Shown: positions 1 through 64,000 of the stretch, piece after piece | Layout: each line of letters opens with the position of its first letter | How positions within the stretch are numbered: position 1 is the stretch's first letter | Origin: Deltaproteobacteria bacterium | GTDB taxonomy: Bacteria; Myxococcota; JACRCW01 | Reading direction: 5' to 3' | Assembly: GCA_016218805.1 (NCBI GenBank) | Contig: JACRCW010000039.1 | Span: 1 to 64,000 of the forward strand | Length of the DNA: 64,000 nt | Translations under genes and position numbers: made by a program | Notes under the pieces: generated by a model | Told to the model about the DNA's origin: nothing | The model's database searches: none | Seen by the model: the letters and a program-made list of their open reading frames with translations, nothing else

Positions 1-1
1 C

Positions 2-115
2 ACACGGCGCTATCCGACTGGAACCAAGGTCCCAGACGAAATACTTGACAGCGTCGAACTCAAACGCAATCGTTTCCATGGTGATTGGAACTACACGATT
101 TCACCGTCAACTTGA
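2..115 (+). mobile_element. 3' end of ISAzo13-family transposase (partial, runs off window start)
   Basis: Frame from nt 2 reads TRRYPTGTKVPDEILDSVELKRNRFHGDWNYTISPST*, matching the typical ISAzo13 C-terminus (Y..G.KV.D......FHG.WNYTI.P). The AT-rich stretch at about 117-138 is the likely right terminal inverted repeat. Confidence 0.85.
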
Positions 116-142
116 TCCAGTTATTGTTTTCCATTTCCTAAC

Positions 143-730
143 GTGCTGGCGACTCCGGCGGAGCCCTTATCTGTTGGAGTTGCGCACCTGGTCGACGAAC
201 AGAATGAACAAGGCGAGGCGTTCCGTGTCGTCGAGGATCCAGGACAACCGCCCACGCCGGAGTTGTCCGTCACGGGCGGGTCGTTGCCTCCCGTGCCATC
301 TATGGACACATGTGGGCAGCGGGAGTGGGACCTGCGCATCGCGATAACAAATGCCCGTGCCGCAGACCGCGCAGACATTTGGATTGTGCGAGGGGAGAAC
401 TTGCCACGCTACGCGGATGTCACGCCGGACCTGGAGCGAGCGAACGAATACCACGAACCCAATTACCTCGTTGTCACGGACGTGGGTTCAGGCCTTCAGG
501 TGAACAACGGGGAACGACTCAGGGTGGGAGTCCGAATGGTCAGCGTCGCGGGCGTGGCGTCTGAGGTCGTGACGTCGGATTACGTGATCGTCGGAGTGCC
601 GTCTGGGTGTGCCTGCCGCACCACGGGCAGCTGGTCTGACGGCGGAGTGTTGGCTGCCGCCGCCATCGCGTGGGGAACGGCCAGGCGGCTTCGCCGTCGG
701 GGCGTGCGGCGTCCGCTGCCGGCGGCTTGA
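143..730 (+). pseudogene. 3' portion of a MYXO-CTERM-type surface protein, probably truncated by the IS
   Basis: Ends in GCAC...hydrophobic stretch...RRLRRR. No signal peptide, and the frame starts immediately after the IS end. Confidence 0.55.
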
Positions 731-912
731 AGACGGTCTTGTGCTGTGTCCCCGAATCCGGGAGACACAGGAAGGGCGTCTCATTGGGAACGTCCAAGCG
801 CTCTGACTGACGCCAGTCGGGATTGGTCACGTCCGTCATCATTCAAGCCCGGACCGCAGCCCAATGGAACCGGGGCACAGACGAACACCAGGGACAACAC
901 GCGGCGCATCAT

Positions 913-1683
913 TCACGGCCCTCCTGAGTCACTGCCAGCATCGGCGAGACCACCATCTGCCGGCGCGACGCAGCGATACGCATATGATGCGGGGTCTACA
1001 CAGCGTGTACCACCGTCCAGCGAATCATCGGCAACGCAATACGGGTCGCGAACGGGAGATCGGCGGAGCGACTCCATTGCCTGGGTGCGAGCGTCGGAAA
1101 CGGAATATCTGAGGTATGACTTCGGGAACCCACGACCAGCATTGGGTCCGCCATCTACGTAGACCCACCCGCTCGTCCAGATGGTGTTCAAGTCCGCAAG
1201 TCGTGTGTCATCGGTGGCGTCAATGACAAACGCCCGACGTGCTCCGCGGACGTAGGCCACCGGGACGTCTGACAACCCGCAAAGGGGATATGCTGCCCGT
1301 TTCTCAACATTGAAAGCTACGACTGCGCGCGGCGGAGCACCATGCGTGAACAGCTCCAGGTAGCTCCACGTGTCATCAGGGGCGACCAGTGTGTCTGCGG
1401 CGAGATGCCCGGCCCACGTCTCAACGACTGTCAATCGGATTTGTTCCCCAGCCCGTGGCCACTGAAAGCTCCCATGCGTGGGCTTGGCACACGTCGTCGC
1501 CTCAGGACAAAGACCGGCGGGCGACAGCGCAACTACCCCAACAAATGGCGCAAGATCGAGCGCCGCCTCGTCAGCAAAGGGCGGTTCATCGGGCGCGGGG
1601 CCCGGGGCGCATTGGTCGTACAGGCAGCCGGAGGCAGCCAGCGCCAACATCACCCAATGCCGCCTAGTCCAAACACCGCGCAT
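913..1683 (-). CDS. Hypothetical lipoprotein
   Basis: MRGVWTRRHWVMLALAASGC lipobox; C-terminal Cys residues and DGG/DAG tail. Start is approximate. Confidence 0.6.
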   Translation of the reverse strand: MRGVWTRRHWVMLALAASGCLYDQCAPGPAPDEPPFADEAALDLAPFVGVVALSPAGLCPEATTCAKPTHGSFQWPRAGEQIRLTVVETWAGHLAADTLVAPDDTWSYLELFTHGAPPRAVVAFNVEKRAAYPLCGLSDVPVAYVRGARRAFVIDATDDTRLADLNTIWTSGWVYVDGGPNAGRGFPKSYLRYSVSDARTQAMESLRRSPVRDPYCVADDSLDGGTRCVDPASYAYRCVAPADGGLADAGSDSGGP

Positions 1684-2125
1684 GCAAACCCTCCTGTGCC
1701 TGAAGTCGCTGCCGCCCGCGCGCAAACCAAGCCACAAGAACGTTCGTTGTGTGGCCCCAGCAGGTGAGGTGGCCCAACGGGCGCTCCGCCTTGGGTAACT
1801 GGCAGGCTCTCGACCAAGACCGCCGGAGGAGGGAGGGCTGTGCCGCTACGCAACCCAATGGAGCGCACCTTCCGCGAGGACATGGAGAAACACAGCGACG
1901 CTTGGGAAGGCACGCATTGCTGATGGGCCGACCGGAGAGTGGGTTGCGCTCCCCGTAGGCGGCGTTGTGGTTCGACCCAAACTCCTGGCATCCGCCGACA
2001 GCCAGACCCTTGCCGACACACCCCGCCATTGGCACCCTCCCCGTCCCTGCTGTGAAGCGGACCTGATGGTACCCCAGCGGGTCTATGAAGTCGCATGGGA
2101 CCGGTGAACGCGTGGAATCCAATCC

Positions 2126-3907
2126 TCACCGCCCCGGCGTGGCCAGGGGGAGGGTGAAGGCCACGGCGTGACCACCGTCCGTCGGCGTTTCCAGCCAAAT
2201 CTGCCCGCCCTGCTGCTCCACCAGGCAGCGCGCCAGCGCAAGCCCCAGGCCCGCGTCACCTTCGGGCTGGTAGGGGCCCAGCAGCTCAAAGGCGCGGTCG
2301 CGCTCGCCGGGTGGGGGACCCTCCCCGCCGGCCACCGCAAACACCGCCATGCCGCCCGTGGGCGTGCGGCTGGCCAGGCGTACCGACGGCGGGCGCGCGG
2401 GCGGCGTGGAGCCCAGGGCCGCCAGCACCAGCGTGCGCAGCAGCAGGCGCGCGGCCGCGGGGTCACACCGCACGCGGGGCGTGGAGGAGGGCGCCTCCAC
2501 CCGCGCGCTGCGCTGCCGCAGCGGCAGGGCCTCCTCCTCCAGCACCGTCTGCCAGGCCTCGCGCAGGTCCACGTCTGTGGCGGCCGCCTTGCGCGTGGCC
2601 ACCTGCGCGTAGACCGCCAGGTCCGCCAGCAGGCGCTGCAGGCGGCGTCCCGCGCGCAACAGGCGCTCCCGGGTTTCCACGGGTGCGCCGCCCGCCAGGC
2701 CGGCCAGCCCGTGGACCGCCGCCAGCGGCGCCTGGACGTGCTCCACCAGGTTGTCCAGCGTGCGGGCAAGCTCGCGGGCGGGCAGCGCCCCGGAGGACGG
2801 GCCCGGGCCGGTCTCACCCACCGCCACCGCCAGACGCTCGTCGCCCTCGGCGTAGAACCGCGCCAGGGTGAGGCGCGCGCCAAACGGCGCCCCGCCGCGG
2901 CGCAACAGCACCACCGGGAGGTCATCCACGCGGCCCACCGCCCGCACGCGCTCCATCACACGGTCAAACTCGCCGCGGTCCGCAAACAGCTGTGACACCC
3001 GCACCGCGCCGCCCAGGAACTCCTCGCGTGAGTGGCCGAACACGCGCGTGGCGCCGGCGTTGACTTCGTGGAACGCGCCGTCCGTGGTGCCCATCACCCC
3101 CAGCGCGCACGGCGTGACCTCCAGCAGCACGCGCGCGCGGCGGTCCGCCCGGCGCAGCTCGCGCAGCACCTGGGCGTGGGCGGTGACCTCGCGGATGACG
3201 GCAAACGCACCCACCCCCGTGCCGTCTTCCGTGACAAAGGTGGTCAGGCAGAACTCCAGGTGCCGGGGGGTGCGCTCCGGGCCCTCCAGGACGGCCTGGT
3301 GGATGCCCTCCAGCGGCGTGGTGGCATCCAGGGACAGCAGGTCAAACAGCGTGGTGGCGTAGATGTCATCCAGCGAGCGGCCCAGCAGGGCGGCCGCGTA
3401 GGCGCTGCAAAGCACGGTGCGGCCCTGCAAGTCCCCCAGCCAGAAGCCGGTGCGGGCATGCTCCAGCAGGTCCCACAGCGGGCGGTCCGGGGCCAGCGCG
3501 CGGGCCGCGCCCCCGCGCGCGTGCTGGCGCGTCTCCGGGATGCGCCGCAGCCGCAGGACGGACACCGTCAGGCCCTGGACCAGCAGGGTCACCACGGACG
3601 TCTCCGCCTCCGGGGCGCCCACGGGGCGCAGCACCAGCTCCGCGGGCTCGTGCCCGGGGTCGCCAAAGCGGTCCAGCTCTTCGCGCTGGGCCGGGTCACA
3701 CAGGTCCCAGATGGCCTTGCCGCGCAGCGCCGGATCATCCTGGCCCAGGTACTCCTTGAACGCCGTGTTGGCATACACAATCCGCCCGCTGCGCAGGACC
3801 ACCACCGGGTGCGCGGCACCGTCAAACAGCGCGGGCAGCTCGCGGTGGTAGGCGCCCGCCGCGACGGTGGTTCCCAGTGCGGGGGTGGACGTTTTGTCGC
3901 TGGCCAA
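2126..3907 (-). CDS. Multi-PAS sensor with degenerate histidine-kinase module
   Basis: Three PAS-like segments ([34 protein letters not shown]) and a G2 box GLGLALAR...GGQIWLE. H, N and G1 boxes are altered. Confidence 0.8.
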
Positions 3908-4001
3908 GCACCCCTCCGGGTGCGCCCCTCATAGCAGACCGGCTCACGTCTGCGCCGGTCCCCGCGCCACGCTATCTCCGGGGTCCCGCCGAGGTCCCCC
4001 C

Positions 4002-6074
4002 ATGCCCAACCGGCTTGCCCGCGAATCCAGTCCCTACCTGCGCCAGCACATGCACAACCCCGTGGACTGGTACCCGTGGGGGGACGAGGCGCTCACCGCC
4101 GCGCGCACCGCGGACCGGCCCATCCTGCTGTCCGTGGGGTATGCCGCCTGCCACTGGTGTCACGTCATGGAGCACGAGAGCTTTGAAGACGGGGCGACCG
4201 CAGCGCTGATGAATGAGCGGTTTGTGAACATCAAGGTGGACCGAGAGGAGCGGCCGGACCTGGACCACCTGTACATGGCCGCCTGCCAGCTGTTCACCGG
4301 CGCCGGCGGCTGGCCGCTGACGGTTTTCCTCACGCCGGACCTTCGCCCGTTCTTTGCCGGCTCCTACTTTCCGCCGGATGACCGCTACGGGCGCCCGGGT
4401 TTTCCGCGGGTGTTGCGCGCCCTGTCAGACGCGTGGCGCAATGACCGGAACGACGTCACCGAGCAGGCTGCGCGCTTCCTGCAGTCGCTGTCCGGGCTGG
4501 CGGACGGCCCGGCCGCGGGCCGCGGCGCACAGGTGGACGCCGGCACGGTGACCCGCGCGGCCGGCAGCCTGCTGCGCCGGCTGGACCCGCGCCACGGCGG
4601 GTTTGGCGGCGCGCCCAAGTTCCCGCACGCCCAGGAGCTGCGGGTGCTGGAACTGGCCGCGCGGCGCGGCCATGAGGCGGCGGGGAAGGCCTCGCTGTTG
4701 ACGTTGGCCTGCATGTCTGACGGTGGCATTCACGACCAGCTGGGCGGCGGGTTCCACCGCTACAGCGTGGACGAGCGCTGGGCGGTGCCGCACTTTGAGA
4801 AGATGCTGTACGACAACGCGCTGCTCCCGTGCGCGCTGCTGGCGGCCTACCGGCGCACCGGGGAGCCGTGGCTGGCGGACGTGGTGCGCGGCACGTTGGG
4901 GTGGGTGGCGCGGGAGATGACCGCGCCAGGCGGCGGGCTCTTTGCCAGCCAGGACGCGGACAGTGAAGGCCACGAGGGGAAATACTTTGTGTGGCGCCCC
5001 GCGGAGGTTCGCGCGGTGCTGGGCGACGACGACGCCCGGGCGTTCATCCTGCGCCACGGCGTGGACGAGCGGGGGAACTTTGAGGACGGTGCCACCGTGC
5101 TGCACGTGGCGGCGGGATGGCCGGAGGTGGCCCGGGAGCTGGGCTGGTCCGTGGAGGACACGCAACGCCGGTTGGCGCTGGCGCGGGAGGCCATGCTGCG
5201 GGCGCGGCAGGCGCGCGTGGCCCCCGCCACGGATGACAAGGTGCTGGCCGGCTGGAACGGCCTGATGGTGAGCACCCTGTGTGACGCCGGCACCACGCTG
5301 GGCGACGCGGCGCTGCTGGACGCGGCGCGGCGCGCGCTGGACTTTGTGCTGGGCTCCATGCGGGCGGACGACGGGGGACTGCTGCGCGTGCACGCGGCCG
5401 GCACCGCGCGCATTCCGGGGTTCCTGGAGGACTACGCCGCGGTGGCCACGGCGGCCTGTGACCAGCACCGGGCCACCGGCGAGTCGCGCTGGCTGCAGGC
5501 CGCGCGCGAACTGGGCGACCAGATCCTGGCGCGCTTCGCGTCCGAGGACGGGTGCGGGTTCTTTGCCACGGAGGCGGGCCGCGCGGACGTCATCATCCGC
5601 TCCCGTTCCACCGCGGATGACTCGGTGCCGTCAGGCACGGCGCTGGCCGCCGGGGCGCTGGCCTACACGGGCGCGCTGTGCGGGCTGGCCGCGCACGCCG
5701 CGGCGGCTGCGCAGATCCTGGAGGCCTTCGGCGCCGAACTGGCGGCCCACCCCGGGGCGCACGCCACGCTGCTCCAGGTGGCGGACCGCGCGGTGCGCGG
5801 TGAGCCCTCCGTGGTGGTGGCGGGCCCCGGCGCGGAGGCGCTGCTGGCCGCGGCGCGTGGTCTGGCGGACCCCTCCGTTGCCGTGGTGGACGCGCGGGAT
5901 GACGCGGTGGCCCCGGCGTTGCGGTCCGGCAAGGAGGCCGTCAACGGGAAGGCGGCGGCGTATGTCTGCGCCGGGAACACCTGCCAGGCACCGGTGACTG
6001 ACATAGCCGGGCTCAAGGCCGCGCTGCGGCAGGCGGACCTGTGGGTCAGCCGGCACCCGGAGGCCGGACGTTGA
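4002..6074 (+). CDS. Thioredoxin-domain protein, YyaL/SSP411 family
   Basis: [49 protein letters not shown] and DADSEG motifs. Confidence 0.92.
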
Positions 6075-6108
6075 CCGGCGTGGGCGTGGGGCGCCAAGAA
6101 CGCGCCAC

Positions 6109-6807
6109 ATGATCCTGCACGACCACCTGCTGGAGGACCTGCCCGAGCGAGTGCGCGAGGTGGCGGTCCGCGTGCGTGACCTCATCCTGAGCCTGGGTAC
6201 CGGCGTCACCGAACAGCTGCGCGGCAAAGCGGTGGAGTTTGGTGCACCCGGCCGGCTGGCGCGGCTGACGGCGGACCGCGGGGGCGTGACCCTCACGCTG
6301 TTTGGCCCGCTGCCCTCTCCGCTGCATGACCGGCACGGCAAGCTGCGGCCCGCCGGGAAGGGTGCGGAGATCCGGCTGGGCTCCACCGCGGACCTGGATG
6401 ACGAGCTGCGGCGCCTGCTGCGCGACACCTACGCGCGGATGCACGCCGTGGGTTCGCCGGAGCGCCGCCACGTGGACGTGAAGTCCGCCGTCCCGCCGGC
6501 GCTGCGGGAGCCGCTGGAGAACTTCTCCCGGACGCTCCGGCTGTGGGTGCACGCGCTCCAGGTGGCCGAGAAAATGGAGCGCCAACGCCAGCTGCAGGAG
6601 TCCCGCGCCGGACAGAAGCGCAGCCACAAGAAGAAGGCGCCGGCCGTGCCCCCGCCGCTGCCGCTGCCGGAGGAGATCCCCGCGCCGCCGGAGCGCACCC
6701 CGCCGCCACCCCCCCGCGCTCCGGCAAAGAAGCCCGCCGCCCGCAAGGCCACGGCGAAGAAGACCCAGCGCCCTCCGGCCGCGCGCCGCCGCACACGGAC
6801 CCGCTGA
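6109..6807 (+). CDS. Hypothetical protein with DUF1801-like N-terminus and basic Pro/Lys tail
   Basis: Core-like codon usage; follows yyaL closely; ..VRDLILSL...VTEQL..LHD..GKL..GKG pattern. Confidence 0.55.
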   Translation: MILHDHLLEDLPERVREVAVRVRDLILSLGTGVTEQLRGKAVEFGAPGRLARLTADRGGVTLTLFGPLPSPLHDRHGKLRPAGKGAEIRLGSTADLDDELRRLLRDTYARMHAVGSPERRHVDVKSAVPPALREPLENFSRTLRLWVHALQVAEKMERQRQLQESRAGQKRSHKKKAPAVPPPLPLPEEIPAPPERTPPPPPRAPAKKPAARKATAKKTQRPPAARRRTRTR

Positions 6808-6810
6808 GAC

Positions 6811-7779
6811 TCACGGGACCGCCAGCCCGTCCACTTCCATCCGCCCATCCGCCCAGGCGCTCACGCGCACCGTGGAGCCGCGCACGGAATCCGGCGGCCA
6901 CGGGGTCACCGCGGTGCACCGTGACGTCGTCGCGGTGATGCCCTCACCGGTGGCAAACAGCAGCGGCCCGGACTGCTCCAGCCGCTGCATCACCGTGGGG
7001 CTGGGATGGCAGTACGTGTTGTCCGTCCCCGCGGAGATCACCGCCGCGCGCGGGGTCCACGCTGCCAGCGCCGGCGTGGCGGTGCTGGTGAGCGACCCGT
7101 GGTGGTCCACCTTCAGCAGGTCCACCCGGCCCGTGTACCGCGCCACCGGCGTTTCCACGTCCGCCGTGCCTTCCCCGCCGCCCGTCAGGTCCCCGCCCAG
7201 GAACGCGCGGAAATCGCCGTGCTCAACGAGAAATGCCACGGAGCGGCTGTTCTCATCCGTGGTGGTCACGTGGGACCCGTCCGGCAGCGCCCCGTTCACC
7301 GCCACGCACGTCATGGTCACCCCGCCCAGCTGCAACTCCTGCCCCGGCTCCATGACGCTGACCCGCCCCCGGCTCACCTGGCGCCACTTCTCGCACGTCT
7401 GGCTGGTGCAGGTGTGGTCATCGCCGTAGTCCCACAGCGCAGCGCCCGGTGCGCCGTCATCCGCGGTGTTCGCCAGCCGGTCAGGCCCCAGCATGAAGTC
7501 CGCCAGCCCGGCCAGGTGGTCCGCGTCATAATGGGTGACCACAACGTGATCCACGCGTCCTTTGGACTCCTCCATGACCGCCGCCGCCACCGCGTCCGCC
7601 CGGCCAATGCCGCCGCCGTCAATCAGCACCGTGGTGCCATCCGGGCCGATCACCAGCGTGCAGTCTCCCTGCCCCACGTCCACCGCGATGATGCGCAACT
7701 CAGCGCCTGACCCGCCGCCGCCGGGCGGTGGCGGCTGGCAGGAGGCCGCGCAGAGGGCCAACCACACGCCACGCTTCAA
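6811..7779 (-). CDS. ComEC/Rec2-like metallo-beta-lactamase-fold hydrolase, lipoprotein
   Basis: DVGQGD, THYDADH, LGGD, LKVDHHGS and HP motifs; AASC lipobox. Confidence 0.88.
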   Translation of the reverse strand: MKRGVWLALCAASCQPPPPGGGGSGAELRIIAVDVGQGDCTLVIGPDGTTVLIDGGGIGRADAVAAAVMEESKGRVDHVVVTHYDADHLAGLADFMLGPDRLANTADDGAPGAALWDYGDDHTCTSQTCEKWRQVSRGRVSVMEPGQELQLGGVTMTCVAVNGALPDGSHVTTTDENSRSVAFLVEHGDFRAFLGGDLTGGGEGTADVETPVARYTGRVDLLKVDHHGSLTSTATPALAAWTPRAAVISAGTDNTYCHPSPTVMQRLEQSGPLLFATGEGITATTSRCTAVTPWPPDSVRGSTVRVSAWADGRMEVDGLAVP

Positions 7780-9410
7780 GGGAACTCCACGCGGAGGCTG
7801 TATTCCACGCCGGTCACCTGGGTGCTGGTCACCAGCGCGTAATACGTATCGCCCGGCAGCACGGCCACTTCTGCCCGCGTGGTGTCCAGCCCGCCCGCCG
7901 CACCGGCCGGGACCCCGTCCGCCAGGCGCAACCCGCCGGACGAGAACAGCGCCACCGAGACGACCTCACCCACCGCGCAGCTCGCGGTGGCCACCAGCGT
8001 GCCGGCGGCCGGCGCCTGGAACAGGAACAGGTCGTAATCGCCCTCGCACGTGCGCAGGCCGTTGCCCGGCAGCGCCCCAAACACGCCCGGCAGCGACACC
8101 ACCACGTCCGTGGCCCGGTTGTTGGGCTCCAGCAGGTCCACACCGCACGCGGGCGTGGGACCGCCCACGGGCAGACCGCTGCCACCATCCGCACCCCCAT
8201 CGGTCACGGACGCGTCGGCGGCGCCAGCGTCGTCAGCGGGCACCGCGCCGTCCGGTGGGCCCGCGTCAGACGGCACTGCGGCGTCCGTGCCACCCGCGTC
8301 CACGGGGGCTGCGTCCGGCGCGGAAGCGTCCCCTGGCGGGCCGCCGTCGGATGCGTCGGCAGGGCCACCGTCAGCGGGTGGCGGGTGGCCGGCGTCACGC
8401 GGGCAGAAGGGCCGCGCCGCGCACGCGGTGTCGGAGGTGTCCACGCCACAGGACCACGCGTAGTCCACGCACAGCGCCGGGAGCGCCGGGGACTGGCAGC
8501 ACGGATCGGTGAAGCAGGCGGGGGCCGTGCCGGCGTCGGTGCAGCCGCCGTCGGTGAAGCAGCCGCCGCCGGGCGCGGCACCGCCGGGGCAGACCCAGCC
8601 GCCGTCCAGGCAACCCGCGGACCCGGCCGGCGGCGTCCCCCAGCACGTGCCCGGCGGGCAGGCGGTGCGGGCCACGCCGGGCACGCAGGTCCAGCCGCCC
8701 GCCGCGCATCCGGCAACGCCCAGCACCATGGGGTCCCCGCACGCCGGGTGGCAGGACGGCGCCGTGCCCTGGCAGGCGGACGAACAACGCTCCTCGGCCA
8801 CGCCCTCCGCGCACTGCCAGCGCGCGGCAATGCACGCCGCCGCGAACAACTCACCCTGTTCGCACCAGGTTGCCAGGCACTGGGCCTCGCTCCCCGGGCA
8901 CGACGCCGCGTACACGCAGCCGGGCACCACGGGCACCCCACCGTCGGCCTCGCTGCAGGCTCCCGGCGTGAAGCAGCCCGCGTCACCGGCGCTGCCGTAT
9001 TCACAGCTCCAGGTTCCTCCCGTGCACACCTGGCCCGGTGCGGGCGGGCCCCAGCATGTCTCCGTGGGACAATCCTCCACCAGGACGCCATCCGGGCACT
9101 GCCAGCGCCCGGATGCGCACGCCGGCACCGCCGTGGGCGCGGGCGCATAGTCCCCGCACGCCAGGTGGCAGGTGGGCTGCGGCGGTGCGCACGTGCCGCC
9201 GTTGGCGGACGCGTCCAACACCGTGCACTCGGGGCTGCCCGGCAGCAGGCAGCGCCCGCACGCGCAGCGCAACCCGTCCGCACACTCCCAGGACCGCGCG
9301 CAGCCGGCGCCCTCCGGGGCACCGCGCGCCGCCACCAGCGCGTCCCACGGCAGGCACCCCGCCAGCCCGAGCAGCACCAGGGCGCCCCGCAACGGAACCA
9401 ACACGCGCAC
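7776..9410 (-). CDS. Cys-rich repeat lipoprotein with DAG linker and C-terminal PPC-like domain
   Basis: LAGC lipobox, repeated C-x4-W-x-C units, and D.LEPNN...C.GD.D.F.F near the C-terminus. Stop overlaps the start of the MBL gene. Confidence 0.7.
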   Translation of the reverse strand: MRVLVPLRGALVLLGLAGCLPWDALVAARGAPEGAGCARSWECADGLRCACGRCLLPGSPECTVLDASANGGTCAPPQPTCHLACGDYAPAPTAVPACASGRWQCPDGVLVEDCPTETCWGPPAPGQVCTGGTWSCEYGSAGDAGCFTPGACSEADGGVPVVPGCVYAASCPGSEAQCLATWCEQGELFAAACIAARWQCAEGVAEERCSSACQGTAPSCHPACGDPMVLGVAGCAAGGWTCVPGVARTACPPGTCWGTPPAGSAGCLDGGWVCPGGAAPGGGCFTDGGCTDAGTAPACFTDPCCQSPALPALCVDYAWSCGVDTSDTACAARPFCPRDAGHPPPADGGPADASDGGPPGDASAPDAAPVDAGGTDAAVPSDAGPPDGAVPADDAGAADASVTDGGADGGSGLPVGGPTPACGVDLLEPNNRATDVVVSLPGVFGALPGNGLRTCEGDYDLFLFQAPAAGTLVATASCAVGEVVSVALFSSGGLRLADGVPAGAAGGLDTTRAEVAVLPGDTYYALVTSTQVTGVEYSLRVEFP

Positions 9411-9475
9411 GCAATGGGTTTTCACGACGGGGAAGTGTGTAGCACGCCCCGTGGGAGCGGCGTAGGTTGCCGCCC

Positions 9476-10645
9476 ATGAGGGACCTGCCACGGAATGTGT
9501 GGGCGCTGGGCGTGGTGTCGCTGCTGACGGACTTTGCCAGTGAGATGTGCGTGCCGCTGTTCCCGCTGCTGCTGGCGGCGTTGGGTTCTGGCGCCACGTG
9601 GCTGGGCGCCATGGAAGGCGCCGCGGATGCGGTGAGCGCGCTGGTGAAGCTGGCCGGCGGCCGCCTGAGTGACCGTCTGCCGCGGCGCAAGCCGCTGGTG
9701 CTGGCCGGGTACGCGCTGGCCGCGCTGGTGCGCCCGTTCTACGCGTGGGCGGCCGCGCCGTGGCAGGTGCTGGCCCTGCGCGCGTCAGACCGCGTGGGCA
9801 AGGGCCTGCGGACCGCGCCGCGGGACGCGCTGCTGGCGGATGCGGTGCCGCCCGAACGCCGTGCGGAGGCCTACGGGCTGCACCGCGCATTTGACCACGC
9901 CGGCGCCGTGCTGGGCCCACTGGTGGCCGCTGCCGTGCTGGCGTGGCGGCCGGACCTGGACGTGGTGCGCTGGGTCTTCCTCATCTCGCTGGTGCCGGGG
10001 GTGCTGTCCGTCGTGGCGGTGGCACTGGGCGTGCGCGAAGAGCCCCGCCTCCAACCGGCCGCGCATCACGCGGTGCAACCCGCCCCGCCGGGCCGCGGTG
10101 CGGTCCTGCTGCTGGCATTGACGGCGTGGTTCGCCGTGTTCCGCCTTCCGGAGGTCCTGTTCCTGGCGCGGCTGTCGTCGTTGGGAGCGGGCGGCGCGTG
10201 GCTGCCGCTGGCGTGGAGCGCCATGCACGTGGTCAAGAGCGCCACCGGCCGGCCCATGGGCGCGTGGGCGGACCGCGCGGGCCCGGAACGCGCGCTCCCG
10301 TTGGGATACGCCCTGTACGGTGTGACCGTGCTGTGGGCGTTCTCCGTCCATGACGCGCGTTGGCTGCTGGCTGCCATGCTGGTGTTTGCATTGCACCACG
10401 GGCTCACGGAAGGCGTGGAAAAGGCGCTGCTGAGCCGGTTGTGGCCGCCGGAGTCTCGCGGGACGGGATTTGGCGTGTATCACGGGCTGGTGGCGCTGCT
10501 GGCACTGCCCGCCGGGGCCGGCCAGGGGTGGCTGCTGGAGCACGTGGGCGCCCAGGCGCTGGGGAGCGTTCTCGCCGCCGGAGCCGCGGTGGCGTTTCTG
10601 GGAGCCAAGGCGGCGTCAGCGCGGCTGCGCGGCGCCGCACCCTGA
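9476..10645 (+). CDS. MFS transporter
   Basis: GRLSDRLPRRK motif A, DRVGKGLRTAPRDALLAD, about 12 hydrophobic segments. Confidence 0.9.
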   Translation: MRDLPRNVWALGVVSLLTDFASEMCVPLFPLLLAALGSGATWLGAMEGAADAVSALVKLAGGRLSDRLPRRKPLVLAGYALAALVRPFYAWAAAPWQVLALRASDRVGKGLRTAPRDALLADAVPPERRAEAYGLHRAFDHAGAVLGPLVAAAVLAWRPDLDVVRWVFLISLVPGVLSVVAVALGVREEPRLQPAAHHAVQPAPPGRGAVLLLALTAWFAVFRLPEVLFLARLSSLGAGGAWLPLAWSAMHVVKSATGRPMGAWADRAGPERALPLGYALYGVTVLWAFSVHDARWLLAAMLVFALHHGLTEGVEKALLSRLWPPESRGTGFGVYHGLVALLALPAGAGQGWLLEHVGAQALGSVLAAGAAVAFLGAKAASARLRGAAP

Positions 10646-11313
10646 GCACACGGCCGGCGTGCGGGCGCGGTGGGCACACGCCCCGCCACGGCTTCCCCCC
10701 GTGTCACGCGGAACCAGGACCATGTCCCAGCGACCCGGCGTGGCCCGCCCACCGGGCCGGAGATCCACCCCCAGTGACCCGGGCATTGCCCCCCACCAGT
10801 CCGGAGGTGCCCCCAACCAACCTGGACGGCTTTCCCAGGTCAGGGGATGAACGTCCCCATGACACCTTGGGACGTTCCTATGTCGTGCGGTGTCGTTCCC
10901 CATGACACCCCTTGGCTGTCCCAGTGGCGGCACGGCCCTTCCCTGTTGTCAGGCCAGGCCCGCTCTGGGGCTGCGGCACTCGCGCGCACGACCCGGTTTC
11001 CCGATTTGACCCGGCGCGCGCTCCGTGCCGCCAGAACGCCGGTGGCCCCGGCAAACGGCATGAGCCCGAGACCGCTTTGCGGGAGTCGGTGCGGGAGCAT
11101 TCTGCCCATTCCTCCCGGAGGTGGAGGAAGCAACGGGGAGGAAGCTGCCGGCGTTGCGCCGTCAACGGCGTCGCGTGCGCCTGAGGCGCAGCAAGCTGTC
11201 TGGCGCACCCATTCCCCGCGTCGGCGGGCGCTTTCGCCAGGCGCGCCTCGAGGGCCTGTGCTCGCCAACTCGCGAAGTCTTGATCAACCCGCGATGGACC
11301 CTTGACTACAACC

Positions 11314-11330
11314 TACTACACGGCGTAGGA
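11314..11330. promoter_or_regulatory. Putative BlaI-family operator TACTAC-N5-GTAGGA
   Basis: Imperfect palindrome just upstream of the repressor ATG (11338), with TTGACT (-35-like) at 11302-11307. Confidence 0.7.
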
Positions 11331-11337
11331 GTAGAGC

Positions 11338-11718
11338 ATGTCCGCGACACGGCATGCGCTCGGTGAACTCGAGCACGCCATCATGAATGTCCTTTGGGCG
11401 CGCGCGCCTCTGTCGGTGCGTGAGGTTCTCGCCCGGCTGCGTCGTCGCCCCCCGCCCGCGTACACCACCGTGATGACCGTGCTGGACCGCCTCCACGCCA
11501 AGGGCCTTGTTGAGCGCGTGAAGGACGGCAAGGCGTTCCTGTACGGTCCCACGGTCACGTGCGACGAGTGGACCGCGGAAAACGCGCTTCGCGCGCTGGG
11601 CAGGGACCCCACCACGGGCGTCTTGGTCGCATTCCTGGACTCCGCCCAGCGGGCCGACTCGGACCTGATGGACCGCTTGGAGCGGCTGATCGCGGCACGG
11701 CGGGAGCGTGGCACTTGA
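11338..11718 (+). CDS. BlaI/MecI/CopY family transcriptional repressor
   Basis: LGELEHAIMNVLW, AYTTVMTVLDRLHAKGLVERVKDGKAFLY. Confidence 0.93.
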   Translation: MSATRHALGELEHAIMNVLWARAPLSVREVLARLRRRPPPAYTTVMTVLDRLHAKGLVERVKDGKAFLYGPTVTCDEWTAENALRALGRDPTTGVLVAFLDSAQRADSDLMDRLERLIAARRERGT

Positions 11719-12689
11719 GCGCCCTCCTGCTCGGTCCGCCTCTCTTCCTGATCTTCGTCGTCTCCGCCATGGCGGCCTCCGCGTGCGTGTCCTTGTTCCG
11801 CCGGTGGAGCGCACGGCAATCCGCGCTGCTCGCGTTCCTTGCAACCGCGGGACCCCTGTTGGCGGCCCTGCTGACATTCGCCGCCTTCCTGGGTCCGCTG
11901 TTTGAAGGCCACTGCCACTGCGCGGAACATGGTCTGCATCATCCGCACCTTTGCCCACTGCACCCGTTGCACGCCGCAGGCTTGGTTGCGCCAAGCGCCT
12001 ACCTTCTGGCCGCATGGGCCCTGTTCGTCGCGCCAGAGGTCATGGTTCTGGCGCACAGCGTGCTGCGCGCGGCAAGGTGGCGCCGCGCTGTCCTGCGATT
12101 GCCCGCGCAGGTCATCAGGGGCTGCCAGGTGCGCCTCTCCCCCTGCGGCGGCCTCGGCGCGGTGACGGTCGGCCTGTTGCGCCCGGTAATCGTCGTCGAC
12201 CCGCGCGCCTGGGAGGCCCTGGAGCCGGCGGAACGGGAAGCCGTCGTCCTGCACGAAGCTGCCCATGCCCGAAGGCGGGACGGGTCCGTCCTCTTCATCC
12301 TCCGCCTGTGGTCGGCGCTGGTCCCGGTGCCCTCGCTCCGGCGCACCGTGGACGCATGGCGGGAGGCCGCGGAACACGCCTGTGACCGGGCCGCCGCGGC
12401 GACGCTGGGGAGCCCATGCACCGTCGCTGCCGCGCTCGTGGCGGTGGAGGGCTCGCGCCACGGCTGCCGCGGCGCCCCGCCGCTCGCCGTGCTCCCGGTG
12501 GCGGGTGGTGCCGGCCTGGAGGACCGCGTCCAATCACTGCTGGCCGTGGAGCACGGGACAACCCGGGCCGCGGTGCCCGCCCTCGCACCGGTCGTCGCCG
12601 TTGCGCTTGCCGCCGCGGCCATTGCCCTGACCGTCCCGACCCACCACCTCGTCGAAACCACGCTCGGTTTCCTTCTCTCGTCCCATTGA
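11715..12689 (+). CDS. BlaR1/M56-like membrane metallopeptidase with His/Cys loop
   Basis: TTG start overlaps the repressor stop. Motifs GLLRPVIVV, HEAAHARRRD and EHACD; loop GHCHCAEHGLHHPHLCPLHPLH. Confidence 0.85.
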   Translation: MSALLLGPPLFLIFVVSAMAASACVSLFRRWSARQSALLAFLATAGPLLAALLTFAAFLGPLFEGHCHCAEHGLHHPHLCPLHPLHAAGLVAPSAYLLAAWALFVAPEVMVLAHSVLRAARWRRAVLRLPAQVIRGCQVRLSPCGGLGAVTVGLLRPVIVVDPRAWEALEPAEREAVVLHEAAHARRRDGSVLFILRLWSALVPVPSLRRTVDAWREAAEHACDRAAAATLGSPCTVAAALVAVEGSRHGCRGAPPLAVLPVAGGAGLEDRVQSLLAVEHGTTRAAVPALAPVVAVALAAAAIALTVPTHHLVETTLGFLLSSH

Positions 12690-12721
12690 TGACGCATGCG
12701 CCCGCTCGGAGATGCACTCCC

Positions 12722-14272
12722 ATGGCCCGAACTACTACGCCGAGTAGTATCGCAATGTCGTTCCTGGTCCTCACCCTGGCCGCGTGCCCGCGGCCGGGCG
12801 GCCCCGAACCGCACGGACATGGCCACGAGGAGTCCGCCGAACCCGAGGCCCCGCCGGTGGCCATCACGCGTTGGACCGGGCGACACGAACTGTTCGTCGA
12901 GTTTCCCTCGCCCGTGGCCGCCCAACCCATGCGCTTCCACGCCCACGTGACGAGGCTGGAGGGCACGCAGGCCGCCACGCGGGGCGTCTTCCGGGTGCTG
13001 TTCCGGCGGGGCGACACCGTCGTCGCGCAGGCCAGCGCGGCAGGCGTGACCCGCCCGGGTGTCTTCAAGCCGGAAACCACGGCGCCCGCTGCCGGGGACT
13101 ACCAGGTCGCCATGGTCTACGACGTCGAGGGCGTCACGGACACGTTCGAATGCGGGACCGTCACCGTGCACGCCACGCCGCCCGGGCCGAAGGAGGAGGC
13201 GCCGGGTGGCGCTGCCATCACGTTTCTCAAGGAGACCCAGTGGCGCATCCCGTTTGCCACGGCCGTTGCTGAGGAGAGGCCGCTCGCCGTGGAGCGCGAG
13301 TTCGCCGCTGTCGTCGACGCGGCGGGTTCCTCTCAACTCACGATCAATGCGCCCGTGGCCGGGCGCGTCCTCTTCCCGTCGTCGGGTTCGCTGGTCGTGG
13401 GAACCCGGGTGTCGGCGGGAGCGACCCTTGCCACGCTTGTGCCGTTGCTGTTCGGTGATGACCTGGCTCGGCTGCAGGCGTCTATCGCCGAATTGCGCGT
13501 GACCCAGGCGCAGCAGGAACGGGAAGTGAAACGCCTGGGGGACCTGGTGCAGCAAGGCCTCCGCACCAACCAGGACGTTGTGGAAGCGGCGAACCACCTG
13601 GAGACCACGCAGGTCCGCCTGCGAACGGCGGAGGAGCGGCTGACGCGCGTCCTGGCCACGGGCCAGCGGGACGGGGTTGCCGTGCGGAGCCCGCTGGACG
13701 CCCTGGTGTCGCAGGTCCACGTCGGGAACGGAGACACCGTCCAGGCGGGAATGCCCATCCTGCGCGTCGCGGACGTCCAGCGCCTGTGGCTGACCATGAG
13801 GTCCATCGCGCGCCCTCTCGCGGAAACGGCGGACGCGCTCCCGGTGGCGGTGCGTTTCGCGAACGGTTCCCTCGTCGACCTTGCGGCCTACGCGCCGCGG
13901 CTCCTCTCCGTCCACCCGGTCACGGACCCGGAGAGCCGCATCGCCACGTGGACCGTCGAGTTGGCGCGCGGCTCGACGTCCCCGCTCCTTGCGCTCGGCT
14001 CCTCCGTGGTGGTGGTCATGCGGATGGACCAACCCGCCAACGTCGTCGCAGTCCCGCGGACCGCGGTGGTGGAGTTGAACACGCGCCCGTGGGTGTTCGT
14101 GCAGGTGGAAGGCGAGACGTTCGAGAAGCGCGGCGTGGTCACGGGTCGCAGCGACGGGACCTGGGTGCAGATCGTCTCCGGCGTCGCCGCGGGTGAACGT
14201 GTCGTGACGCGCGGCGGTTTTGACATCCACCTGTCGTCGCTCATGGGCACGATGGAAAGCCACCGGCACTGA
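12722..14272 (+). CDS. RND efflux periplasmic adaptor (CzcB/CusB-like), lipoprotein
   Basis: LAAC lipobox, His-rich HGHGHEE, TRWT..HELFVEF, coiled hairpin, C-terminal FEKRGV..G....GERVVTRG. Start is 12722 or 12755. Confidence 0.88.
   Translation: MARTTTPSSIAMSFLVLTLAACPRPGGPEPHGHGHEESAEPEAPPVAITRWTGRHELFVEFPSPVAAQPMRFHAHVTRLEGTQAATRGVFRVLFRRGDTVVAQASAAGVTRPGVFKPETTAPAAGDYQVAMVYDVEGVTDTFECGTVTVHATPPGPKEEAPGGAAITFLKETQWRIPFATAVAEERPLAVEREFAAVVDAAGSSQLTINAPVAGRVLFPSSGSLVVGTRVSAGATLATLVPLLFGDDLARLQASIAELRVTQAQQEREVKRLGDLVQQGLRTNQDVVEAANHLETTQVRLRTAEERLTRVLATGQRDGVAVRSPLDALVSQVHVGNGDTVQAGMPILRVADVQRLWLTMRSIARPLAETADALPVAVRFANGSLVDLAAYAPRLLSVHPVTDPESRIATWTVELARGSTSPLLALGSSVVVVMRMDQPANVVAVPRTAVVELNTRPWVFVQVEGETFEKRGVVTGRSDGTWVQIVSGVAAGERVVTRGGFDIHLSSLMGTMESHRH
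12733..12749. promoter_or_regulatory. Second putative BlaI-family operator TACTAC-N5-GTAGTA
   Basis: Perfect 6-bp arms at the 5' end of the efflux MFP gene; same core as 11314-11330. Confidence 0.6.
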
Positions 14273-14278
14273 GGCCCC

Positions 14279-17200
14279 ATGTTCGACGCCATCATCCGAC
14301 TCTCCCTGCGGCACACCGGTCTCGTCGTCGCCCTGGCGCTGGCGGTGCTGGGATTCGGCATCGCAGTGGCCTCCGAGATGCCTGTGGATGTGCTGCCTGA
14401 CCTCTCCGCGCCTTCCGTCACCGTCATCACCGAGGCGCGCGGCATGGCGCCCGAGGAGGTGGAGCAACTCGTCACCATTCCCATCGAACAGGCCATCAAC
14501 GGAGCAACGGGCGTGCGCCGCCTGCGCTCGTCGTCGGCCGTGGGCATCTCGCTGGTCTGGGTCGAGTTCGACTGGGACGTGCCCGGGATGTACTCGCGCC
14601 AGGTCGTCGCCGAGAAGCTGGCCGTGGCGCGCTCGTCGCTTCCCGCCGGCATCGAGCCGGTGATGGCACCCATGTCATCCATCATGGGCGAGATCATGTT
14701 CGTCGGCCTGAAGGGTAGCGCCAGCATCGACGCCACCGCGGTGCGCGAAACCGCCGAGTGGCTCGTGCGGCGCCGGCTGCTCGGCGTGCCGGGCGTGGCG
14801 CAGGTGGTGCCCATTGGCGGCGCGATCAAGCAGGTCCACGTGGTGCTTGATCCCGATCGACTCACGCAGCTGGGCATGGACGCCGCATCAATCCAGGACG
14901 CGCTGAACGGCGCCTTTGAGAACACACCCGGCGGGTTCATTGTCGCCAGCGACCAGGAATACCTCGTGCGCGGCATCGGCCGGGTCACCTCGGTGGAGGC
15001 GGTCGGCCGCGTGGTCGTGGGCCGGCATCATGGCGTACCGGTCCTGCTGCGCGATGTGGCGGACGTGCGCGTGGGCGAGGCAATTCGGCGTGGCGACGCA
15101 TCCGTCGAGGGCACACCGGCCGTCACGCTGAAGATCCAGAAGCAGCCGCAGGCCAACACGCTCGAGCTCACGCGGCGCATCGACGTGGTGCTCGACGACC
15201 TGCAGGAGTCCCTGCCGAAGGGGATGACACTGTACCGCAAGGGTTTCCGCCAGGCGGACTTCATCGACCTGGCCATCAAGAACGTGATGGACGTGCTGCG
15301 GGACGGGTCCATCCTGGTCACGCTGGTGCTCATCCTGTTCCTGCTCAACTGGCGGCCCACGCTGATTTCCCTGGCCGCCCTCCCGTTGTCGCTGCTTGTC
15401 GGCATCCTGGTCCTGCGCTGGCTGGGCGCGTCCATGAACACCATGACGCTCGGCGGGTTCGCCATCGCCATCGGCGAACTGGTGGACGACGCCATCATCG
15501 GCGTGGAGAACGTGCACCGGCGGCTGCGCGACAACAGCCTCGTTCCCGAGAGCGCGCGCCGGCCCGTTTTCGACATCGTCTCCGAGGCGTCCCGCGAGGT
15601 CCGCGGGTCCATTGTGTTTGCGACCACGATCATCCTCATGGTCTTTGCGCCGTTGTTCTTTCTCAGCGGGCTGGAGGGACGCCTGCTCCGGCCGCTGGGC
15701 ACCGCGTACGTGGTCAGCATTGGCGCGTCACTGATTGTGGCGCTGACGGTCACCCCGGTGCTCTGCCTGCTCCTGCTGGGCGGCACACCGCACGCCGTAC
15801 GGGCTGACTGGGCCATGGTGCGGTGGATGAAGGCCGGGTACCGCCGGATCCTCCACGGCCTCGTACGCCACGGCGCGGTCATCGGCGTGCTGTCGTTGGC
15901 CGGTGCCATCACCGCCACCACCGCCATGTTCTCGTTTGGCCGGCGGTTCCTGCCTGAGTTCAACGAGGGCGCGCTGAACATTGCCGCGGCCACGGCGCCG
16001 GGGACGTCGCTGGCGACCTCGATTGAGATGGTTGGACGCCTGGAGTCCTTCCTCGTCGCTCATCCGGCCGTGGCCTCCGTGGTTCGCCAGACGGGCCGCG
16101 CTGAGCGTGACGAGCATGCGCAGGACGTCAACTTCTCCGAGCTCGAGGTGGGGCTGAACATTGAGGAGGGAGATCGGGAACGTGTCCTCGCGGACATCCG
16201 CGAGCAGGCGGCGCGGATTCCCGGGCTCGCTGTGGCGGTGGGCCAGCCCATCAGCCACCGCATCGAGCACCTGCTCAGCGGCGTGCGCGCCCCGCTGGTC
16301 CTGCGCATCTTTGGCGACGACCTGGACCAGCTGCGGGCCCTGGCGCGGCAGGCGGAGGCGGCCATGAAGCGCGTGCCCGGTCTCGTTGATGTCAACGTGG
16401 AGCAGCAGACGGAGATCCCCCAACTTGCCATCCGTCCGCGTGAGACAGAGCTGGCGGCGTTCGGGATGACGCCTGGCCAGCTTGCGCGCTTCACCGAAAT
16501 GGCCCTTGCTGGCCAGGTGGTGGGCACGTGGTGGGAACACCAGCGCTCGTACGACGTCATCCTGCGGATGCCGGACGCGTACCGTGCCAGCGCGGATCTC
16601 GTGGGCGCTACGCCAGTGCACCACATGGACGGGCGGGCGGTTCCCCTGTCAGCCGTGGCCACCATCGACAGGACGCTTGCGCCAAACCTTGTGAACCGGG
16701 AGAACGCGCAGCGGCGGATCGTGGTGTCAGCAAGCGTCACCGGTCGGGATGTGCGCGGTGCCGCGGAGGACGTGCTGCGCAGCGTGACCGCGCAGGTGAG
16801 GCTGCCGCCGCAGTACCACGTGGAGCTTGGTGGCGAGTTCGAGAGCGAGGCGCGGGCCAGCCGCACCATCCTGCTTCTCTCTTTGCTGGCGATCCTGGGG
16901 ATGGCCGTGCTTCTCGGCATCGCGTTCCGATCTGCGCGCGACGCAGCGCTCGTGATGGTGAACCTCCCGCTTGCTCTCATGGGCGGCGCGGCGGCCGTCG
17001 CCATGACCGGGAGCATCCTGAGCGTGGCCTCCCTCGTTGGGTTCATCACCCTGTTCGGGGTGGCCACGCGTAACGGGATCATGATGGTGACGCACTACCG
17101 TCACCTCGTGGTCCGCGAGCAGCGGACCCTCCGCGACGCCGTGCTGGACGGGAGCGTGGACCGGCTCGTCCCCATCCTGATGACTGCGCTCACTGCGGCG

Positions 17201-17350
17201 CTCGGGCTCGTTCCCATCGTGCTGGCCACCGGTGAACCCGGCAACGAGATCCAGGCACCCATGGCCGCGGTCATCCTCGGCGGCCTCGTCACTTCCACCG
17301 TGTTGAACCTGTTTGTCGTGCCGCCGCTGTTCACGCGGTTCGCGAGGTGA
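14279..17350 (+). CDS. CusA/CzcA family heavy-metal RND efflux permease
   Basis: 1023 aa; MPVDVLPDL, APEEVEQLVT.PIE, AIAIGELVDDAII, FLPEFNEG, RLVPILMTALTA. Confidence 0.95.
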   Translation: MFDAIIRLSLRHTGLVVALALAVLGFGIAVASEMPVDVLPDLSAPSVTVITEARGMAPEEVEQLVTIPIEQAINGATGVRRLRSSSAVGISLVWVEFDWDVPGMYSRQVVAEKLAVARSSLPAGIEPVMAPMSSIMGEIMFVGLKGSASIDATAVRETAEWLVRRRLLGVPGVAQVVPIGGAIKQVHVVLDPDRLTQLGMDAASIQDALNGAFENTPGGFIVASDQEYLVRGIGRVTSVEAVGRVVVGRHHGVPVLLRDVADVRVGEAIRRGDASVEGTPAVTLKIQKQPQANTLELTRRIDVVLDDLQESLPKGMTLYRKGFRQADFIDLAIKNVMDVLRDGSILVTLVLILFLLNWRPTLISLAALPLSLLVGILVLRWLGASMNTMTLGGFAIAIGELVDDAIIGVENVHRRLRDNSLVPESARRPVFDIVSEASREVRGSIVFATTIILMVFAPLFFLSGLEGRLLRPLGTAYVVSIGASLIVALTVTPVLCLLLLGGTPHAVRADWAMVRWMKAGYRRILHGLVRHGAVIGVLSLAGAITATTAMFSFGRRFLPEFNEGALNIAAATAPGTSLATSIEMVGRLESFLVAHPAVASVVRQTGRAERDEHAQDVNFSELEVGLNIEEGDRERVLADIREQAARIPGLAVAVGQPISHRIEHLLSGVRAPLVLRIFGDDLDQLRALARQAEAAMKRVPGLVDVNVEQQTEIPQLAIRPRETELAAFGMTPGQLARFTEMALAGQVVGTWWEHQRSYDVILRMPDAYRASADLVGATPVHHMDGRAVPLSAVATIDRTLAPNLVNRENAQRRIVVSASVTGRDVRGAAEDVLRSVTAQVRLPPQYHVELGGEFESEARASRTILLLSLLAILGMAVLLGIAFRSARDAALVMVNLPLALMGGAAAVAMTGSILSVASLVGFITLFGVATRNGIMMVTHYRHLVVREQRTLRDAVLDGSVDRLVPILMTALTAALGLVPIVLATGEPGNEIQAPMAAVILGGLVTSTVLNLFVVPPLFTRFAR

Positions 17351-18600
17351 CGTCAATGTGGCGCGTCGTTGCCGTCGTCCCGTTGGTGTCCACCGTGGCG
17401 CTCGCCGCGGGCCAGGAGGGCCGCGCAGGCCTGACGCTGGAGTCGGCCATGGCGCTGGCGCGCGCGCGGGCCCCGTCGGTGCTGGCGGCCGACACAGAGC
17501 TGCGCGCGGAGCAGGCCAGCCGCGTAGGGGCCACGCCGCTGTTCGCGCGCAACCCAAGCCTGGAGGGCGGCGCCGGCGGTATGCTGGTCCCGGCGGCCCG
17601 GCTGCGCGATTGGCGCGATACGACCGCGGGTCCCACCGCGTTTCTGGGCGTGGCGATACCCATCGAGATTGCAGCCCAGCGTTGGAGCAGGGTGGCCGCG
17701 GTCGACGCGCGCATCGCGGTGCGGCGGGCCAACCGCGACGACGCGGTACGGGAGGCGTTGTTCTCGGTGGGAGAGGAGTTCTTCCGGGTGCTGCACGCGC
17801 AACGCCGCGAGCAACTTGCGGAGGAGACGGTCGCCGTGGCGACGCGGTGGTGCGCGGCCATCCGCGCGCGCCAGGCAGCTGGGGACGCGTCCAGGCTGGA
17901 TGTCCGCATTGCCGACGCGGAGCTGGCGACGGCCGAGCAGGCTCTGCTGGCCCACCGCGGGGCGCACCACGTGGCGAAGGCCCGCCTGGCCGCGCTGCTT
18001 GGCGCGGGAACGGAGGCTGTGCAGGACGTGACCGGTGACCTCGTCCCGCCGACGCCGTTGCCGTCGTTGGAGGACGCGCTTGCCCACCTGGCGGAACGCG
18101 CGGACATCCGCGCGGTGCGCATGGGGCGGGGAGCCGCACTGCGGGAGGCCAACGTTGCCGCGGGCAACGCGTTCCCCAGCCCGACGCTGAAGAGCTACTA
18201 CCAGTACTGGAATCGCGAACACGCCCTGATGGCCACCGTGGAGGTGCCGCTTCCCATCTTCGACCGGGGGCAGGGCGAGGAGGCGCGTGCGCGCGCCCGC
18301 GCCAGCGGCCTCGCCGCCGAGCCTGACGCGCGGTTGGACAGGGCCCGCATGGAGGTGACGCAGGCATGGGAGTTGGCGCGCACGCTGGCGTCCCTGCGCG
18401 AGGTTTCCAGTTCCCGTGACGATGCGATGACGCTGCCCGCGGACCTCGAAGAACAGCTCAGGTCGCATCGCGTTGAGCTGGCCACGGTCCTGCTGGCCCA
18501 GCGGCAGGTCATGCAGCTCAGGGCGGAAGCGCTGGACCTGCAGCTGCTGGAAGCCATGGCCCGCTTGTGGCTGGACCATGCGTCCGGCGTGTTGAAGTAG
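17347..18600 (+). CDS. TolC/CzcC family outer-membrane efflux protein
   Basis: LTLESAMALA, AGDASRLDV, VPLPIFDRGQG; coupled to the permease stop. Confidence 0.85.
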   Translation: MTSMWRVVAVVPLVSTVALAAGQEGRAGLTLESAMALARARAPSVLAADTELRAEQASRVGATPLFARNPSLEGGAGGMLVPAARLRDWRDTTAGPTAFLGVAIPIEIAAQRWSRVAAVDARIAVRRANRDDAVREALFSVGEEFFRVLHAQRREQLAEETVAVATRWCAAIRARQAAGDASRLDVRIADAELATAEQALLAHRGAHHVAKARLAALLGAGTEAVQDVTGDLVPPTPLPSLEDALAHLAERADIRAVRMGRGAALREANVAAGNAFPSPTLKSYYQYWNREHALMATVEVPLPIFDRGQGEEARARARASGLAAEPDARLDRARMEVTQAWELARTLASLREVSSSRDDAMTLPADLEEQLRSHRVELATVLLAQRQVMQLRAEALDLQLLEAMARLWLDHASGVLK

Positions 18601-18636
18601 CGCGGCCTGCTCTCGTACGCGGAGGCCGGCGGTGGC

Positions 18637-18860
18637 TGCGCTGGGGCGTGGACAACAACCTGACGGCCATGAACGATGGGTTCACACCGACGCAGCTGAC
18701 GTGCATCAAGGGACCGGTCGCCGGGAGCGCCAACCTGGTCCTCGGAGCGTGGGTGGAGCCGTCATCGGGGGCGTGGTCAGCTGCGCCGCGGGCGCGGAAC
18801 ACACCCATCCGCACGAACACGCGGAGATGGAGCACATGTACGCGCACGTTCCGGAACCGC
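18637..18860 (+). pseudogene. Remnant of an EamA/DMT transporter with His-rich tail
   Basis: WGVDNNLTA...KGPVAGSANL in one frame and EHTHPHEHAEMEHMYAHVP in another; most of the gene is missing. Confidence 0.6.
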
Positions 18861-18898
18861 CCTGCACCCCGTTCCCATCAAGCCGCCGAATCTCCAAG

Positions 18899-19474
18899 TC
18901 AGCCTGGGGAAGCGTAGAGCGCGTCAACATCCAACTCGCAGTCCAGGCACTCCGCGCGAATGCGGTCCCCGGCGTCCGCACTGCGCGTACTCCACGCGTC
19001 CGCCGCGCGTTCCACAACCTCCACGTGCGGGCGTTCCTGGAACACGAACACCACGGCGTTCAGCGTCGGGACGAGTTGGTAATGCTCCAGCTTGGTGGTG
19101 AGATCGTAGGCCTGGGTCGCGGGGCTCAGGACCTCAACGAGCCGCACGGGATTCACCATGGCCAGCGCGTCATCGGCATCCCGCTGCACCTTGCCGCACA
19201 CCACGGAAACATCCGGACAGGTGGTGAGCCCGGTTGCAGCAACCCGCACCCGCGCGTCGGACGTGAACACCGCGCACCGGCGCGGCAGCCGTGCCAGTTG
19301 GACCCCCAGGATGGTGATGACTGCCGCGGCCAGCCGCGCGTGTTCCGGAGTTCCGCCCGCCACGGCAAACATCTCGCCTGCAAAGTACTGGTGCTTGACG
19401 TTGCTGTGCTCCTCCACCCGCACGTGGTCGGCCACGGAGTACTGCATTCTTCTGGCAGAAATCGCCATGGTCAT
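18899..19474 (-). CDS. Uma2 family (DUF820) endonuclease-fold protein
   Basis: KHQY.AGEMFAVAGGTPEH, PDVSVVC, LVEVLSPAT. Confidence 0.85.
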   Translation of the reverse strand: MTMAISARRMQYSVADHVRVEEHSNVKHQYFAGEMFAVAGGTPEHARLAAAVITILGVQLARLPRRCAVFTSDARVRVAATGLTTCPDVSVVCGKVQRDADDALAMVNPVRLVEVLSPATQAYDLTTKLEHYQLVPTLNAVVFVFQERPHVEVVERAADAWSTRSADAGDRIRAECLDCELDVDALYASPG

Positions 19475-19540
19475 GGTCCCCAGGTGCCAGTGAGCCATCC
19501 CGTCGGCGGCATGGTGCCTCCGGGAGGTCACGTCGACAAA

Positions 19541-19743
19541 CGCCCCTCAGCCGCGCCCTTCACCGGTCTTGGCGGGTTCCACCACCTGGATGCGGGACAC
19601 GCGCAGCACGCGCTCCTGTGCCTGCGGGTTCTTGGGGAAGCGCACGCGCACCATGGGCGTGCCCGCGCGGTCAAACCGCTCCACCACGTCCTCCGCCACG
19701 GCCAGCCCCAGCTCCACCAGGCGCGCACGCTTCGCGCGCGGTG
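19541..19743 (-). repeat. Duplicated, internally deleted 3' end of the XPB-partner gene
   Basis: 19541-19687 matches 23447-23593 (one mismatch seen); 19688-19743 matches 23984-24047 with a shortened GC run. Confidence 0.9.
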
Positions 19744-19810
19744 CCAATTCGGCGTGATCCGCCGGGCAAGGCGTGGCGCAGGAGTCATCGCGTCTGGACG
19801 ACCCTCAACC

Positions 19811-19844
19811 GGGCGGGGACAAGCCGGACAAGCCCCCGCCCTAC
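19811..19844 (-). repeat. GTAG-type REP-like palindrome
   Basis: GGGCGGGG-ACAAGCCGGACAAGC-CCCCGCCC-TAC; on the minus strand, GTAG followed by a hairpin. Confidence 0.55.
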
Positions 19845-19977
19845 AACGACAACCCACCAAGCGCGCTCCGCCCAAGCCCGGCCCCAACCGCCTCTGGGCC
19901 CCGGCGTCGGGGTTGATGACCTGGTGATCACCCTGTCGGCCACCTCGTTGCTGCGTCTGGCCGATGATCAGCAGGGC

Positions 19978-22662
19978 TCACGGGCACGGCACCGTAGGCA
20001 CCACGCCACCTGCCGACGGATTGCCCACCGCGAGGTAGCCCCAGGTGCCAGGGCGTCCGCCCCGGCCGAAGCTGTCGGGCGCGTCGTTGGCGACCAGACG
20101 CGCCTCAATGGTATCGCCGGGAGCTGCGGTGACGACACCCCGCACCGCTTGGCCGGCGCTACCCTGGTCCAGCACGCGCAGCTTGGAGACGAGCCCGACC
20201 TCGACGCCCGCGCGGCACACCCGGATCGAAGCGGCGTTGGGCGAGTACCCGACGAAGTCGTGGTTGCCGGTAGCCACGAAGGAGCAGGACCTGCTGCCCG
20301 TACCAGGCTCGCCGCCCTTGACCAGACAGCCGGCAGTCCCCGTCGAGGCCGTCCCTTCGTCGGGAGGTAACGTGGCGCAGGGAAGGCCGTCGGATTGGCC
20401 GCAGCCGGAGGACGCGCTCGCCGGCGGCGCAGGCACCGCGGGCTGGGTCGGCACCAGCAGACGGGAGGCGCTGCCCGGCCTGTGGAGCAACTCCACCTTC
20501 ACCGATGGCAGCTCCGACGCGTATTGGTAGGAGCCGCCGGTGATGCGGTCGGAGAACGGCGGCGACGAGACCCGCACCACGAATTGGTGACCCGCGCGGA
20601 AGACATGGCCGAGCGGCCAGACGCCGATCTGCATCCGCACCGTGGCGCCCGAGGAAACCGGCAGCACCGCGCTCGCGGCATGTGGGTGGTGCGGCTGGAT
20701 GATCTCGCCAGCGAAGGCGCCCGTGGCGATGGTCTTGGAGAGCGCCAGGTCCAGCGCACGCTCCGTCCCCCGCAGCACCCCGCTCTGGACGTACTGGGCC
20801 GCTCCGTCGGGGAACTGGTCGACGATCTCGACGAACAGGTCGGCGTCGGCGCCGAGGATGTTCGCGTACAGATCCAGCACCAGCGGCCCGGCCACCACCG
20901 TGTCCGCTCCGACCGGAAAGGCGTAGCTCACCGAGGCGTGGGTCCCCGTCAGGCGAGTGAACGGCTCGCCACCGGTCTCCGTCGCGAAGACATCCGCCGC
21001 CTCGTCCGAAGCGGGTGGGGTCACGCTCAAGGCCTTGCCGGCGCGCAGGTAGAGCGCCTGCCAGACGGTGCCGGGGAGTGGGTAGTCTGCTGCCGCGGCC
21101 GAAGCCGCCGGGGGATTGGCGCCCGGCGCGCTCTCCAGGTAGAGGCGCACGCGTTTGCCGGCGTCCGTGATGTCACCCGGGCAGCCCTCGCCCGACTTCA
21201 GCATCCAGCAATCGAGCCACGCGTCACTGTCGGAGACCCCGGCCCTGCCGGCGTGCCTGCCGTTGGCCAGCACCAGCCGCTTCGGCGTCGAGGTTGGGAT
21301 GCGCTCGAAGAGCAGCGCGCCGGAAGGCCCGGTCTGCTCGTCCTGGTACATGTGCCTCAGGTGGATGGGGACCCGGATGTTGGGCGCGTACGTGGCGAGC
21401 GAGTGAGTCCGGAAGTATGGGTTGTCGTCGACGTCGGTCAGCACCTGCTCGAGCAAGGCGTACCCGACGGTGGGGGGACGGCCGGCGGTGTGGTCGCGGC
21501 AGGCGGGGTTTCCGGCGGCCAGTTCGTCGTTGCCGCGATAGGTCATCGCCAGCGCGCCGGAGGTCTTCCCGCCAATCCCCGCCAACCACCCCACCGGGAA
21601 GCCGGCGTTGGTGACGTGGCCCAGGTGGACGGCTCCACGGTAGAGGTCGTCGATGAGGCCTCCGACGGCGACCGCGTTCACGTGCGGCGGGTTCAACGCC
21701 GCGATCCGGAAGCCCATGTTGCCCCAGTAGGAAAAGCCGACGACGGCGACACGCTGGTTGGACCAGGGCTGGGCGACGACCCAGCTCTCAATGACGTCGT
21801 AGTGGTCCTGGATGTCGCGCACACTCCATAGGTCGTAGGTCCCGCCCGAGCAGCCGGTCCCGCGCGCGGAAACCTCCACCCTCACGTAGCTGTCGTCCTG
21901 GTCCCGCGGGAACCCCGGTGGCCAACCTCCGGGGTAGATGGAGTTGGCGTAGCCGGAGGTCTGGTACTTGGTGGGATAGCGGCGACCCACCTGATAGTCG
22001 TCCGGAAACAGGGCAATGACCGCGAGCTTCACGCCGTCGGTGACCTGGACGTAGGTGCGCTGCACGTTGAGGGTTCCATCGACCGGGTCGTCGTCGATGA
22101 TGCTTCCCTGGCCCACGGCGTCCGCGAACCCTGCGTTGCCCGACGGATTACAGAGGTCCAAGGTGAGGTACTCGCCGCCCGTCTCATCGACCTCGTCGGC
22201 AGCGACCTGCACCGTGACCGCCTGGCTGGTGACTCCAGCCGCGAAGGTCAACCTTCCGCTGACGGCGGTATAGTCCACCCCGGCCGTCGCTCCCGCGCCC
22301 CCGAGGCCCGCCGCGCCATCAACGCCGTCTGCCGTGGCGTAGTCCACCGTCAACGCGAACGGAGCAGCGGGGGCGAGAGTGACCGTGAAGGTCAGCGCGG
22401 TCAGTCCGCCGCCGCTGCCCTCCTTCACCCGGGGGTCGTCGATGCTGAAGAGGTACCCTGCGTCCCCCCCGGCGCCGCAGACCGCGCTCGCGTCCTGGCC
22501 GGGCGCTCCGGCATCGGCCGGCTGCCCCGCGTCGATCCCGGTTGCCGTGGAGGCGTCCCTGCCCGGCTCGCCGCTGGCGCCCGTGACCGGCGGAGAAGGA
22601 TTCCCACAGGCACCGAACACCAGAACCGCGAGCACGGCTATGAACCGCGCAAATGTCCCCAT
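19978..22662 (-). CDS. CocE/NonD (peptidase S15) hydrolase lipoprotein with Calx-beta domain
   Basis: FGAC lipobox; FTVTL..VTVDYATADG..AGVDY..LTFAAG (Calx-beta); RGTGCSGG, QPWSNQRV and GFSYWG nucleophile motif. Confidence 0.88.
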   Translation of the reverse strand: MGTFARFIAVLAVLVFGACGNPSPPVTGASGEPGRDASTATGIDAGQPADAGAPGQDASAVCGAGGDAGYLFSIDDPRVKEGSGGGLTALTFTVTLAPAAPFALTVDYATADGVDGAAGLGGAGATAGVDYTAVSGRLTFAAGVTSQAVTVQVAADEVDETGGEYLTLDLCNPSGNAGFADAVGQGSIIDDDPVDGTLNVQRTYVQVTDGVKLAVIALFPDDYQVGRRYPTKYQTSGYANSIYPGGWPPGFPRDQDDSYVRVEVSARGTGCSGGTYDLWSVRDIQDHYDVIESWVVAQPWSNQRVAVVGFSYWGNMGFRIAALNPPHVNAVAVGGLIDDLYRGAVHLGHVTNAGFPVGWLAGIGGKTSGALAMTYRGNDELAAGNPACRDHTAGRPPTVGYALLEQVLTDVDDNPYFRTHSLATYAPNIRVPIHLRHMYQDEQTGPSGALLFERIPTSTPKRLVLANGRHAGRAGVSDSDAWLDCWMLKSGEGCPGDITDAGKRVRLYLESAPGANPPAASAAAADYPLPGTVWQALYLRAGKALSVTPPASDEAADVFATETGGEPFTRLTGTHASVSYAFPVGADTVVAGPLVLDLYANILGADADLFVEIVDQFPDGAAQYVQSGVLRGTERALDLALSKTIATGAFAGEIIQPHHPHAASAVLPVSSGATVRMQIGVWPLGHVFRAGHQFVVRVSSPPFSDRITGGSYQYASELPSVKVELLHRPGSASRLLVPTQPAVPAPPASASSGCGQSDGLPCATLPPDEGTASTGTAGCLVKGGEPGTGSRSCSFVATGNHDFVGYSPNAASIRVCRAGVEVGLVSKLRVLDQGSAGQAVRGVVTAAPGDTIEARLVANDAPDSFGRGGRPGTWGYLAVGNPSAGGVVPTVPCP

Positions 22663-23452
22663 GACTGACCTCTCCCCGTCGATCGAGTGCTCGTACTCCC
22701 GTCGCTGCCACCCGCAGGGAGTCTGCGCGCGGGTCAGGGCCCCGGCAAGCCATGTCCTTCGCGAAGGGACGAGTTGTGCCGTGTCCTCGGCGAACCTTCG
22801 GCCTGTTCAAGACAACAGGTAGACCGGTCGTTGAGCCAGGGTCGACGCGCACAGGTCCCTGCCCTCCGGGCATCGTCACCGCGTCCGTTCGCGCGGGGCG
22901 CACGGCCCACAAGCCCGGCAAACCGGCCCCCTCCCGGGTTGACCCGCATCACGCGGGTGCGGGGTCACGACCCCCCTGGGGCGCTTTCCAGAGCGGAGGG
23001 GCGGGTCCGGGGCGGGTCCTGACCAGGTGCGTGGCTTCACCGGAAGCCCACTGGAGTATGAGGCCCGGGCGCGCCGTGCTCTGTGGCCTTCATCTGCACC
23101 AACTGAGGCATCCGCTCATACTGACGCCGGCATCCCCGGGAGGGCTCGGCTCCTGCCGAGCCCAGCGTCACGGGGCCAACCACGGAGGTCACAAAGAGGC
23201 CCATCATGGTCAGCCTTGGAGCGCCGGTCTGCCACCTCCACGTCGGCAGCCTCTACGAGCTGACGAAGCCGCGTGACTCCCAGGGTTTCCAGAGCATCTT
23301 CGGTGAGCGTGTTCACCGCGGCACTGTCGCCGGACCAACCCGGCGGCAGCAAGCAACCGCTACGACTATTTCGGTCCCCGCCGCCTCCTTGGCGGTGTGC
23401 CCGGTGACACCACCGTGGCACCCACCCGCACACCGGCCGGCGGGGGCGCCCC

Positions 23453-25567
23453 TCAGCCGCGCCCTTCACCGGTCTTGGCGGCTTCCACCACCTGGATGCG
23501 GGACACGCGCAGCACGCGCTCCTGTGCCTGCGGGTTCTTGGGGAAGCGCACGCGCACCATGGGCGTGCCCGCGCGGTCAAACCGCTCCACCACTTCCACC
23601 GTCATGGTCTCCGTGCCGCCGCCGGCTTCAGGCTGGTAGCGCAGGCGCACCGCTCGGCCTTCCGACTCCGCGCGCTCCAACGCTCCCGCCGCCGGCGTGG
23701 ACGCGCTCTGCTCCGGTGCCCGCCGTGCGCGCAGCGGCACCACCGCAGGCCCGGCGGAGGCGGTGGCCGCCATCCGCGCCATGGCCGCGTTTCCGGTGAG
23801 CGCGTGCAGCACCTGCGCGCCCGGCTGCGGCGGCGGGAGGGGCGGCGCCACGGACACCTCCGTCAGCGCCGCCAGCAGGGTGGCCTGCCGCTGGCCGGCC
23901 AGCCGGGTCCCCAGCGGGGCCTCGGCGCCGTCCAGGTGGTCCTCGTCGTCCGGCAGGCGCATGGGCGGCGCGTACATCAGCGTGTCCTCCGCCACGGCCA
24001 GCCCCAGCTCCACCAGGCGCGCGCGCGCGCGCGCTTCGCGCGCGGTGTCCACCAGGAACACCGTGGGCGTCAGTGCCTCACCCAACAGTGACGCCACCTC
24101 CGGGTCCTCCGCGGCGCGGCGCGCATCCGCTTCCTCCGCAAACGCAATGATGAGCCCCCGCCCAAACGCCGCGCGGCCCCGCGGCGCGCCGTAGTCCTGC
24201 AGCGTGCGCTGGACGTTGTCCGGCACCCCGCGTGACGCCAGCGCGTGCAGCACCGCCTCCATGCGGGCGGGGTGCACGCCGCGGGCTGCCCCGGCGCTGA
24301 CGGAGGTGGGCGTGACATGGAAGCGGCTCACCGTGTCCAGCACGCGCGGCTCGGCAAACAGCCCCAGGCACGCCAGCAGGTCCGGCGGTGCGCTCGGTCC
24401 GACGTGGACTTCGTGGTCCGCGCCCACGTGGCCGTCGGGGCGGTGGTCCGGCGGGAGCGGGTCACCGCCGCGCAGCGCGGCCAGCACCGCGGGGTGGAGC
24501 CGCAGCGCGGGCGCGCCATCCGGTGTGCGGCCGCGCTCAAACAGCGGCGCGTTCCCCAGCAGGTCCAGGTCCGCGCGTGCCCCCGCCTCGTTGCCGCGCG
24601 CGTCCACGGGGAACGGGTGGCCGCCCAGCACCTGCTCGGTGTGGTGCAGCGTCTTGATCGCGCGGCGCAGCGTCGTCTCGGGGACAAATCCGCCGCCCGG
24701 CTCGCGCGCCAGGCGCAGCACCGCGGCAAACGCGCGCGGCGTCACCGCCGTCACCAGCAGGCGGCGCCAGAACCCGCCGGTGCGGTCCGCCAGCAGCTCC
24801 GGCGCGTCATGCGCCACGGACAACCGCGCGCCCGTGGGACGGGCCAGCCCGGCGCGCACGGCCAGCGTGACAATGTGCGGGATGAGCGTGCGGTCCACCA
24901 CGTGGTGCAGCGCGTCCAGCACCCGCGCCTGGTCGCGCGAATGCAGCTCCGTCCCCACCGCCGCCGAGCGCAGCCGCGGCGCATGCGCGCCCACGTACGC
25001 CAGGAACAGCCCCAGCACGTGCGCGGGGCTCGTCTTGATGCGCATGCCCAGCGGCTCGCCCGTGCCCGGCGCGCCCCCGCGCCGCTCCAGCGCGTCCAGC
25101 CAGCCGGACGTTGCCGCGGCCAGGGCGGGGCGCACACCGGGGAGCACGCGCAGCCGCTCGCCGCGGCGGGAATCCACCGCCAGCACCACGCCCAGCTCGT
25201 GCAGGGACGCCACCGCGGCATCCGCCAGGCGGCGGTCGTCGTCCAGCAGCAGGGCCAGCTCAAACTGCAGGTGCTCCTTCTCCATGCCCGCCGGGTGCTG
25301 CGCCAGCACGGCCAGCGCCAGCGTCGTCGCACCCCGCTTGGGATCCGTGGCGCGCGCCACCAGGCCCGGGTCACGCAGCGCCGCCTCAATGGACGCCTTG
25401 GTGGCCCCCGGCACGCTCTGGCCCAGGCGGCGCAGGCGCTCGGCCAGCACCGGCAGGTCCCGCTCCCCCACCAGGGAAAGCAGCGGCTCGCGGTCCTGCG
25501 GCCATTCCACGTCGGTGCGGAACAGCGCCGCTTCCGGCGTGACCGCTTTGATGCGCGGACGGGTCAT
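23453..25567 (-). CDS. XPB-associated protein (Helicase_C_3-like domain, C-terminal WYL-like domain)
   Basis: FHVTPTSVSAGA..G...GVPDNVQRTLQDY; C-terminus ALERA..EGRAVRLRY...ERVLRVSRI; directly downstream of XPB. Confidence 0.75.
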   Translation of the reverse strand: MTRPRIKAVTPEAALFRTDVEWPQDREPLLSLVGERDLPVLAERLRRLGQSVPGATKASIEAALRDPGLVARATDPKRGATTLALAVLAQHPAGMEKEHLQFELALLLDDDRRLADAAVASLHELGVVLAVDSRRGERLRVLPGVRPALAAATSGWLDALERRGGAPGTGEPLGMRIKTSPAHVLGLFLAYVGAHAPRLRSAAVGTELHSRDQARVLDALHHVVDRTLIPHIVTLAVRAGLARPTGARLSVAHDAPELLADRTGGFWRRLLVTAVTPRAFAAVLRLAREPGGGFVPETTLRRAIKTLHHTEQVLGGHPFPVDARGNEAGARADLDLLGNAPLFERGRTPDGAPALRLHPAVLAALRGGDPLPPDHRPDGHVGADHEVHVGPSAPPDLLACLGLFAEPRVLDTVSRFHVTPTSVSAGAARGVHPARMEAVLHALASRGVPDNVQRTLQDYGAPRGRAAFGRGLIIAFAEEADARRAAEDPEVASLLGEALTPTVFLVDTAREARARARLVELGLAVAEDTLMYAPPMRLPDDEDHLDGAEAPLGTRLAGQRQATLLAALTEVSVAPPLPPPQPGAQVLHALTGNAAMARMAATASAGPAVVPLRARRAPEQSASTPAAGALERAESEGRAVRLRYQPEAGGGTETMTVEVVERFDRAGTPMVRVRFPKNPQAQERVLRVSRIQVVEAAKTGEGRG

Positions 25568-25572
25568 GCCGC

Positions 25573-27423
25573 TCACCGTCTCGCCACGGGGAAGGGAATG
25601 ATGGTCGCGCTGCGGTCCGGCTCAGGTGGCGCGCGCGCCCCCACCGCCTCTTCCACCACGTCCTCGTGCGGACCGCGCGGGAGATCGTGCGCGTCACCGT
25701 CCTGCCGCTCATCACCCGGCGCGGGGACGGCCAGCGGCGGCGGCGGCGCATCACGCAGGGGAACACCGTCCGGCGGAGCCCAGTCCTCAATGGCGTACTT
25801 GTAGCCCTGCTCGGCCAGGAACAGCTGGCGGTGCATGCCCATCTCCATCTCCACGCTCTCCCGGGTCACCAGCGTATAGAAACGCGCGGGACCGCCCTTG
25901 GGCCGCAGGATGCGCCCCAGCCGCTGCGCCTCCTCCTGCCGTGAACCAAACGCCCCGGACAGCTGGATGAGCACGTTGGCATCCGGCAGGTCTATGGCAA
26001 AGTTGGCCACCTTGCTGGCAACAAGGATGCGCTCCTCCCCGCGCTTGAAGCGGCCAAACAACCGGTCGCGCTCGGGCTCCGGCGTCTCCCCGGTGATGAG
26101 CGGCGCACCCAGCTCGCGCGCCACCTCCCGCAGCGAATGCAGGTACTGCCCAATGATGAGCACCAGGTCGGACGCGTGCGCCTCCACGAGCTCGCGCACC
26201 ACCTGCAGCTTCACCGGATTCTCCGCAGCCACGCGGTGCTGCCCGCGCTTGCCGGCAATCTCGTACGCCTCCCGCCACGACGGCGCGAACGGCACGCGCA
26301 TCTCCGTGCAGATGGCCTGCGCAATGAAGCCCTGCGCCTCCAGCTCGCGCCACGGCGAGTCATACCGCTTGGGGCCAATGAGCCCGAACACGTGGCCCTC
26401 GCGCCCGTCCTCACGCACCAGCGTGGCGGTCAGGCCCAGCCGCCGCCGCCCCTGGATTTCTGCCGTCACGCGGAACACCGGCGCAGGCAGCAGGTGCACC
26501 TCGTCGTAGATGATGAGGCCGTACCCGCGCCCGGACAGCGTGTTGAAGTGCGGCCAACTCTCGCCCTTGCGGGTGGTCAGCACGCTGTACGTCGCCACGG
26601 TCACCGGGCCCACGTTCTTCTTGCGGCCCGTGTACTCCACCACGCATTCCTCCGGGACCTCCATCTTGTCCTTGATTTCCTCCATCCACTGGTGGACGGC
26701 CGTGGTGCTGGTGGCCAGGATGAGCGTCTCCGTCTTGAGGGCCGCCATGGCCGCCATGGCCACCACGGTCTTTCCCGCGCCGCACGGCAGCACCACCACG
26801 CCGGTCCCGCCGCCATCGGCGCCGGCCAGGAAGCTGTGCAGCGCGTTCTGCTGGTACGCTCGCAGCGCAAAGGGCAACCCGGCCCGCGTGGTGGTGCGTA
26901 GCTCCATGGCCAGCGGCACGCCCGGCGTGAAGCCCGCCTTGTCCACCACCGGATAGCCCACGTTGATGAGCGCCAGTTTCAGCGCACCCCGCATCTCCAG
27001 GCGGATGCGGAAGTGCGTGTCGTCCACGCGGTCCTGCAGGTAGCGGTCCAGCACGCGGTCCCGCGCCAGCCGTGTGGCAAACCGCTCGGTGTCCACCTCC
27101 AGCACCGCGGCGTCGCCCTCGCCGGGCAGCAGCGTGAGGCGTCCATAGCGGCCAATGTACTCAGTGACGTCGGCAATGACGTTCTGCGGCACGTCAAAAC
27201 GGCTGTGTTCGCGCAGCGAGCTGAGCACGCGGTCCGCACCCCAGCCCGCCGTGGCCGCGTTCCACAGGCTCAGCGGTGTGATGCGGTAGGTGTGCACGTG
27301 CTCGGGGCTCTTCACCATCTCGGCAAAACGCGCCAGCGCATCCCGCGCGGCCGGATAACCGGGGTGATCCACCTCCACCAAGAGCGTCCGGTCGCTCTGC
27401 ACAACAACGCAACCTGCGGGCAT
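25573..27423 (-). CDS. DNA repair helicase XPB/Ssl2/Rad25 family
   Basis: KSPEHVHTYRITPLSLWNA, LPCGAGKT, DEVH, LGLTATLVREDG, SRQEEAQRLGRILRPK. Confidence 0.95.
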   Translation of the reverse strand: MPAGCVVVQSDRTLLVEVDHPGYPAARDALARFAEMVKSPEHVHTYRITPLSLWNAATAGWGADRVLSSLREHSRFDVPQNVIADVTEYIGRYGRLTLLPGEGDAAVLEVDTERFATRLARDRVLDRYLQDRVDDTHFRIRLEMRGALKLALINVGYPVVDKAGFTPGVPLAMELRTTTRAGLPFALRAYQQNALHSFLAGADGGGTGVVVLPCGAGKTVVAMAAMAALKTETLILATSTTAVHQWMEEIKDKMEVPEECVVEYTGRKKNVGPVTVATYSVLTTRKGESWPHFNTLSGRGYGLIIYDEVHLLPAPVFRVTAEIQGRRRLGLTATLVREDGREGHVFGLIGPKRYDSPWRELEAQGFIAQAICTEMRVPFAPSWREAYEIAGKRGQHRVAAENPVKLQVVRELVEAHASDLVLIIGQYLHSLREVARELGAPLITGETPEPERDRLFGRFKRGEERILVASKVANFAIDLPDANVLIQLSGAFGSRQEEAQRLGRILRPKGGPARFYTLVTRESVEMEMGMHRQLFLAEQGYKYAIEDWAPPDGVPLRDAPPPPLAVPAPGDERQDGDAHDLPRGPHEDVVEEAVGARAPPEPDRSATIIPFPVARR

Positions 27424-27552
27424 GGGCGCGGCGTAACGCGCCCCCGCACACCCCGCAAGTATCCGCCAACACGAAGCTTTTTTCCTTGCCGCATTCCCGG
27501 CGGCCAGCTAATGGCTGGTGGTTTTTGCCCAAGCCAGGAAGGGGAGTTGAAC

Positions 27553-28899
27553 ATGCGCTGCTTGCCGCTGTGGTCGCTGTGCTTCGTGCTGCTGCCCGCC
27601 GTGCCCGGCGCCGCGCAATCGGATGGTCCGGCGGTGGAAACGGCCGTCGACACGCTGCCCAACGGGCTCACGGTCATCACGGTGGAGGACCACGCGGCGC
27701 CGGTGGTGTCGTTCCAGGTCTGGGTCCGCACCGGGAGCAAGAACGAGCGCCCCGGCATCACCGGCGTGAGCCACCTGTTTGAGCACATGATGTTCAAGGG
27801 ATCCCGCAAGTACGGCCCGGAGGAGCACGCGCGCATTGTGCAGGGCAACGGCGGGGTGCCCAACGCGTTCACCACGCGGGATTTCACCGCCTATTACGAC
27901 GATTTCCCGTCGGACAGGCTGGAACTGGCCGTGCAGCTGGAGGCGGAGCGGTTCCAGAACCTCAGCATCACGGAGGAGAACCTGAAGAGCGAGCGCGAGG
28001 TGGTGAAGGAGGAGCGGCGCCTGCGCACGGACAACACGCCGACGGGCAAGGCGGTGGAGGAGCTGCTGGCCACCGTCTACAAGGCGCACCCCTACAGCTG
28101 GCCGGTCGTCGGGTGGATGAGTGACCTGGACGCGCTGACGCTCGCGGACTGCCGGGAGTACTTCCGCGCGCACTACGCGCCCAACAACGCGGTCATCGTC
28201 GTGGCGGGGGACACCACGCCGGCGGAGGTGATGAAGCTGGTGCGCCGGCACTTTGGGCGGTGGCGCCGGCAGCCGCCTGCGGCGCCGGTCCCCACGCGGG
28301 ATCCCGAGCAGAAGGGGGAGCGCCGCGTGACGCTGCGCATGCCCGCTCAGGCGCCGCTCATCCTGGGCGGGTGGCACGTCCCCGCCGCTGCGCATGCGGA
28401 CCTGGCCGTGCTGGAGGTCATTTCCAACCTGCTGTCCAACGGGAAGAGCAGCCGCCTGTACCAGCGGCTGGTCCACACGGACCAGACGGCCACCGCGGCG
28501 GCGGGCGGCGTGTTCCGGCTGGAGCACCCGGGGGTGTTCTACGCGTACGCCATGGTGAAGCCCGGCGAAGACCCGAAGAAGGTTGAGGACGCCTACCTGG
28601 CCGAGGTGGAGAAGCTGAAGACGGAGCCCATTGCGGACACGGAGCTGCAGAAGGTCCGCAACCAGTTGGAGAGCGGGCACGTGTTTGGGCTCAAGCGGGT
28701 GCATGCGCTGGGTCAGGAGGTGGCGGAGGCGTACCTGCTGGAGGGCTCCGTGGACGCGTTCAAGACGCGGTTGGCGCGGTGGCGTGCGGTCACGCCGGCG
28801 GACATCCAGCGCGTGGCCCGGACCTATTTCACCGTGGACAACCGCACGCTCATCACTGTGTTGCCGGACAACCCGCCGCCTAAGAACGCGCTGCGCTGA
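27553..28899 (+). CDS. M16 family zinc peptidase, catalytic subunit
   Basis: Signal peptide, LPNGL, HLFEHMMFKGS (HxxEH), EREVVKEERR. Confidence 0.93.
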   Translation: MRCLPLWSLCFVLLPAVPGAAQSDGPAVETAVDTLPNGLTVITVEDHAAPVVSFQVWVRTGSKNERPGITGVSHLFEHMMFKGSRKYGPEEHARIVQGNGGVPNAFTTRDFTAYYDDFPSDRLELAVQLEAERFQNLSITEENLKSEREVVKEERRLRTDNTPTGKAVEELLATVYKAHPYSWPVVGWMSDLDALTLADCREYFRAHYAPNNAVIVVAGDTTPAEVMKLVRRHFGRWRRQPPAAPVPTRDPEQKGERRVTLRMPAQAPLILGGWHVPAAAHADLAVLEVISNLLSNGKSSRLYQRLVHTDQTATAAAGGVFRLEHPGVFYAYAMVKPGEDPKKVEDAYLAEVEKLKTEPIADTELQKVRNQLESGHVFGLKRVHALGQEVAEAYLLEGSVDAFKTRLARWRAVTPADIQRVARTYFTVDNRTLITVLPDNPPPKNALR

Positions 28900-28910
28900 G
28901 GGAGGCCACC

Positions 28911-30305
28911 ATGAAGACCACCACCCGCGTTGTGCTGCCCGTGCTCCTGGCGTTCTTGCCGTTTCTACGCGCCTCCGCCGCCACCAGCGCCGTGACCGAA
29001 GCGCGGTTTGGCAACGGCATGAAGGTCCTGCTGCTGGAGGACCACAAGCTGCCCACCATCTATTTCGGGCTGATGTTCCGCGCGGCGGGCGCGGCCATGG
29101 ACCCGCCCGGAAAGACGGGCGTGGCGTCCCTCACGGCCGAACTGCTGCGTGAGGGCACCAAGACGCGCAGCTCCAAGGACATCTCGCAGGCGGTGGACTT
29201 CATGGGCGCGTCACTGGGGGCGGGCGCGGACCATGACCGGGCCACGGCGTCCGCGGCGGGGCTGACGCGTGATACGCCGGCCATCCTGGACCTGCTGGCG
29301 GACGTGGTGCTGCGCCCCGCGTTCAAAGCGGAGGATTTTGACCGCGTGAAGGGGCTGCGCCTGGCCGCGTTGCAGCAGCAACTGGACGACGCGGACGGGC
29401 TGGCGCGGCGGGCGTTCAACCGCTTCCTGTTTGGCAAGCACGCCTATGCGCTGCCGGCGGAGGGCACGGTGAAGACCGTCACCGCCATCACGCGGGAGGA
29501 CGTGGCCGCGTTCCACGCCGCGCACTACCGGGCGGACAATGCGGTGCTGGTGATAGCGGGGGATTTCACCGCGGCGCAGGTGCTGCCGCTGGTGGAAAGC
29601 GCGCTTTCCACGTTCAAGCCCGGCACGGCGGAGCCCCCCGTTCCGGCGCCCGGCGCGCCGGCCACCGCCGCGCGCATCCTGCTGCTGGACAAGCCGGACC
29701 TCACGCAGGCCAAGATGACGTTTGGCCACCTGGGGATTGCGCGCACACACCCGGACTACTACCCGGCGCTGGTGATGAACGGCGTGCTGGGTGGCGCGGG
29801 CTTCCTGTCACGCCTGACCATGACGGTGCGGACCAAGATGGGACTCACCTACGGCATCGGCAGCTACTGGGATGCGCGCGTGGCGGGTGGTGGATTCGCG
29901 GTGTCGTGCAGCACGCGGACGGAGCAGGCGGTGGAGGCCATCCGGGCCACCGTGGCGGAGATGGACCGGCTGGCCGGAGGGGGCGCCACGCCGCGCGAAC
30001 TCGCGGATGTGCAGGGCTACCTGGCGGGGGCGTTTTCGCTGGCCATTGAAACGCCGGAGGCGCAGGCGGGTTACCTGCTGAGCGCGGAGCTGTTTGGGTT
30101 GGGGACGGATTTCCTGCGCACGCACCCGCAGAAGATCCGCGAAGTGACGGCGAAGGACGTGTCGCGTGCGGCGGGGGCGCTCATCGGCAGCGGGCTGCTG
30201 CGCTATGTCGTCGTGGGCAAGGCGGAGGCGCTGAAGGAGCCGTTGTCGCAGCTGGGCACGGTGGAACTGCGGGCGCACAAGGACTGGGCGGACGAGGCGC
30301 AGTGA
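28911..30305 (+). CDS. M16 family peptidase, non-catalytic partner subunit
   Basis: NGMKV, GVASLTAELLREGT (no HxxEH), SRL...VRTKMGLTY. Confidence 0.9.
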   Translation: MKTTTRVVLPVLLAFLPFLRASAATSAVTEARFGNGMKVLLLEDHKLPTIYFGLMFRAAGAAMDPPGKTGVASLTAELLREGTKTRSSKDISQAVDFMGASLGAGADHDRATASAAGLTRDTPAILDLLADVVLRPAFKAEDFDRVKGLRLAALQQQLDDADGLARRAFNRFLFGKHAYALPAEGTVKTVTAITREDVAAFHAAHYRADNAVLVIAGDFTAAQVLPLVESALSTFKPGTAEPPVPAPGAPATAARILLLDKPDLTQAKMTFGHLGIARTHPDYYPALVMNGVLGGAGFLSRLTMTVRTKMGLTYGIGSYWDARVAGGGFAVSCSTRTEQAVEAIRATVAEMDRLAGGGATPRELADVQGYLAGAFSLAIETPEAQAGYLLSAELFGLGTDFLRTHPQKIREVTAKDVSRAAGALIGSGLLRYVVVGKAEALKEPLSQLGTVELRAHKDWADEAQ

Positions 30306-30439
30306 CCGCGCCGGCGCGGCCGTAACGTTCACATGACGAAAGCCGCGGTCCACACCCCGGGCCCCGTCCTACCCAGCGCCTTTTCACCATGCCGACGGGC
30401 CACCCGGGCGCGCCGCGCCCGTCCAGGGCGTTCGCGCGG

Positions 30440-31543
30440 CTACGGCAGCAGGATGGCGGTGACCACGCCCGCGGTCACCATGATGGCGCCGTAGATGAGA
30501 AACAGCGGCGCAATGCCGAACAACACGTACGACCCGATCTCAAACGCGCGTCCACGCGTGACCATGGAGGAGATCTCGTCCGGCGCGTGCGGGCGGGCAT
30601 TCAACGTGTTGCGCAATTCAATGGCACGCAGCAGGAGCAGCACGCCGGTGATGATGGCCGGCGGAGCAATGAACGGCGCCCACCCGCCAAGCGCCAGCGT
30701 GGCGAGCACCACCCCAACGCGCGGTCCCGCGCCGACGCGCTTGCCCTTCTGCGGCGGGGGCGTTGGCTGGAAGGCGCCCAGGCGGTTGGGGTCCGGGACG
30801 GCGTCCGCATCCTGGTAACCCGGGCCGCCGCCGCCACCCCGGGGTGCGGGCGGAGTATCCAGCCGGGGCTGGGGAGGCGGGGCCTGCGGGGGCGGGGCCG
30901 CCGGTGCCGGCGCCTGGGGGACCACAATGATCGTCTGGCTGCGCGGCGTCTCCTCGGGGGCGGGCTTGGCGGGCTCCGGCTGGGCGGCGGGTGCGGGCGC
31001 CGGGGCGGGTTCCGGCTCGGGTGGTGGCGCGGCCTTCTTGGGCGGCTCAGGCAACTTGTCAATCTTGGCGGCCTTGGCCAGCCGCAGGGCGGCGCGCGCA
31101 GCCACGGGCGGCAGGGATTCCTCCTCAAAGCCGGCCTTTTCGGACTGCATGCCCACCAGGCGGCTCTGTTCCGCGTCAAACAGGCGGATGGCAATCACGC
31201 GTTCCTTGCCCACGGCGGTGAGCTGCGCGGCCAGGACATAGCGCGCCTTCACCGCGCGCCCGGCGTTGGCGGCGCAGGAGATGTCCTGGCAGCGCAGCAC
31301 GCCCACGTCAGACACGCCGGCACGGGCGGCGGCGTCCTCCATCAGGTGCACCTCCGCGCCGGGCGCGGCCGAGGCCATTTCGGATTGCAGCAAACCGGCC
31401 AGGGCCACGGTGTCATTGCCGCGCGCGCGCGCGTCCACCACCGGGGCCAGCACCACCACCAGCGGCTTGACGGGTGGGTCCGCCGCCGCCGGCGGGGCGG
31501 CCAGCACAATCCCCGCCATCCCAATGAGAAGAGCGTTGATCAT
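30440..31543 (-). CDS. Secreted/membrane hypothetical protein with Pro-rich linker and C-terminal TM segments
   Basis: Signal peptide, C.DI.C domain, PEPEPAP linker, hydrophobic C-terminus. Confidence 0.7.
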   Translation of the reverse strand: MINALLIGMAGIVLAAPPAAADPPVKPLVVVLAPVVDARARGNDTVALAGLLQSEMASAAPGAEVHLMEDAAARAGVSDVGVLRCQDISCAANAGRAVKARYVLAAQLTAVGKERVIAIRLFDAEQSRLVGMQSEKAGFEEESLPPVAARAALRLAKAAKIDKLPEPPKKAAPPPEPEPAPAPAPAAQPEPAKPAPEETPRSQTIIVVPQAPAPAAPPPQAPPPQPRLDTPPAPRGGGGGPGYQDADAVPDPNRLGAFQPTPPPQKGKRVGAGPRVGVVLATLALGGWAPFIAPPAIITGVLLLLRAIELRNTLNARPHAPDEISSMVTRGRAFEIGSYVLFGIAPLFLIYGAIMVTAGVVTAILLP

Positions 31544-31983
31544 GGCACGCACACTCCCAGGTCAAACGAGTTGCCGGCATCCGGGTAGACCACCCCGCCG
31601 TCAATCTGGCCGGTGCGGAGATCCTCGCACACCTGCCCACCAGGGCAGCCTGACGGGGACGCGTTGCGGCTGCACTGCTGGCGGCACACGGGCTTGCCGC
31701 AGTCATCCGGGTGGCACAGCAGCGTACCGTTGCAGCCGGTGGGGCTGGTGCCGGTGATGGGAAAGCACTCACCGCCCATCTCGCCCTGGGTGATGCTCTC
31801 GGGGGACCCCGGCTTGCAGGTCCCTGACTTGCACGCCTGGCCGGACGGGCAGTGACAATCCGCGCGGCAGGGCAGGTCCTTGTCAGACACCAGGCAGCCC
31901 GTGGCGCCGAGCAGCGCGGAGAGGGCCAGGGCGATCAGCGGGTTCCGCAACCGCCCCGGGCCTGTGCTAGTGAGCGCTCCCAT
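31540..31983 (-). CDS. Small Cys-rich lipoprotein
   Basis: ATGC lipobox, CRADCHCPSGQAC..C and further Cys pairs. Start uncertain. Confidence 0.65.
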   Translation of the reverse strand: MGALTSTGPGRLRNPLIALALSALLGATGCLVSDKDLPCRADCHCPSGQACKSGTCKPGSPESITQGEMGGECFPITGTSPTGCNGTLLCHPDDCGKPVCRQQCSRNASPSGCPGGQVCEDLRTGQIDGGVVYPDAGNSFDLGVCVP

Positions 31984-32686
31984 GAACGTTTCCTCGCGAC
32001 TTCACGTGTTCGGGTTGATGCTTGTCGCACAGGCCTGCTCGTTCAGCAACGCCCCGTTTTTCCCGCCCTACGCGGTGGATATTGACGTGGTGGACCCGCT
32101 GGCCGTGACGGCGGACAAGGGCCTCAGGCGCGTGTTCAACCGCGGCAGCATTGAGCTCATCAATACGGTGGGCTCGTGCACCGTGCAGTTGAAGCTGGGC
32201 CAGTGCAACAACGGCGAGGAGGTGTGGGTGAACCTCCGCGCGCTGCCCAATGACCCGGCCTGCCGCAGCCGCTGCACCTGCTCGCCGTCCGTGTGGGCCC
32301 GGCTGCAGGCGGCGGAAGGCCGGTCCCTGGCGCTGGCGGAATCCGACCAGTTCACGCGCACCGGGTCAGGCGTGTACGCGGAGGTGATGGCCGGGGCCAT
32401 GCTGGACGTGGACGGCAACGGGGTGGTGGACAAGCACTCGGATGAGAACCGCATTGCCACGGCGCCGTTGACGGTGGGCAAGGTGCAGGTGCACCGGGCC
32501 ACGGATGCGCCGGACAGCTCCACAGCCTGGCCGCCCTTTGGCGAGTTCTACGCAGACCTGGAGGCATCCTTCCCCGGCGTGGGGTACGTGCGCGGCCGGG
32601 TGGACGCCGCGGTGGAGGCCACGGACGGCACGCCGGTGGGGCCGCGGTGCAACTGGGAAGTGGAGCAGTTGCAGGAAGACAACTGA
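31982..32686 (+). CDS. Hypothetical lipoprotein
   Basis: AQAC lipobox, DVDGNG motif, good coding bias. Start uncertain. Confidence 0.6.
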   Translation: MNVSSRLHVFGLMLVAQACSFSNAPFFPPYAVDIDVVDPLAVTADKGLRRVFNRGSIELINTVGSCTVQLKLGQCNNGEEVWVNLRALPNDPACRSRCTCSPSVWARLQAAEGRSLALAESDQFTRTGSGVYAEVMAGAMLDVDGNGVVDKHSDENRIATAPLTVGKVQVHRATDAPDSSTAWPPFGEFYADLEASFPGVGYVRGRVDAAVEATDGTPVGPRCNWEVEQLQEDN

Positions 32687-32692
32687 TTCCAA

Positions 32693-34393
32693 TCAGCCCG
32701 GACCGGCCGCGCGGGGCGTCTCCCGGAACACCGCCACGCCCTTGCGGACCATGTCCTTCACCACCCATTCCACAATGAGCGGGCTTTCGCCCGTTTCCGC
32801 CATCACCGCGCCGGGCGAGCTGCCGCGCGCCAGGTGCTCCAGCACCGCGGGGGGAATGCCGGTGGTGACGCGCTCATACAGGGCCATCAGCTCGGGGTGG
32901 ATGTTCAGGCCTTCGCCCTGCAGCATGAGCTTCTCGCGGACCTCGTCGTCGTGCGCGTTGGCGCGCTCGCACGCGGCGTCCAGCTGCGCGCGGGGGTCCT
33001 GCGCCGGGCCGTCAGGAGGCACCTGCAGCGGGTCAAACACAAACGCCGCGCCGCGCATCCGCACGTACGCCTCCAGCGCGTCCTGGCCGGTCAGCGTGGT
33101 GATGTCCGCGGTGGCACCCGCGGTCACCAGTTGGCCGCCGCGGAAGCCCAGCACCGCGTGCGTCCACGCGTCCCGTGCGTGCAGGGTGCCCGTCAGCCCC
33201 TGGTAGGACAGCGCCAGGACCAGGTTGAGCGGCCCCACGTGGTCCAGCCGCCCATCCAGCCGGCAGCCCGGGCCCGCCGCGGTCCAGACCAGCGCGTGCC
33301 GCGCCAGGCAGTCCGTCACCGCCTTCATGAGCTGGTCACCCTTGATGCCCTTGGCCAGGTACGCGTCGGCCCCGGCGCCCACCTGCCGCAGCTTGTCGCG
33401 GTACTCGTCGTGGCAGGACAGCAGCAGGAACGGCACCTCGCGCAGCCGGTGGTCATCCCGGACCAGGCGGAGAAGCGCCCAGCCGTCCACGTCCGGCATC
33501 ATGATGTCACTGATGATGGCCATGGGCCGGACGCGCAGGGCCTCCTCTAGGCCCCGCTGGCCATTGTCCGCGCGGGACACCTCCAGCCCCGCGCGCTGCA
33601 GGAACTTGCAGGCAATCTCCAGCAGCGCCGTGTCGTCGTCCACCACCAGCACCCGCGTGGGCGGCGGCGGGCGCGGCGCCCCCGCGCCCGGGACCACCTC
33701 CACGGCGGAGAATGCCGGGCTGGCGCCCGCCGCCTGCGGCTGCGGCGGCGCCATGGCCACGGAGGACGCATCATCCGGAACGGGCTGCCAGAAGAACGCC
33801 AGCACTTCGCCCTGGCCCAGGACGCGCTGCGCGGCGGGTTCACCCTGCTCACCGCCGTACTGCGCAAACCCCAGCGCCCCCTGCTGCACCATGAGGTGCG
33901 CGCGCCCCCCCACCGTGTCCACGGTGAGCAGTCCGCTGCGGCGCGTGCGGGACACAAACTCCCACAACCGCCGCAGGCTCCAGGCGTTGAGCGCCGCCGG
34001 CTGGCTGGGGGGCGGACGGGACAGCAGGCACAGCGTACGCGCGCGTTCGGCCAGCGCCGCGGGGGTCAGCGGCTGCTCCAGGATGTCCGCCACCCCGCCG
34101 GCCAGCAGCCCACCCGCCAGGTTGTCATCCAGCTTCTGGGGCAGCAGGAGCACCGGGTAGGCCGGCGGCTGGCCGCCCAGGGCCGCCAGCACCGTGGCAC
34201 CGGACGGATCCGTGCCCCAGGAATCAGCCACCACCACGGTGCGCTCCGGGCTGGCGCCGGAAGTGGCCGCCGTGGCCTCGGCCAGCACCAGCGGGGCCTG
34301 CGTGCCGCCGTGAACCAGGAAACCCGCCTCGGACAGGACCCGCTGCAACGCCGCCAGCCGTTGAGGATCCGCGCTGTAGACCCACGCTTTCAT
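32693..34393 (-). CDS. Response regulator: degenerate REC, DUF4388-like, canonical REC, DUF4388-like
   Basis: RVLVVDDD, IISDIMMPDVDG and AYLAK in the central REC; SRTRRSGLLTV and QGLTGTLH segments. Confidence 0.85.
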   Translation of the reverse strand: MKAWVYSADPQRLAALQRVLSEAGFLVHGGTQAPLVLAEATAATSGASPERTVVVADSWGTDPSGATVLAALGGQPPAYPVLLLPQKLDDNLAGGLLAGGVADILEQPLTPAALAERARTLCLLSRPPPSQPAALNAWSLRRLWEFVSRTRRSGLLTVDTVGGRAHLMVQQGALGFAQYGGEQGEPAAQRVLGQGEVLAFFWQPVPDDASSVAMAPPQPQAAGASPAFSAVEVVPGAGAPRPPPPTRVLVVDDDTALLEIACKFLQRAGLEVSRADNGQRGLEEALRVRPMAIISDIMMPDVDGWALLRLVRDDHRLREVPFLLLSCHDEYRDKLRQVGAGADAYLAKGIKGDQLMKAVTDCLARHALVWTAAGPGCRLDGRLDHVGPLNLVLALSYQGLTGTLHARDAWTHAVLGFRGGQLVTAGATADITTLTGQDALEAYVRMRGAAFVFDPLQVPPDGPAQDPRAQLDAACERANAHDDEVREKLMLQGEGLNIHPELMALYERVTTGIPPAVLEHLARGSSPGAVMAETGESPLIVEWVVKDMVRKGVAVFRETPRAAGPG

Positions 34394-34617
34394 GCGCCCA
34401 ACCTGTGCAGACGCGGCCGGCGCACGCAAGTTTGCCGCCGGGGTCCCACACCGGCCCACATTCCGCGGGAGGATAACGGGGTCACAAACTTGCGCTGCCG
34501 AGGGCCTTCAGTGGAACATGCCCGCTGACGTCCGGCTGGATCACCCGCAGCCCCTTCCGGGGCGCGCGGGCGGGGCGTGGGTTGCTGGGACTGCAGGGGT
34601 CACCCCCAAGGGGCTGA

Positions 34618-36708
34618 ATGTTGTTCAGCATCGTCATCAACGAAAAAGGTGGCCAGCCCCGTGTCATGGAGTTTGACAAGGGGGAGGTGACGATTGGCCG
34701 GGTGGCCGGCAACGACATCGTCCTTCCCAAGGGGAACATCTCCAAGCGGCACAGCCGGATTGTCCAGAAGGACGGGAAGTTCATTGTCGTTGACCTGAAG
34801 TCCACCAACGGCACGTATGTGAACGGCAAGAAGATCACCGCGCCGCAGGTCATCAAGGACGCGGACAAGATCTACGTGGGCGACTTCACGCTCACCATTG
34901 AACCGGCGGGCGCCGCGGGCGCCGCCGCCGACGCGCACGCCGCGCCACCGGCCGCCGCTGCCGCCCGGCCGGCCGCGGGGGGCAGGCCGCCGCGGGCCCC
35001 GGAACCGGAAGAGGAAGATCCTTTCGACAACATTGACGATGCGGGCAGCGGCCAGGCGGCCGCGTCTGCGGACCTGGACGCGGGCGCGGAGCCCGTTCTG
35101 GAGCCGGAGCCGGAACCCGAGCCCGAGCCGGAACCCGAGCCCGCTGGCGAACCCGACGCGGCGCCGGAGGATTTTGGTGCCGACCAGTTTGACGAGGACT
35201 TTGAGGCGGCGGTGGCCAAGGAGCCACCCCCGCCGCCGCCCCCGCCGCCCGCCGCGCGCGCCCAGCCCAAGCCCTCCCCGGCGCCGGTGAAGCCGGCCCC
35301 GGAGCCCGTCAAACCGGTGGTGCAGGCCAAACCCGAACCCAAGAAGCCTGGCCCCGCCCCCAAGGCCGCCGCCGCACACACGCCGGCCCCGCCGGCCCAC
35401 CCGCTGCCGCGCCATCCCAAGGAACAGGCGGCCGCCCTGTCCCAGGCGTCCGGCGCCGCACGGGACCTGCACAACGCGCTGGTGATGTGGATGGAGGAGC
35501 AGGGCGTGGACCCCACGTTGCTGCCGGACCAGGAGCTGCAGACGCGCGTCAAGGAAGGCGTGGACGAATGCCTGGGCCGCGTGGAGATGCAGCTGCCCAA
35601 GGGCTACACGCCGGAGACGGTGGGTGAGGTTGTTGCCAGTGAGGTGGCCGGCGGCGGCGCCCTGGATGAACTGCTGGCGGACGAATCCGTGGACGAGCTG
35701 TTTGTCAACGGGCCGCAGTACGTCTGCGCGGTCAAGGGCGGACACGCGCACCTGACCACGCGGTTCTTTTCGTCTGAGAACGCACTGGCCAATGCCATCC
35801 ACCGCGTGTTGGCCCGCTCCGGCGTGCGGGTGGAGGACACGCCGCTGCTGGACGTGCGCCTCAAGGACGGTTCCAAGCTGGTGGCCGTGATGGACCCGGT
35901 GGCGCCCACCGGCCCGCTTTTGACCTGGCGGCGCGGCCGGCGCGCGCTGGCCAACGCGGAGGAACTGACCCGGCAGGGCGTGCTGAGCCAGGCCATGGTG
36001 GAGTTCCTGCAGACGGCGGTGGCCGCGCGCAAGAACATTGTTGTGGCGGGAGCGGCCGGCGCGGGAAAGACGGGACTGGTGGGCGCGCTGGGCGCGCTGG
36101 TGCCGGACTCGGAGCGCATCATTGTGGTGGAGGACGCGGGCGAGGTGGTGTTGCCGCAGCCGCAGGTGGCGCACCTGGAGACGCGCCCGCCGCGCGCGGA
36201 CGGCGCCGGCGGCGTGGACCTCACCGCGCTGGTGCGCGCGGCGCTGCGCATGCAACCGGACCGGCTGGTGGCCGGCGAGTGCCGTGGCGGCGAAGCGCTC
36301 CCGCTGCTGCAGGCGATGAGCGCCGGCCAGGACGGCACGCTGCTCACGGTGCATGCGCACAGCCCGCGTGACTGCCTGGCCCGCCTGGAGATGATGGTGA
36401 TGATGGGCGGCCAGGACCTCCCGGTGAAGGCGGTGCGTGAGCTCATTGCCAATGCGGTGGACGTCATTGTGATGATCACGCGCTTTGGGGACGGGTCCCG
36501 GCGCGTCACGCAGGTGTGCGAAGTCAGCGGCATGGAGGTGGACATCATCACCATGCAGGACATCTTCACCTTCAAGCGCGAAGGCGCCGACGACAACGGC
36601 GCCGGGAAGGGCCGGTTTCTGGCCACCGGGTTTGTCCCGCGCTTCTATGAGGACCTGCAGCAGCGCGGCCTCAGCCCCAACATGGGCATCTTCCGCGAAG
36701 ACGGCTGA
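34618..36708 (+). CDS. FHA-domain CpaF/TadA family pilus assembly ATPase
   Basis: FHA motif IGR...NDIVL....SKRH...DLKSTNGT; Walker A GAAGAGKT; LRMQPDRLVAGECRG; TVHAHS. Confidence 0.9.
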   Translation: MLFSIVINEKGGQPRVMEFDKGEVTIGRVAGNDIVLPKGNISKRHSRIVQKDGKFIVVDLKSTNGTYVNGKKITAPQVIKDADKIYVGDFTLTIEPAGAAGAAADAHAAPPAAAAARPAAGGRPPRAPEPEEEDPFDNIDDAGSGQAAASADLDAGAEPVLEPEPEPEPEPEPEPAGEPDAAPEDFGADQFDEDFEAAVAKEPPPPPPPPPAARAQPKPSPAPVKPAPEPVKPVVQAKPEPKKPGPAPKAAAAHTPAPPAHPLPRHPKEQAAALSQASGAARDLHNALVMWMEEQGVDPTLLPDQELQTRVKEGVDECLGRVEMQLPKGYTPETVGEVVASEVAGGGALDELLADESVDELFVNGPQYVCAVKGGHAHLTTRFFSSENALANAIHRVLARSGVRVEDTPLLDVRLKDGSKLVAVMDPVAPTGPLLTWRRGRRALANAEELTRQGVLSQAMVEFLQTAVAARKNIVVAGAAGAGKTGLVGALGALVPDSERIIVVEDAGEVVLPQPQVAHLETRPPRADGAGGVDLTALVRAALRMQPDRLVAGECRGGEALPLLQAMSAGQDGTLLTVHAHSPRDCLARLEMMVMMGGQDLPVKAVRELIANAVDVIVMITRFGDGSRRVTQVCEVSGMEVDIITMQDIFTFKREGADDNGAGKGRFLATGFVPRFYEDLQQRGLSPNMGIFREDG

Positions 36709-36717
36709 ACCACCCCG

Positions 36718-37368
36718 TCAGCCCCTGCCCGCTTTGGCCTTCATGGCTGCCAGCCGGTCCTCCAGGCTGCCCTCCCCGCCGGCCAGTTCCCGCTGCGCCT
36801 CCGCGCGGGCTTCGTCATGTTCAATGCGCTCCTCCATGCGGCCAAACGTGTCAAACGCGCTGGTATCCCCAACGTGGTCCTTGCCCGGCCGCCCCGCGGC
36901 GGTGGCCTCCTGCCGCTGCCGGGCCGCCTCCGCCTTGGCCAGGCGCTGCTTGAGTTCGTCGCGGCGCGCCTTGGCCGCCAGGATGCCGCGGTCCATCTCC
37001 TTGATGGACTCACCCAGCTCGGAGAGCGCGCGCCCCTGGTCCGCCACGCCCCTGGCCAGCTCCCCCGCCAGCGCGTCCACGCGCTCCTTCTCCGTGAGCG
37101 CCGCGCGCGCCACCTCCTCCTTGCCCTGCCCCACCGCGGCCACGGCCGCCTTCTCCAGCTGCGCGGAGCGCTCCTGCTGCGCCGCCAGCTGCTTGTGGGC
37201 CAGCTTCAGCGCCGTGGCCACCTCCAGCTGGGTGCTGGCCACCTTGCGGCGCTGCTGCTCCATGTCCGTGACCGCCTGGTCCAGCTGCTTGCGGGGATCC
37301 TCCGCGTCAGCCAACGCCGCGTTGGTGTTGGACTTGATGAGGTTGCCCAACCGCCCAAGGATTCCCAT
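36718..37368 (-). CDS. pspA: PspA/IM30 family protein
   Basis: MGILGRLGNLIKSN...AEDPRKQLDQ; AFDTFGRMEERI. Confidence 0.88.
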   Translation of the reverse strand: MGILGRLGNLIKSNTNAALADAEDPRKQLDQAVTDMEQQRRKVASTQLEVATALKLAHKQLAAQQERSAQLEKAAVAAVGQGKEEVARAALTEKERVDALAGELARGVADQGRALSELGESIKEMDRGILAAKARRDELKQRLAKAEAARQRQEATAAGRPGKDHVGDTSAFDTFGRMEERIEHDEARAEAQRELAGGEGSLEDRLAAMKAKAGRG

Positions 37369-37448
37369 GGCTCCGCCTCCGCCGCGCCATGCTACCCGCG
37401 CCCGCCGTTGACGGCGACCATGCCGCGCCGTACCGCAACTGCTCCGTC

Positions 37449-38468
37449 ATGCCGCGCATTGGACCGTTTGCCGCCCGCAACCCCTTCATCCTGGCACCCA
37501 TGGCCGGCGTGAGTGAGCTGCCGTTCCGCGTGCTGGCCCTGGAGATGGGCGCGGCGCTGGCGCCCACGGAGCTCATCAGCGCCAAGGGGCTGGAGTACCT
37601 CAACCGCCGCACGCGGGAGTACCTGCGGCATGCGCCCGTGGAGCAACCGTTCTGGGTGCAGCTGTTTGGCGGCGAACCGCGCGGCATGGCCATTGCCGCG
37701 GAACGCGCCGTGGCGGCGGGGGCGCACATGCTCGACGTGAACATGGGCTGCCCGGTGAAGAAGGTCACCAAGACGGGCGCAGGCAGCGCCTTGCTGGGTG
37801 ACCCCGCGCGGGCCGCGCTGATCATCACGGAGATGCGCCGCGCCGTGGGTGACCGCGTCCCCGTGACGGCAAAGCTCCGCTCCGGCTGGGACAGCACGTC
37901 CATTGGCTGTGTGGACCTGGCGCGGCAGCTGGAGGACGCTGGCGCAGCCGCGGTGGCGCTGCACGCGCGCACACGTGCGCAGGGGTACGGCGGGCGCGCG
38001 GACTGGTCACTCATTGCACAGCTCAAGCGCGCGGTGCGCATTCCCGTCATTGGCAACGGTGACGTCATGAGCGTGGCGGATGCCCGGCGGATGCTGGAGA
38101 CCACCGGGTGTGACTTTGTCATGGTGGGGCGCGGCGCGCTGGGCAATCCGTGGATCTTCCGCGCGCTGGCGGCGGGCGTGGACGCGGGACCGCCCGCGGC
38201 GGCGGAGCGGCTCACCGTCATCCTCCGCCACCTCGGTGAGCACATCGCTTTCCACGGGGACCAGGGCCGCGCAGTGCGCTCGTTCCGGCCGCACCTGGTC
38301 TGGTACAGCAAGGGCGTGCGGGGTGGGGCGGCGTTCCGCGAACACGTCATGCAACTGGACGGCGCGGAGGCGGTGCGGGACGCGTGCGCGCGGTTCTTCC
38401 GGGACGCCGTGGTGTCCGGGGAGCCCGAGCCCGACGACGGCGTGGACTACGCGACTGCACTGGGGTGA
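37449..38468 (+). CDS. dusB: tRNA-dihydrouridine synthase
   Basis: LAPMAGVS, DVNMGCPVKKV, HARTRAQ, GNGDV, GRGALGNPWIF. Confidence 0.92.
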   Translation: MPRIGPFAARNPFILAPMAGVSELPFRVLALEMGAALAPTELISAKGLEYLNRRTREYLRHAPVEQPFWVQLFGGEPRGMAIAAERAVAAGAHMLDVNMGCPVKKVTKTGAGSALLGDPARAALIITEMRRAVGDRVPVTAKLRSGWDSTSIGCVDLARQLEDAGAAAVALHARTRAQGYGGRADWSLIAQLKRAVRIPVIGNGDVMSVADARRMLETTGCDFVMVGRGALGNPWIFRALAAGVDAGPPAAAERLTVILRHLGEHIAFHGDQGRAVRSFRPHLVWYSKGVRGGAAFREHVMQLDGAEAVRDACARFFRDAVVSGEPEPDDGVDYATALG

Positions 38469-38499
38469 CCCCGGGGTCCGTGCCACGGCACCAGAAACG

Positions 38500-38539
38500 C
38501 CGCGCCCCGCCACTTCCTTGACGGAAGCCCGGGGCGCGG
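38500..38539. terminator. Possible hairpin terminator between convergent dusB and peroxiredoxin genes
   Basis: CCGCGCCCCG/CGGGGCGCGG outer stem and CTTCC/GGAAG inner stem; no clear U-tract. Confidence 0.4.
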
Positions 38540-38569
38540 ACGGCGTGCGCGGCCTGACGCCGCGGGCGC

Positions 38570-39160
38570 TCACTTCTGGCTGGACAGGTAGCTCGCCACG
38601 CCCGTTGCGGTCGGGTTCATGGTCTTTTCGCCCTCGTGCCATTCGGCGGGGCACACCTGGTCACCGTGCTCATCCACAAACTTCACCGCGTCCAGCGTGC
38701 GCAGCGTCTCCGTCACGGACCGGCCAATGGGCAGGTCATTGACGTGCGCGGTGCGCACCACGCCCTTCTTGTCAATGATGAACGTGCCGCGCAGCGCCAC
38801 GTCCCCGCCGTCCACCAGCACGCCGTAATCCCGCGCGATGTTCTTGTTGAGGTCTGCAATGAGCGGGTAGCTGATGCCGCCGATTCCGCCCTTGTCCTTG
38901 GTGGTGTTGCGCCACGCGTAGTGCGTGTGCTTGCTGTCCACGCTGCATCCCAGCACCACGGCGCCGCGCTTCTCAAAGTCCTTCACGTGCTTGTCAAACG
39001 CGAGGATCTCCGTGGGGCACACAAAGGTGAAATCCAGGGGATAGAAGAACAGCACCACGTACTTGCCGCGGTACTGCTCCAGGCTGACGTCCTGGAACTC
39101 ATTGTTGGGCATCACTGCGGTGGCCTTGAAAGCGGGGGCTTGTTTCTGGACGAGGCTCAT
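38570..39160 (-). CDS. ahpC: 2-Cys peroxiredoxin, AhpC/TSA family
   Basis: FFYPLDFTFVCPTE and VCPAEW. Confidence 0.93.
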   Translation of the reverse strand: MSLVQKQAPAFKATAVMPNNEFQDVSLEQYRGKYVVLFFYPLDFTFVCPTEILAFDKHVKDFEKRGAVVLGCSVDSKHTHYAWRNTTKDKGGIGGISYPLIADLNKNIARDYGVLVDGGDVALRGTFIIDKKGVVRTAHVNDLPIGRSVTETLRTLDAVKFVDEHGDQVCPAEWHEGEKTMNPTATGVASYLSSQK

Positions 39161-39290
39161 GAACCGTTCCTTTCCGGTGTGGTCTGAGGTCTTGGTAGCC
39201 GGCGTCTTAACGGCCGACAGGGTGCGTGCAAGCGGACTCCCCTCCGCGGAGGCGCGCGGGCTGCATGGGTAGGGCACACCTACCAGGGTG

Positions 39291-40331
39291 TCAATGTGGC
39301 CGTTTCTCAGCGTCTGGACGCGGAGTTTCCGCCTTGTGCGGTGCCGTGGGCGCGCTGGGGAAACCCCAGGCGCGGGCACGGACCGTGAGTGCAACGACTC
39401 CGTCCCGGCACTGCACCAGCAGCGTGGTGCCGGACCAGACGTGGTCCACGGGCAACGTCTTGCCCGGCTCAAACCCCTGCGCGTCCACCACGTCCACGCG
39501 GTCATGGCCCACCTGCGCCCAGAGCGGCACCCACAGGCTGACGCCACGGACAAAGTTGAACACCGCGCGCGCGTCGCGGTCGAACCGCACGCGCAGGTCC
39601 TCCCCCTCCGGGCGCGGGCTGCGGAACGCGCGCGCCAACTCCTGCCGCGTGGGCTGCGCCGTGCCGCGGAACAGGTCCCACACGCCCTGCACCATCATCT
39701 CCGCGCCCTCGCGCGCCATGGCGGACACCAGCGCGGGACCGCGCAGTCCGTCGGGCATGGGCAGGCGCCGCTGCTGCAGGATGTCTCCGTCGTCTTCGCC
39801 GGGGGCCAGCAGGTGCAGCGTGAGCCCGGTCTCCGGCAGCGCGTCATGGAACGTCCAGAACAGCGGTGCCGGGCCGCGGTACGCGGGCAACAGCGACGGG
39901 TGGAGGTTCACCGCTCCCAGCCGCGGCAGCGCCAGCAGGCCGCGGCGGAACAGCTGGTTGAAGAACGCCACGCAGTACACGTCCGCGTCCAGCCGGCGCA
40001 GCACCGCCAGCGCGCGCGACGCGGACGCGTCCCCGACGAGAAAACACGGAATGCGCAGCTCTTCGGCCAGCTCAAAGGGGTCATCCGGCACCGTGCCGTC
40101 CGCGCTGGCCGGTGGACCACGGCCGTGCCACAGGTGCCACCACGCCGCCCGCACGCGCGTCATCAGACCCGGCACGCGCGTGGCCACGTTGGTGCGCCGC
40201 AGCGCCACCCCGCCAATGGGCTTCACCACGGCCACCACCTCCGCGCCGCTGCGCAGCAGCGCCAGCAGCGGGCGCGAGGAGAACTCACTGTCCATGCCGA
40301 AATACACAACGCGGGGCCGGTCCCTGCCCAT
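39291..40331 (-). CDS. Formyltransferase (Fmt-like fold), substrate unknown
   Basis: NLHPSLLPAYRGPAP and GLTLH....EDDGDIL. Confidence 0.8.
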   Translation of the reverse strand: MGRDRPRVVYFGMDSEFSSRPLLALLRSGAEVVAVVKPIGGVALRRTNVATRVPGLMTRVRAAWWHLWHGRGPPASADGTVPDDPFELAEELRIPCFLVGDASASRALAVLRRLDADVYCVAFFNQLFRRGLLALPRLGAVNLHPSLLPAYRGPAPLFWTFHDALPETGLTLHLLAPGEDDGDILQQRRLPMPDGLRGPALVSAMAREGAEMMVQGVWDLFRGTAQPTRQELARAFRSPRPEGEDLRVRFDRDARAVFNFVRGVSLWVPLWAQVGHDRVDVVDAQGFEPGKTLPVDHVWSGTTLLVQCRDGVVALTVRARAWGFPSAPTAPHKAETPRPDAEKRPH

Positions 40332-40341
40332 GGCGGCGCCC

Positions 40342-43300
40342 TCACCGCTCCGGCTGCGCCAGCAGCAGACGGTCCTGGCCGTGGTTGACCATGAACAGGT
40401 CCAGGTCCCCGTCGTCGTCAAAGTCGCCCGGCACCAGGTCTGAGGTGCCCAGGGACTCCTGCGGCAGCGCGCCGGGTGCCGGCACAAAGGTGCCGTCCCC
40501 GCGGTTCACAAAGATGCGGCTGACGTCATCCAGGTTGCACGCCAGGATCTCCAGGTCACCGTCCCCGTCCAGGTCCGCCACAATCGTGCTGATGGTGGGC
40601 TCGTCCAGCGTGGGGACACCCAGGCGTGTGTCATCCCGTACAAAGTCCGCGCCCGGCACGCCCATGAGGATCACCGTGCTGCTGGTGTTGCCTGGCCGCC
40701 CGACGATGCCGACGTTGCTGGGCACGTAGCTGGGCATCACCAGGTCCGCGCGCCCGTCCCCGTCCAGGTCCCCCAGCGCAATGCCGTATACGTCACCCAC
40801 CACGTCCTGCAGGTCCGGCACATCCGTCTCCTGGAACCCGCCCGGCAGGTTGAGCAGCACGCGGTGCCGCGGATACCCCACGCCGTCCGGGCCCTGGTAG
40901 TTCTTGTTGTCCACGACAATGACGATGTCATTGCGGCCGTTGCCGTCCAGGTCCGCCACCTCCAGCTTGTGGTCATGCACCTGCGCGCGGTCATGCGGGA
41001 TGCGGCCGCTGGCATCCTGGAAGGCGCCGCCGCCGGTGTTGAAGAACAGGTTGTCCCGCCCCACCACGCTCTCATCGCACGTGGTGTCAAAGTTGGAGCA
41101 GCCAATGTTGAGGATCAGCACGTCAGCCACGCCATCCGCGCTGAAGTCCGCCACCGTGGCTTCAAACGCGCCGTCCCCCTGCGAGGGCATGCCCATCTCC
41201 GAGAAGTTGGCGGCGCCGTCGTTGCGGAACAGGTGGGTCTGCTCGCTGGCAGCCAGCAGCAGCTCCGGGCGTCCGTCACCGTCCAGGTCACCCAGGCTCA
41301 CCTGGTTGGCCGTGAGCACGGGCGAGAACACGCGCCGCTCAAACACCGGCCCCCCGCCCTGCGCCAGCCGGCTCAGGTACACCACGCTGCGCTCAGGCCC
41401 GTCCACATCGCCGTTGGCCACCGCCACGTCCAGGTCACCGTCCCCGTCCAGGTCCGCCACCTCCGCGTCGTTGCCGGTATCAAACTCCGCGGGCACCGCG
41501 CCCTGCCGCGGGACCAACGTGCGGTACTGGAACGCTCCCTCCTCGCTCTCACCGGTCCCATCCGGATTCAGGAACCGCACGGCCACACTGCCCAGCGCGT
41601 GCGCGGGGGACTGGGCAATGAGTTCGCGGTCACTGACGCGGGTGACCTGGCCGGCCTCCACCGTGCCAAAGAACAGCCGCACCCCGGGGCGCATGCCCGC
41701 GCTGCGCACCCGGACGCGCGTGAAGCCCACGTCAAACCCGCCCGGTGGCTGCACCGCCAGGCCCACGTAGGTGTACCCGCGCTCCAGCGTGTCCTCCTGC
41801 GCATCCGGGTTCACCACGCGCACATCGGCGGGACCGCGCTCGCCGGGCGGTGTGCGGCAGGTGATCTGCGTGCCGTCCGCGCTGACCACCGCGCCGTCAC
41901 ACGGCGCCCCGTCAATGGTCACCACCGCGCCCGGCTGGAAGTAGCGGCCGTGCACCACCACCACGTCCCCACCAAAGGTGGGCCCGTCCGGCGGCACCAC
42001 GGAGGTCACCTCCGGCGGCGGGATGTAGACGTACAGCGCCGCGCCCACACCCAGGCTCAGCGGGTGGTTGCGCACGCCCACGTCCGCGGGCCCCGGCTCC
42101 CCCGGTGGCGTCTTGGCGTTGAGCTCCGTGGCGCTGACCACCAACACGTCGGTGGCCGCGGCCCCGTCGAATTCCACCGTGATGGCCTCGCCGCGGATGG
42201 ACCGGAAGAAGCGCCCGGTGATGACCACGTCCGTGCCACCGCGCGTGGGGCCGCGGCCCGGCACCACGTGCAGCGGCTCGGGCGGCCACAGGTAGGTGTA
42301 CGCGTTGTCCAGACCCGCGCTCCGGCCGTCCGGCGGCGGGTTCTGCACCTCCACGCGCACACGCCGCTCCCCGCCCGGCGGCGCGGGAAGCACGGGCTCC
42401 GCGGCCCCCGGCACGCGCACGCGCACGCGGTCCCGGCTGCCCGCCTCCAGGACCTCGGCGGGAATCCCGTCAAACCGCACCTGCATTCCCGGCAGGAAAC
42501 CCGCCCCCAGCACTTCCGCCTCCGCGCCCGGCGCCAACGGCCCGTCCGGCGGGTCCACGCCCAGCACCACGGGCGGCCCGTTGTAGTAGTAGCCCCCCTC
42601 CAGCGTGCCTTCCTGCCCGTCGGGATTCACCACGGTCACGTCCGCCGCGCCCGGCGCGCCCGCCGGCACCGTGCACGTGAGTTCTTCAGCGGACAGCACC
42701 ACCACGTCCGTGCAGGGCAACCCGCCCACGGTCACCTGCGCTCCCGGCTCAAACCAATGTCCGGTGACCACCACCACCTGTCCGCCAAAGTCCGGGCCTT
42801 CGGGCGGCTCCACCGCATCCACCACGGGCGGCGGCACGTAGCGGTAGCCCTGGGGCAGCACGCCCTCCCCGCCCAGCGGGTGCAGCGCCGCCACATCAGC
42901 AAAGCCGGCGTTGCCCGGCGGCGTGCGGCATTGGATGAGGAAGGACGACACCACCGTGACAAAGCGCGCGTGCCGGCCCTGGAACGTCACGCGCGTGCCG
43001 TCCACAAAGTCCTGGCCCTCCACCAGGACGGGCGTGTCCCCGGCGGTGGGACCGTGGTCGGGCACCACGCGGAGCACGCGTGGCGCGCGGTAGTAGATGA
43101 ACCCGTCCCGCAGCGTTCCCTGGCCCAGGTCCGGGTTGGTGGCGGTGATGTCCGCCGGGCCCTCTTCGCCCGCGGGCAGCGTGCAGTAGGCCAGGTCCGG
43201 GCGGACCACCTCCACAAAACCGCAGGACAGTCCGTCCACCGTGAGGTCCATCCCCGCGCGGAAGTCCACGCCGGTGACGGTGACCCGCACGCCGCCACTG

Positions 43301-43752
43301 GTGGGCCCGTACGGAGGCAGCACGGACGTCACCTGCGGTGCGCTGGGCAGCCGCCCCACGCTGAAGGCGAACGACTCGTCCGGCCAGGCCGGGGGCTCAA
43401 TGCAGCATGCGCCCAGGCGATTGCACGCGCGCACCGCGTAACGGACGGTGGTGCCCCAGGGGAACGCGCCCACGCGGCCGGCAAAGCGCACGCCATCGGG
43501 GTCCGCACCGTCCGCCACGCGGTCCATGGGCCGCCGGGTGACCGCCGCAGGGTCCACGGGCGCCCCGCCCGCGGGCATCCCGGCAAACAGCAGCTCGGCG
43601 CCGGTCACGCCCGTGGGGTCGCGCACCAGGGCAAGGACCTCGTGGCCCCCGCCGGTGGCGTCCGTGTCAGACACCAGGCGAACTTCAATCACCGCGGGGC
43701 CCAGGCAGGCCGCCAGCGTGAGGCACGGCAGCGCAATGAGGGCGCGGCGCAT
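40342..43752 (-). CDS. Lipoprotein with about 7 IPT/TIG repeats and C-terminal FG-GAP/VCBS repeats
   Basis: LAAC lipobox; repeated P.V..V.P..GP..GG..V.V.G units; many DLDGDG.D motifs. Confidence 0.88.
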   Translation of the reverse strand: MRRALIALPCLTLAACLGPAVIEVRLVSDTDATGGGHEVLALVRDPTGVTGAELLFAGMPAGGAPVDPAAVTRRPMDRVADGADPDGVRFAGRVGAFPWGTTVRYAVRACNRLGACCIEPPAWPDESFAFSVGRLPSAPQVTSVLPPYGPTSGGVRVTVTGVDFRAGMDLTVDGLSCGFVEVVRPDLAYCTLPAGEEGPADITATNPDLGQGTLRDGFIYYRAPRVLRVVPDHGPTAGDTPVLVEGQDFVDGTRVTFQGRHARFVTVVSSFLIQCRTPPGNAGFADVAALHPLGGEGVLPQGYRYVPPPVVDAVEPPEGPDFGGQVVVVTGHWFEPGAQVTVGGLPCTDVVVLSAEELTCTVPAGAPGAADVTVVNPDGQEGTLEGGYYYNGPPVVLGVDPPDGPLAPGAEAEVLGAGFLPGMQVRFDGIPAEVLEAGSRDRVRVRVPGAAEPVLPAPPGGERRVRVEVQNPPPDGRSAGLDNAYTYLWPPEPLHVVPGRGPTRGGTDVVITGRFFRSIRGEAITVEFDGAAATDVLVVSATELNAKTPPGEPGPADVGVRNHPLSLGVGAALYVYIPPPEVTSVVPPDGPTFGGDVVVVHGRYFQPGAVVTIDGAPCDGAVVSADGTQITCRTPPGERGPADVRVVNPDAQEDTLERGYTYVGLAVQPPGGFDVGFTRVRVRSAGMRPGVRLFFGTVEAGQVTRVSDRELIAQSPAHALGSVAVRFLNPDGTGESEEGAFQYRTLVPRQGAVPAEFDTGNDAEVADLDGDGDLDVAVANGDVDGPERSVVYLSRLAQGGGPVFERRVFSPVLTANQVSLGDLDGDGRPELLLAASEQTHLFRNDGAANFSEMGMPSQGDGAFEATVADFSADGVADVLILNIGCSNFDTTCDESVVGRDNLFFNTGGGAFQDASGRIPHDRAQVHDHKLEVADLDGNGRNDIVIVVDNKNYQGPDGVGYPRHRVLLNLPGGFQETDVPDLQDVVGDVYGIALGDLDGDGRADLVMPSYVPSNVGIVGRPGNTSSTVILMGVPGADFVRDDTRLGVPTLDEPTISTIVADLDGDGDLEILACNLDDVSRIFVNRGDGTFVPAPGALPQESLGTSDLVPGDFDDDGDLDLFMVNHGQDRLLLAQPER

Positions 43753-43761
43753 GGTGCCCGG

Positions 43762-44214
43762 TCAGACCTTGAAGGCCACGCGCGCCCCGCGCCCCAGCTT
43801 GGACCCCACCGCGGCGCTGCTGGCCCCCATGGTGGGCCGGCCGCCTTTGGGGGGCGCGGCGTCCTTGGCCGCGGCGGGCTGCGCCGCCTTCTCCGCGGCC
43901 GGCGCCGGCTCACCACCCTCCTTCGCCTCACCCTCGCCGGCGGCGTCCCCCTCGGGCTTCTTGGCCGCCTTCTCCGGGTCCTTGTCCCGCGCCACCCGTG
44001 ACTGCTTGCCAGGGGGCGGGTTCATCCACTCGGTGTCCTTGGGCGTGCCCTTGGGTGCCTCCGTGATGACCTCGCCAAACTTCCGCTTGGGCAACGCGTG
44101 GTCCCGCTCCATGCGGGCCTGGCGCTGCTCAATGTCCCGCAGGCGTTCGGGGTCTGTGGCCATGCCCGTCCCGACGATGCTGCGCGGCTCCACCCTGCGG
44201 TGCGTTTCGGCCAT
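43762..44214 (-). CDS. Hypothetical protein
   Basis: RBS GGAGAGG upstream; 9 bp gap to the IPT gene; core codon usage. Confidence 0.6.
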   Translation of the reverse strand: MAETHRRVEPRSIVGTGMATDPERLRDIEQRQARMERDHALPKRKFGEVITEAPKGTPKDTEWMNPPPGKQSRVARDKDPEKAAKKPEGDAAGEGEAKEGGEPAPAAEKAAQPAAAKDAAPPKGGRPTMGASSAAVGSKLGRGARVAFKV

Positions 44215-44306
44215 GGCGTCACCCTCTCCCCGAGGTTATCTGTTGGCTTGGGACGGTAGCGCCGCCCGCCCGCGGCGTCCAAGACCGCCCCGGAAGAGAG
44301 CCCCGC

Positions 44307-44633
44307 ATGCCACCCCCCCGGGACCGACTGGCCGACCTGGTTGCCATGTCCGAGAAGACTCCCCACAAGCCCCTGGTCTGGTACGGCCTGGCCATGGAGT
44401 ACCGGGCGCGCGGACAGCGGGAGGACGCGGCGCGCGCGTTTGAGCGGTGCGTGGAAGCAGACCCCACCTACGTGCCCGCGTACTTCATGTGGGGGATGAC
44501 GCTGGAGGATGCCGGCCAGCGCGACCGCGCGGTGGCCATGCTCCGCCGCGGCATCACTGTGGCCGGCACCAAGGGCGACACACACGCCGCCGGCGAAATG
44601 CAGGGCACGCTGGAGACGTGGGGGGTGGAATAG
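44307..44633 (+). CDS. Small TPR protein
   Basis: WYGLAMEY...AARAFE.....DPTYVPAYF..G, ending HAAGEM. Confidence 0.8.
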   Translation: MPPPRDRLADLVAMSEKTPHKPLVWYGLAMEYRARGQREDAARAFERCVEADPTYVPAYFMWGMTLEDAGQRDRAVAMLRRGITVAGTKGDTHAAGEMQGTLETWGVE

Positions 44634-44785
44634 CAGCCCTGAAAGATCCGTGGTCCGAATCGCACCTCCGGGCCGTATACCTTGTCGGGCGAATAATTTG
44701 TCCACGCACACCGCGCCGCTCCCGCCCAGCGACCTGGAGCCACCCTGGCGCGCTACGAGGGGTAGTTGACCTTCTTGGAGTCACC

Positions 44786-45409
44786 ATGGCCGCCCCACTC
44801 CGATTGTTTGTCCGATGGATTATGCTCCTGCCTTTGTTTCTGGCGGCGGCCGGCTGCGACCGCGGGCCAACCACGGCCCAGGTGGAGGTGGCTCGGCGCG
44901 ACGCGATACGGCGTCTGGACGAGGACCGTGCGCAACTGGTGCGCGTCCGTGCACGTTGGACCGCGGCCGACAACCTGGAGCGCGAGTTGACGCAGGGCTT
45001 GGCGCTGCACGGCGGGGAGCAGCCGCAGGACGCGGACGCGGTGCGAGCGGCCTTGGGCTCGGCGGCCACGGACCAGAACGCCGCAGAGCGCGTGCTGGCA
45101 GGCGCAACGCAGAACGTTCAGGCTATGGGGAACCGACTCACGCGGGCACGGTTCAACGCGTTGGGTGCGGAGCTGGTGCAAGTGCACAAAGATCTTGAGA
45201 CCCGGGTGAAGGCGCTGGACGCGGCGTTGGATTCAATCAACGCCACCCTGGGCCGCCATGCCGAGTCCCTACGCGCCGCCAGCCAGGTGTCCGAGGACGC
45301 GGCCCGGCAGGCCGGGCAACTGGCGGAGGCGGACTTCAAGAAGGACTGGAATTGCGGGGAGGACCACGACCATAAGAAGGGTCACGCTCCCGAGGCGACA
45401 CGACAGTGA
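44786..45409 (+). CDS. Coiled-coil lipoprotein, first gene of the ECF operon
   Basis: RBS GGAG, AAGC lipobox, helical heptads; stop overlaps the sigma start. Confidence 0.65.
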   Translation: MAAPLRLFVRWIMLLPLFLAAAGCDRGPTTAQVEVARRDAIRRLDEDRAQLVRVRARWTAADNLERELTQGLALHGGEQPQDADAVRAALGSAATDQNAAERVLAGATQNVQAMGNRLTRARFNALGAELVQVHKDLETRVKALDAALDSINATLGRHAESLRAASQVSEDAARQAGQLAEADFKKDWNCGEDHDHKKGHAPEATRQ

Positions 45410-46107
45410 GCGTCCCGCAGATGGCCCTGGCAATGACCGCGCCCAAGCGTGATCCCCTGCACGCCGGAGACGGCAGCCCCATACATCGTGACAGGAGCAC
45501 AACGCCGCCGCCGAGGGCGCCCGCAGACCTGCTGGCGCGCTTCCGTGACGGGGACCCAGATGCGTTTGCGCAGATCGTCCGGCTTCATGGGGGAATTGTG
45601 CGCAGCGTTGCCCACCGGCGTTTCCTCAACCCGGTGGACCGCGAGGAGGCCGTCCAGGAGATATGGCTGCAGGCCTTCCGTCACCGCGCGGCGGTGGACC
45701 CCTCGCGCGCCGCTTCATTTGGCGGCTGGCTCTACACGCTGGCAGACCGGCGCTGCCTGGACCTGCGCGAGTACCAACAGGTCCGGGCGCGCGGGAGCGG
45801 GGGCCAGCCCACGGATGACGCGGTTGACATGGCGACCCCCGACGCGGAGGAGCAGGCATCCCGTCGTGAGCTGCTGTCGGCGGTGCAGGTGTTCAAGGCG
45901 CGTTTGCAGCCGGCATGGCGGGAGTTCTTTGATCTCTACTTCGTCCAGGGGCTTGAGTACGCTGACATCATGCCCCGCTTGAACATCGGGCCACTGCGCT
46001 GCAGGTACATGCGGCGCGTGCTGGTGGCCCGTGCGCGCCGCAACCGGGGGCTGTTGGAAGCCCTGGACCGGCACCTGGAGCAGCGTGACCATGCGCCACG
46101 TCCGTGA
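45406..46107 (+). CDS. ECF RNA polymerase sigma factor
   Basis: GDPDAFAQIV..H...EEAVQEIWL..F...SFGGWL..LA..RCLD (region 2); region-4-like C-terminus. Confidence 0.85.
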   Translation: MSVPQMALAMTAPKRDPLHAGDGSPIHRDRSTTPPPRAPADLLARFRDGDPDAFAQIVRLHGGIVRSVAHRRFLNPVDREEAVQEIWLQAFRHRAAVDPSRAASFGGWLYTLADRRCLDLREYQQVRARGSGGQPTDDAVDMATPDAEEQASRRELLSAVQVFKARLQPAWREFFDLYFVQGLEYADIMPRLNIGPLRCRYMRRVLVARARRNRGLLEALDRHLEQRDHAPRP

Positions 46108-47197
46108 TGACATCCCCATGTTGGTGGCTGGGAGCCTGCCACAGGCGCGCGATGGCGTCGTCAGGAGGCACCTGCGCACCTGCGGCGCCTGCGCCAGCGA
46201 GTTTGAACGGGAGTTGGCCTTCACGCGTGCGCTTGCCGGGGACCCGGACGTGCCGTCCCCACGGGAGGTCCGGCAGATCATGGCCCGGGCTTGCGCGGTT
46301 GACCGCCCGCCCGTGCGGCGGGTGTTCTCCCGGAGCGTCCCGGTGGTACTGGCCATGCTGTGCGCCGCGGGCGCAGCGGTCTTCCTGGTGGCACCGCAAG
46401 GAGACCTGCTGCGGCGCACCGCCGACACGCCCGCGGTGGCCACGGGATCTGGGATCGGCCATGATGAGGGACGGTCGGTCGCGCTCGGCACGTGGTTGGA
46501 GCATCCGGATACCCGCATTGGGGTGTATTCGCTCCCGCGCGGTGGCTCGCTGGAGTTGTCGGGCCGGGCGCGCTTCCTTGACGGGGCGCGGTTGGAGCTT
46601 GCGGAAGGAAGCGCCGCGCTGGAGGTCACGCCGGGGCGGGGGGGGTTTGAGGTGGTGACGCAGTATGGCTGGGTTGCCGTGGTGGGGACGCGGTTTGTGG
46701 TGGAGTTGCAGGAAGACCGCGTGCGCGTGGAGGTGCTGGACGGCGCGGTGGACGTCTTCCCCTCCCGGCCAGCCACACCACCGCTGCGGTTGACCGCCGG
46801 CATGAGCGCCTGGACAAACGGCGAGGCGTCTGGCGTGGAGCCCGCCGCGCCGGTTTGGCAGGAGCCGCGACCGCCGCAAACCCCTCCGCGCCGCCATGCC
46901 CGCGTCAACGGGCGCGCCGAAGCGGAACAGGTGGCGGGGCGCCTGGTGGCCCAGGCCAATGAAGCCCTGCTCGCGGGCGCGTTTGGTGACGCCGAGCGCT
47001 TGGCCCGGACGGCGGCGGAGTTGTCCCGCGGCAATGCAGAGGCGTACCGGGTTTGGGGGTACGCGCTGCATCGCCTGGGGCGACCTTGCGACGCGGCCGC
47101 GCAGCTGCGTCGCTCCCTCAAACTGGAGGCATCAGGGACAGCGGCGGAGAAGGCCGCCCGACTGCTGCGCGACGCCTCCTTTGCCCGGTGCGATTGA
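46091..47197 (+). CDS. Anti-sigma factor: zf-HC2, TM, FecR-like domain, TPR
   Basis: HLRTCGAC; TM segment; F.V.T..G.V.VVGTRF.V...VEVLDGAV; C-terminal TPR. Confidence 0.85.
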   Translation: MRHVRDDIPMLVAGSLPQARDGVVRRHLRTCGACASEFERELAFTRALAGDPDVPSPREVRQIMARACAVDRPPVRRVFSRSVPVVLAMLCAAGAAVFLVAPQGDLLRRTADTPAVATGSGIGHDEGRSVALGTWLEHPDTRIGVYSLPRGGSLELSGRARFLDGARLELAEGSAALEVTPGRGGFEVVTQYGWVAVVGTRFVVELQEDRVRVEVLDGAVDVFPSRPATPPLRLTAGMSAWTNGEASGVEPAAPVWQEPRPPQTPPRRHARVNGRAEAEQVAGRLVAQANEALLAGAFGDAERLARTAAELSRGNAEAYRVWGYALHRLGRPCDAAAQLRRSLKLEASGTAAEKAARLLRDASFARCD

Positions 47198-48210
47198 ACG
47201 TGCCACCCGCCCTCTTGGCCCTGTTGCTGCTGCCAGCGTCGCCGGCCAGTCCCGCCCTGCGCGAAGTAGCGGTGGTGGCGAACATCAATGACCCCGTTGC
47301 TGATGGCCCGGCCTGGGAAGTTCCGCTGCGGGCGGCACTGGACGGGCTGCCAGATGTGTACGTACGAACCGCCGCGGACACGCGCTTTGGCATGTACTTG
47401 GCCCAGCAGGCAGGGTGGCATTGCGAGGACATCGCGCCGTGCCTGGCGGACTTGGGCCGCGTCCTCAAAGTGGATACGGTGCTCCACGCCAGCCTGGACG
47501 ACCGATTGGCCTCCCCGCGGCTGACTCTGGTGGCCATCGGCGTCGACGCGAGGGGCGAGACGGGCCGGGCCACTGCGCAACTCCCCGGTGACCCCAATGC
47601 CTGGCGGGGCCCGGTGGTTCGCCTGTCCCGCCACGTGCTGCGGGTGGGCGCCACGGTCGTCGTCCACGGTGCAGGCGGGGGTTTCACGCTTGACGGAGAA
47701 CCATTTGTCGCCGGCAGCGAACCTGCGCAGGTGATGGGCATTGGCGTAGGCCAGCACGTCCTGACGACACCCACGGGCACGCGGCTGGGGTTTGACCTGC
47801 CGGCTGGCCCCTTGGAGGTGCACCTCTGGCCTGGAGCGGACCATGCCGCAACCGCACCGGCAGCGCCACCTGCGGCGGCGCCCCCACAAACTTCCCGCAG
47901 GGGAGTGGTGGCCCTGGCGGCCCTTGCGCCGGCCGGGGCGTTGCTGCTGGGCGGGGCTCTGGTCACACTGGCCAATGCAGGCGCGGCGGCCGGCGCGGCC
48001 GCTGTGGTGCTGGGTTCGCTCCCGCGCCAGAGCGACGGGCGTGTTATGGCGCGCCCCGGCCAGTCCCGCAGGGAGGTGGAACTGTTGGTCCTGACAGGTC
48101 TGGGCCTGGCAGGCTGGGCTCTTGGGTCCGTCTGTGTTTCGTCGTTGCTTGCGTCCGGTGCCCTCGCCTGGCTTGGGGTGGGGGCGGCGGCTTGGAGATG
48201 GGTGGATTGA
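47194..48210 (+). CDS. Secreted/membrane protein with PEGA-like segment
   Basis: TTG start overlaps the upstream stop; signal peptide; C.DI.PC domain; FTLDG....G.H; C-terminal TM segments. Confidence 0.6.
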   Translation: MNVPPALLALLLLPASPASPALREVAVVANINDPVADGPAWEVPLRAALDGLPDVYVRTAADTRFGMYLAQQAGWHCEDIAPCLADLGRVLKVDTVLHASLDDRLASPRLTLVAIGVDARGETGRATAQLPGDPNAWRGPVVRLSRHVLRVGATVVVHGAGGGFTLDGEPFVAGSEPAQVMGIGVGQHVLTTPTGTRLGFDLPAGPLEVHLWPGADHAATAPAAPPAAAPPQTSRRGVVALAALAPAGALLLGGALVTLANAGAAAGAAAVVLGSLPRQSDGRVMARPGQSRREVELLVLTGLGLAGWALGSVCVSSLLASGALAWLGVGAAAWRWVD

Positions 48211-49862
48211 TGGCAGTCCCCAAGGCTTTGGGCGGTTGGGTGATTCGCGCGTTCGCCGCTTGGGGAGCCGCCAGCTGCGGCAGCTCCCCGCTCATTGCAG
48301 AGTGCCGCACGGACCGCGACTGCGAGCGCGGCTACTGCCGGGCTGACGAAGGCATCTGCGTCGCCGGCCGCCGGGAGGACCCCTCTTCGGGCTTGGCGGC
48401 GTCATCGTCGTTCTCTCCCGCGGACGGCTCTTCCTCGGCAGCGGGCGCAACCTCAACCGGGACTTCTTCGTCGGGGCCGTCCGTCCCCTCCAGTTCGGCG
48501 CCGCACGCAAGCAGCCTATTCCCTCGCTCATCATCCGCGCCGCGCGGTGCGTCCTCCGCCTCCTCCAGCGGTCCGGCGGTCGCATCGTCCTCCGCGCCTG
48601 CAACCAGCGGACCCGCCGCGTCATCTTCGCTGGCCCCTGCCAGCGGGTGCTGGGCCTGTGTGCTCTCCGTGGTGAGCACACCTGCCTCAACGCTGGAGCT
48701 GTTGCCCCCGAAGGTGGTCCCCGGCACGGACCCGCCCTTGGTTCTGGTTCAGGAGAAGGACCTGGCGTTCTTGGGCGTCGACGGCGCGGGGGCGGTTAGC
48801 GTTGTAGGTAGCGCGCCTGCCGTCATGGACAGTCCCGTGACCTGGTTTGCGGACGGCGCCGCCAGCTGGGGAGCTGCGGTGCCGCTCAAGGAGGGCGACT
48901 CATTGCCGTTCTACCAATGGACGGCGGGTTCCTTGCTGGACCAGGTGGATCCCGCCACGGCGTGGCAACCCCAAGCGCGGGTGATGACTCTTCAACTGGC
49001 GGGCGAGGAGGTTGTCGCGGGGGGGGGCGCGGCCGGTGTCAGCGCCGTCTCGTCGGGGCGCTCGCAGCGGGCTCAGGTGGCGTCACGCGCCGGAGGCGGC
49101 ACCAAGGGCTGGCTGGTGGAGGCATGCGGGGACCCCGCCGTCCACGTCGTGGTCACGGCGGAGAAGGACCAGGTGTTTGCTTACGCGGTTGACCAGACCG
49201 CGGGATTGACCCTCAACGCGTTGGGTTCGGCTTCAGTTCCCGGTGAGTCTGACACGCCCGCCCTGGCCTGGGCGCGCGCGGACGGGAGCACCGGGCTGCT
49301 GGTCCTGCGCAAGGGAACGCCCGCATCCCTGGTGACGCGTTTCCGGGTCACCACTGCCGGCCTGGCGGAGGAGGCTTCCGTCACGGTGGATGGTCTGGAG
49401 GTCAAGAACAGCGGGGCGCTGGCTTGGGGGCCTGATGGGTTGCGCGCCGCCGTGCCCACGTCGCAGGGGGCCATTGTGGTGCTTCGGGCGGAGGAGACCC
49501 CGCTGACGTGGGAAATGGTCCCCTTGGAGGTGGAGGCGGTCAAGGTGGGCGGAGTGGTGGCGGTGGTGGGGAACGGCCAGGAACCCACGTGGATCGCCGG
49601 CATGGAGAACGGCGCGGTGTACGCCGTGCGTGGGGCAACCGTGCTCCCCGGGTTCCCGGTCCAGCTGGGCACGCCGCTGAAACACCCGCCGGCGCTGGTC
49701 GCCAGCGGCGCGGACGGCATGGCCGCAGTTTTTGTCGGCGGGGACGCCACCGGGTGGTCCATTCACCGGCTGGAGTTGGAGTTGCCCCGCTCCGGTCTCA
49801 CGGTGAGTTGGCCTGAGTACCAGGCCGACCGGCGCAACTCCGGTTGCCTCCCGTTGCCCTGA
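48210..49862 (+). CDS. Lipoprotein with Cys motif, Ser-rich linker and beta-propeller-like domain
   Basis: AASC lipobox, ECRTDRDC..GYC, SSS repeats, GFPV, WPEYQADRRNSG. Confidence 0.7.
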   Translation: MAVPKALGGWVIRAFAAWGAASCGSSPLIAECRTDRDCERGYCRADEGICVAGRREDPSSGLAASSSFSPADGSSSAAGATSTGTSSSGPSVPSSSAPHASSLFPRSSSAPRGASSASSSGPAVASSSAPATSGPAASSSLAPASGCWACVLSVVSTPASTLELLPPKVVPGTDPPLVLVQEKDLAFLGVDGAGAVSVVGSAPAVMDSPVTWFADGAASWGAAVPLKEGDSLPFYQWTAGSLLDQVDPATAWQPQARVMTLQLAGEEVVAGGGAAGVSAVSSGRSQRAQVASRAGGGTKGWLVEACGDPAVHVVVTAEKDQVFAYAVDQTAGLTLNALGSASVPGESDTPALAWARADGSTGLLVLRKGTPASLVTRFRVTTAGLAEEASVTVDGLEVKNSGALAWGPDGLRAAVPTSQGAIVVLRAEETPLTWEMVPLEVEAVKVGGVVAVVGNGQEPTWIAGMENGAVYAVRGATVLPGFPVQLGTPLKHPPALVASGADGMAAVFVGGDATGWSIHRLELELPRSGLTVSWPEYQADRRNSGCLPLP

Positions 49863-49921
49863 TCCACCGCAGATTCGATTTCTGTTTGTCTCCCCCGGCG
49901 GCCGGCCCCGTATACCTGAAT

Positions 49922-50431
49922 GTGAGCACACGCCATTCTGCCCGGCGCCGCCGTGGCTTCACCCTGCTCGAACTCATCGTGGTGGTAACCGTGGTGGGCA
50001 TCACGGCCAGTCTCGGCGTTGCGCAGTGGCGCGGCGCCAAAGATACCGCAGAGGCGCGCGCCGCAGCCAAGACCGCGGCGTCCCTGGTGACCACCGCCCG
50101 CATGTTGGCACAATCCCGGCGGAGCTTTGTGAAGGTCAACGCCGTCACCACTGGCCGGGGCAGCATTGTGCTCCAGGAGTGCCACAAGGCGTTTGGCGAC
50201 TACTCCACCGGCGGGTGTACCTACACGGACCTGGATCAAACGCGGATGACCATGGGCGCGGACGACTACTCCACGCTCACGCTGCAGAACGTCTCCGGTG
50301 GCCCCATCGTCTTCACGCCGCTGGGGCTGGGCGACTCATCCAACGCGGACATGGTCCTGTCGTTTGTCAGCCGTGGTGGCAACAACTCCCGAACAACGGT
50401 GTCAGCCCAGGGGCTGGCCATTGCGAACTGA
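49922..50431 (+). CDS. FimT/FimU/GspH-like minor pilin
   Basis: RRRRG|FTLLELIVV prepilin cleavage site; IVFTPLG. Confidence 0.85.
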   Translation: MSTRHSARRRRGFTLLELIVVVTVVGITASLGVAQWRGAKDTAEARAAAKTAASLVTTARMLAQSRRSFVKVNAVTTGRGSIVLQECHKAFGDYSTGGCTYTDLDQTRMTMGADDYSTLTLQNVSGGPIVFTPLGLGDSSNADMVLSFVSRGGNNSRTTVSAQGLAIAN

Positions 50432-50443
50432 CCGGAGACGACC

Positions 50444-50935
50444 TTGGCCCGCGCCACGCCTTTGACCGACCTGATGCTCTCCTGCGAGCCACCGCGGGGA
50501 TTCTCCCTGCTCGAAGCCGCGCTCGCCATTAGTCTCGCCAGCATGATTGGTCTGGGGACTCTGAGCTTGCTTGATACCATGCACCGCACCAAGCAGACGA
50601 CCCGCGCGCGGTCAGAAGCCTCGGCGATTGCGCGGGACACCTTGGACACCGTCCTCAGCCTGACCAGCCCAACCTCGGGCGGTGCGGCCTTTGACGCCAT
50701 GTTGAAATCCCCGGCCAGCCCGTTTTCCCTCGGCACCGTCAGCACATCCGCGGACCTGTCCACCGGGGGAACCTGGACGGCCAGCGCATCACTCCCGGGT
50801 CCGTTCACGCGTGAACTCACGCTGGCCCACGCGACCGGCGATCCCGACTCCTTGCTGACCCTCACGGTGGACGTCTCCTTCCAGCAGGGCACTCAGACGC
50901 GCCACGTGGTGGTGAAGTCCAAGGTGCTCCGGTGA
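50444..50935 (+). CDS. PilV-like minor pilin
   Basis: RG|FSLLEAALAI; FTRELT...LTVDVSF. Confidence 0.8.
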   Translation: MARATPLTDLMLSCEPPRGFSLLEAALAISLASMIGLGTLSLLDTMHRTKQTTRARSEASAIARDTLDTVLSLTSPTSGGAAFDAMLKSPASPFSLGTVSTSADLSTGGTWTASASLPGPFTRELTLAHATGDPDSLLTLTVDVSFQQGTQTRHVVVKSKVLR

Positions 50936-52023
50936 CCGCCGCCGGCGCCGCGGGGCGGCGGGCAGGCTTCACGCTTCTGGAGTTGGTGGTGGCCTCCACG
51001 GTCATGCTGGCCGTGTTGGGGGGACTGGTCATGCTGACCGCGTCCATCCCCAAGCAGGCGCACACCCTGGCCATCCGGGTGGACACGCAGAACCGCCTGC
51101 GCATCGCCCGGCACATGCTGACCCAGGAGCTTCAGAATGCCGGCTTTGGATGGCGGCGCGAAGGGTACAGCTCCGTTGACACGGGCACGTTTGGAAGCGC
51201 GGGCTACACGGTGACAGGGTGGCCAACCCGTCCGGTGCTCACCAACTTCTCCACCACCGGCATGGACACCGGAACGGACACGCTCACCGTGGTGCTGCCG
51301 GTGGACTACAATGCGCTGGCCGGCGTGGACACCACGGCCACGGCCGTCAGCTGCCCCGGCACCACCGGCAGCGCCGTGTTCCCCACAACCACCAACGCCT
51401 CCAACGCCGCGGGTTGGGGCGGCGTTGCACTGCTGTTTGACGCAAACGTTGCTCACTTGGCCCCCATCGCGGCGGCGGCGTCATCCTCGCTCACCTTGAC
51501 CATCGGGGACTGCGGCACCGCAGCCGGTGGAGGAGGCGTGGCGGCGGGCGCGAACTTCCCGAGGACCATGAGCGTCACGCGGGTGAAGTACGTGACCTAC
51601 CGCGTGGCCGCCGGCCGCCTTCAGCGAGCGGAAGTGACCACAAGCGGTGGCACGGCTTCGTTTGTGGACGTGGTGGACGGTATTGAAGACCTCCAGGTCC
51701 GGTTTGTTGTCACCGTCATCCCGCTGTCTGGCGCTGCCAGCACCGGGGAGGTGTTATGCGAGGGCAACACCGGCGCCACCTTCCCCTCCGCGGACAACTC
51801 CACCTGCGGATCCCTGGCCCTCCGCAAGACCGCCATCTCCGGTAACGACGCCGTGCGCTTGACGGCGGTGGAGGTCGGTCTGGGCGCGCGGTCGCTGCCG
51901 GCCACCAACGATATCGTCACTGCGCGACCCGCGCTCTTCGATCACGCGGCGGGGAGTTCTGACAAGTATGTCCATCGACAGGAGGTGTGGCGTGTGGCCC
52001 TTCCCAATGCGTACGCATTCTGA
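50932..52023 (+). CDS. PilW-like minor pilin
   Basis: AG|FTLLELVV; ELQNAGFG; VVDGIEDLQVRF; ends VALPN. Confidence 0.85.
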   Translation: MTAAGAAGRRAGFTLLELVVASTVMLAVLGGLVMLTASIPKQAHTLAIRVDTQNRLRIARHMLTQELQNAGFGWRREGYSSVDTGTFGSAGYTVTGWPTRPVLTNFSTTGMDTGTDTLTVVLPVDYNALAGVDTTATAVSCPGTTGSAVFPTTTNASNAAGWGGVALLFDANVAHLAPIAAAASSSLTLTIGDCGTAAGGGGVAAGANFPRTMSVTRVKYVTYRVAAGRLQRAEVTTSGGTASFVDVVDGIEDLQVRFVVTVIPLSGAASTGEVLCEGNTGATFPSADNSTCGSLALRKTAISGNDAVRLTAVEVGLGARSLPATNDIVTARPALFDHAAGSSDKYVHRQEVWRVALPNAYAF

Positions 52024-54691
52024 CCCGCCCGCCAGGCGCGCACGGCAGCGGGGATTCGGACTGGTCCTCACCATCGCAGTGGGTGCGGCGGTATTGGCGG
52101 CCGGCGCGGCAGCGTTCTCCGTCATGCGCACGGAGGTGCAGGCATCCAACGCGGAGTTGGCCAGCACGCGGGCCTATGCGCACATGATGGCTGGCTTGGC
52201 GCACGCCGCGGCGGCCCTCAACGCCAACCAGGCCACCGCCGAATCACAGCTGAAGGCGGCCATGGCGGGGTCGGCGGCATCACTTGGGTCGCTCGCGCTC
52301 AAACCCTTCAACGCTTCGTCCCCGGACCTCTCTGGCAAGGTTGCGTTCGACGACGGCGACTACTCCGTGTACGTCGCGGACGATCCCGCCGACCGAGACG
52401 GCGACGTGACGCTGGACTCCAACAAGCGCTTCGTATTGCGCGTGGTTGGCCGCCACCGCGGCTCCGAGTCTGCCGGGGAGTTTGAGGTCAACCTCCCGTT
52501 CCTGGCCAACCTCCCGGGCGCGTTTGTTGGCTGTTTCGCAGGGAACACCTCCGGTGTGAAGTGGGTCTCTGAGCAGGGACCGCTGGCGGGCCTCGCCCGC
52601 TTCCGCATTGACGGATACACAACCCTGCCCTCCAACAAGGGCCAGCACGCCATTGTGCTCAACCGGGACTTCCAGCGCATGAACGGGCTGGCGCAGTGCA
52701 TTGACGGCACGGATTCGCCTCCCTGCCCCACCAACCGCAACCCGCGGCTGTTCTACCCGCCCTCCACGACGGCTGACCAGGACCCCCGGCGCTTTGCGTC
52801 CGCCGGCGTGGGCGGCGTGGGCACCGCCCATCCGTACGACCAGGTTCTCATCGGGTATCGCGGCGGCCCCACGGCCACGGACAACTACGAGGCCCAGTGG
52901 GCGGCTCAGAAGGACGACGAGGCCCGCAAGGGCATCTACGCGTGCGACAACCACGCCACGGACACCACCAGCCCCCCGCACAAGGACGCGGCGTATAACT
53001 GCAGCATGGGTGCGGCGCTCAACGGCGCGCCCAACTGGGCGGACAACAACGCCAACCACAGCGGGTTGTCCTGGAACGTCATCCAGTCCGTGGTCCGGCA
53101 CTGCCGTGGCAATGGTCGCTATGGCATTGGCAGCCACTACCTGCAGGTGCGCTGTGATACCGGGTACAAGTACCTGGAGAACGTGGCAGCGTGTCTGATT
53201 CTCCCGCCGGAGCTGCGCACGTACGTCCAGAAGAACGCCACGCTGGGCGGCACTCCGCCTGCGGCGTGGGGGCCCGACGGCGTGGTGGGCGGAACGGACA
53301 ACTACCGCGAGGATGACGGGGCCCCGAACACCGCCGTGGGTACCAACCTCGCCGGGTGCCTGTCCGGCACCACCACCTGCAACCAGGAGGGTGACTTCCG
53401 GCTGGACTTTGGCGAATGCAACGATGCGTGTGTGATTGGCACTTGGACGGGGAGCGATTCCAACACCTACCCGCTCAGCGCGTGCATCAATCTGGATTCC
53501 GCCGGCCAGCACACGTACGGCTTCGCGTCGGGGACCAACAACTCAGCCACGTGTTCGCCGCCCGCCACCGGTTCGGCCCATGACGACCACGTCACCGCGT
53601 CCGGCCACACCACCGGCTGGTGCGTGTACAATGAGGTGGGCTCCAACAACTTCCTGATGCGGCTGGACCTCACGGACCAGGGACCGCTGGGCACGTGCGA
53701 CACCAACTGCCTGCAGCGCGTGGCGGAGCAGACCACCGGAGGCGGATGTACCGTGCCCACCAACGCGGGGATGCCTGCCCCCGGCGACGTTGACGCGAAC
53801 GAACGCTGCGTGGCGGACGGTCTGACGCCAGGCACGGGTTACTCCAATCCGCGCAACCTGGTGCAGTTCTCCGGGTGGACCGGGCGCAAGAACTGGGACT
53901 CCAATGGCGACGGCACGGACGACGCGCGCTCATTCGCCTTGTTCTCCAAGCCCGCCACGTGGCTGCAACACCCCAACCACCGCCTGAACTGGCTTCCGTC
54001 AAACTCCACCAACGTCTGGACCGGCAGCAGCTTCGCAGACTATTGCGATCCTACCAGCGGCGCGCAGACGGAGATGGTCAATCTGCTGGACTCCCTGTCC
54101 ACGTCGGCGGCCACGGTCTTTGATGATGGCACCAACACCAACGGCGCGGTCACGTCCGGAACCACGCGCTACGTGGGCCTGTCCGCCGGCAAATCCAAGG
54201 ACGGCGCGGACCACACCGCGGACTGCCACTTCACGGACACCGTGGACGAATACGGCCGCGCTGATCCCTGGATGGACCCCACACAATGCAAGCCGTACGT
54301 GGTGCAGACAGCCAGCGGTCTCAACATCAACGCGGGCGGGAAGATCTGCGGCTGCGGGCTGCTGCTGGTGAAGGGAAGCGGCGGGTCGGGCAGCATCGCC
54401 CTGAGCGGCCAGCTGCTCTGGTACGGGCTCATTGTGGTCTACTCCAGCGCCGCCAACCTGACGCTCAACCACAACAGTTCGGGCACCAGCCCGTATCCGT
54501 CCAGCTTCTACCTGGAGGGCGGTTTCCTGGGCGTGGGCAGCGGCACCTCCACCAACCTCAACATGTCCACCAAGCTCAACAGCCTGACTGCCGGAATGTC
54601 CAACCACATCCGTTACAACCCGGTGGCCATCTCCGAAGCGCTTTCCAAGACGCAGACCTCGTCACGGAAATCCTTCCGCGTCCTGTACTGA
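52007..54691 (+). CDS. Giant PilX-like pilin with large Cys-rich insertion
   Basis: RQRG|FGLVLTI (no E5, as in PilX/GspK); A.A..MAGL..A; about 894 aa. Confidence 0.8.
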   Translation: MRTHSDPPARRARQRGFGLVLTIAVGAAVLAAGAAAFSVMRTEVQASNAELASTRAYAHMMAGLAHAAAALNANQATAESQLKAAMAGSAASLGSLALKPFNASSPDLSGKVAFDDGDYSVYVADDPADRDGDVTLDSNKRFVLRVVGRHRGSESAGEFEVNLPFLANLPGAFVGCFAGNTSGVKWVSEQGPLAGLARFRIDGYTTLPSNKGQHAIVLNRDFQRMNGLAQCIDGTDSPPCPTNRNPRLFYPPSTTADQDPRRFASAGVGGVGTAHPYDQVLIGYRGGPTATDNYEAQWAAQKDDEARKGIYACDNHATDTTSPPHKDAAYNCSMGAALNGAPNWADNNANHSGLSWNVIQSVVRHCRGNGRYGIGSHYLQVRCDTGYKYLENVAACLILPPELRTYVQKNATLGGTPPAAWGPDGVVGGTDNYREDDGAPNTAVGTNLAGCLSGTTTCNQEGDFRLDFGECNDACVIGTWTGSDSNTYPLSACINLDSAGQHTYGFASGTNNSATCSPPATGSAHDDHVTASGHTTGWCVYNEVGSNNFLMRLDLTDQGPLGTCDTNCLQRVAEQTTGGGCTVPTNAGMPAPGDVDANERCVADGLTPGTGYSNPRNLVQFSGWTGRKNWDSNGDGTDDARSFALFSKPATWLQHPNHRLNWLPSNSTNVWTGSSFADYCDPTSGAQTEMVNLLDSLSTSAATVFDDGTNTNGAVTSGTTRYVGLSAGKSKDGADHTADCHFTDTVDEYGRADPWMDPTQCKPYVVQTASGLNINAGGKICGCGLLLVKGSGGSGSIALSGQLLWYGLIVVYSSAANLTLNHNSSGTSPYPSSFYLEGGFLGVGSGTSTNLNMSTKLNSLTAGMSNHIRYNPVAISEALSKTQTSSRKSFRVLY

Positions 54692-54699
54692 GTCCGCGC

Positions 54700-57057
54700 G
54701 TGCGTTTCCGGCCTTCCCCCTGGGCCCTGGTGGTCCCGGCCGGCGTGCTGCTGTTCCACGCCGACGTGCTGACCGGCCAGCGCGCCTTCTTCTTCCGGGA
54801 CACCTTCATGGCCAATGAGCCGCAGCGCCGCTTCCTTGCGGACGCGCTGCGGGACGGGCGCCTGCCGCTATGGAACCCGCTCGCCTTTGCCGGCGTGCCC
54901 TTCCTGGGGGACCCCAGCACCGCCACACTGTACCCGCTCAACGCGCCCTATGCCGTCCTGGACTTTGACGCCTATTTCCAGGTTTTCATTGTCCTGCATT
55001 TCTTCCTGGCCGCGGTGGGAACCTACCGTTTGGGACGCACCTTGGGACTGCGCGCACCCGCCGCCGCCGTGGCCTCCGCGTCGTTCGCGTTCTCCACGCC
55101 CCTCATCCAGCTCTCCGGAAACATCATGTATCTGGGCGTCGCGTGGATGCCGTTCTACCTACGGTCACTGGCGCTCGCTGCGGCGCATCCGCGTGCACGC
55201 GTGCAGGCCGCGTGGGCCGCCGTGTTCCTCGCTTTGCAGGTGCTTGCCGGTGATGCGCAAGGCGCGCACTTGGCCACCTTGCTGGGCCTGCCCTGGGCGA
55301 CGGCGGCCGCATGGCGGCGGCGGCGCGTGCAAGCCGCGCTGCTGACCTGGGCCGTCAGCGCGCTGCTGGCCGCTGTGCTCGCCGCCGGCGTCCTGCTCCC
55401 CGCCCTGGAGTTCATGGCGCTGTCCGAACGCCGGGGTGGCCTCCCGCTGGAGGACGCGCAGACCTGGGCGTTGCACCCGCTGCGCCTGATCGAGCTCGCA
55501 TGGCCCCATCTTTTCGGTGGTCACCCTGACTTCGAATCCACGACCTGGTGGGGGCGGTGGCTGCACAACAGCCAGGACGGGAGCCCATGGACCACCACCG
55601 TCTCATGCGGCGTGGTGACGCTGGTGCTTGCCGCATTTGGCGCGGGCGGACCCCGGCCGCGCTGCCGCGCCCTTCCAGCCATCCTGGCCGTCCTCCTGCT
55701 GTTGTTGGGCATGGGCGCCCGCACCCCGGTGTTCCGGCTGTTCCACGACTTCGTGCCGTTGGCCGGCAGCTTTCGCTACCCGGAGAAGTACGCCGTGCAC
55801 GCGCTGTTCTTCCTGGCGCTGGCGGCCGGGCTGGGCGCGGACCGCGCGCGGGCCAACCCGCGTGCCCTGACCGGACCCGCCGTGGCGGCGTTGGTCGTGG
55901 CTGCCCTGGCCGCGGCGGCGGCGGTGCTCGGGTTCGACCGGGCCACCGAGTGGTTCTCGTCCTTGCGGCCGGAGGAGGTGGCGCCCTACTTCGATGCGGA
56001 GTCCGCCGCCGCGCACCTGGTCCACGTCGCCGGAGGCACGCTGGCGGCGTGCGGGCTGCTGTTGCTCTGGCCCCTCGCGTCGCCGCGCGTGCGCGTCGGC
56101 CCGGCCGTGTTGCTGATCATCGTCTGCGCGGACGCCGCCGCCACCGCCCGCGCGGTGACCTACACGTGCGACCCGGCGCTGTATGCGCCGCTTGCTGACG
56201 ACAACCCGTTCCTCAGGGCACTGCGGGGGGAACCCGGCGGGGCGTTCCGCCTCCACCGCGAGCCCATTCTCTTCCGCGAGGCCGTGGCAGACGTGGGCAA
56301 GGGTGCCCTGTCCGAGCGCGTCCGCCGCATGGAGCGGGCGACCCTGTTGGCCAACACCGGGTGGAACCAAGGCGTCTCCTACGGCGTGGCGTTTGGCGCA
56401 GCGCGTCCCGCAGACATCGCCCAACTCGGTGCAAGCGGATTGGCCAAGCTGTTCCCCCGGCTGGGCGTGCGCTGGCTCATCGTGGACGCGGGCGACCAGC
56501 GCTTCCGCGCACCGCCGTGGGAGCCGGTGGTTGTCGATGACCGCCGCACTGCGGTCCTGGTGCGCGACCCGCGCGCGCTGCCGCGGGCGCGGTTCGTCCC
56601 AGAAGCCACGGAGGTGGGGACCGATGCCCTGCGCGAGGAACTGCTGGCCTCCGACCCGACGGACGCGGCGCGGCGTGTTCTGCTTTCGTCGGACCTGCCG
56701 CACTGCGCGCCGCTTCCCGGCCCACCCGACGCCTGCCCGGCGAACGCACCCGACGCGCGCATCGTGTCGGACGAACCGGAGCGTGTCCGCGTATGGGCAC
56801 GGTCGGACGTGGCGGGGTGGCTATTCCTGGCTGACGCGAACTACCCCGGCTGGGAGGCCACCGTTGACGGGCGCCCGGTTGACATCCTGCAGGCCGACCT
56901 GCTGTTCCGCGCCGTTGCATTGGCCCCCGGTGCGCACGACGTGGAGTTTGCGTTCCGCCCGCGCCCGGCGCGCGTGGGGTTGGCCCTGTCCGCCGCGGCG
57001 TGGACCGCGGTGGCCACCGCACTGTGGCGGCACGCCCGGCGCCGGAGTGTCCGTTGA
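54700..57057 (+). CDS. YfhO family membrane protein (GT-C glycosyltransferase-like)
   Basis: FFRD, G.LPLWNP..FAG.PFL.DP..A.LYP, FRYPEK, ADANYPGW.A.VDG, GAHDVEFAF. Confidence 0.88.
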   Translation: MRFRPSPWALVVPAGVLLFHADVLTGQRAFFFRDTFMANEPQRRFLADALRDGRLPLWNPLAFAGVPFLGDPSTATLYPLNAPYAVLDFDAYFQVFIVLHFFLAAVGTYRLGRTLGLRAPAAAVASASFAFSTPLIQLSGNIMYLGVAWMPFYLRSLALAAAHPRARVQAAWAAVFLALQVLAGDAQGAHLATLLGLPWATAAAWRRRRVQAALLTWAVSALLAAVLAAGVLLPALEFMALSERRGGLPLEDAQTWALHPLRLIELAWPHLFGGHPDFESTTWWGRWLHNSQDGSPWTTTVSCGVVTLVLAAFGAGGPRPRCRALPAILAVLLLLLGMGARTPVFRLFHDFVPLAGSFRYPEKYAVHALFFLALAAGLGADRARANPRALTGPAVAALVVAALAAAAAVLGFDRATEWFSSLRPEEVAPYFDAESAAAHLVHVAGGTLAACGLLLLWPLASPRVRVGPAVLLIIVCADAAATARAVTYTCDPALYAPLADDNPFLRALRGEPGGAFRLHREPILFREAVADVGKGALSERVRRMERATLLANTGWNQGVSYGVAFGAARPADIAQLGASGLAKLFPRLGVRWLIVDAGDQRFRAPPWEPVVVDDRRTAVLVRDPRALPRARFVPEATEVGTDALREELLASDPTDAARRVLLSSDLPHCAPLPGPPDACPANAPDARIVSDEPERVRVWARSDVAGWLFLADANYPGWEATVDGRPVDILQADLLFRAVALAPGAHDVEFAFRPRPARVGLALSAAAWTAVATALWRHARRRSVR

Positions 57058-57908
57058 CCCCGTTGTCCACCCACCGCAGCCCGCGGCCTGCGGCGCCGAA
57101 ACCCGAGGAGGAACCCGTGCCGCCTACCGAAACCGTCACGCTGGCCGGCACCCTCCCGCCCCTGGAGACGCCCACGCGCGAGTCCCTCCTCGCCGAAGCG
57201 GAGGCGCTGGGCGAGAGCTTTGCGAAGGTGACCGCGCACACGGCGGACCTCTGCGCCGACGCGGAGGTTGCCCTGGGCGCGCTGGCGGACCTGGGCGACC
57301 TGGAGGAGCGCGGGTACGCCGTCAGCCTTGGCCTGCTGCACCGCATCAGCATGCTGGGGGAAGAACTGATCCCCGCCTCGGCGGGATGCATGGAGCCGCC
57401 CGGTGACAACGCGCCGGAGACCATCAAGGCCCAGGCCGTGCAGCAACGCCTTCTCGCCATCATCGGGGATATCGCCGTTATCTTGGAGGCAGCGAGTGTG
57501 CCGGGGGAGGCGTTCTCGCTGGAAGCGAACTCCGCCCCCGGTCTCAACGTGGTGATGATGCGGATGCAGGAGATGCTGGCGGCCGCGACGGCCTCGCCGG
57601 CACGGGAGCCGGACAAGACGCGCCTTGATGACCTGATGACAGAGGCGCGCCAGTTGATGGACGCACAGGATGCGAGGTGGCGGCGGGCGCGTCTGAGGTC
57701 TACGGACCACTTCAGTGGCGGACTGCAAGTGGAGAGGCTGAAGCGGATGCTCCTGGACGCCCTCCTGCACCTTTCGGCACAAGGGTTGGCCGCCAATCCG
57801 GGCGACCCGCTCAGGGAGCAGACCTACAGGCTTGACGGGATCCACGGGCGGCGCCCGAGCGTGGTGGGTGACCCCGCTGCGGAGCGCCGGAGGGACATAC
57901 TGCTATGA
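57054..57908 (+). CDS. Hypothetical alpha-helical protein
   Basis: Translationally coupled at both ends (TTGA and ATGA overlaps). Confidence 0.55.
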   Translation: MTPLSTHRSPRPAAPKPEEEPVPPTETVTLAGTLPPLETPTRESLLAEAEALGESFAKVTAHTADLCADAEVALGALADLGDLEERGYAVSLGLLHRISMLGEELIPASAGCMEPPGDNAPETIKAQAVQQRLLAIIGDIAVILEAASVPGEAFSLEANSAPGLNVVMMRMQEMLAAATASPAREPDKTRLDDLMTEARQLMDAQDARWRRARLRSTDHFSGGLQVERLKRMLLDALLHLSAQGLAANPGDPLREQTYRLDGIHGRRPSVVGDPAAERRRDILL

Positions 57909-58381
57909 CCGCACGGCACCGGCGCACGCGCGCGCGCGGGGACCAAGGAAGTTGGACCCAATCGATCCCGAGCCAGCCCTCCGCGTGCCCGCCACCCGAG
58001 CCGATTCGCGGCGCCACGCCCTTTGAGTTCTACCTGCGAAGTGTCGCGGCCATCTTGAGGGTCACGGACGCCGCCTCCCTTGGGGCGCTGGGACCATTGC
58101 TGGCGGATTTCCTCCGGCAACGGCCAGATGTTGAGCAGCGCGTGTTTGACGCGCGCTTCCGCCTTGCGGACACGCAGGACTCCGCGGCGGCGCGGCTGGG
58201 AATGCACCGGATCACAGTGCGGCGGATTGAGGACCGCCTCAAGGCCGGTTTCCAGCGCTACCTGCTCCGGCGCCGAGCCGGGGAGGCGGTACAGCCCCCG
58301 CCGCGTGGCGCACGCCCGGCCATCCCAATAGGTCTGCAAGGCCGCGGCGTCCTTCACATGGGCAAGGAGGAAACAACATGA
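57905..58381 (+). CDS. Protein with sigma-70 region-4-like HTH
   Basis: EQRVFDARF...TQDSAAARLGMHRITVRRIEDRL. Confidence 0.6.
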   Translation: MTARHRRTRARGDQGSWTQSIPSQPSACPPPEPIRGATPFEFYLRSVAAILRVTDAASLGALGPLLADFLRQRPDVEQRVFDARFRLADTQDSAAARLGMHRITVRRIEDRLKAGFQRYLLRRRAGEAVQPPPRGARPAIPIGLQGRGVLHMGKEETT

Positions 58382-59952
58382 GGCGAGGTTGCCTTTGGGT
58401 CTGGCTGCTGTTGGGTTTGGTGGCGTGCCAGTGTGACCGCACGCCGGGTGGCAATGATCGCGTGGACGCAGGCATGGACGCGGGGCGCGCCGGGAGCGCC
58501 GACGCGTCTGCCACGGGGCTGGACGCCGGAGGGAACGGCGGCCAGGACGCAGCAGCGACAGTCACGGACGCCGGGAGCGATGGCGGGGCGGACGCGTCGG
58601 TGCCGGACGCAGCAGGACCGGTGGACGCGGCGATCCCCCCCGACGGGTCTACGCCGGACGCCACCGTGGGCAACCGGGCACCCGTCCCCAGCGGGGACGC
58701 CGTGTCCACGCGGCTGAGCGCGCCGGTCACCGTGGATGTGCTGGCCAATGACCAGGATCCGGACGGTGACGCGTTGACCCTGGCTGCGGTGGATGCCGCT
58801 GCCCACGGCGCCACGGCCATGGCCGCAGGGCAGGTCACGTATGCGCCCGTTGGGGGGTACTTCGGCGCGGACACCTTCACGTACACCGTCCGGGACGGGC
58901 TGGGACTCACCGCGCAGGGCATTGTGACCGTCACCATCCTGCCCGGTCCGCAGGCGGCGGCGGTCAACGGCGACGGAGACATCATCGGGTTCGGAGAAGA
59001 CGGCGTCGCCGCTGTGCTGGTTTCCCGGTCGGCCGCGGGGCTGGCCGCGCGGCTGTCAACGCCGCGGTGGTCACCGGACGGTACCCGCCTGGCATTTGGT
59101 GATGGCACGCACGCCTGGACTGCCATGGCGGATGGCGCCAACCCCACCAGGATGGACACGCCCATTGACGGCGCCACGGATTTCCAAGGCGGACTCAGGC
59201 GCCTTGACTGGTCCCCCGATGGGCAGTGGCTCGCCCTCGTCGGTCTGGAGTTGTCCACGGACAACGACGCCCTGTTCGTGACCCGCGTGGACGGCACCAC
59301 GCCGTACACTCTGGTGGACCTGTCGGAGGACGGTGCCGCGTGGCTGCCGGACTCCTCCGGGCTGGTCTACACGCTGCGCAGCGGCGTGGTGCGCACGGTA
59401 TGGCAGCACACGTTGGGCGTGGGGAATGTGCATCTGTTTGGCGGTTGGGTGCAGTCCCTGTCCGGCACCTCCCGGCTGGTGTTCCAAGAGCGCAACCCCA
59501 CCACCGGCACACCGTACGACCTGGACCTGTGGCTGGTGACGCTGGGTTCTGCGGACCCGCCGCAACGCTTGGTGCCAGCCAACAGCCTGGCTGTGATGCA
59601 GCGGGAGGACCATGTGGCATGGTCTCCCCTCGGGGACGCTGTTGCCGCGCGGGCCAGCGTGCCGGGGCCCAATGACACCGTGATGGAAACGCGCGTCACT
59701 TTGCTTCCACCCGACGGAGGCGCGGCAACACTCCTTGCCCAGACAGCCGTAGCGGACAGCACCTTTCCCACGTGCTTGGCATGGACGCCGGAAGCCGCGC
59801 CCCGTTTGACCTGGGTGGTGGTGAGTCAGCCGCCGGATGGCATGCCCGCGGTAGTTCTGCGCCAGGCGGATGGCTCCACCACGGCGGCCCCGGTGCCGTC
59901 CCTGGCGGCGTTGGCGCCGGATTGCCTGCACTGGCGTGACCGCTTCCAATGA
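58378..59952 (+). CDS. Lipoprotein with DAG linker, cadherin/Ig-like (Big_9) domain and TolB/PD40-like propeller
   Basis: LVAC lipobox; NRAP...VDVLANDQDPDGDAL...GADTFTYTV.DG; WSPDG repeats. Confidence 0.85.
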   Translation: MRRGCLWVWLLLGLVACQCDRTPGGNDRVDAGMDAGRAGSADASATGLDAGGNGGQDAAATVTDAGSDGGADASVPDAAGPVDAAIPPDGSTPDATVGNRAPVPSGDAVSTRLSAPVTVDVLANDQDPDGDALTLAAVDAAAHGATAMAAGQVTYAPVGGYFGADTFTYTVRDGLGLTAQGIVTVTILPGPQAAAVNGDGDIIGFGEDGVAAVLVSRSAAGLAARLSTPRWSPDGTRLAFGDGTHAWTAMADGANPTRMDTPIDGATDFQGGLRRLDWSPDGQWLALVGLELSTDNDALFVTRVDGTTPYTLVDLSEDGAAWLPDSSGLVYTLRSGVVRTVWQHTLGVGNVHLFGGWVQSLSGTSRLVFQERNPTTGTPYDLDLWLVTLGSADPPQRLVPANSLAVMQREDHVAWSPLGDAVAARASVPGPNDTVMETRVTLLPPDGGAATLLAQTAVADSTFPTCLAWTPEAAPRLTWVVVSQPPDGMPAVVLRQADGSTTAAPVPSLAALAPDCLHWRDRFQ

Positions 59953-60381
59953 AGGCGCCACGCACCGCCCGGTGGTCGCGCCCCACACGGTCAACTCGCC
60001 GCCGAAAGATCCCCTGGGGTCTCGTCGTCACGCGATACCAGCTACCCCATCGGCAAAGCCCGCAACCGGGCACCTGAACGGTTACGTTCTGTGAAGCAAC
60101 GCCGCCCGGGTCTGTTGACGTCGTGATGCGCTTCGACGTTGGCGATGCGGCTTCGAACTTGCCCACACGGACAGGGGTTTCGTCTCAGGACCTGTCGGAT
60201 GCGTCGATACGCCCGTACACTTGGTGTGGGTTTGTTCCGTCACCGGCCGCCGGCAGCGAGCCAAGCCACAAACTGAAGTCGGAGCGGACGCGTGGCCTCC
60301 TCGGGTCGGGTGATGGCATTCCATTCTACCCGCCCCCCGGCCGCGGGCCGGAAGCGCAAAGCCGGTGACTTCCGCCGCTGG

Positions 60382-62649
60382 TTACGCCATGCCGGCCAGG
60401 ATGCGCTGGATCAGCTGGCGCAGCACCTGGGCGGCGTTGACGTGGGGCGCGGCGTCCGGGAGGTGCGCCTGCACGGTGGCCAGGTAGTCCACCAAATCGG
60501 AGGTCGCCGTTTCATAGTGGCGCGCGGCCACGCGCAGGCCGTTGAGCTCCACCAGCACCGCCTGCGGCACCGGTGAGGACCGCGCCAGCTGTTCCTTGAG
60601 GTCGGCAACCGTCGCCTGCAGGCGCTGCTCGGCGGCGGCCTTTTCGTCACGGGCGGCGGTCAGCTGCCCCGTCAGCTCCGCGGTCCGGGCGTCCATGGCC
60701 GCCAGCTGCACGCGCAGCTTGGCGAGTTCCTCAATCCACCCGTGCGTCCCCCCGGGGTTGGCGGCACTGAGCACGTCCCGCGCCGTGGACAGTTCCGCGG
60801 ACAGCGCCTTGACGCGCTCCAGCTGCCGGTCCGCTTCCGCCAGCGCCTTGCGCACCAGCCCCTCCGCCTGGTCCGCCCGTCCCACCGCGGCGCGCGCCGC
60901 GCTCTGGGCGGACGCCTGGGTGTCCTCCGCGTCACGCACGCGGGATTTCATGATGCGCACGTCCTGTTCCGCCAGCGCCACCCGGTCCCGAAGTCCCTCC
61001 GCCTCCAGCCGCGCGCGGTCCAGCGCATCGCGTTCGGCGTCGCGCTCGGACTCGCGCTCGCGGACCTGCACCTCCAGGGACTCCGAGCGCTCCTGGAGCG
61101 CCTGCAGGCTGCCCTGCAGTTCCGCCACGCGCGCCTCGGCCACCTCCGCCCGCCCGCGCTCCGCCGTCGCTGCCGCGGCCTCCGGCTCAGCGGACAGCAG
61201 GCGGCCGCGCAGTTCCTCCGCCTCGCCGCTGGCCAGCTTGCCCAGCCGCTCCGCCTCCGTCACCCGCGCGGGCAGGCGCGCCAGGGTCACCTTGAGCTGC
61301 GCGCACTCCTTGACCGTCTCCGCCAGCTGCTGCTGCAGGCGCTGCGTGTCCTTCTCCCGGCGGGACAGGTCCGTCCCCACGCGGGCAAACCGCGCTTCCG
61401 TCTCTTCCACGCGTTCCTCGGCCTGCTGCGCGCGCCGCTCCGCCTCCCGCGCGCGCTCCTCGGCCACCCCCAGCGCCTGCTCCGCGCGCTGCGCGCGCTG
61501 GGACGCCGCCTCCGCCGCGGCGCGCGCATCCCGCACCTCCACCCGCACCGCGTGCAGCTGCCCCGCCGCCTCGTCCAGCCGCGCCTGCTGGTTGCGCGTG
61601 TCGTTCACCGCGGCGTCATGCGCCGCCTGCAGCACATCACGCTCACTGCGGGCGGTGTCCGCGTCCACGCGCGCGCGGTCCAGCGCCACCTTGAGTTGCG
61701 CCACCTCCGCGCCGGCCGCCGCCATCCGCGCATCCGCCCCGCGTGACGCCGCTTCCGCGGACCCGCGTCCCTGGCGCGCGTCCGCCAGCTCCGCCTGGGC
61801 GCGCTCGTACTCCTTGGCCAGCCGCGCGGCCTCCGCGGCGGACCGCTGGCCGGCGGCCTCCGTCTCCGCCAGGCGCACGTTCCACGCCTTCTCGCGCTTC
61901 TGCAGCTCGTGCTGGGCGGCGGCCAGCTTGCGCTCCGCCTCGTCCAGGCGCGGTTGCAGGCCACCGGAACGCCCCGCCTGTTCCTTCAGCGCCTCCCCAA
62001 AGCGCCGGCGGAGCTGGCGGATGGCAAACCCCACCTGCTGCGGGTGGTGGAACGGCAGCAGCGAGGTGAGCAACAGGTCCAGCGCAGCGGCATCCGGCGC
62101 GCGCCCCACCAGGACGTCGTCCGCGCCGGCCTCGGTGAACGCCGCCACCGCCTCCGCGTTCCCGGCGGGTTGGACCACCACGCACGGGGTGTCCGCGTAC
62201 TTCTGCCGCGCCACCTGCAGCAGGTTGGTTGCCCAGCCGGGCTGGGGTCCCACCACCAGGAACAGCACCAGGTTGCGGCCGGCCTTCAACTCGTCCACCG
62301 CCGCAGCCGCGGTCTGCACCACCGTGGGCACCGCGCCCGCGTGCCCCAGCAGCTCATCCAGCTTCAGGCCCGGGACCTGGCCGGGGTCCACCACCAGGAC
62401 GTTGGGCCGGCGCAGTGACGGGGTCTCCGTCGTCACCACCTCGGGAGAGGAGGCAAAGACGTCCGGTTCCTCGGCAGGCGGTGCGGAGACGCTGATCCGC
62501 GTGGACTCAACGTCGTCGGACGCAAAACCAGCGGCCACGGTCGGCTCGGGGCGCCGCGGGGTTGGCGTCACGCGCGTGTCAAGCTGCGTGGGAGCGCTGC
62601 GCGAGCCGCCCCCAGTGTCCCCACGCGGTGGCCGAGGGCTCCGTGCCAT
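60382..62649 (-). CDS. Pseudo-receiver domain plus long coiled coil (AglZ/FrzS-like architecture)
   Basis: NVLVVDP...AGADDVL REC-like fold lacking the acidic and Lys residues, then about 500 aa of heptad repeats. Confidence 0.75.
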   Translation of the reverse strand: MARSPRPPRGDTGGGSRSAPTQLDTRVTPTPRRPEPTVAAGFASDDVESTRISVSAPPAEEPDVFASSPEVVTTETPSLRRPNVLVVDPGQVPGLKLDELLGHAGAVPTVVQTAAAAVDELKAGRNLVLFLVVGPQPGWATNLLQVARQKYADTPCVVVQPAGNAEAVAAFTEAGADDVLVGRAPDAAALDLLLTSLLPFHHPQQVGFAIRQLRRRFGEALKEQAGRSGGLQPRLDEAERKLAAAQHELQKREKAWNVRLAETEAAGQRSAAEAARLAKEYERAQAELADARQGRGSAEAASRGADARMAAAGAEVAQLKVALDRARVDADTARSERDVLQAAHDAAVNDTRNQQARLDEAAGQLHAVRVEVRDARAAAEAASQRAQRAEQALGVAEERAREAERRAQQAEERVEETEARFARVGTDLSRREKDTQRLQQQLAETVKECAQLKVTLARLPARVTEAERLGKLASGEAEELRGRLLSAEPEAAAATAERGRAEVAEARVAELQGSLQALQERSESLEVQVRERESERDAERDALDRARLEAEGLRDRVALAEQDVRIMKSRVRDAEDTQASAQSAARAAVGRADQAEGLVRKALAEADRQLERVKALSAELSTARDVLSAANPGGTHGWIEELAKLRVQLAAMDARTAELTGQLTAARDEKAAAEQRLQATVADLKEQLARSSPVPQAVLVELNGLRVAARHYETATSDLVDYLATVQAHLPDAAPHVNAAQVLRQLIQRILAGMA

Positions 62650-62668
62650 AGGCGCCGCGCCTGGGGCG

Positions 62669-64000
62669 TCAGTGGTAGTAGAGGCCGTGCAACACGCGCG
62701 TCGTCACCCGTTCGCCCTCGCCGGTCTTCGGGTCAAACTTCATGGTCACGTACACGGTCTGGAAGTGCAGGTGCCCAAAGATGCTCAGCCCGCCGTCACC
62801 CCCCACCTGGATGGCCTCCGTGAAGTACCCGGTGAGCGCGAAGTGATACAGCCCGTCCCCTTCGCAACCTGCCGAGGAGAGATTCACCTGGGTGAAATCG
62901 CCTGGGGTTACGGACACCAGCGTCGAACCGTAGGCGCAAATGGCGTCACCGTTGGCGTCGCGGAAACCAACCACAATCTGGACGCTGTCCGACGGCCCCA
63001 CCACGAAGAAGTCGTTGCCGCCTGAATGGTCCGTGGTGGACATGCGGTCGCGGTAGGTGCCGATGAGCCCCTGGTAGATGAGAGAATCGTTCTCCTCGTC
63101 ACCATCCGGGATGGCGTGAACAAAGCTGTGGCCGCGGTCGTAAAGAACCACGTCCTCCATCGCGTTGCCACCGTTGATTTGCCCGTGACCGCGCAGGACC
63201 GCGCGGCTGTAATCCGGGAGGCCATTGACCACCGGCACCGGCACAGACCAGTCCACGGTGTCAAAATACGGGTAGCTGTTGGAGGCCAGTTCCAGGTTCT
63301 TCCAGATGAGCGTGTCCGTGTCGAACCGGCCGTTGGCGTCGTCCCACACGCCGTTGTCGTTGCCGTCAATGAACTGGTCCGTCTGCGCGATCCGCAGCTG
63401 CGCGCGCGCAAAGTCGTCGAAGGGTGCGCGCAGGTCACCGGCGATCACCTCGAACTCGACGTCCATGGACGCCACCGCCCCGCCGCCGGGGAGGGTCAGG
63501 GAGGCCAGCAACCAGGGCGCGGTACGCACCCAGGCTTTCCGGCCGCCGGTGGAGGTCAACTCCACGGAAGTGGTATCCGGAGCAACGTTGACCGCGCTGC
63601 CCGCCGTGGCGTCACCAGGCGCCTTGTACCGGAAACTACCGCGCGTGCCCCCGGTGGAGGACCAAGTCAGGACACCGCGCTCGTTCGACGTGCTGGTGAA
63701 GCCCCGACGCGCCGTCGGCGTGTCATCCTGGATCACCAGACCGTCCACGCCGGGCATCAGCACATAGCCATTGTCCGGGTTGCGCTCGCCCAGGACAAAA
63801 CTCTGGTCGTACACGGACTCCATGACCACGCTGCCGGCGGAACCGTTGATGCGCGCCGCAATCATGTTGGTGTCCCGGTAGCGCCAATGCGGGCACCAGT
63901 TCACGCGGTCCGTCTCCGGAGTCCGGCCGCCGGACGACAGCACGTCCTGGCAGTTCCATGTGCGGTCCCAATCCGGGCACCAGTGACGGCGGCATTCGGC
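62669..64000 (-). CDS. 3' part of a large hypothetical, probably extracellular protein (partial)
   Basis: Frame is open to the window edge (AECRRHWCPDWDRTWNCQDV...); beta-rich, with FIDGNDNGVWD. Confidence 0.65.
   Translation of the reverse strand, partial: AECRRHWCPDWDRTWNCQDVLSSGGRTPETDRVNWCPHWRYRDTNMIAARINGSAGSVVMESVYDQSFVLGERNPDNGYVLMPGVDGLVIQDDTPTARRGFTSTSNERGVLTWSSTGGTRGSFRYKAPGDATAGSAVNVAPDTTSVELTSTGGRKAWVRTAPWLLASLTLPGGGAVASMDVEFEVIAGDLRAPFDDFARAQLRIAQTDQFIDGNDNGVWDDANGRFDTDTLIWKNLELASNSYPYFDTVDWSVPVPVVNGLPDYSRAVLRGHGQINGGNAMEDVVLYDRGHSFVHAIPDGDEENDSLIYQGLIGTYRDRMSTTDHSGGNDFFVVGPSDSVQIVVGFRDANGDAICAYGSTLVSVTPGDFTQVNLSSAGCEGDGLYHFALTGYFTEAIQVGGDGGLSIFGHLHFQTVYVTMKFDPKTGEGERVTTRVLHGLYYH

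Follow-up and report, generated by a model that had tools for sequence, protein, structure and literature searches.

Heavy-metal efflux systems such as CusCFBA, CzcCBA and ZneCAB are usually regulated by two-component systems, ECF sigma factors or MerR-type regulators. The window analysed here (the whole stretch of 64,000 nucleotides, from a deltaproteobacterial contig) holds a pump with the same parts, namely an HME-family permease, a His-rich membrane fusion protein (MFP) and an outer-membrane factor, but judging from its sequence this pump would be under the control of a BlaI-type repressor and an M56 membrane protease. Unlike BlaR1/MecR1, the protease lacks a penicillin-binding domain at its C-terminus, nor is a beta-lactamase or penicillin-binding protein target linked to it. 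This raises the question of which signal such a protein perceives, and whether the pump is its target. Approximately 6% of M56 proteins carry a penicillin-binding domain, while ~94% lack it, and for most of the latter the signal is not known (PMC13492132). The analysis described below suggests that the locus probably encodes a regulated-proteolysis switch of the BlaR/BlaI type, by which a heavy-metal RND pump is induced.

Gene order and candidate operators

The features of the locus, with their positions in the window, are the following:

11302-11307, + strand: TTGACT hexamer, a possible -35 element read from the sequence, just 5' of operator 1
11314-11330, no strand: candidate operator 1, TACTAC-N5-GTAGGA, one mismatch, 5' of blaI
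11338-11718, + strand: blaI repressor gene, BlaI/MecI/CopY family, 126 aa (PF03965, 83.1 bits vs 22.6)
11715-12689, + strand: M56 (BlaR1-type) membrane zinc protease gene, 324 aa (PF05569, 33.6 bits vs a cut-off of 31)
11907-11972, + strand: His/Cys loop of the protease (residues 65-86), joining helices 2 and 3, with a predicted periplasmic location; candidate site for metal binding
12252-12266, + strand: HEAAH zinc-protease motif, residues 180-184 (H180, E181, H184), 150/150 in alignment A5
12372-12386, + strand: EHACD, gluzincin ExxxD third-ligand motif, residues 220-224 (E220, D224), 150/150 in A5
12642-12656, + strand: HHLVE, residues 310-314 (H310, H311, E314), after helix 4; might form the other half of the metal site
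12733-12749, no strand: candidate operator 2, TACTAC-N5-GTAGTA without mismatch, in the gap that separates protease and pump genes
12755-14272, + strand: MFP gene, His-rich N-terminus (TIGR01730, 104.6 vs 94.9)
14279-17350, + strand: RND permease gene, heavy-metal efflux (TIGR00914, CusA/CzcA, 748 bits vs 701)
17347-18600, + strand: OEP/TolC-like (TolC/CzcC-like) outer-membrane efflux gene (PF02321, 94.7 bits)

The coupling of blaI to an M56 protease gene, followed by MFP, CusA/CzcA and TolC genes, had been reported in an earlier note on this DNA, and all five genes are found where it placed them. The protease starts with the TTG at 11715, which overlaps the blaI stop codon within a TTGA, and an overlap of -4 or -1 between both genes is found in 58 of 64 relatives. 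The MFP likely starts at the ATG in 12755, and 38 of 44 of its relatives hold at least three His within their first 60 residues. A scan of the window locus for sigma-70 promoters and terminators returned no full promoter and no terminator. A search of sequencing runs gave no RNA run among its matches, the four DNA matches being groundwater metagenomes from one study, one of which may have yielded this DNA.

Palindromic candidate operators of the form TACTAC-N5-GTAG(T/G)A are located 5' of blaI itself and 5' of the pump genes, the second of them ending 5 nt before the MFP start. These palindromes were absent from the earlier note. Of 68 family loci, 32 have a site of the operator 2 type (with up to one mismatch) just 3' of the stop codon of the protease gene, compared to 0 of 2157 background windows, and the boxes of the family read TACTAC-N5-GTAGTA or ACCGAT-N5-ATCGGT. 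A broadened pattern, built from the same loci in which it was counted and thus not an independent test, is present in 57/68 family loci, 6/55 controls and 38/1841 background sequences; in the 6.43-Mb genome it gives four sites, all of them at the two blaI/M56 loci. In many relatives, the upstream operator contains a TTGAC. The recognition helix of the repressor is AYTTVMTVLDRL, and operator class agrees with recognition-helix class in all 49 parsable loci, an agreement that tracks two clades. These operators, co-varying with the recognition helix, would tie the repressor to the pump, and the position of operator 1 upstream of blaI suggests autoregulation.

Fold and candidate sensor site of the protease

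The structure model of the protease (pLDDT 89.3) and its hydropathy predict four membrane helices, the protease domain lying between the third and the fourth, and the basic residues beside the cytoplasmic segments in A5 fit this topology. The sequence follows the gluzincin pattern, with H180, E181, H184, D189 (five residues after the second His), E220 and D224. Only 145 residues separate HEAAH from the C-terminus, which leaves no penicillin-binding domain, as the earlier note had stated, and no Pfam model for such a domain matches there. Foldseek against the PDB gave no match at E 0.001 or better, its top hit being BlaR1 with E 0.018. The structural comparison was taken in its place from the VIA re-alignment, in which the best match is also BlaR1 (8exs; Z 14.5, rmsd 4.6 over 227 residues, identity 12%). 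A single-sequence model of the Shewanella variant reached a pLDDT of 43.6 and was left out.

BlaR1 (MecR1) from Staphylococcus aureus shares with the window protease the HEXXH and EXXXD gluzincin motifs, a conserved Arg, and four helices with both termini outside, and its signalling loop is EL1, which joins helices 2 and 3 on the extracellular side (PMC9834060). The His/Cys loop of the window protease, GHCHCAEHGLHHPHLCPLHPLH (residues 65-86), occupies this same position. HHLVE follows helix 4, where the sensor domain of BlaR1 would start, and the model predicts that both the loop and the C-terminal HHxxE are periplasmic. At the position of the BlaR1 autocleavage loop the window protease has a coil, with Val262 where 94 of 150 relatives have Phe. 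All the segments singled out earlier, that is HEAAH, EHACD, the His/Cys segment and the terminal HHLVE, are thus present, and the topology prediction to which the placement of the loop had been left puts it on the periplasmic side.

Conservation of the loop, which the earlier proposal depended on, was also found. Among the 150 rows of A5, H68, C69, H78, C80 and H83 are invariant, while H72 is kept in 146, H76 in 148, H310 in 148, H311 in 145 and E314 in 149. Among 160 relatives, which are the top matches of searches with a loop-containing query, 149 match the loop pattern, and likewise 149 hold the terminal HHxxE. H310 and E314 remain invariant in alignment A6, where the variants from Shewanella and Pseudomonas are also represented. 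The Cys part of the loop described earlier is not general: a gammaproteobacterial variant (Shewanella, Glaciecola, Pseudoalteromonas) keeps both the loop His and HHxxE, lies in front of the same pump operon and has no loop Cys. His-rich, Cys-free loop variants from Acidobacteriota are also pump-linked.

Association with heavy-metal efflux pumps

Where 4.5 kb or more of downstream DNA is present, 45 of 50 family loci run into an RND operon, and 41 of the 42 full-length family RNDs scanned pass TIGR00914. Loop-less M56/M48 loci from the phylum of the window gave no RND, MFP or OEP matches (0/36, of which five resemble M48/HtpX and six have less than 4.5 kb downstream). Within Acidobacteriota, an RND is found at 8 of 9 His-loop loci and at none of 10 loop-less loci; since many genomes are kin, all these counts overstate their independence. 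The co-occurrence of loop and metal-efflux genes expected in the earlier note is thus borne out. These Gram-negative controls were used in place of a first set of loop-less M56 loci, mostly from Actinomycetota (1/46 with RND), which was set aside as confounded because it is dominated by monoderms, which to our knowledge lack tripartite pumps; its actinobacterial loci hold neither the His loop nor the pump.

Several loci depart from this rule. L001, L085, L086, L087 and the loop-less L090 are exceptions, as are L274, L275 and L299, and L072 has no pump within its 4.4 kb downstream. The low-scoring locus L100 also carries a pump, together with CopC/CopD. The family spans at least 51 of 401 genomes sampled from the phylum of the window. 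A protein atlas search returned M48/M56 clusters only. As for a possible match between this operon and czc1 or czc2 of M. xanthus, a separate search gave six clusters, none of which showed an M. xanthus name.

The window RND is nearer to CusA (457 bits) and ZneA (423) than to drug pumps (up to 282), and belongs to an uncharacterised clade within the heavy-metal-efflux RNDs. It holds AIGELVDDAI as well as H613, H660 and H664, these three being present in 21/21 clade members. Pumps of this type pass TIGR00914 modestly (715-880 vs 701, with one truncated copy at 671), while the canonical CzcA-type pumps that replace them in some loci score 930-1617 bits. On the protease tree, a quick one with several long branches, the pump type switches seven times between these two heavy-metal clades, at least three of the switches being forced by starred branches, and L065 and L075 are nested inside window-type clades. 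CzcA is recognised by a DFG signature in TM4, and CusA (Cu/Ag) by a periplasmic Met triad. The window RND lacks the DFG signature, found only in the swapped pumps, and also the Met triad, whose positions align with Ala, Phe and His664. The earlier label of a CzcBAC-type pump consequently holds at the family level and not for the finer type.

Some accessory genes give hints about the metal. The DmeF model (NF033827) is passed at L036 and L057, HupE/UreJ genes occur at some family loci, and a His-tailed EamA protein, presumably resembling CnrT, is present in 11 of 67 family loci and in none of 97 controls; no NCBIfam model names this protein. Together with the His that replaces the CusA Met site in the window-clade pump, these features hint at nickel or cobalt.

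Proposed switch, alternatives and related systems

From the conserved His-rich patch on the outer face of the protease and its linkage to the pump, we infer that this protein probably senses metal and cleaves the repressor. A BlaI dimer would very likely bind operators 1 and 2, repressing its own gene and the pump. With high likelihood, given its intact motifs and the analogy with BlaR1 and PetP, the M56 protein would be an active, cytoplasm-facing zinc protease cutting BlaI near Ala98-Phe99, the expected cleavage position predicted from sequence. The signal is likely to be a periplasmic transition-metal ion held by the His of the helix 2-3 loop and the C-terminal HHxxE, which would stand in for the beta-lactam domain, while the Cys pair may form a structural disulphide or provide additional ligands. 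A divalent, His-liganded ion would be expected; nickel or cobalt is weakly favoured, at somewhat under even likelihood, ahead of zinc or cadmium, and Cu(I) is the least likely.

Other explanations have to be weighed against this metal-triggered switch. The invariance of C69 and C80 in A5, and the paralogue L001, which adjoins rhodanese, DsrE and oxidoreductase genes, would suit a periplasmic redox or envelope-stress sensor working through a Cys disulphide switch, on which metals act indirectly. This appears unlikely, as the gammaproteobacterial members without loop Cys retain the His, HHxxE and the pump operon, and the Cys-free acidobacterial variants are still linked to pumps. A similarly improbable alternative is that the metal at the His site has a structural or cofactor role and that the real signal is a different ligand, for example a chelated metal or an organic compound exported by an uncharacterised pump. 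The window-type RND clade is uncharacterised and close to the TIGR00914 cut-off, and some members are pump-less or adjoin TonB receptors (L086, L087), but canonical CzcA-type pumps repeatedly accompany the same sensor, and DmeF and HupE/UreJ are also found alongside it.

That the repressor itself senses metal like CopY, with the protease merely turning it over, is very unlikely. CopY/TcrY (TIGR02698) is indeed its best NCBIfam match, although it scores 44.8 and the cut-off lies at 121.95. There is a single Cys (C75) in the repressor and no C-terminal CopY Cys motif, which is also missing from the last 62 residues of the related repressors compared, whereas the conserved His and Cys sit on the protease; moreover, copper leaves DNA binding by PetR, the cyanobacterial counterpart, unaffected (bioRxiv 10.1101/2020.07.31.226407). 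Equally remote is an inverted logic in which bound metal inactivates the protease, or BlaI acts as an activator of the pump, with the operon answering metal shortage as a result. PetR does double as an activator at petJ (same preprint), but the targets here are exporters, and both the placement of operator 2 before the MFP start and the upstream operators that overlap or follow TTGAC are repressor positions.

The chain of events put forward in the earlier note, in which the metal-activated protease removes the repressor and induces efflux, fits the loop, linkage, topology and operators. Its implied novelty was overstated, since PetP/PetR, a copper-activated BlaR/BlaI pair without a penicillin-binding domain, had already been published. 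In Synechocystis sp. PCC 6803, PetP (Slr0241) degrades PetR (Slr0240) only in the presence of copper, the Met residues of its TM2-TM3 loop being the proposed copper ligands (bioRxiv 10.1101/2020.07.31.226407). Both systems share a regulator of the BlaI family whose gene overlaps that of a four-helix M48/M56 protease lacking the beta-lactam domain, candidate ligands in the same TM2-TM3 loop, a conserved Phe at the cleavage site and a palindrome with a 5-nt spacer. PetP differs in its 14-residue loop with two Met, compared to the His/Cys-rich, Met-free loop of the window and its C-terminal HHxxE, and PetR in its GAC-N5-GTC box, compared to the two family boxes. The PetR regulon comprises petE, petJ, slr0601 and slr0602, and copBAC and nrsBAC remain copper-inducible in petR and petP mutants, whereas the predicted target of the window pair is a metal efflux pump. 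The metal-triggered mechanism is so far proven only for this cyanobacterial switch. The principle, and the lack of a beta-lactam domain in most M56 proteins, are therefore already known, while the proposed sensor site, the predicted efflux target, the candidate operators, the repeated pump swaps, the Ni/Co-type accessory genes and the Cys-free gammaproteobacterial variant are new.

Because the subfamily offers a named ligand class, residues, operators and a target, the question of its signal lends itself to direct testing. For PetP, the copper site is so far a proposal, and a His-based counterpart would show how metals switch BlaR-type proteases and what sets their selectivity. If the proposal is correct, these proteins would be an undescribed heavy-metal efflux regulator, present in at least 51 of the 401 genomes sampled and on mobile elements, and a further route of RND-pump control; the two-gene sensor could also serve as a whole-cell metal biosensor. 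More tentatively, they may be widespread single-protein periplasmic receptors for Ni/Co (or Zn), from myxobacteria and acidobacteria to mobile elements of Shewanella and P. aeruginosa, in which the EL1 His and HHxxE clamp one ion and thereby activate the cytoplasmic protease, HHxxE possibly being contributed by the other chain in a BlaR1-like, domain-swapped dimer.

The operator of the window fits what we take to be the mycobacterial BlaI box, TAC[GT]AC-N5-GT[AC]GTA. This box found no confirmation in PMC12565901, and PMC7239810 mentions blaI and blaR solely as beta-lactam genes. CenIR from C. difficile (PMC13492132) and the mycobacterial Rv1846c/Rv1845c are likewise two-gene modules without beta-lactam domain, although their targets are envelope or energy genes and their signals are unknown.

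A further parallel is PvmS/PvmR (PA14_31050/31060) from P. aeruginosa PA14, an island-borne BlaI/M56 pair without sensor domain, described by its authors as a regulator of virulence and metabolism with a signal unknown to them; "czc" and "efflux" occur zero times in the main text (bioRxiv 10.64898/2026.08.03.742534). PA14_31030 appears in PMC5542712 as a putative cation efflux protein; PA14_30960 is traG and PA14_30910 is trbE (PMC7059009). PvmSR is probably an unrecognised member of this metal-pump family, its membership resting on gene order since WP_016254216.1 is not among the 15 members listed of the 89 in the cluster. In that case, this "virulence regulator" would become a metal sensor for the adjoining pump, and the preprint would be read differently. 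A plasmid element from P. aeruginosa, with the order relaxase-blaI-M56-TolC-MFP-CzcA, holds a variant of the His/Cys loop and both operators.

The blaI/M56 locus and its candidate sensor

The locus comprises five genes, all at the positions proposed in the earlier note according to the sequence and to Pfam/NCBIfam matches, and two palindromes resembling the mycobacterial BlaI box, a palindromic motif that was used as the search pattern.

Elements of the locus
11314-11330: operator 1, palindrome before blaI, one mismatch to the mycobacterial BlaI box
11338-11718: blaI, overlapping the protease start by four bases
11715-12689: M56 protease, 324 aa, passing PF05569 narrowly; HEAAH and EHACD motifs, His/Cys loop (residues 65-86), HHLVE (310-314)
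12733-12749: operator 2, palindrome between protease and MFP genes, perfect match to the box
12755-14272: MFP
14279-17350: RND permease
17347-18600: OEP/TolC-like protein

Against the CusA/CzcA model, the permease scores above the cut-off (748 versus 701), and it is more similar to CusA and ZneA than to any drug pump whose structure has been solved. Among named relatives, the protease is closest to one from an uncultured Myxococcota bacterium. The pump genes (12755-18600) run in the order MFP-RND-OEP, whereas most relatives show OEP-MFP-RND; in the nearest relative (locus L032), the matching OEP lies upstream on the opposite strand.

Relatives of the protease were gathered by a word search (15 proteins) and by a profile search, from which the best 150 of 1096 representatives at E <= 1e-30 were taken. 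As the idea in the earlier note requires, the loop is conserved: its pattern, like the terminal HHxxE, occurs in 149 of the 160 collected proteins, these being the best-scoring relatives in a list biased to loop carriers. In an alignment of 150 of the 160, leaving out fragments, Cys-free variants, and one further protein, H68, C69, H78, C80, and H83 are invariant, and H72 (146 rows), H76 (148), H310 (148), H311 (145), and E314 (149) nearly so. Compared with a 66%-identical paralogue, the protease keeps all loop His and Cys residues, several of them through synonymous changes. Basic clusters at residues 31-40 and 111-140 mark cytoplasmic segments, and BlaR1 is the best structural match of the protease model (Z 14.5, rmsd 4.6, 227 aligned residues, with a Foldseek E of only 0.018). 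On this basis, we infer that the loop, between helices 2 and 3, and HHxxE both lie on the periplasmic side, where they could form one site.

Linkage to heavy-metal pumps

This pair with its candidate sensor is a real, conserved, and specific feature. In the window's phylum, at least 51 of 401 genomes have a profile match; 40 of 54 matches were fetched, picked for genus spread before their neighbours were known, and further loci were added. The co-occurrence with metal-efflux genes suggested by the earlier note is borne out, since a co-directional RND gene is found at 45 of the 50 loci scoring at least 95 bits with at least 4.5 kb downstream, against none of the loop-less controls from this phylum (0/36) and from Acidobacteriota (0/10). 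Of the five exceptions, one is the paralogue in this genome, one is a copy with flanking transposases, two lie by TonB receptors, and one is a loop-less actinobacterial gene; L072, with 4.4 kb downstream, is also without a pump. Nearly all full-length RNDs scanned (41/42) pass TIGR00914. The 36 same-phylum controls, out of 40 other M56/M48 loci, have no MFP or OEP match either, and the remaining four (two being one locus twice) represent a divergent His/Cys variant ahead of a CzcA-type pump. In Acidobacteriota (matches in 23/201 genomes, 19 loci fetched and sorted by eye from the loop sequence), RND genes accompany eight of nine His-rich-loop loci, the ninth ending after the MFP match. Matches are found in 7/300 gammaproteobacterial and 2/251 alphaproteobacterial genomes; these nine loci include three with RND, one with OEP and then the contig end, two that end at once, and three with no pump. 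On plasmids, four of the nine matches were opened (Glaciecola, Shewanella, Pseudoalteromonas, and P. aeruginosa), and all four read blaI-M56-TolC-MFP-CusA/CzcA.

The pumps belong to two heavy-metal RND clades, window-type and CzcA-type. A quick tree built from 77 proteases, whose long branches leave deep nodes unsure, requires seven changes of the CzcA-type label, at least three forced by starred branches, and L065 and L075 carry CzcA-type pumps within well-supported window-type clades. Pump exchange has thus left the sensor paired with a heavy-metal pump.

Regarding the metal, no CusA Met triad is present in the window-type permease; His613, His660, and His664 occur in 21/21 window-type permeases. 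Accessory genes near family operons include DmeF Co/Ni transporters (two passing NF033827, three loci by tblastn), HupE/UreJ genes (four loci), and multicopper oxidase and chromate genes (one or two occurrences). An EamA-family transporter whose C-terminal tail is very rich in His adjoins the operon at 11/67 family loci versus 0/97 controls (L040:2427-3491, L045:5087-6124, and L078:15982-17049, among others); no NCBIfam model names this protein, a candidate Ni/Co exporter. Nickel or cobalt is our best guess for the metal sensed, no more.

Operators, repressor, and proposed switch

The genome contains two perfect operator copies. With a slightly broadened pattern, the number of sites in its 6.43 Mb is four, none of them outside this locus and a paralogous blaI/M56 pair (contig C28). 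With up to one mismatch, the box directly follows the protease stop at 32/68 family loci, compared with 1/55 low-scoring controls and 0/2157 background windows, and precedes blaI at 17/64 family loci versus 3/48 such controls. A second palindrome, ACCGAT-N5-ATCGGT, occurs in most remaining family loci and also on gammaproteobacterial plasmids. Among the 49 of 63 listed loci with a parsable recognition helix and operator class, TAC operators accompany an AYTT helix (32/32) and CCG operators a (N/S)TxQ helix (17/17). This match follows clades, and is therefore consistent with direct repressor-operator binding rather than proof of it. Direct metal sensing by the repressor is argued against because it lacks the CopY Cys motif.

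A metal-triggered protease switch of the BlaR/BlaI type, inducing the heavy-metal RND pump, is the reading that we hold to be probable. Its gene content, motifs, linkage, and operators were observed directly in the sequences; metal binding, cleavage, and induction are its predicted steps. With little metal, BlaI would sit on both operators; periplasmic metal bound by the His loop and HHxxE would open the protease domain, and BlaI would be cut near Ala98-Phe99, allowing expression of pump and regulator genes. The repressor's conserved AF matches the Asn101-Phe102 cleavage site reported for S. aureus BlaI (PMC9834060, accessible text).

In its proposed mode of action, the system resembles PetP/PetR and BlaR1/BlaI; it belongs to neither, having a candidate sensor site and a target of its own. 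According to the accessible parts of bioRxiv 10.1101/2020.07.31.226407, Synechocystis PetP is a four-helix M48/M56 protease that lacks a beta-lactam domain and requires copper to degrade PetR, a BlaI-family protein, two Met in the corresponding loop being the proposed ligands, and the regulon comprises petE, petJ, slr0601, and slr0602, not efflux genes. In contrast, the system described here combines a His/Cys loop and HHxxE with a metal pump as predicted target. The available text of a commentary on PetRP (PMC7896320) gives no efflux link, and that of PMC13492132 places a transpeptidase domain in only ~6% of M56 proteins. CopY and BlaR homologues of unknown role are recorded in Alteromonas (PMC8478169 and PMC10141476, in part). 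PvmSR of P. aeruginosa PA14 (PA14_31050/31060) probably belongs to this family; the accessible portion of the preprint (bioRxiv 10.64898/2026.08.03.742534) reports deletion of the pair and mentions neither czc nor efflux. The literature searched, whose coverage excludes most subscription papers, holds no description of a BlaI/M56 pair regulating a heavy-metal RND pump, nor do the accessible parts of PMC7010606, PMC4320627, PMC10872679, PMC10393844, PMC12565901, and PMC7239810 describe this arrangement.

Paralogue, sensor variants, and neighbouring features

The paralogous pair (G000:C28:104276-106173; L001 12302-13659 and following) consists of a second blaI (86% identical) and M56 gene (66%). 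It retains both operators in intact form; the only pump sequence after it is a frameshifted MFP fragment. This pair may cross-regulate the operon of the window. At a distance of 4-10 kb, on the opposite strand and past ArsR-rhodanese, DsrE, and oxidoreductase genes, there is a separate CzcCBA-like operon that lacks the operator.

Several sensor variants were observed. In L200, L202 (= L201), and L205, which group apart on the protease tree, a divergent sensor with an HQ...ACxxDH...C loop and LHxxxE end heads CzcCBA operons and has the operator. In the Glaciecola, Shewanella, and Pseudoalteromonas plasmid proteases, the loop reads HWHH...WH, without Cys, and HHxxE is retained; the Shewanella protein aligns with the profile of the family (99% probability). 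Five M56 relatives (P0010, P0011, P0091, P0119, and P0149) carry an HxxWHxW-type loop that lacks Cys, with RHxxE at the end. Two pseudomonadotal members (L086 4043-7723 and L087 4633-8280) are divergent to a TonB-dependent receptor, with no pump, a possible uptake-control variant. In Gemmatimonadota (L100 8406-18270), a blaI/M56 pair showing His in the loop and a His/Cys tail precedes CopC/CopD and RND operon genes and may be a copper version.

Elsewhere in the window, a Cys-rich, repeat-containing predicted lipoprotein without Pfam match (7776-9440, minus strand) adjoins a metallo-beta-lactamase-fold gene (6811-7779). Finally, 19541-19750 is a short chimeric remnant made of duplicates of 23447-23607 (161 nt, 97%) and 23984-24054 (43 nt, 98%), from the 3' part of a helicase-associated gene (23453-25576) across an S15-peptidase/Calx-beta gene (19978-22662), which suggests insertion or local rearrangement.
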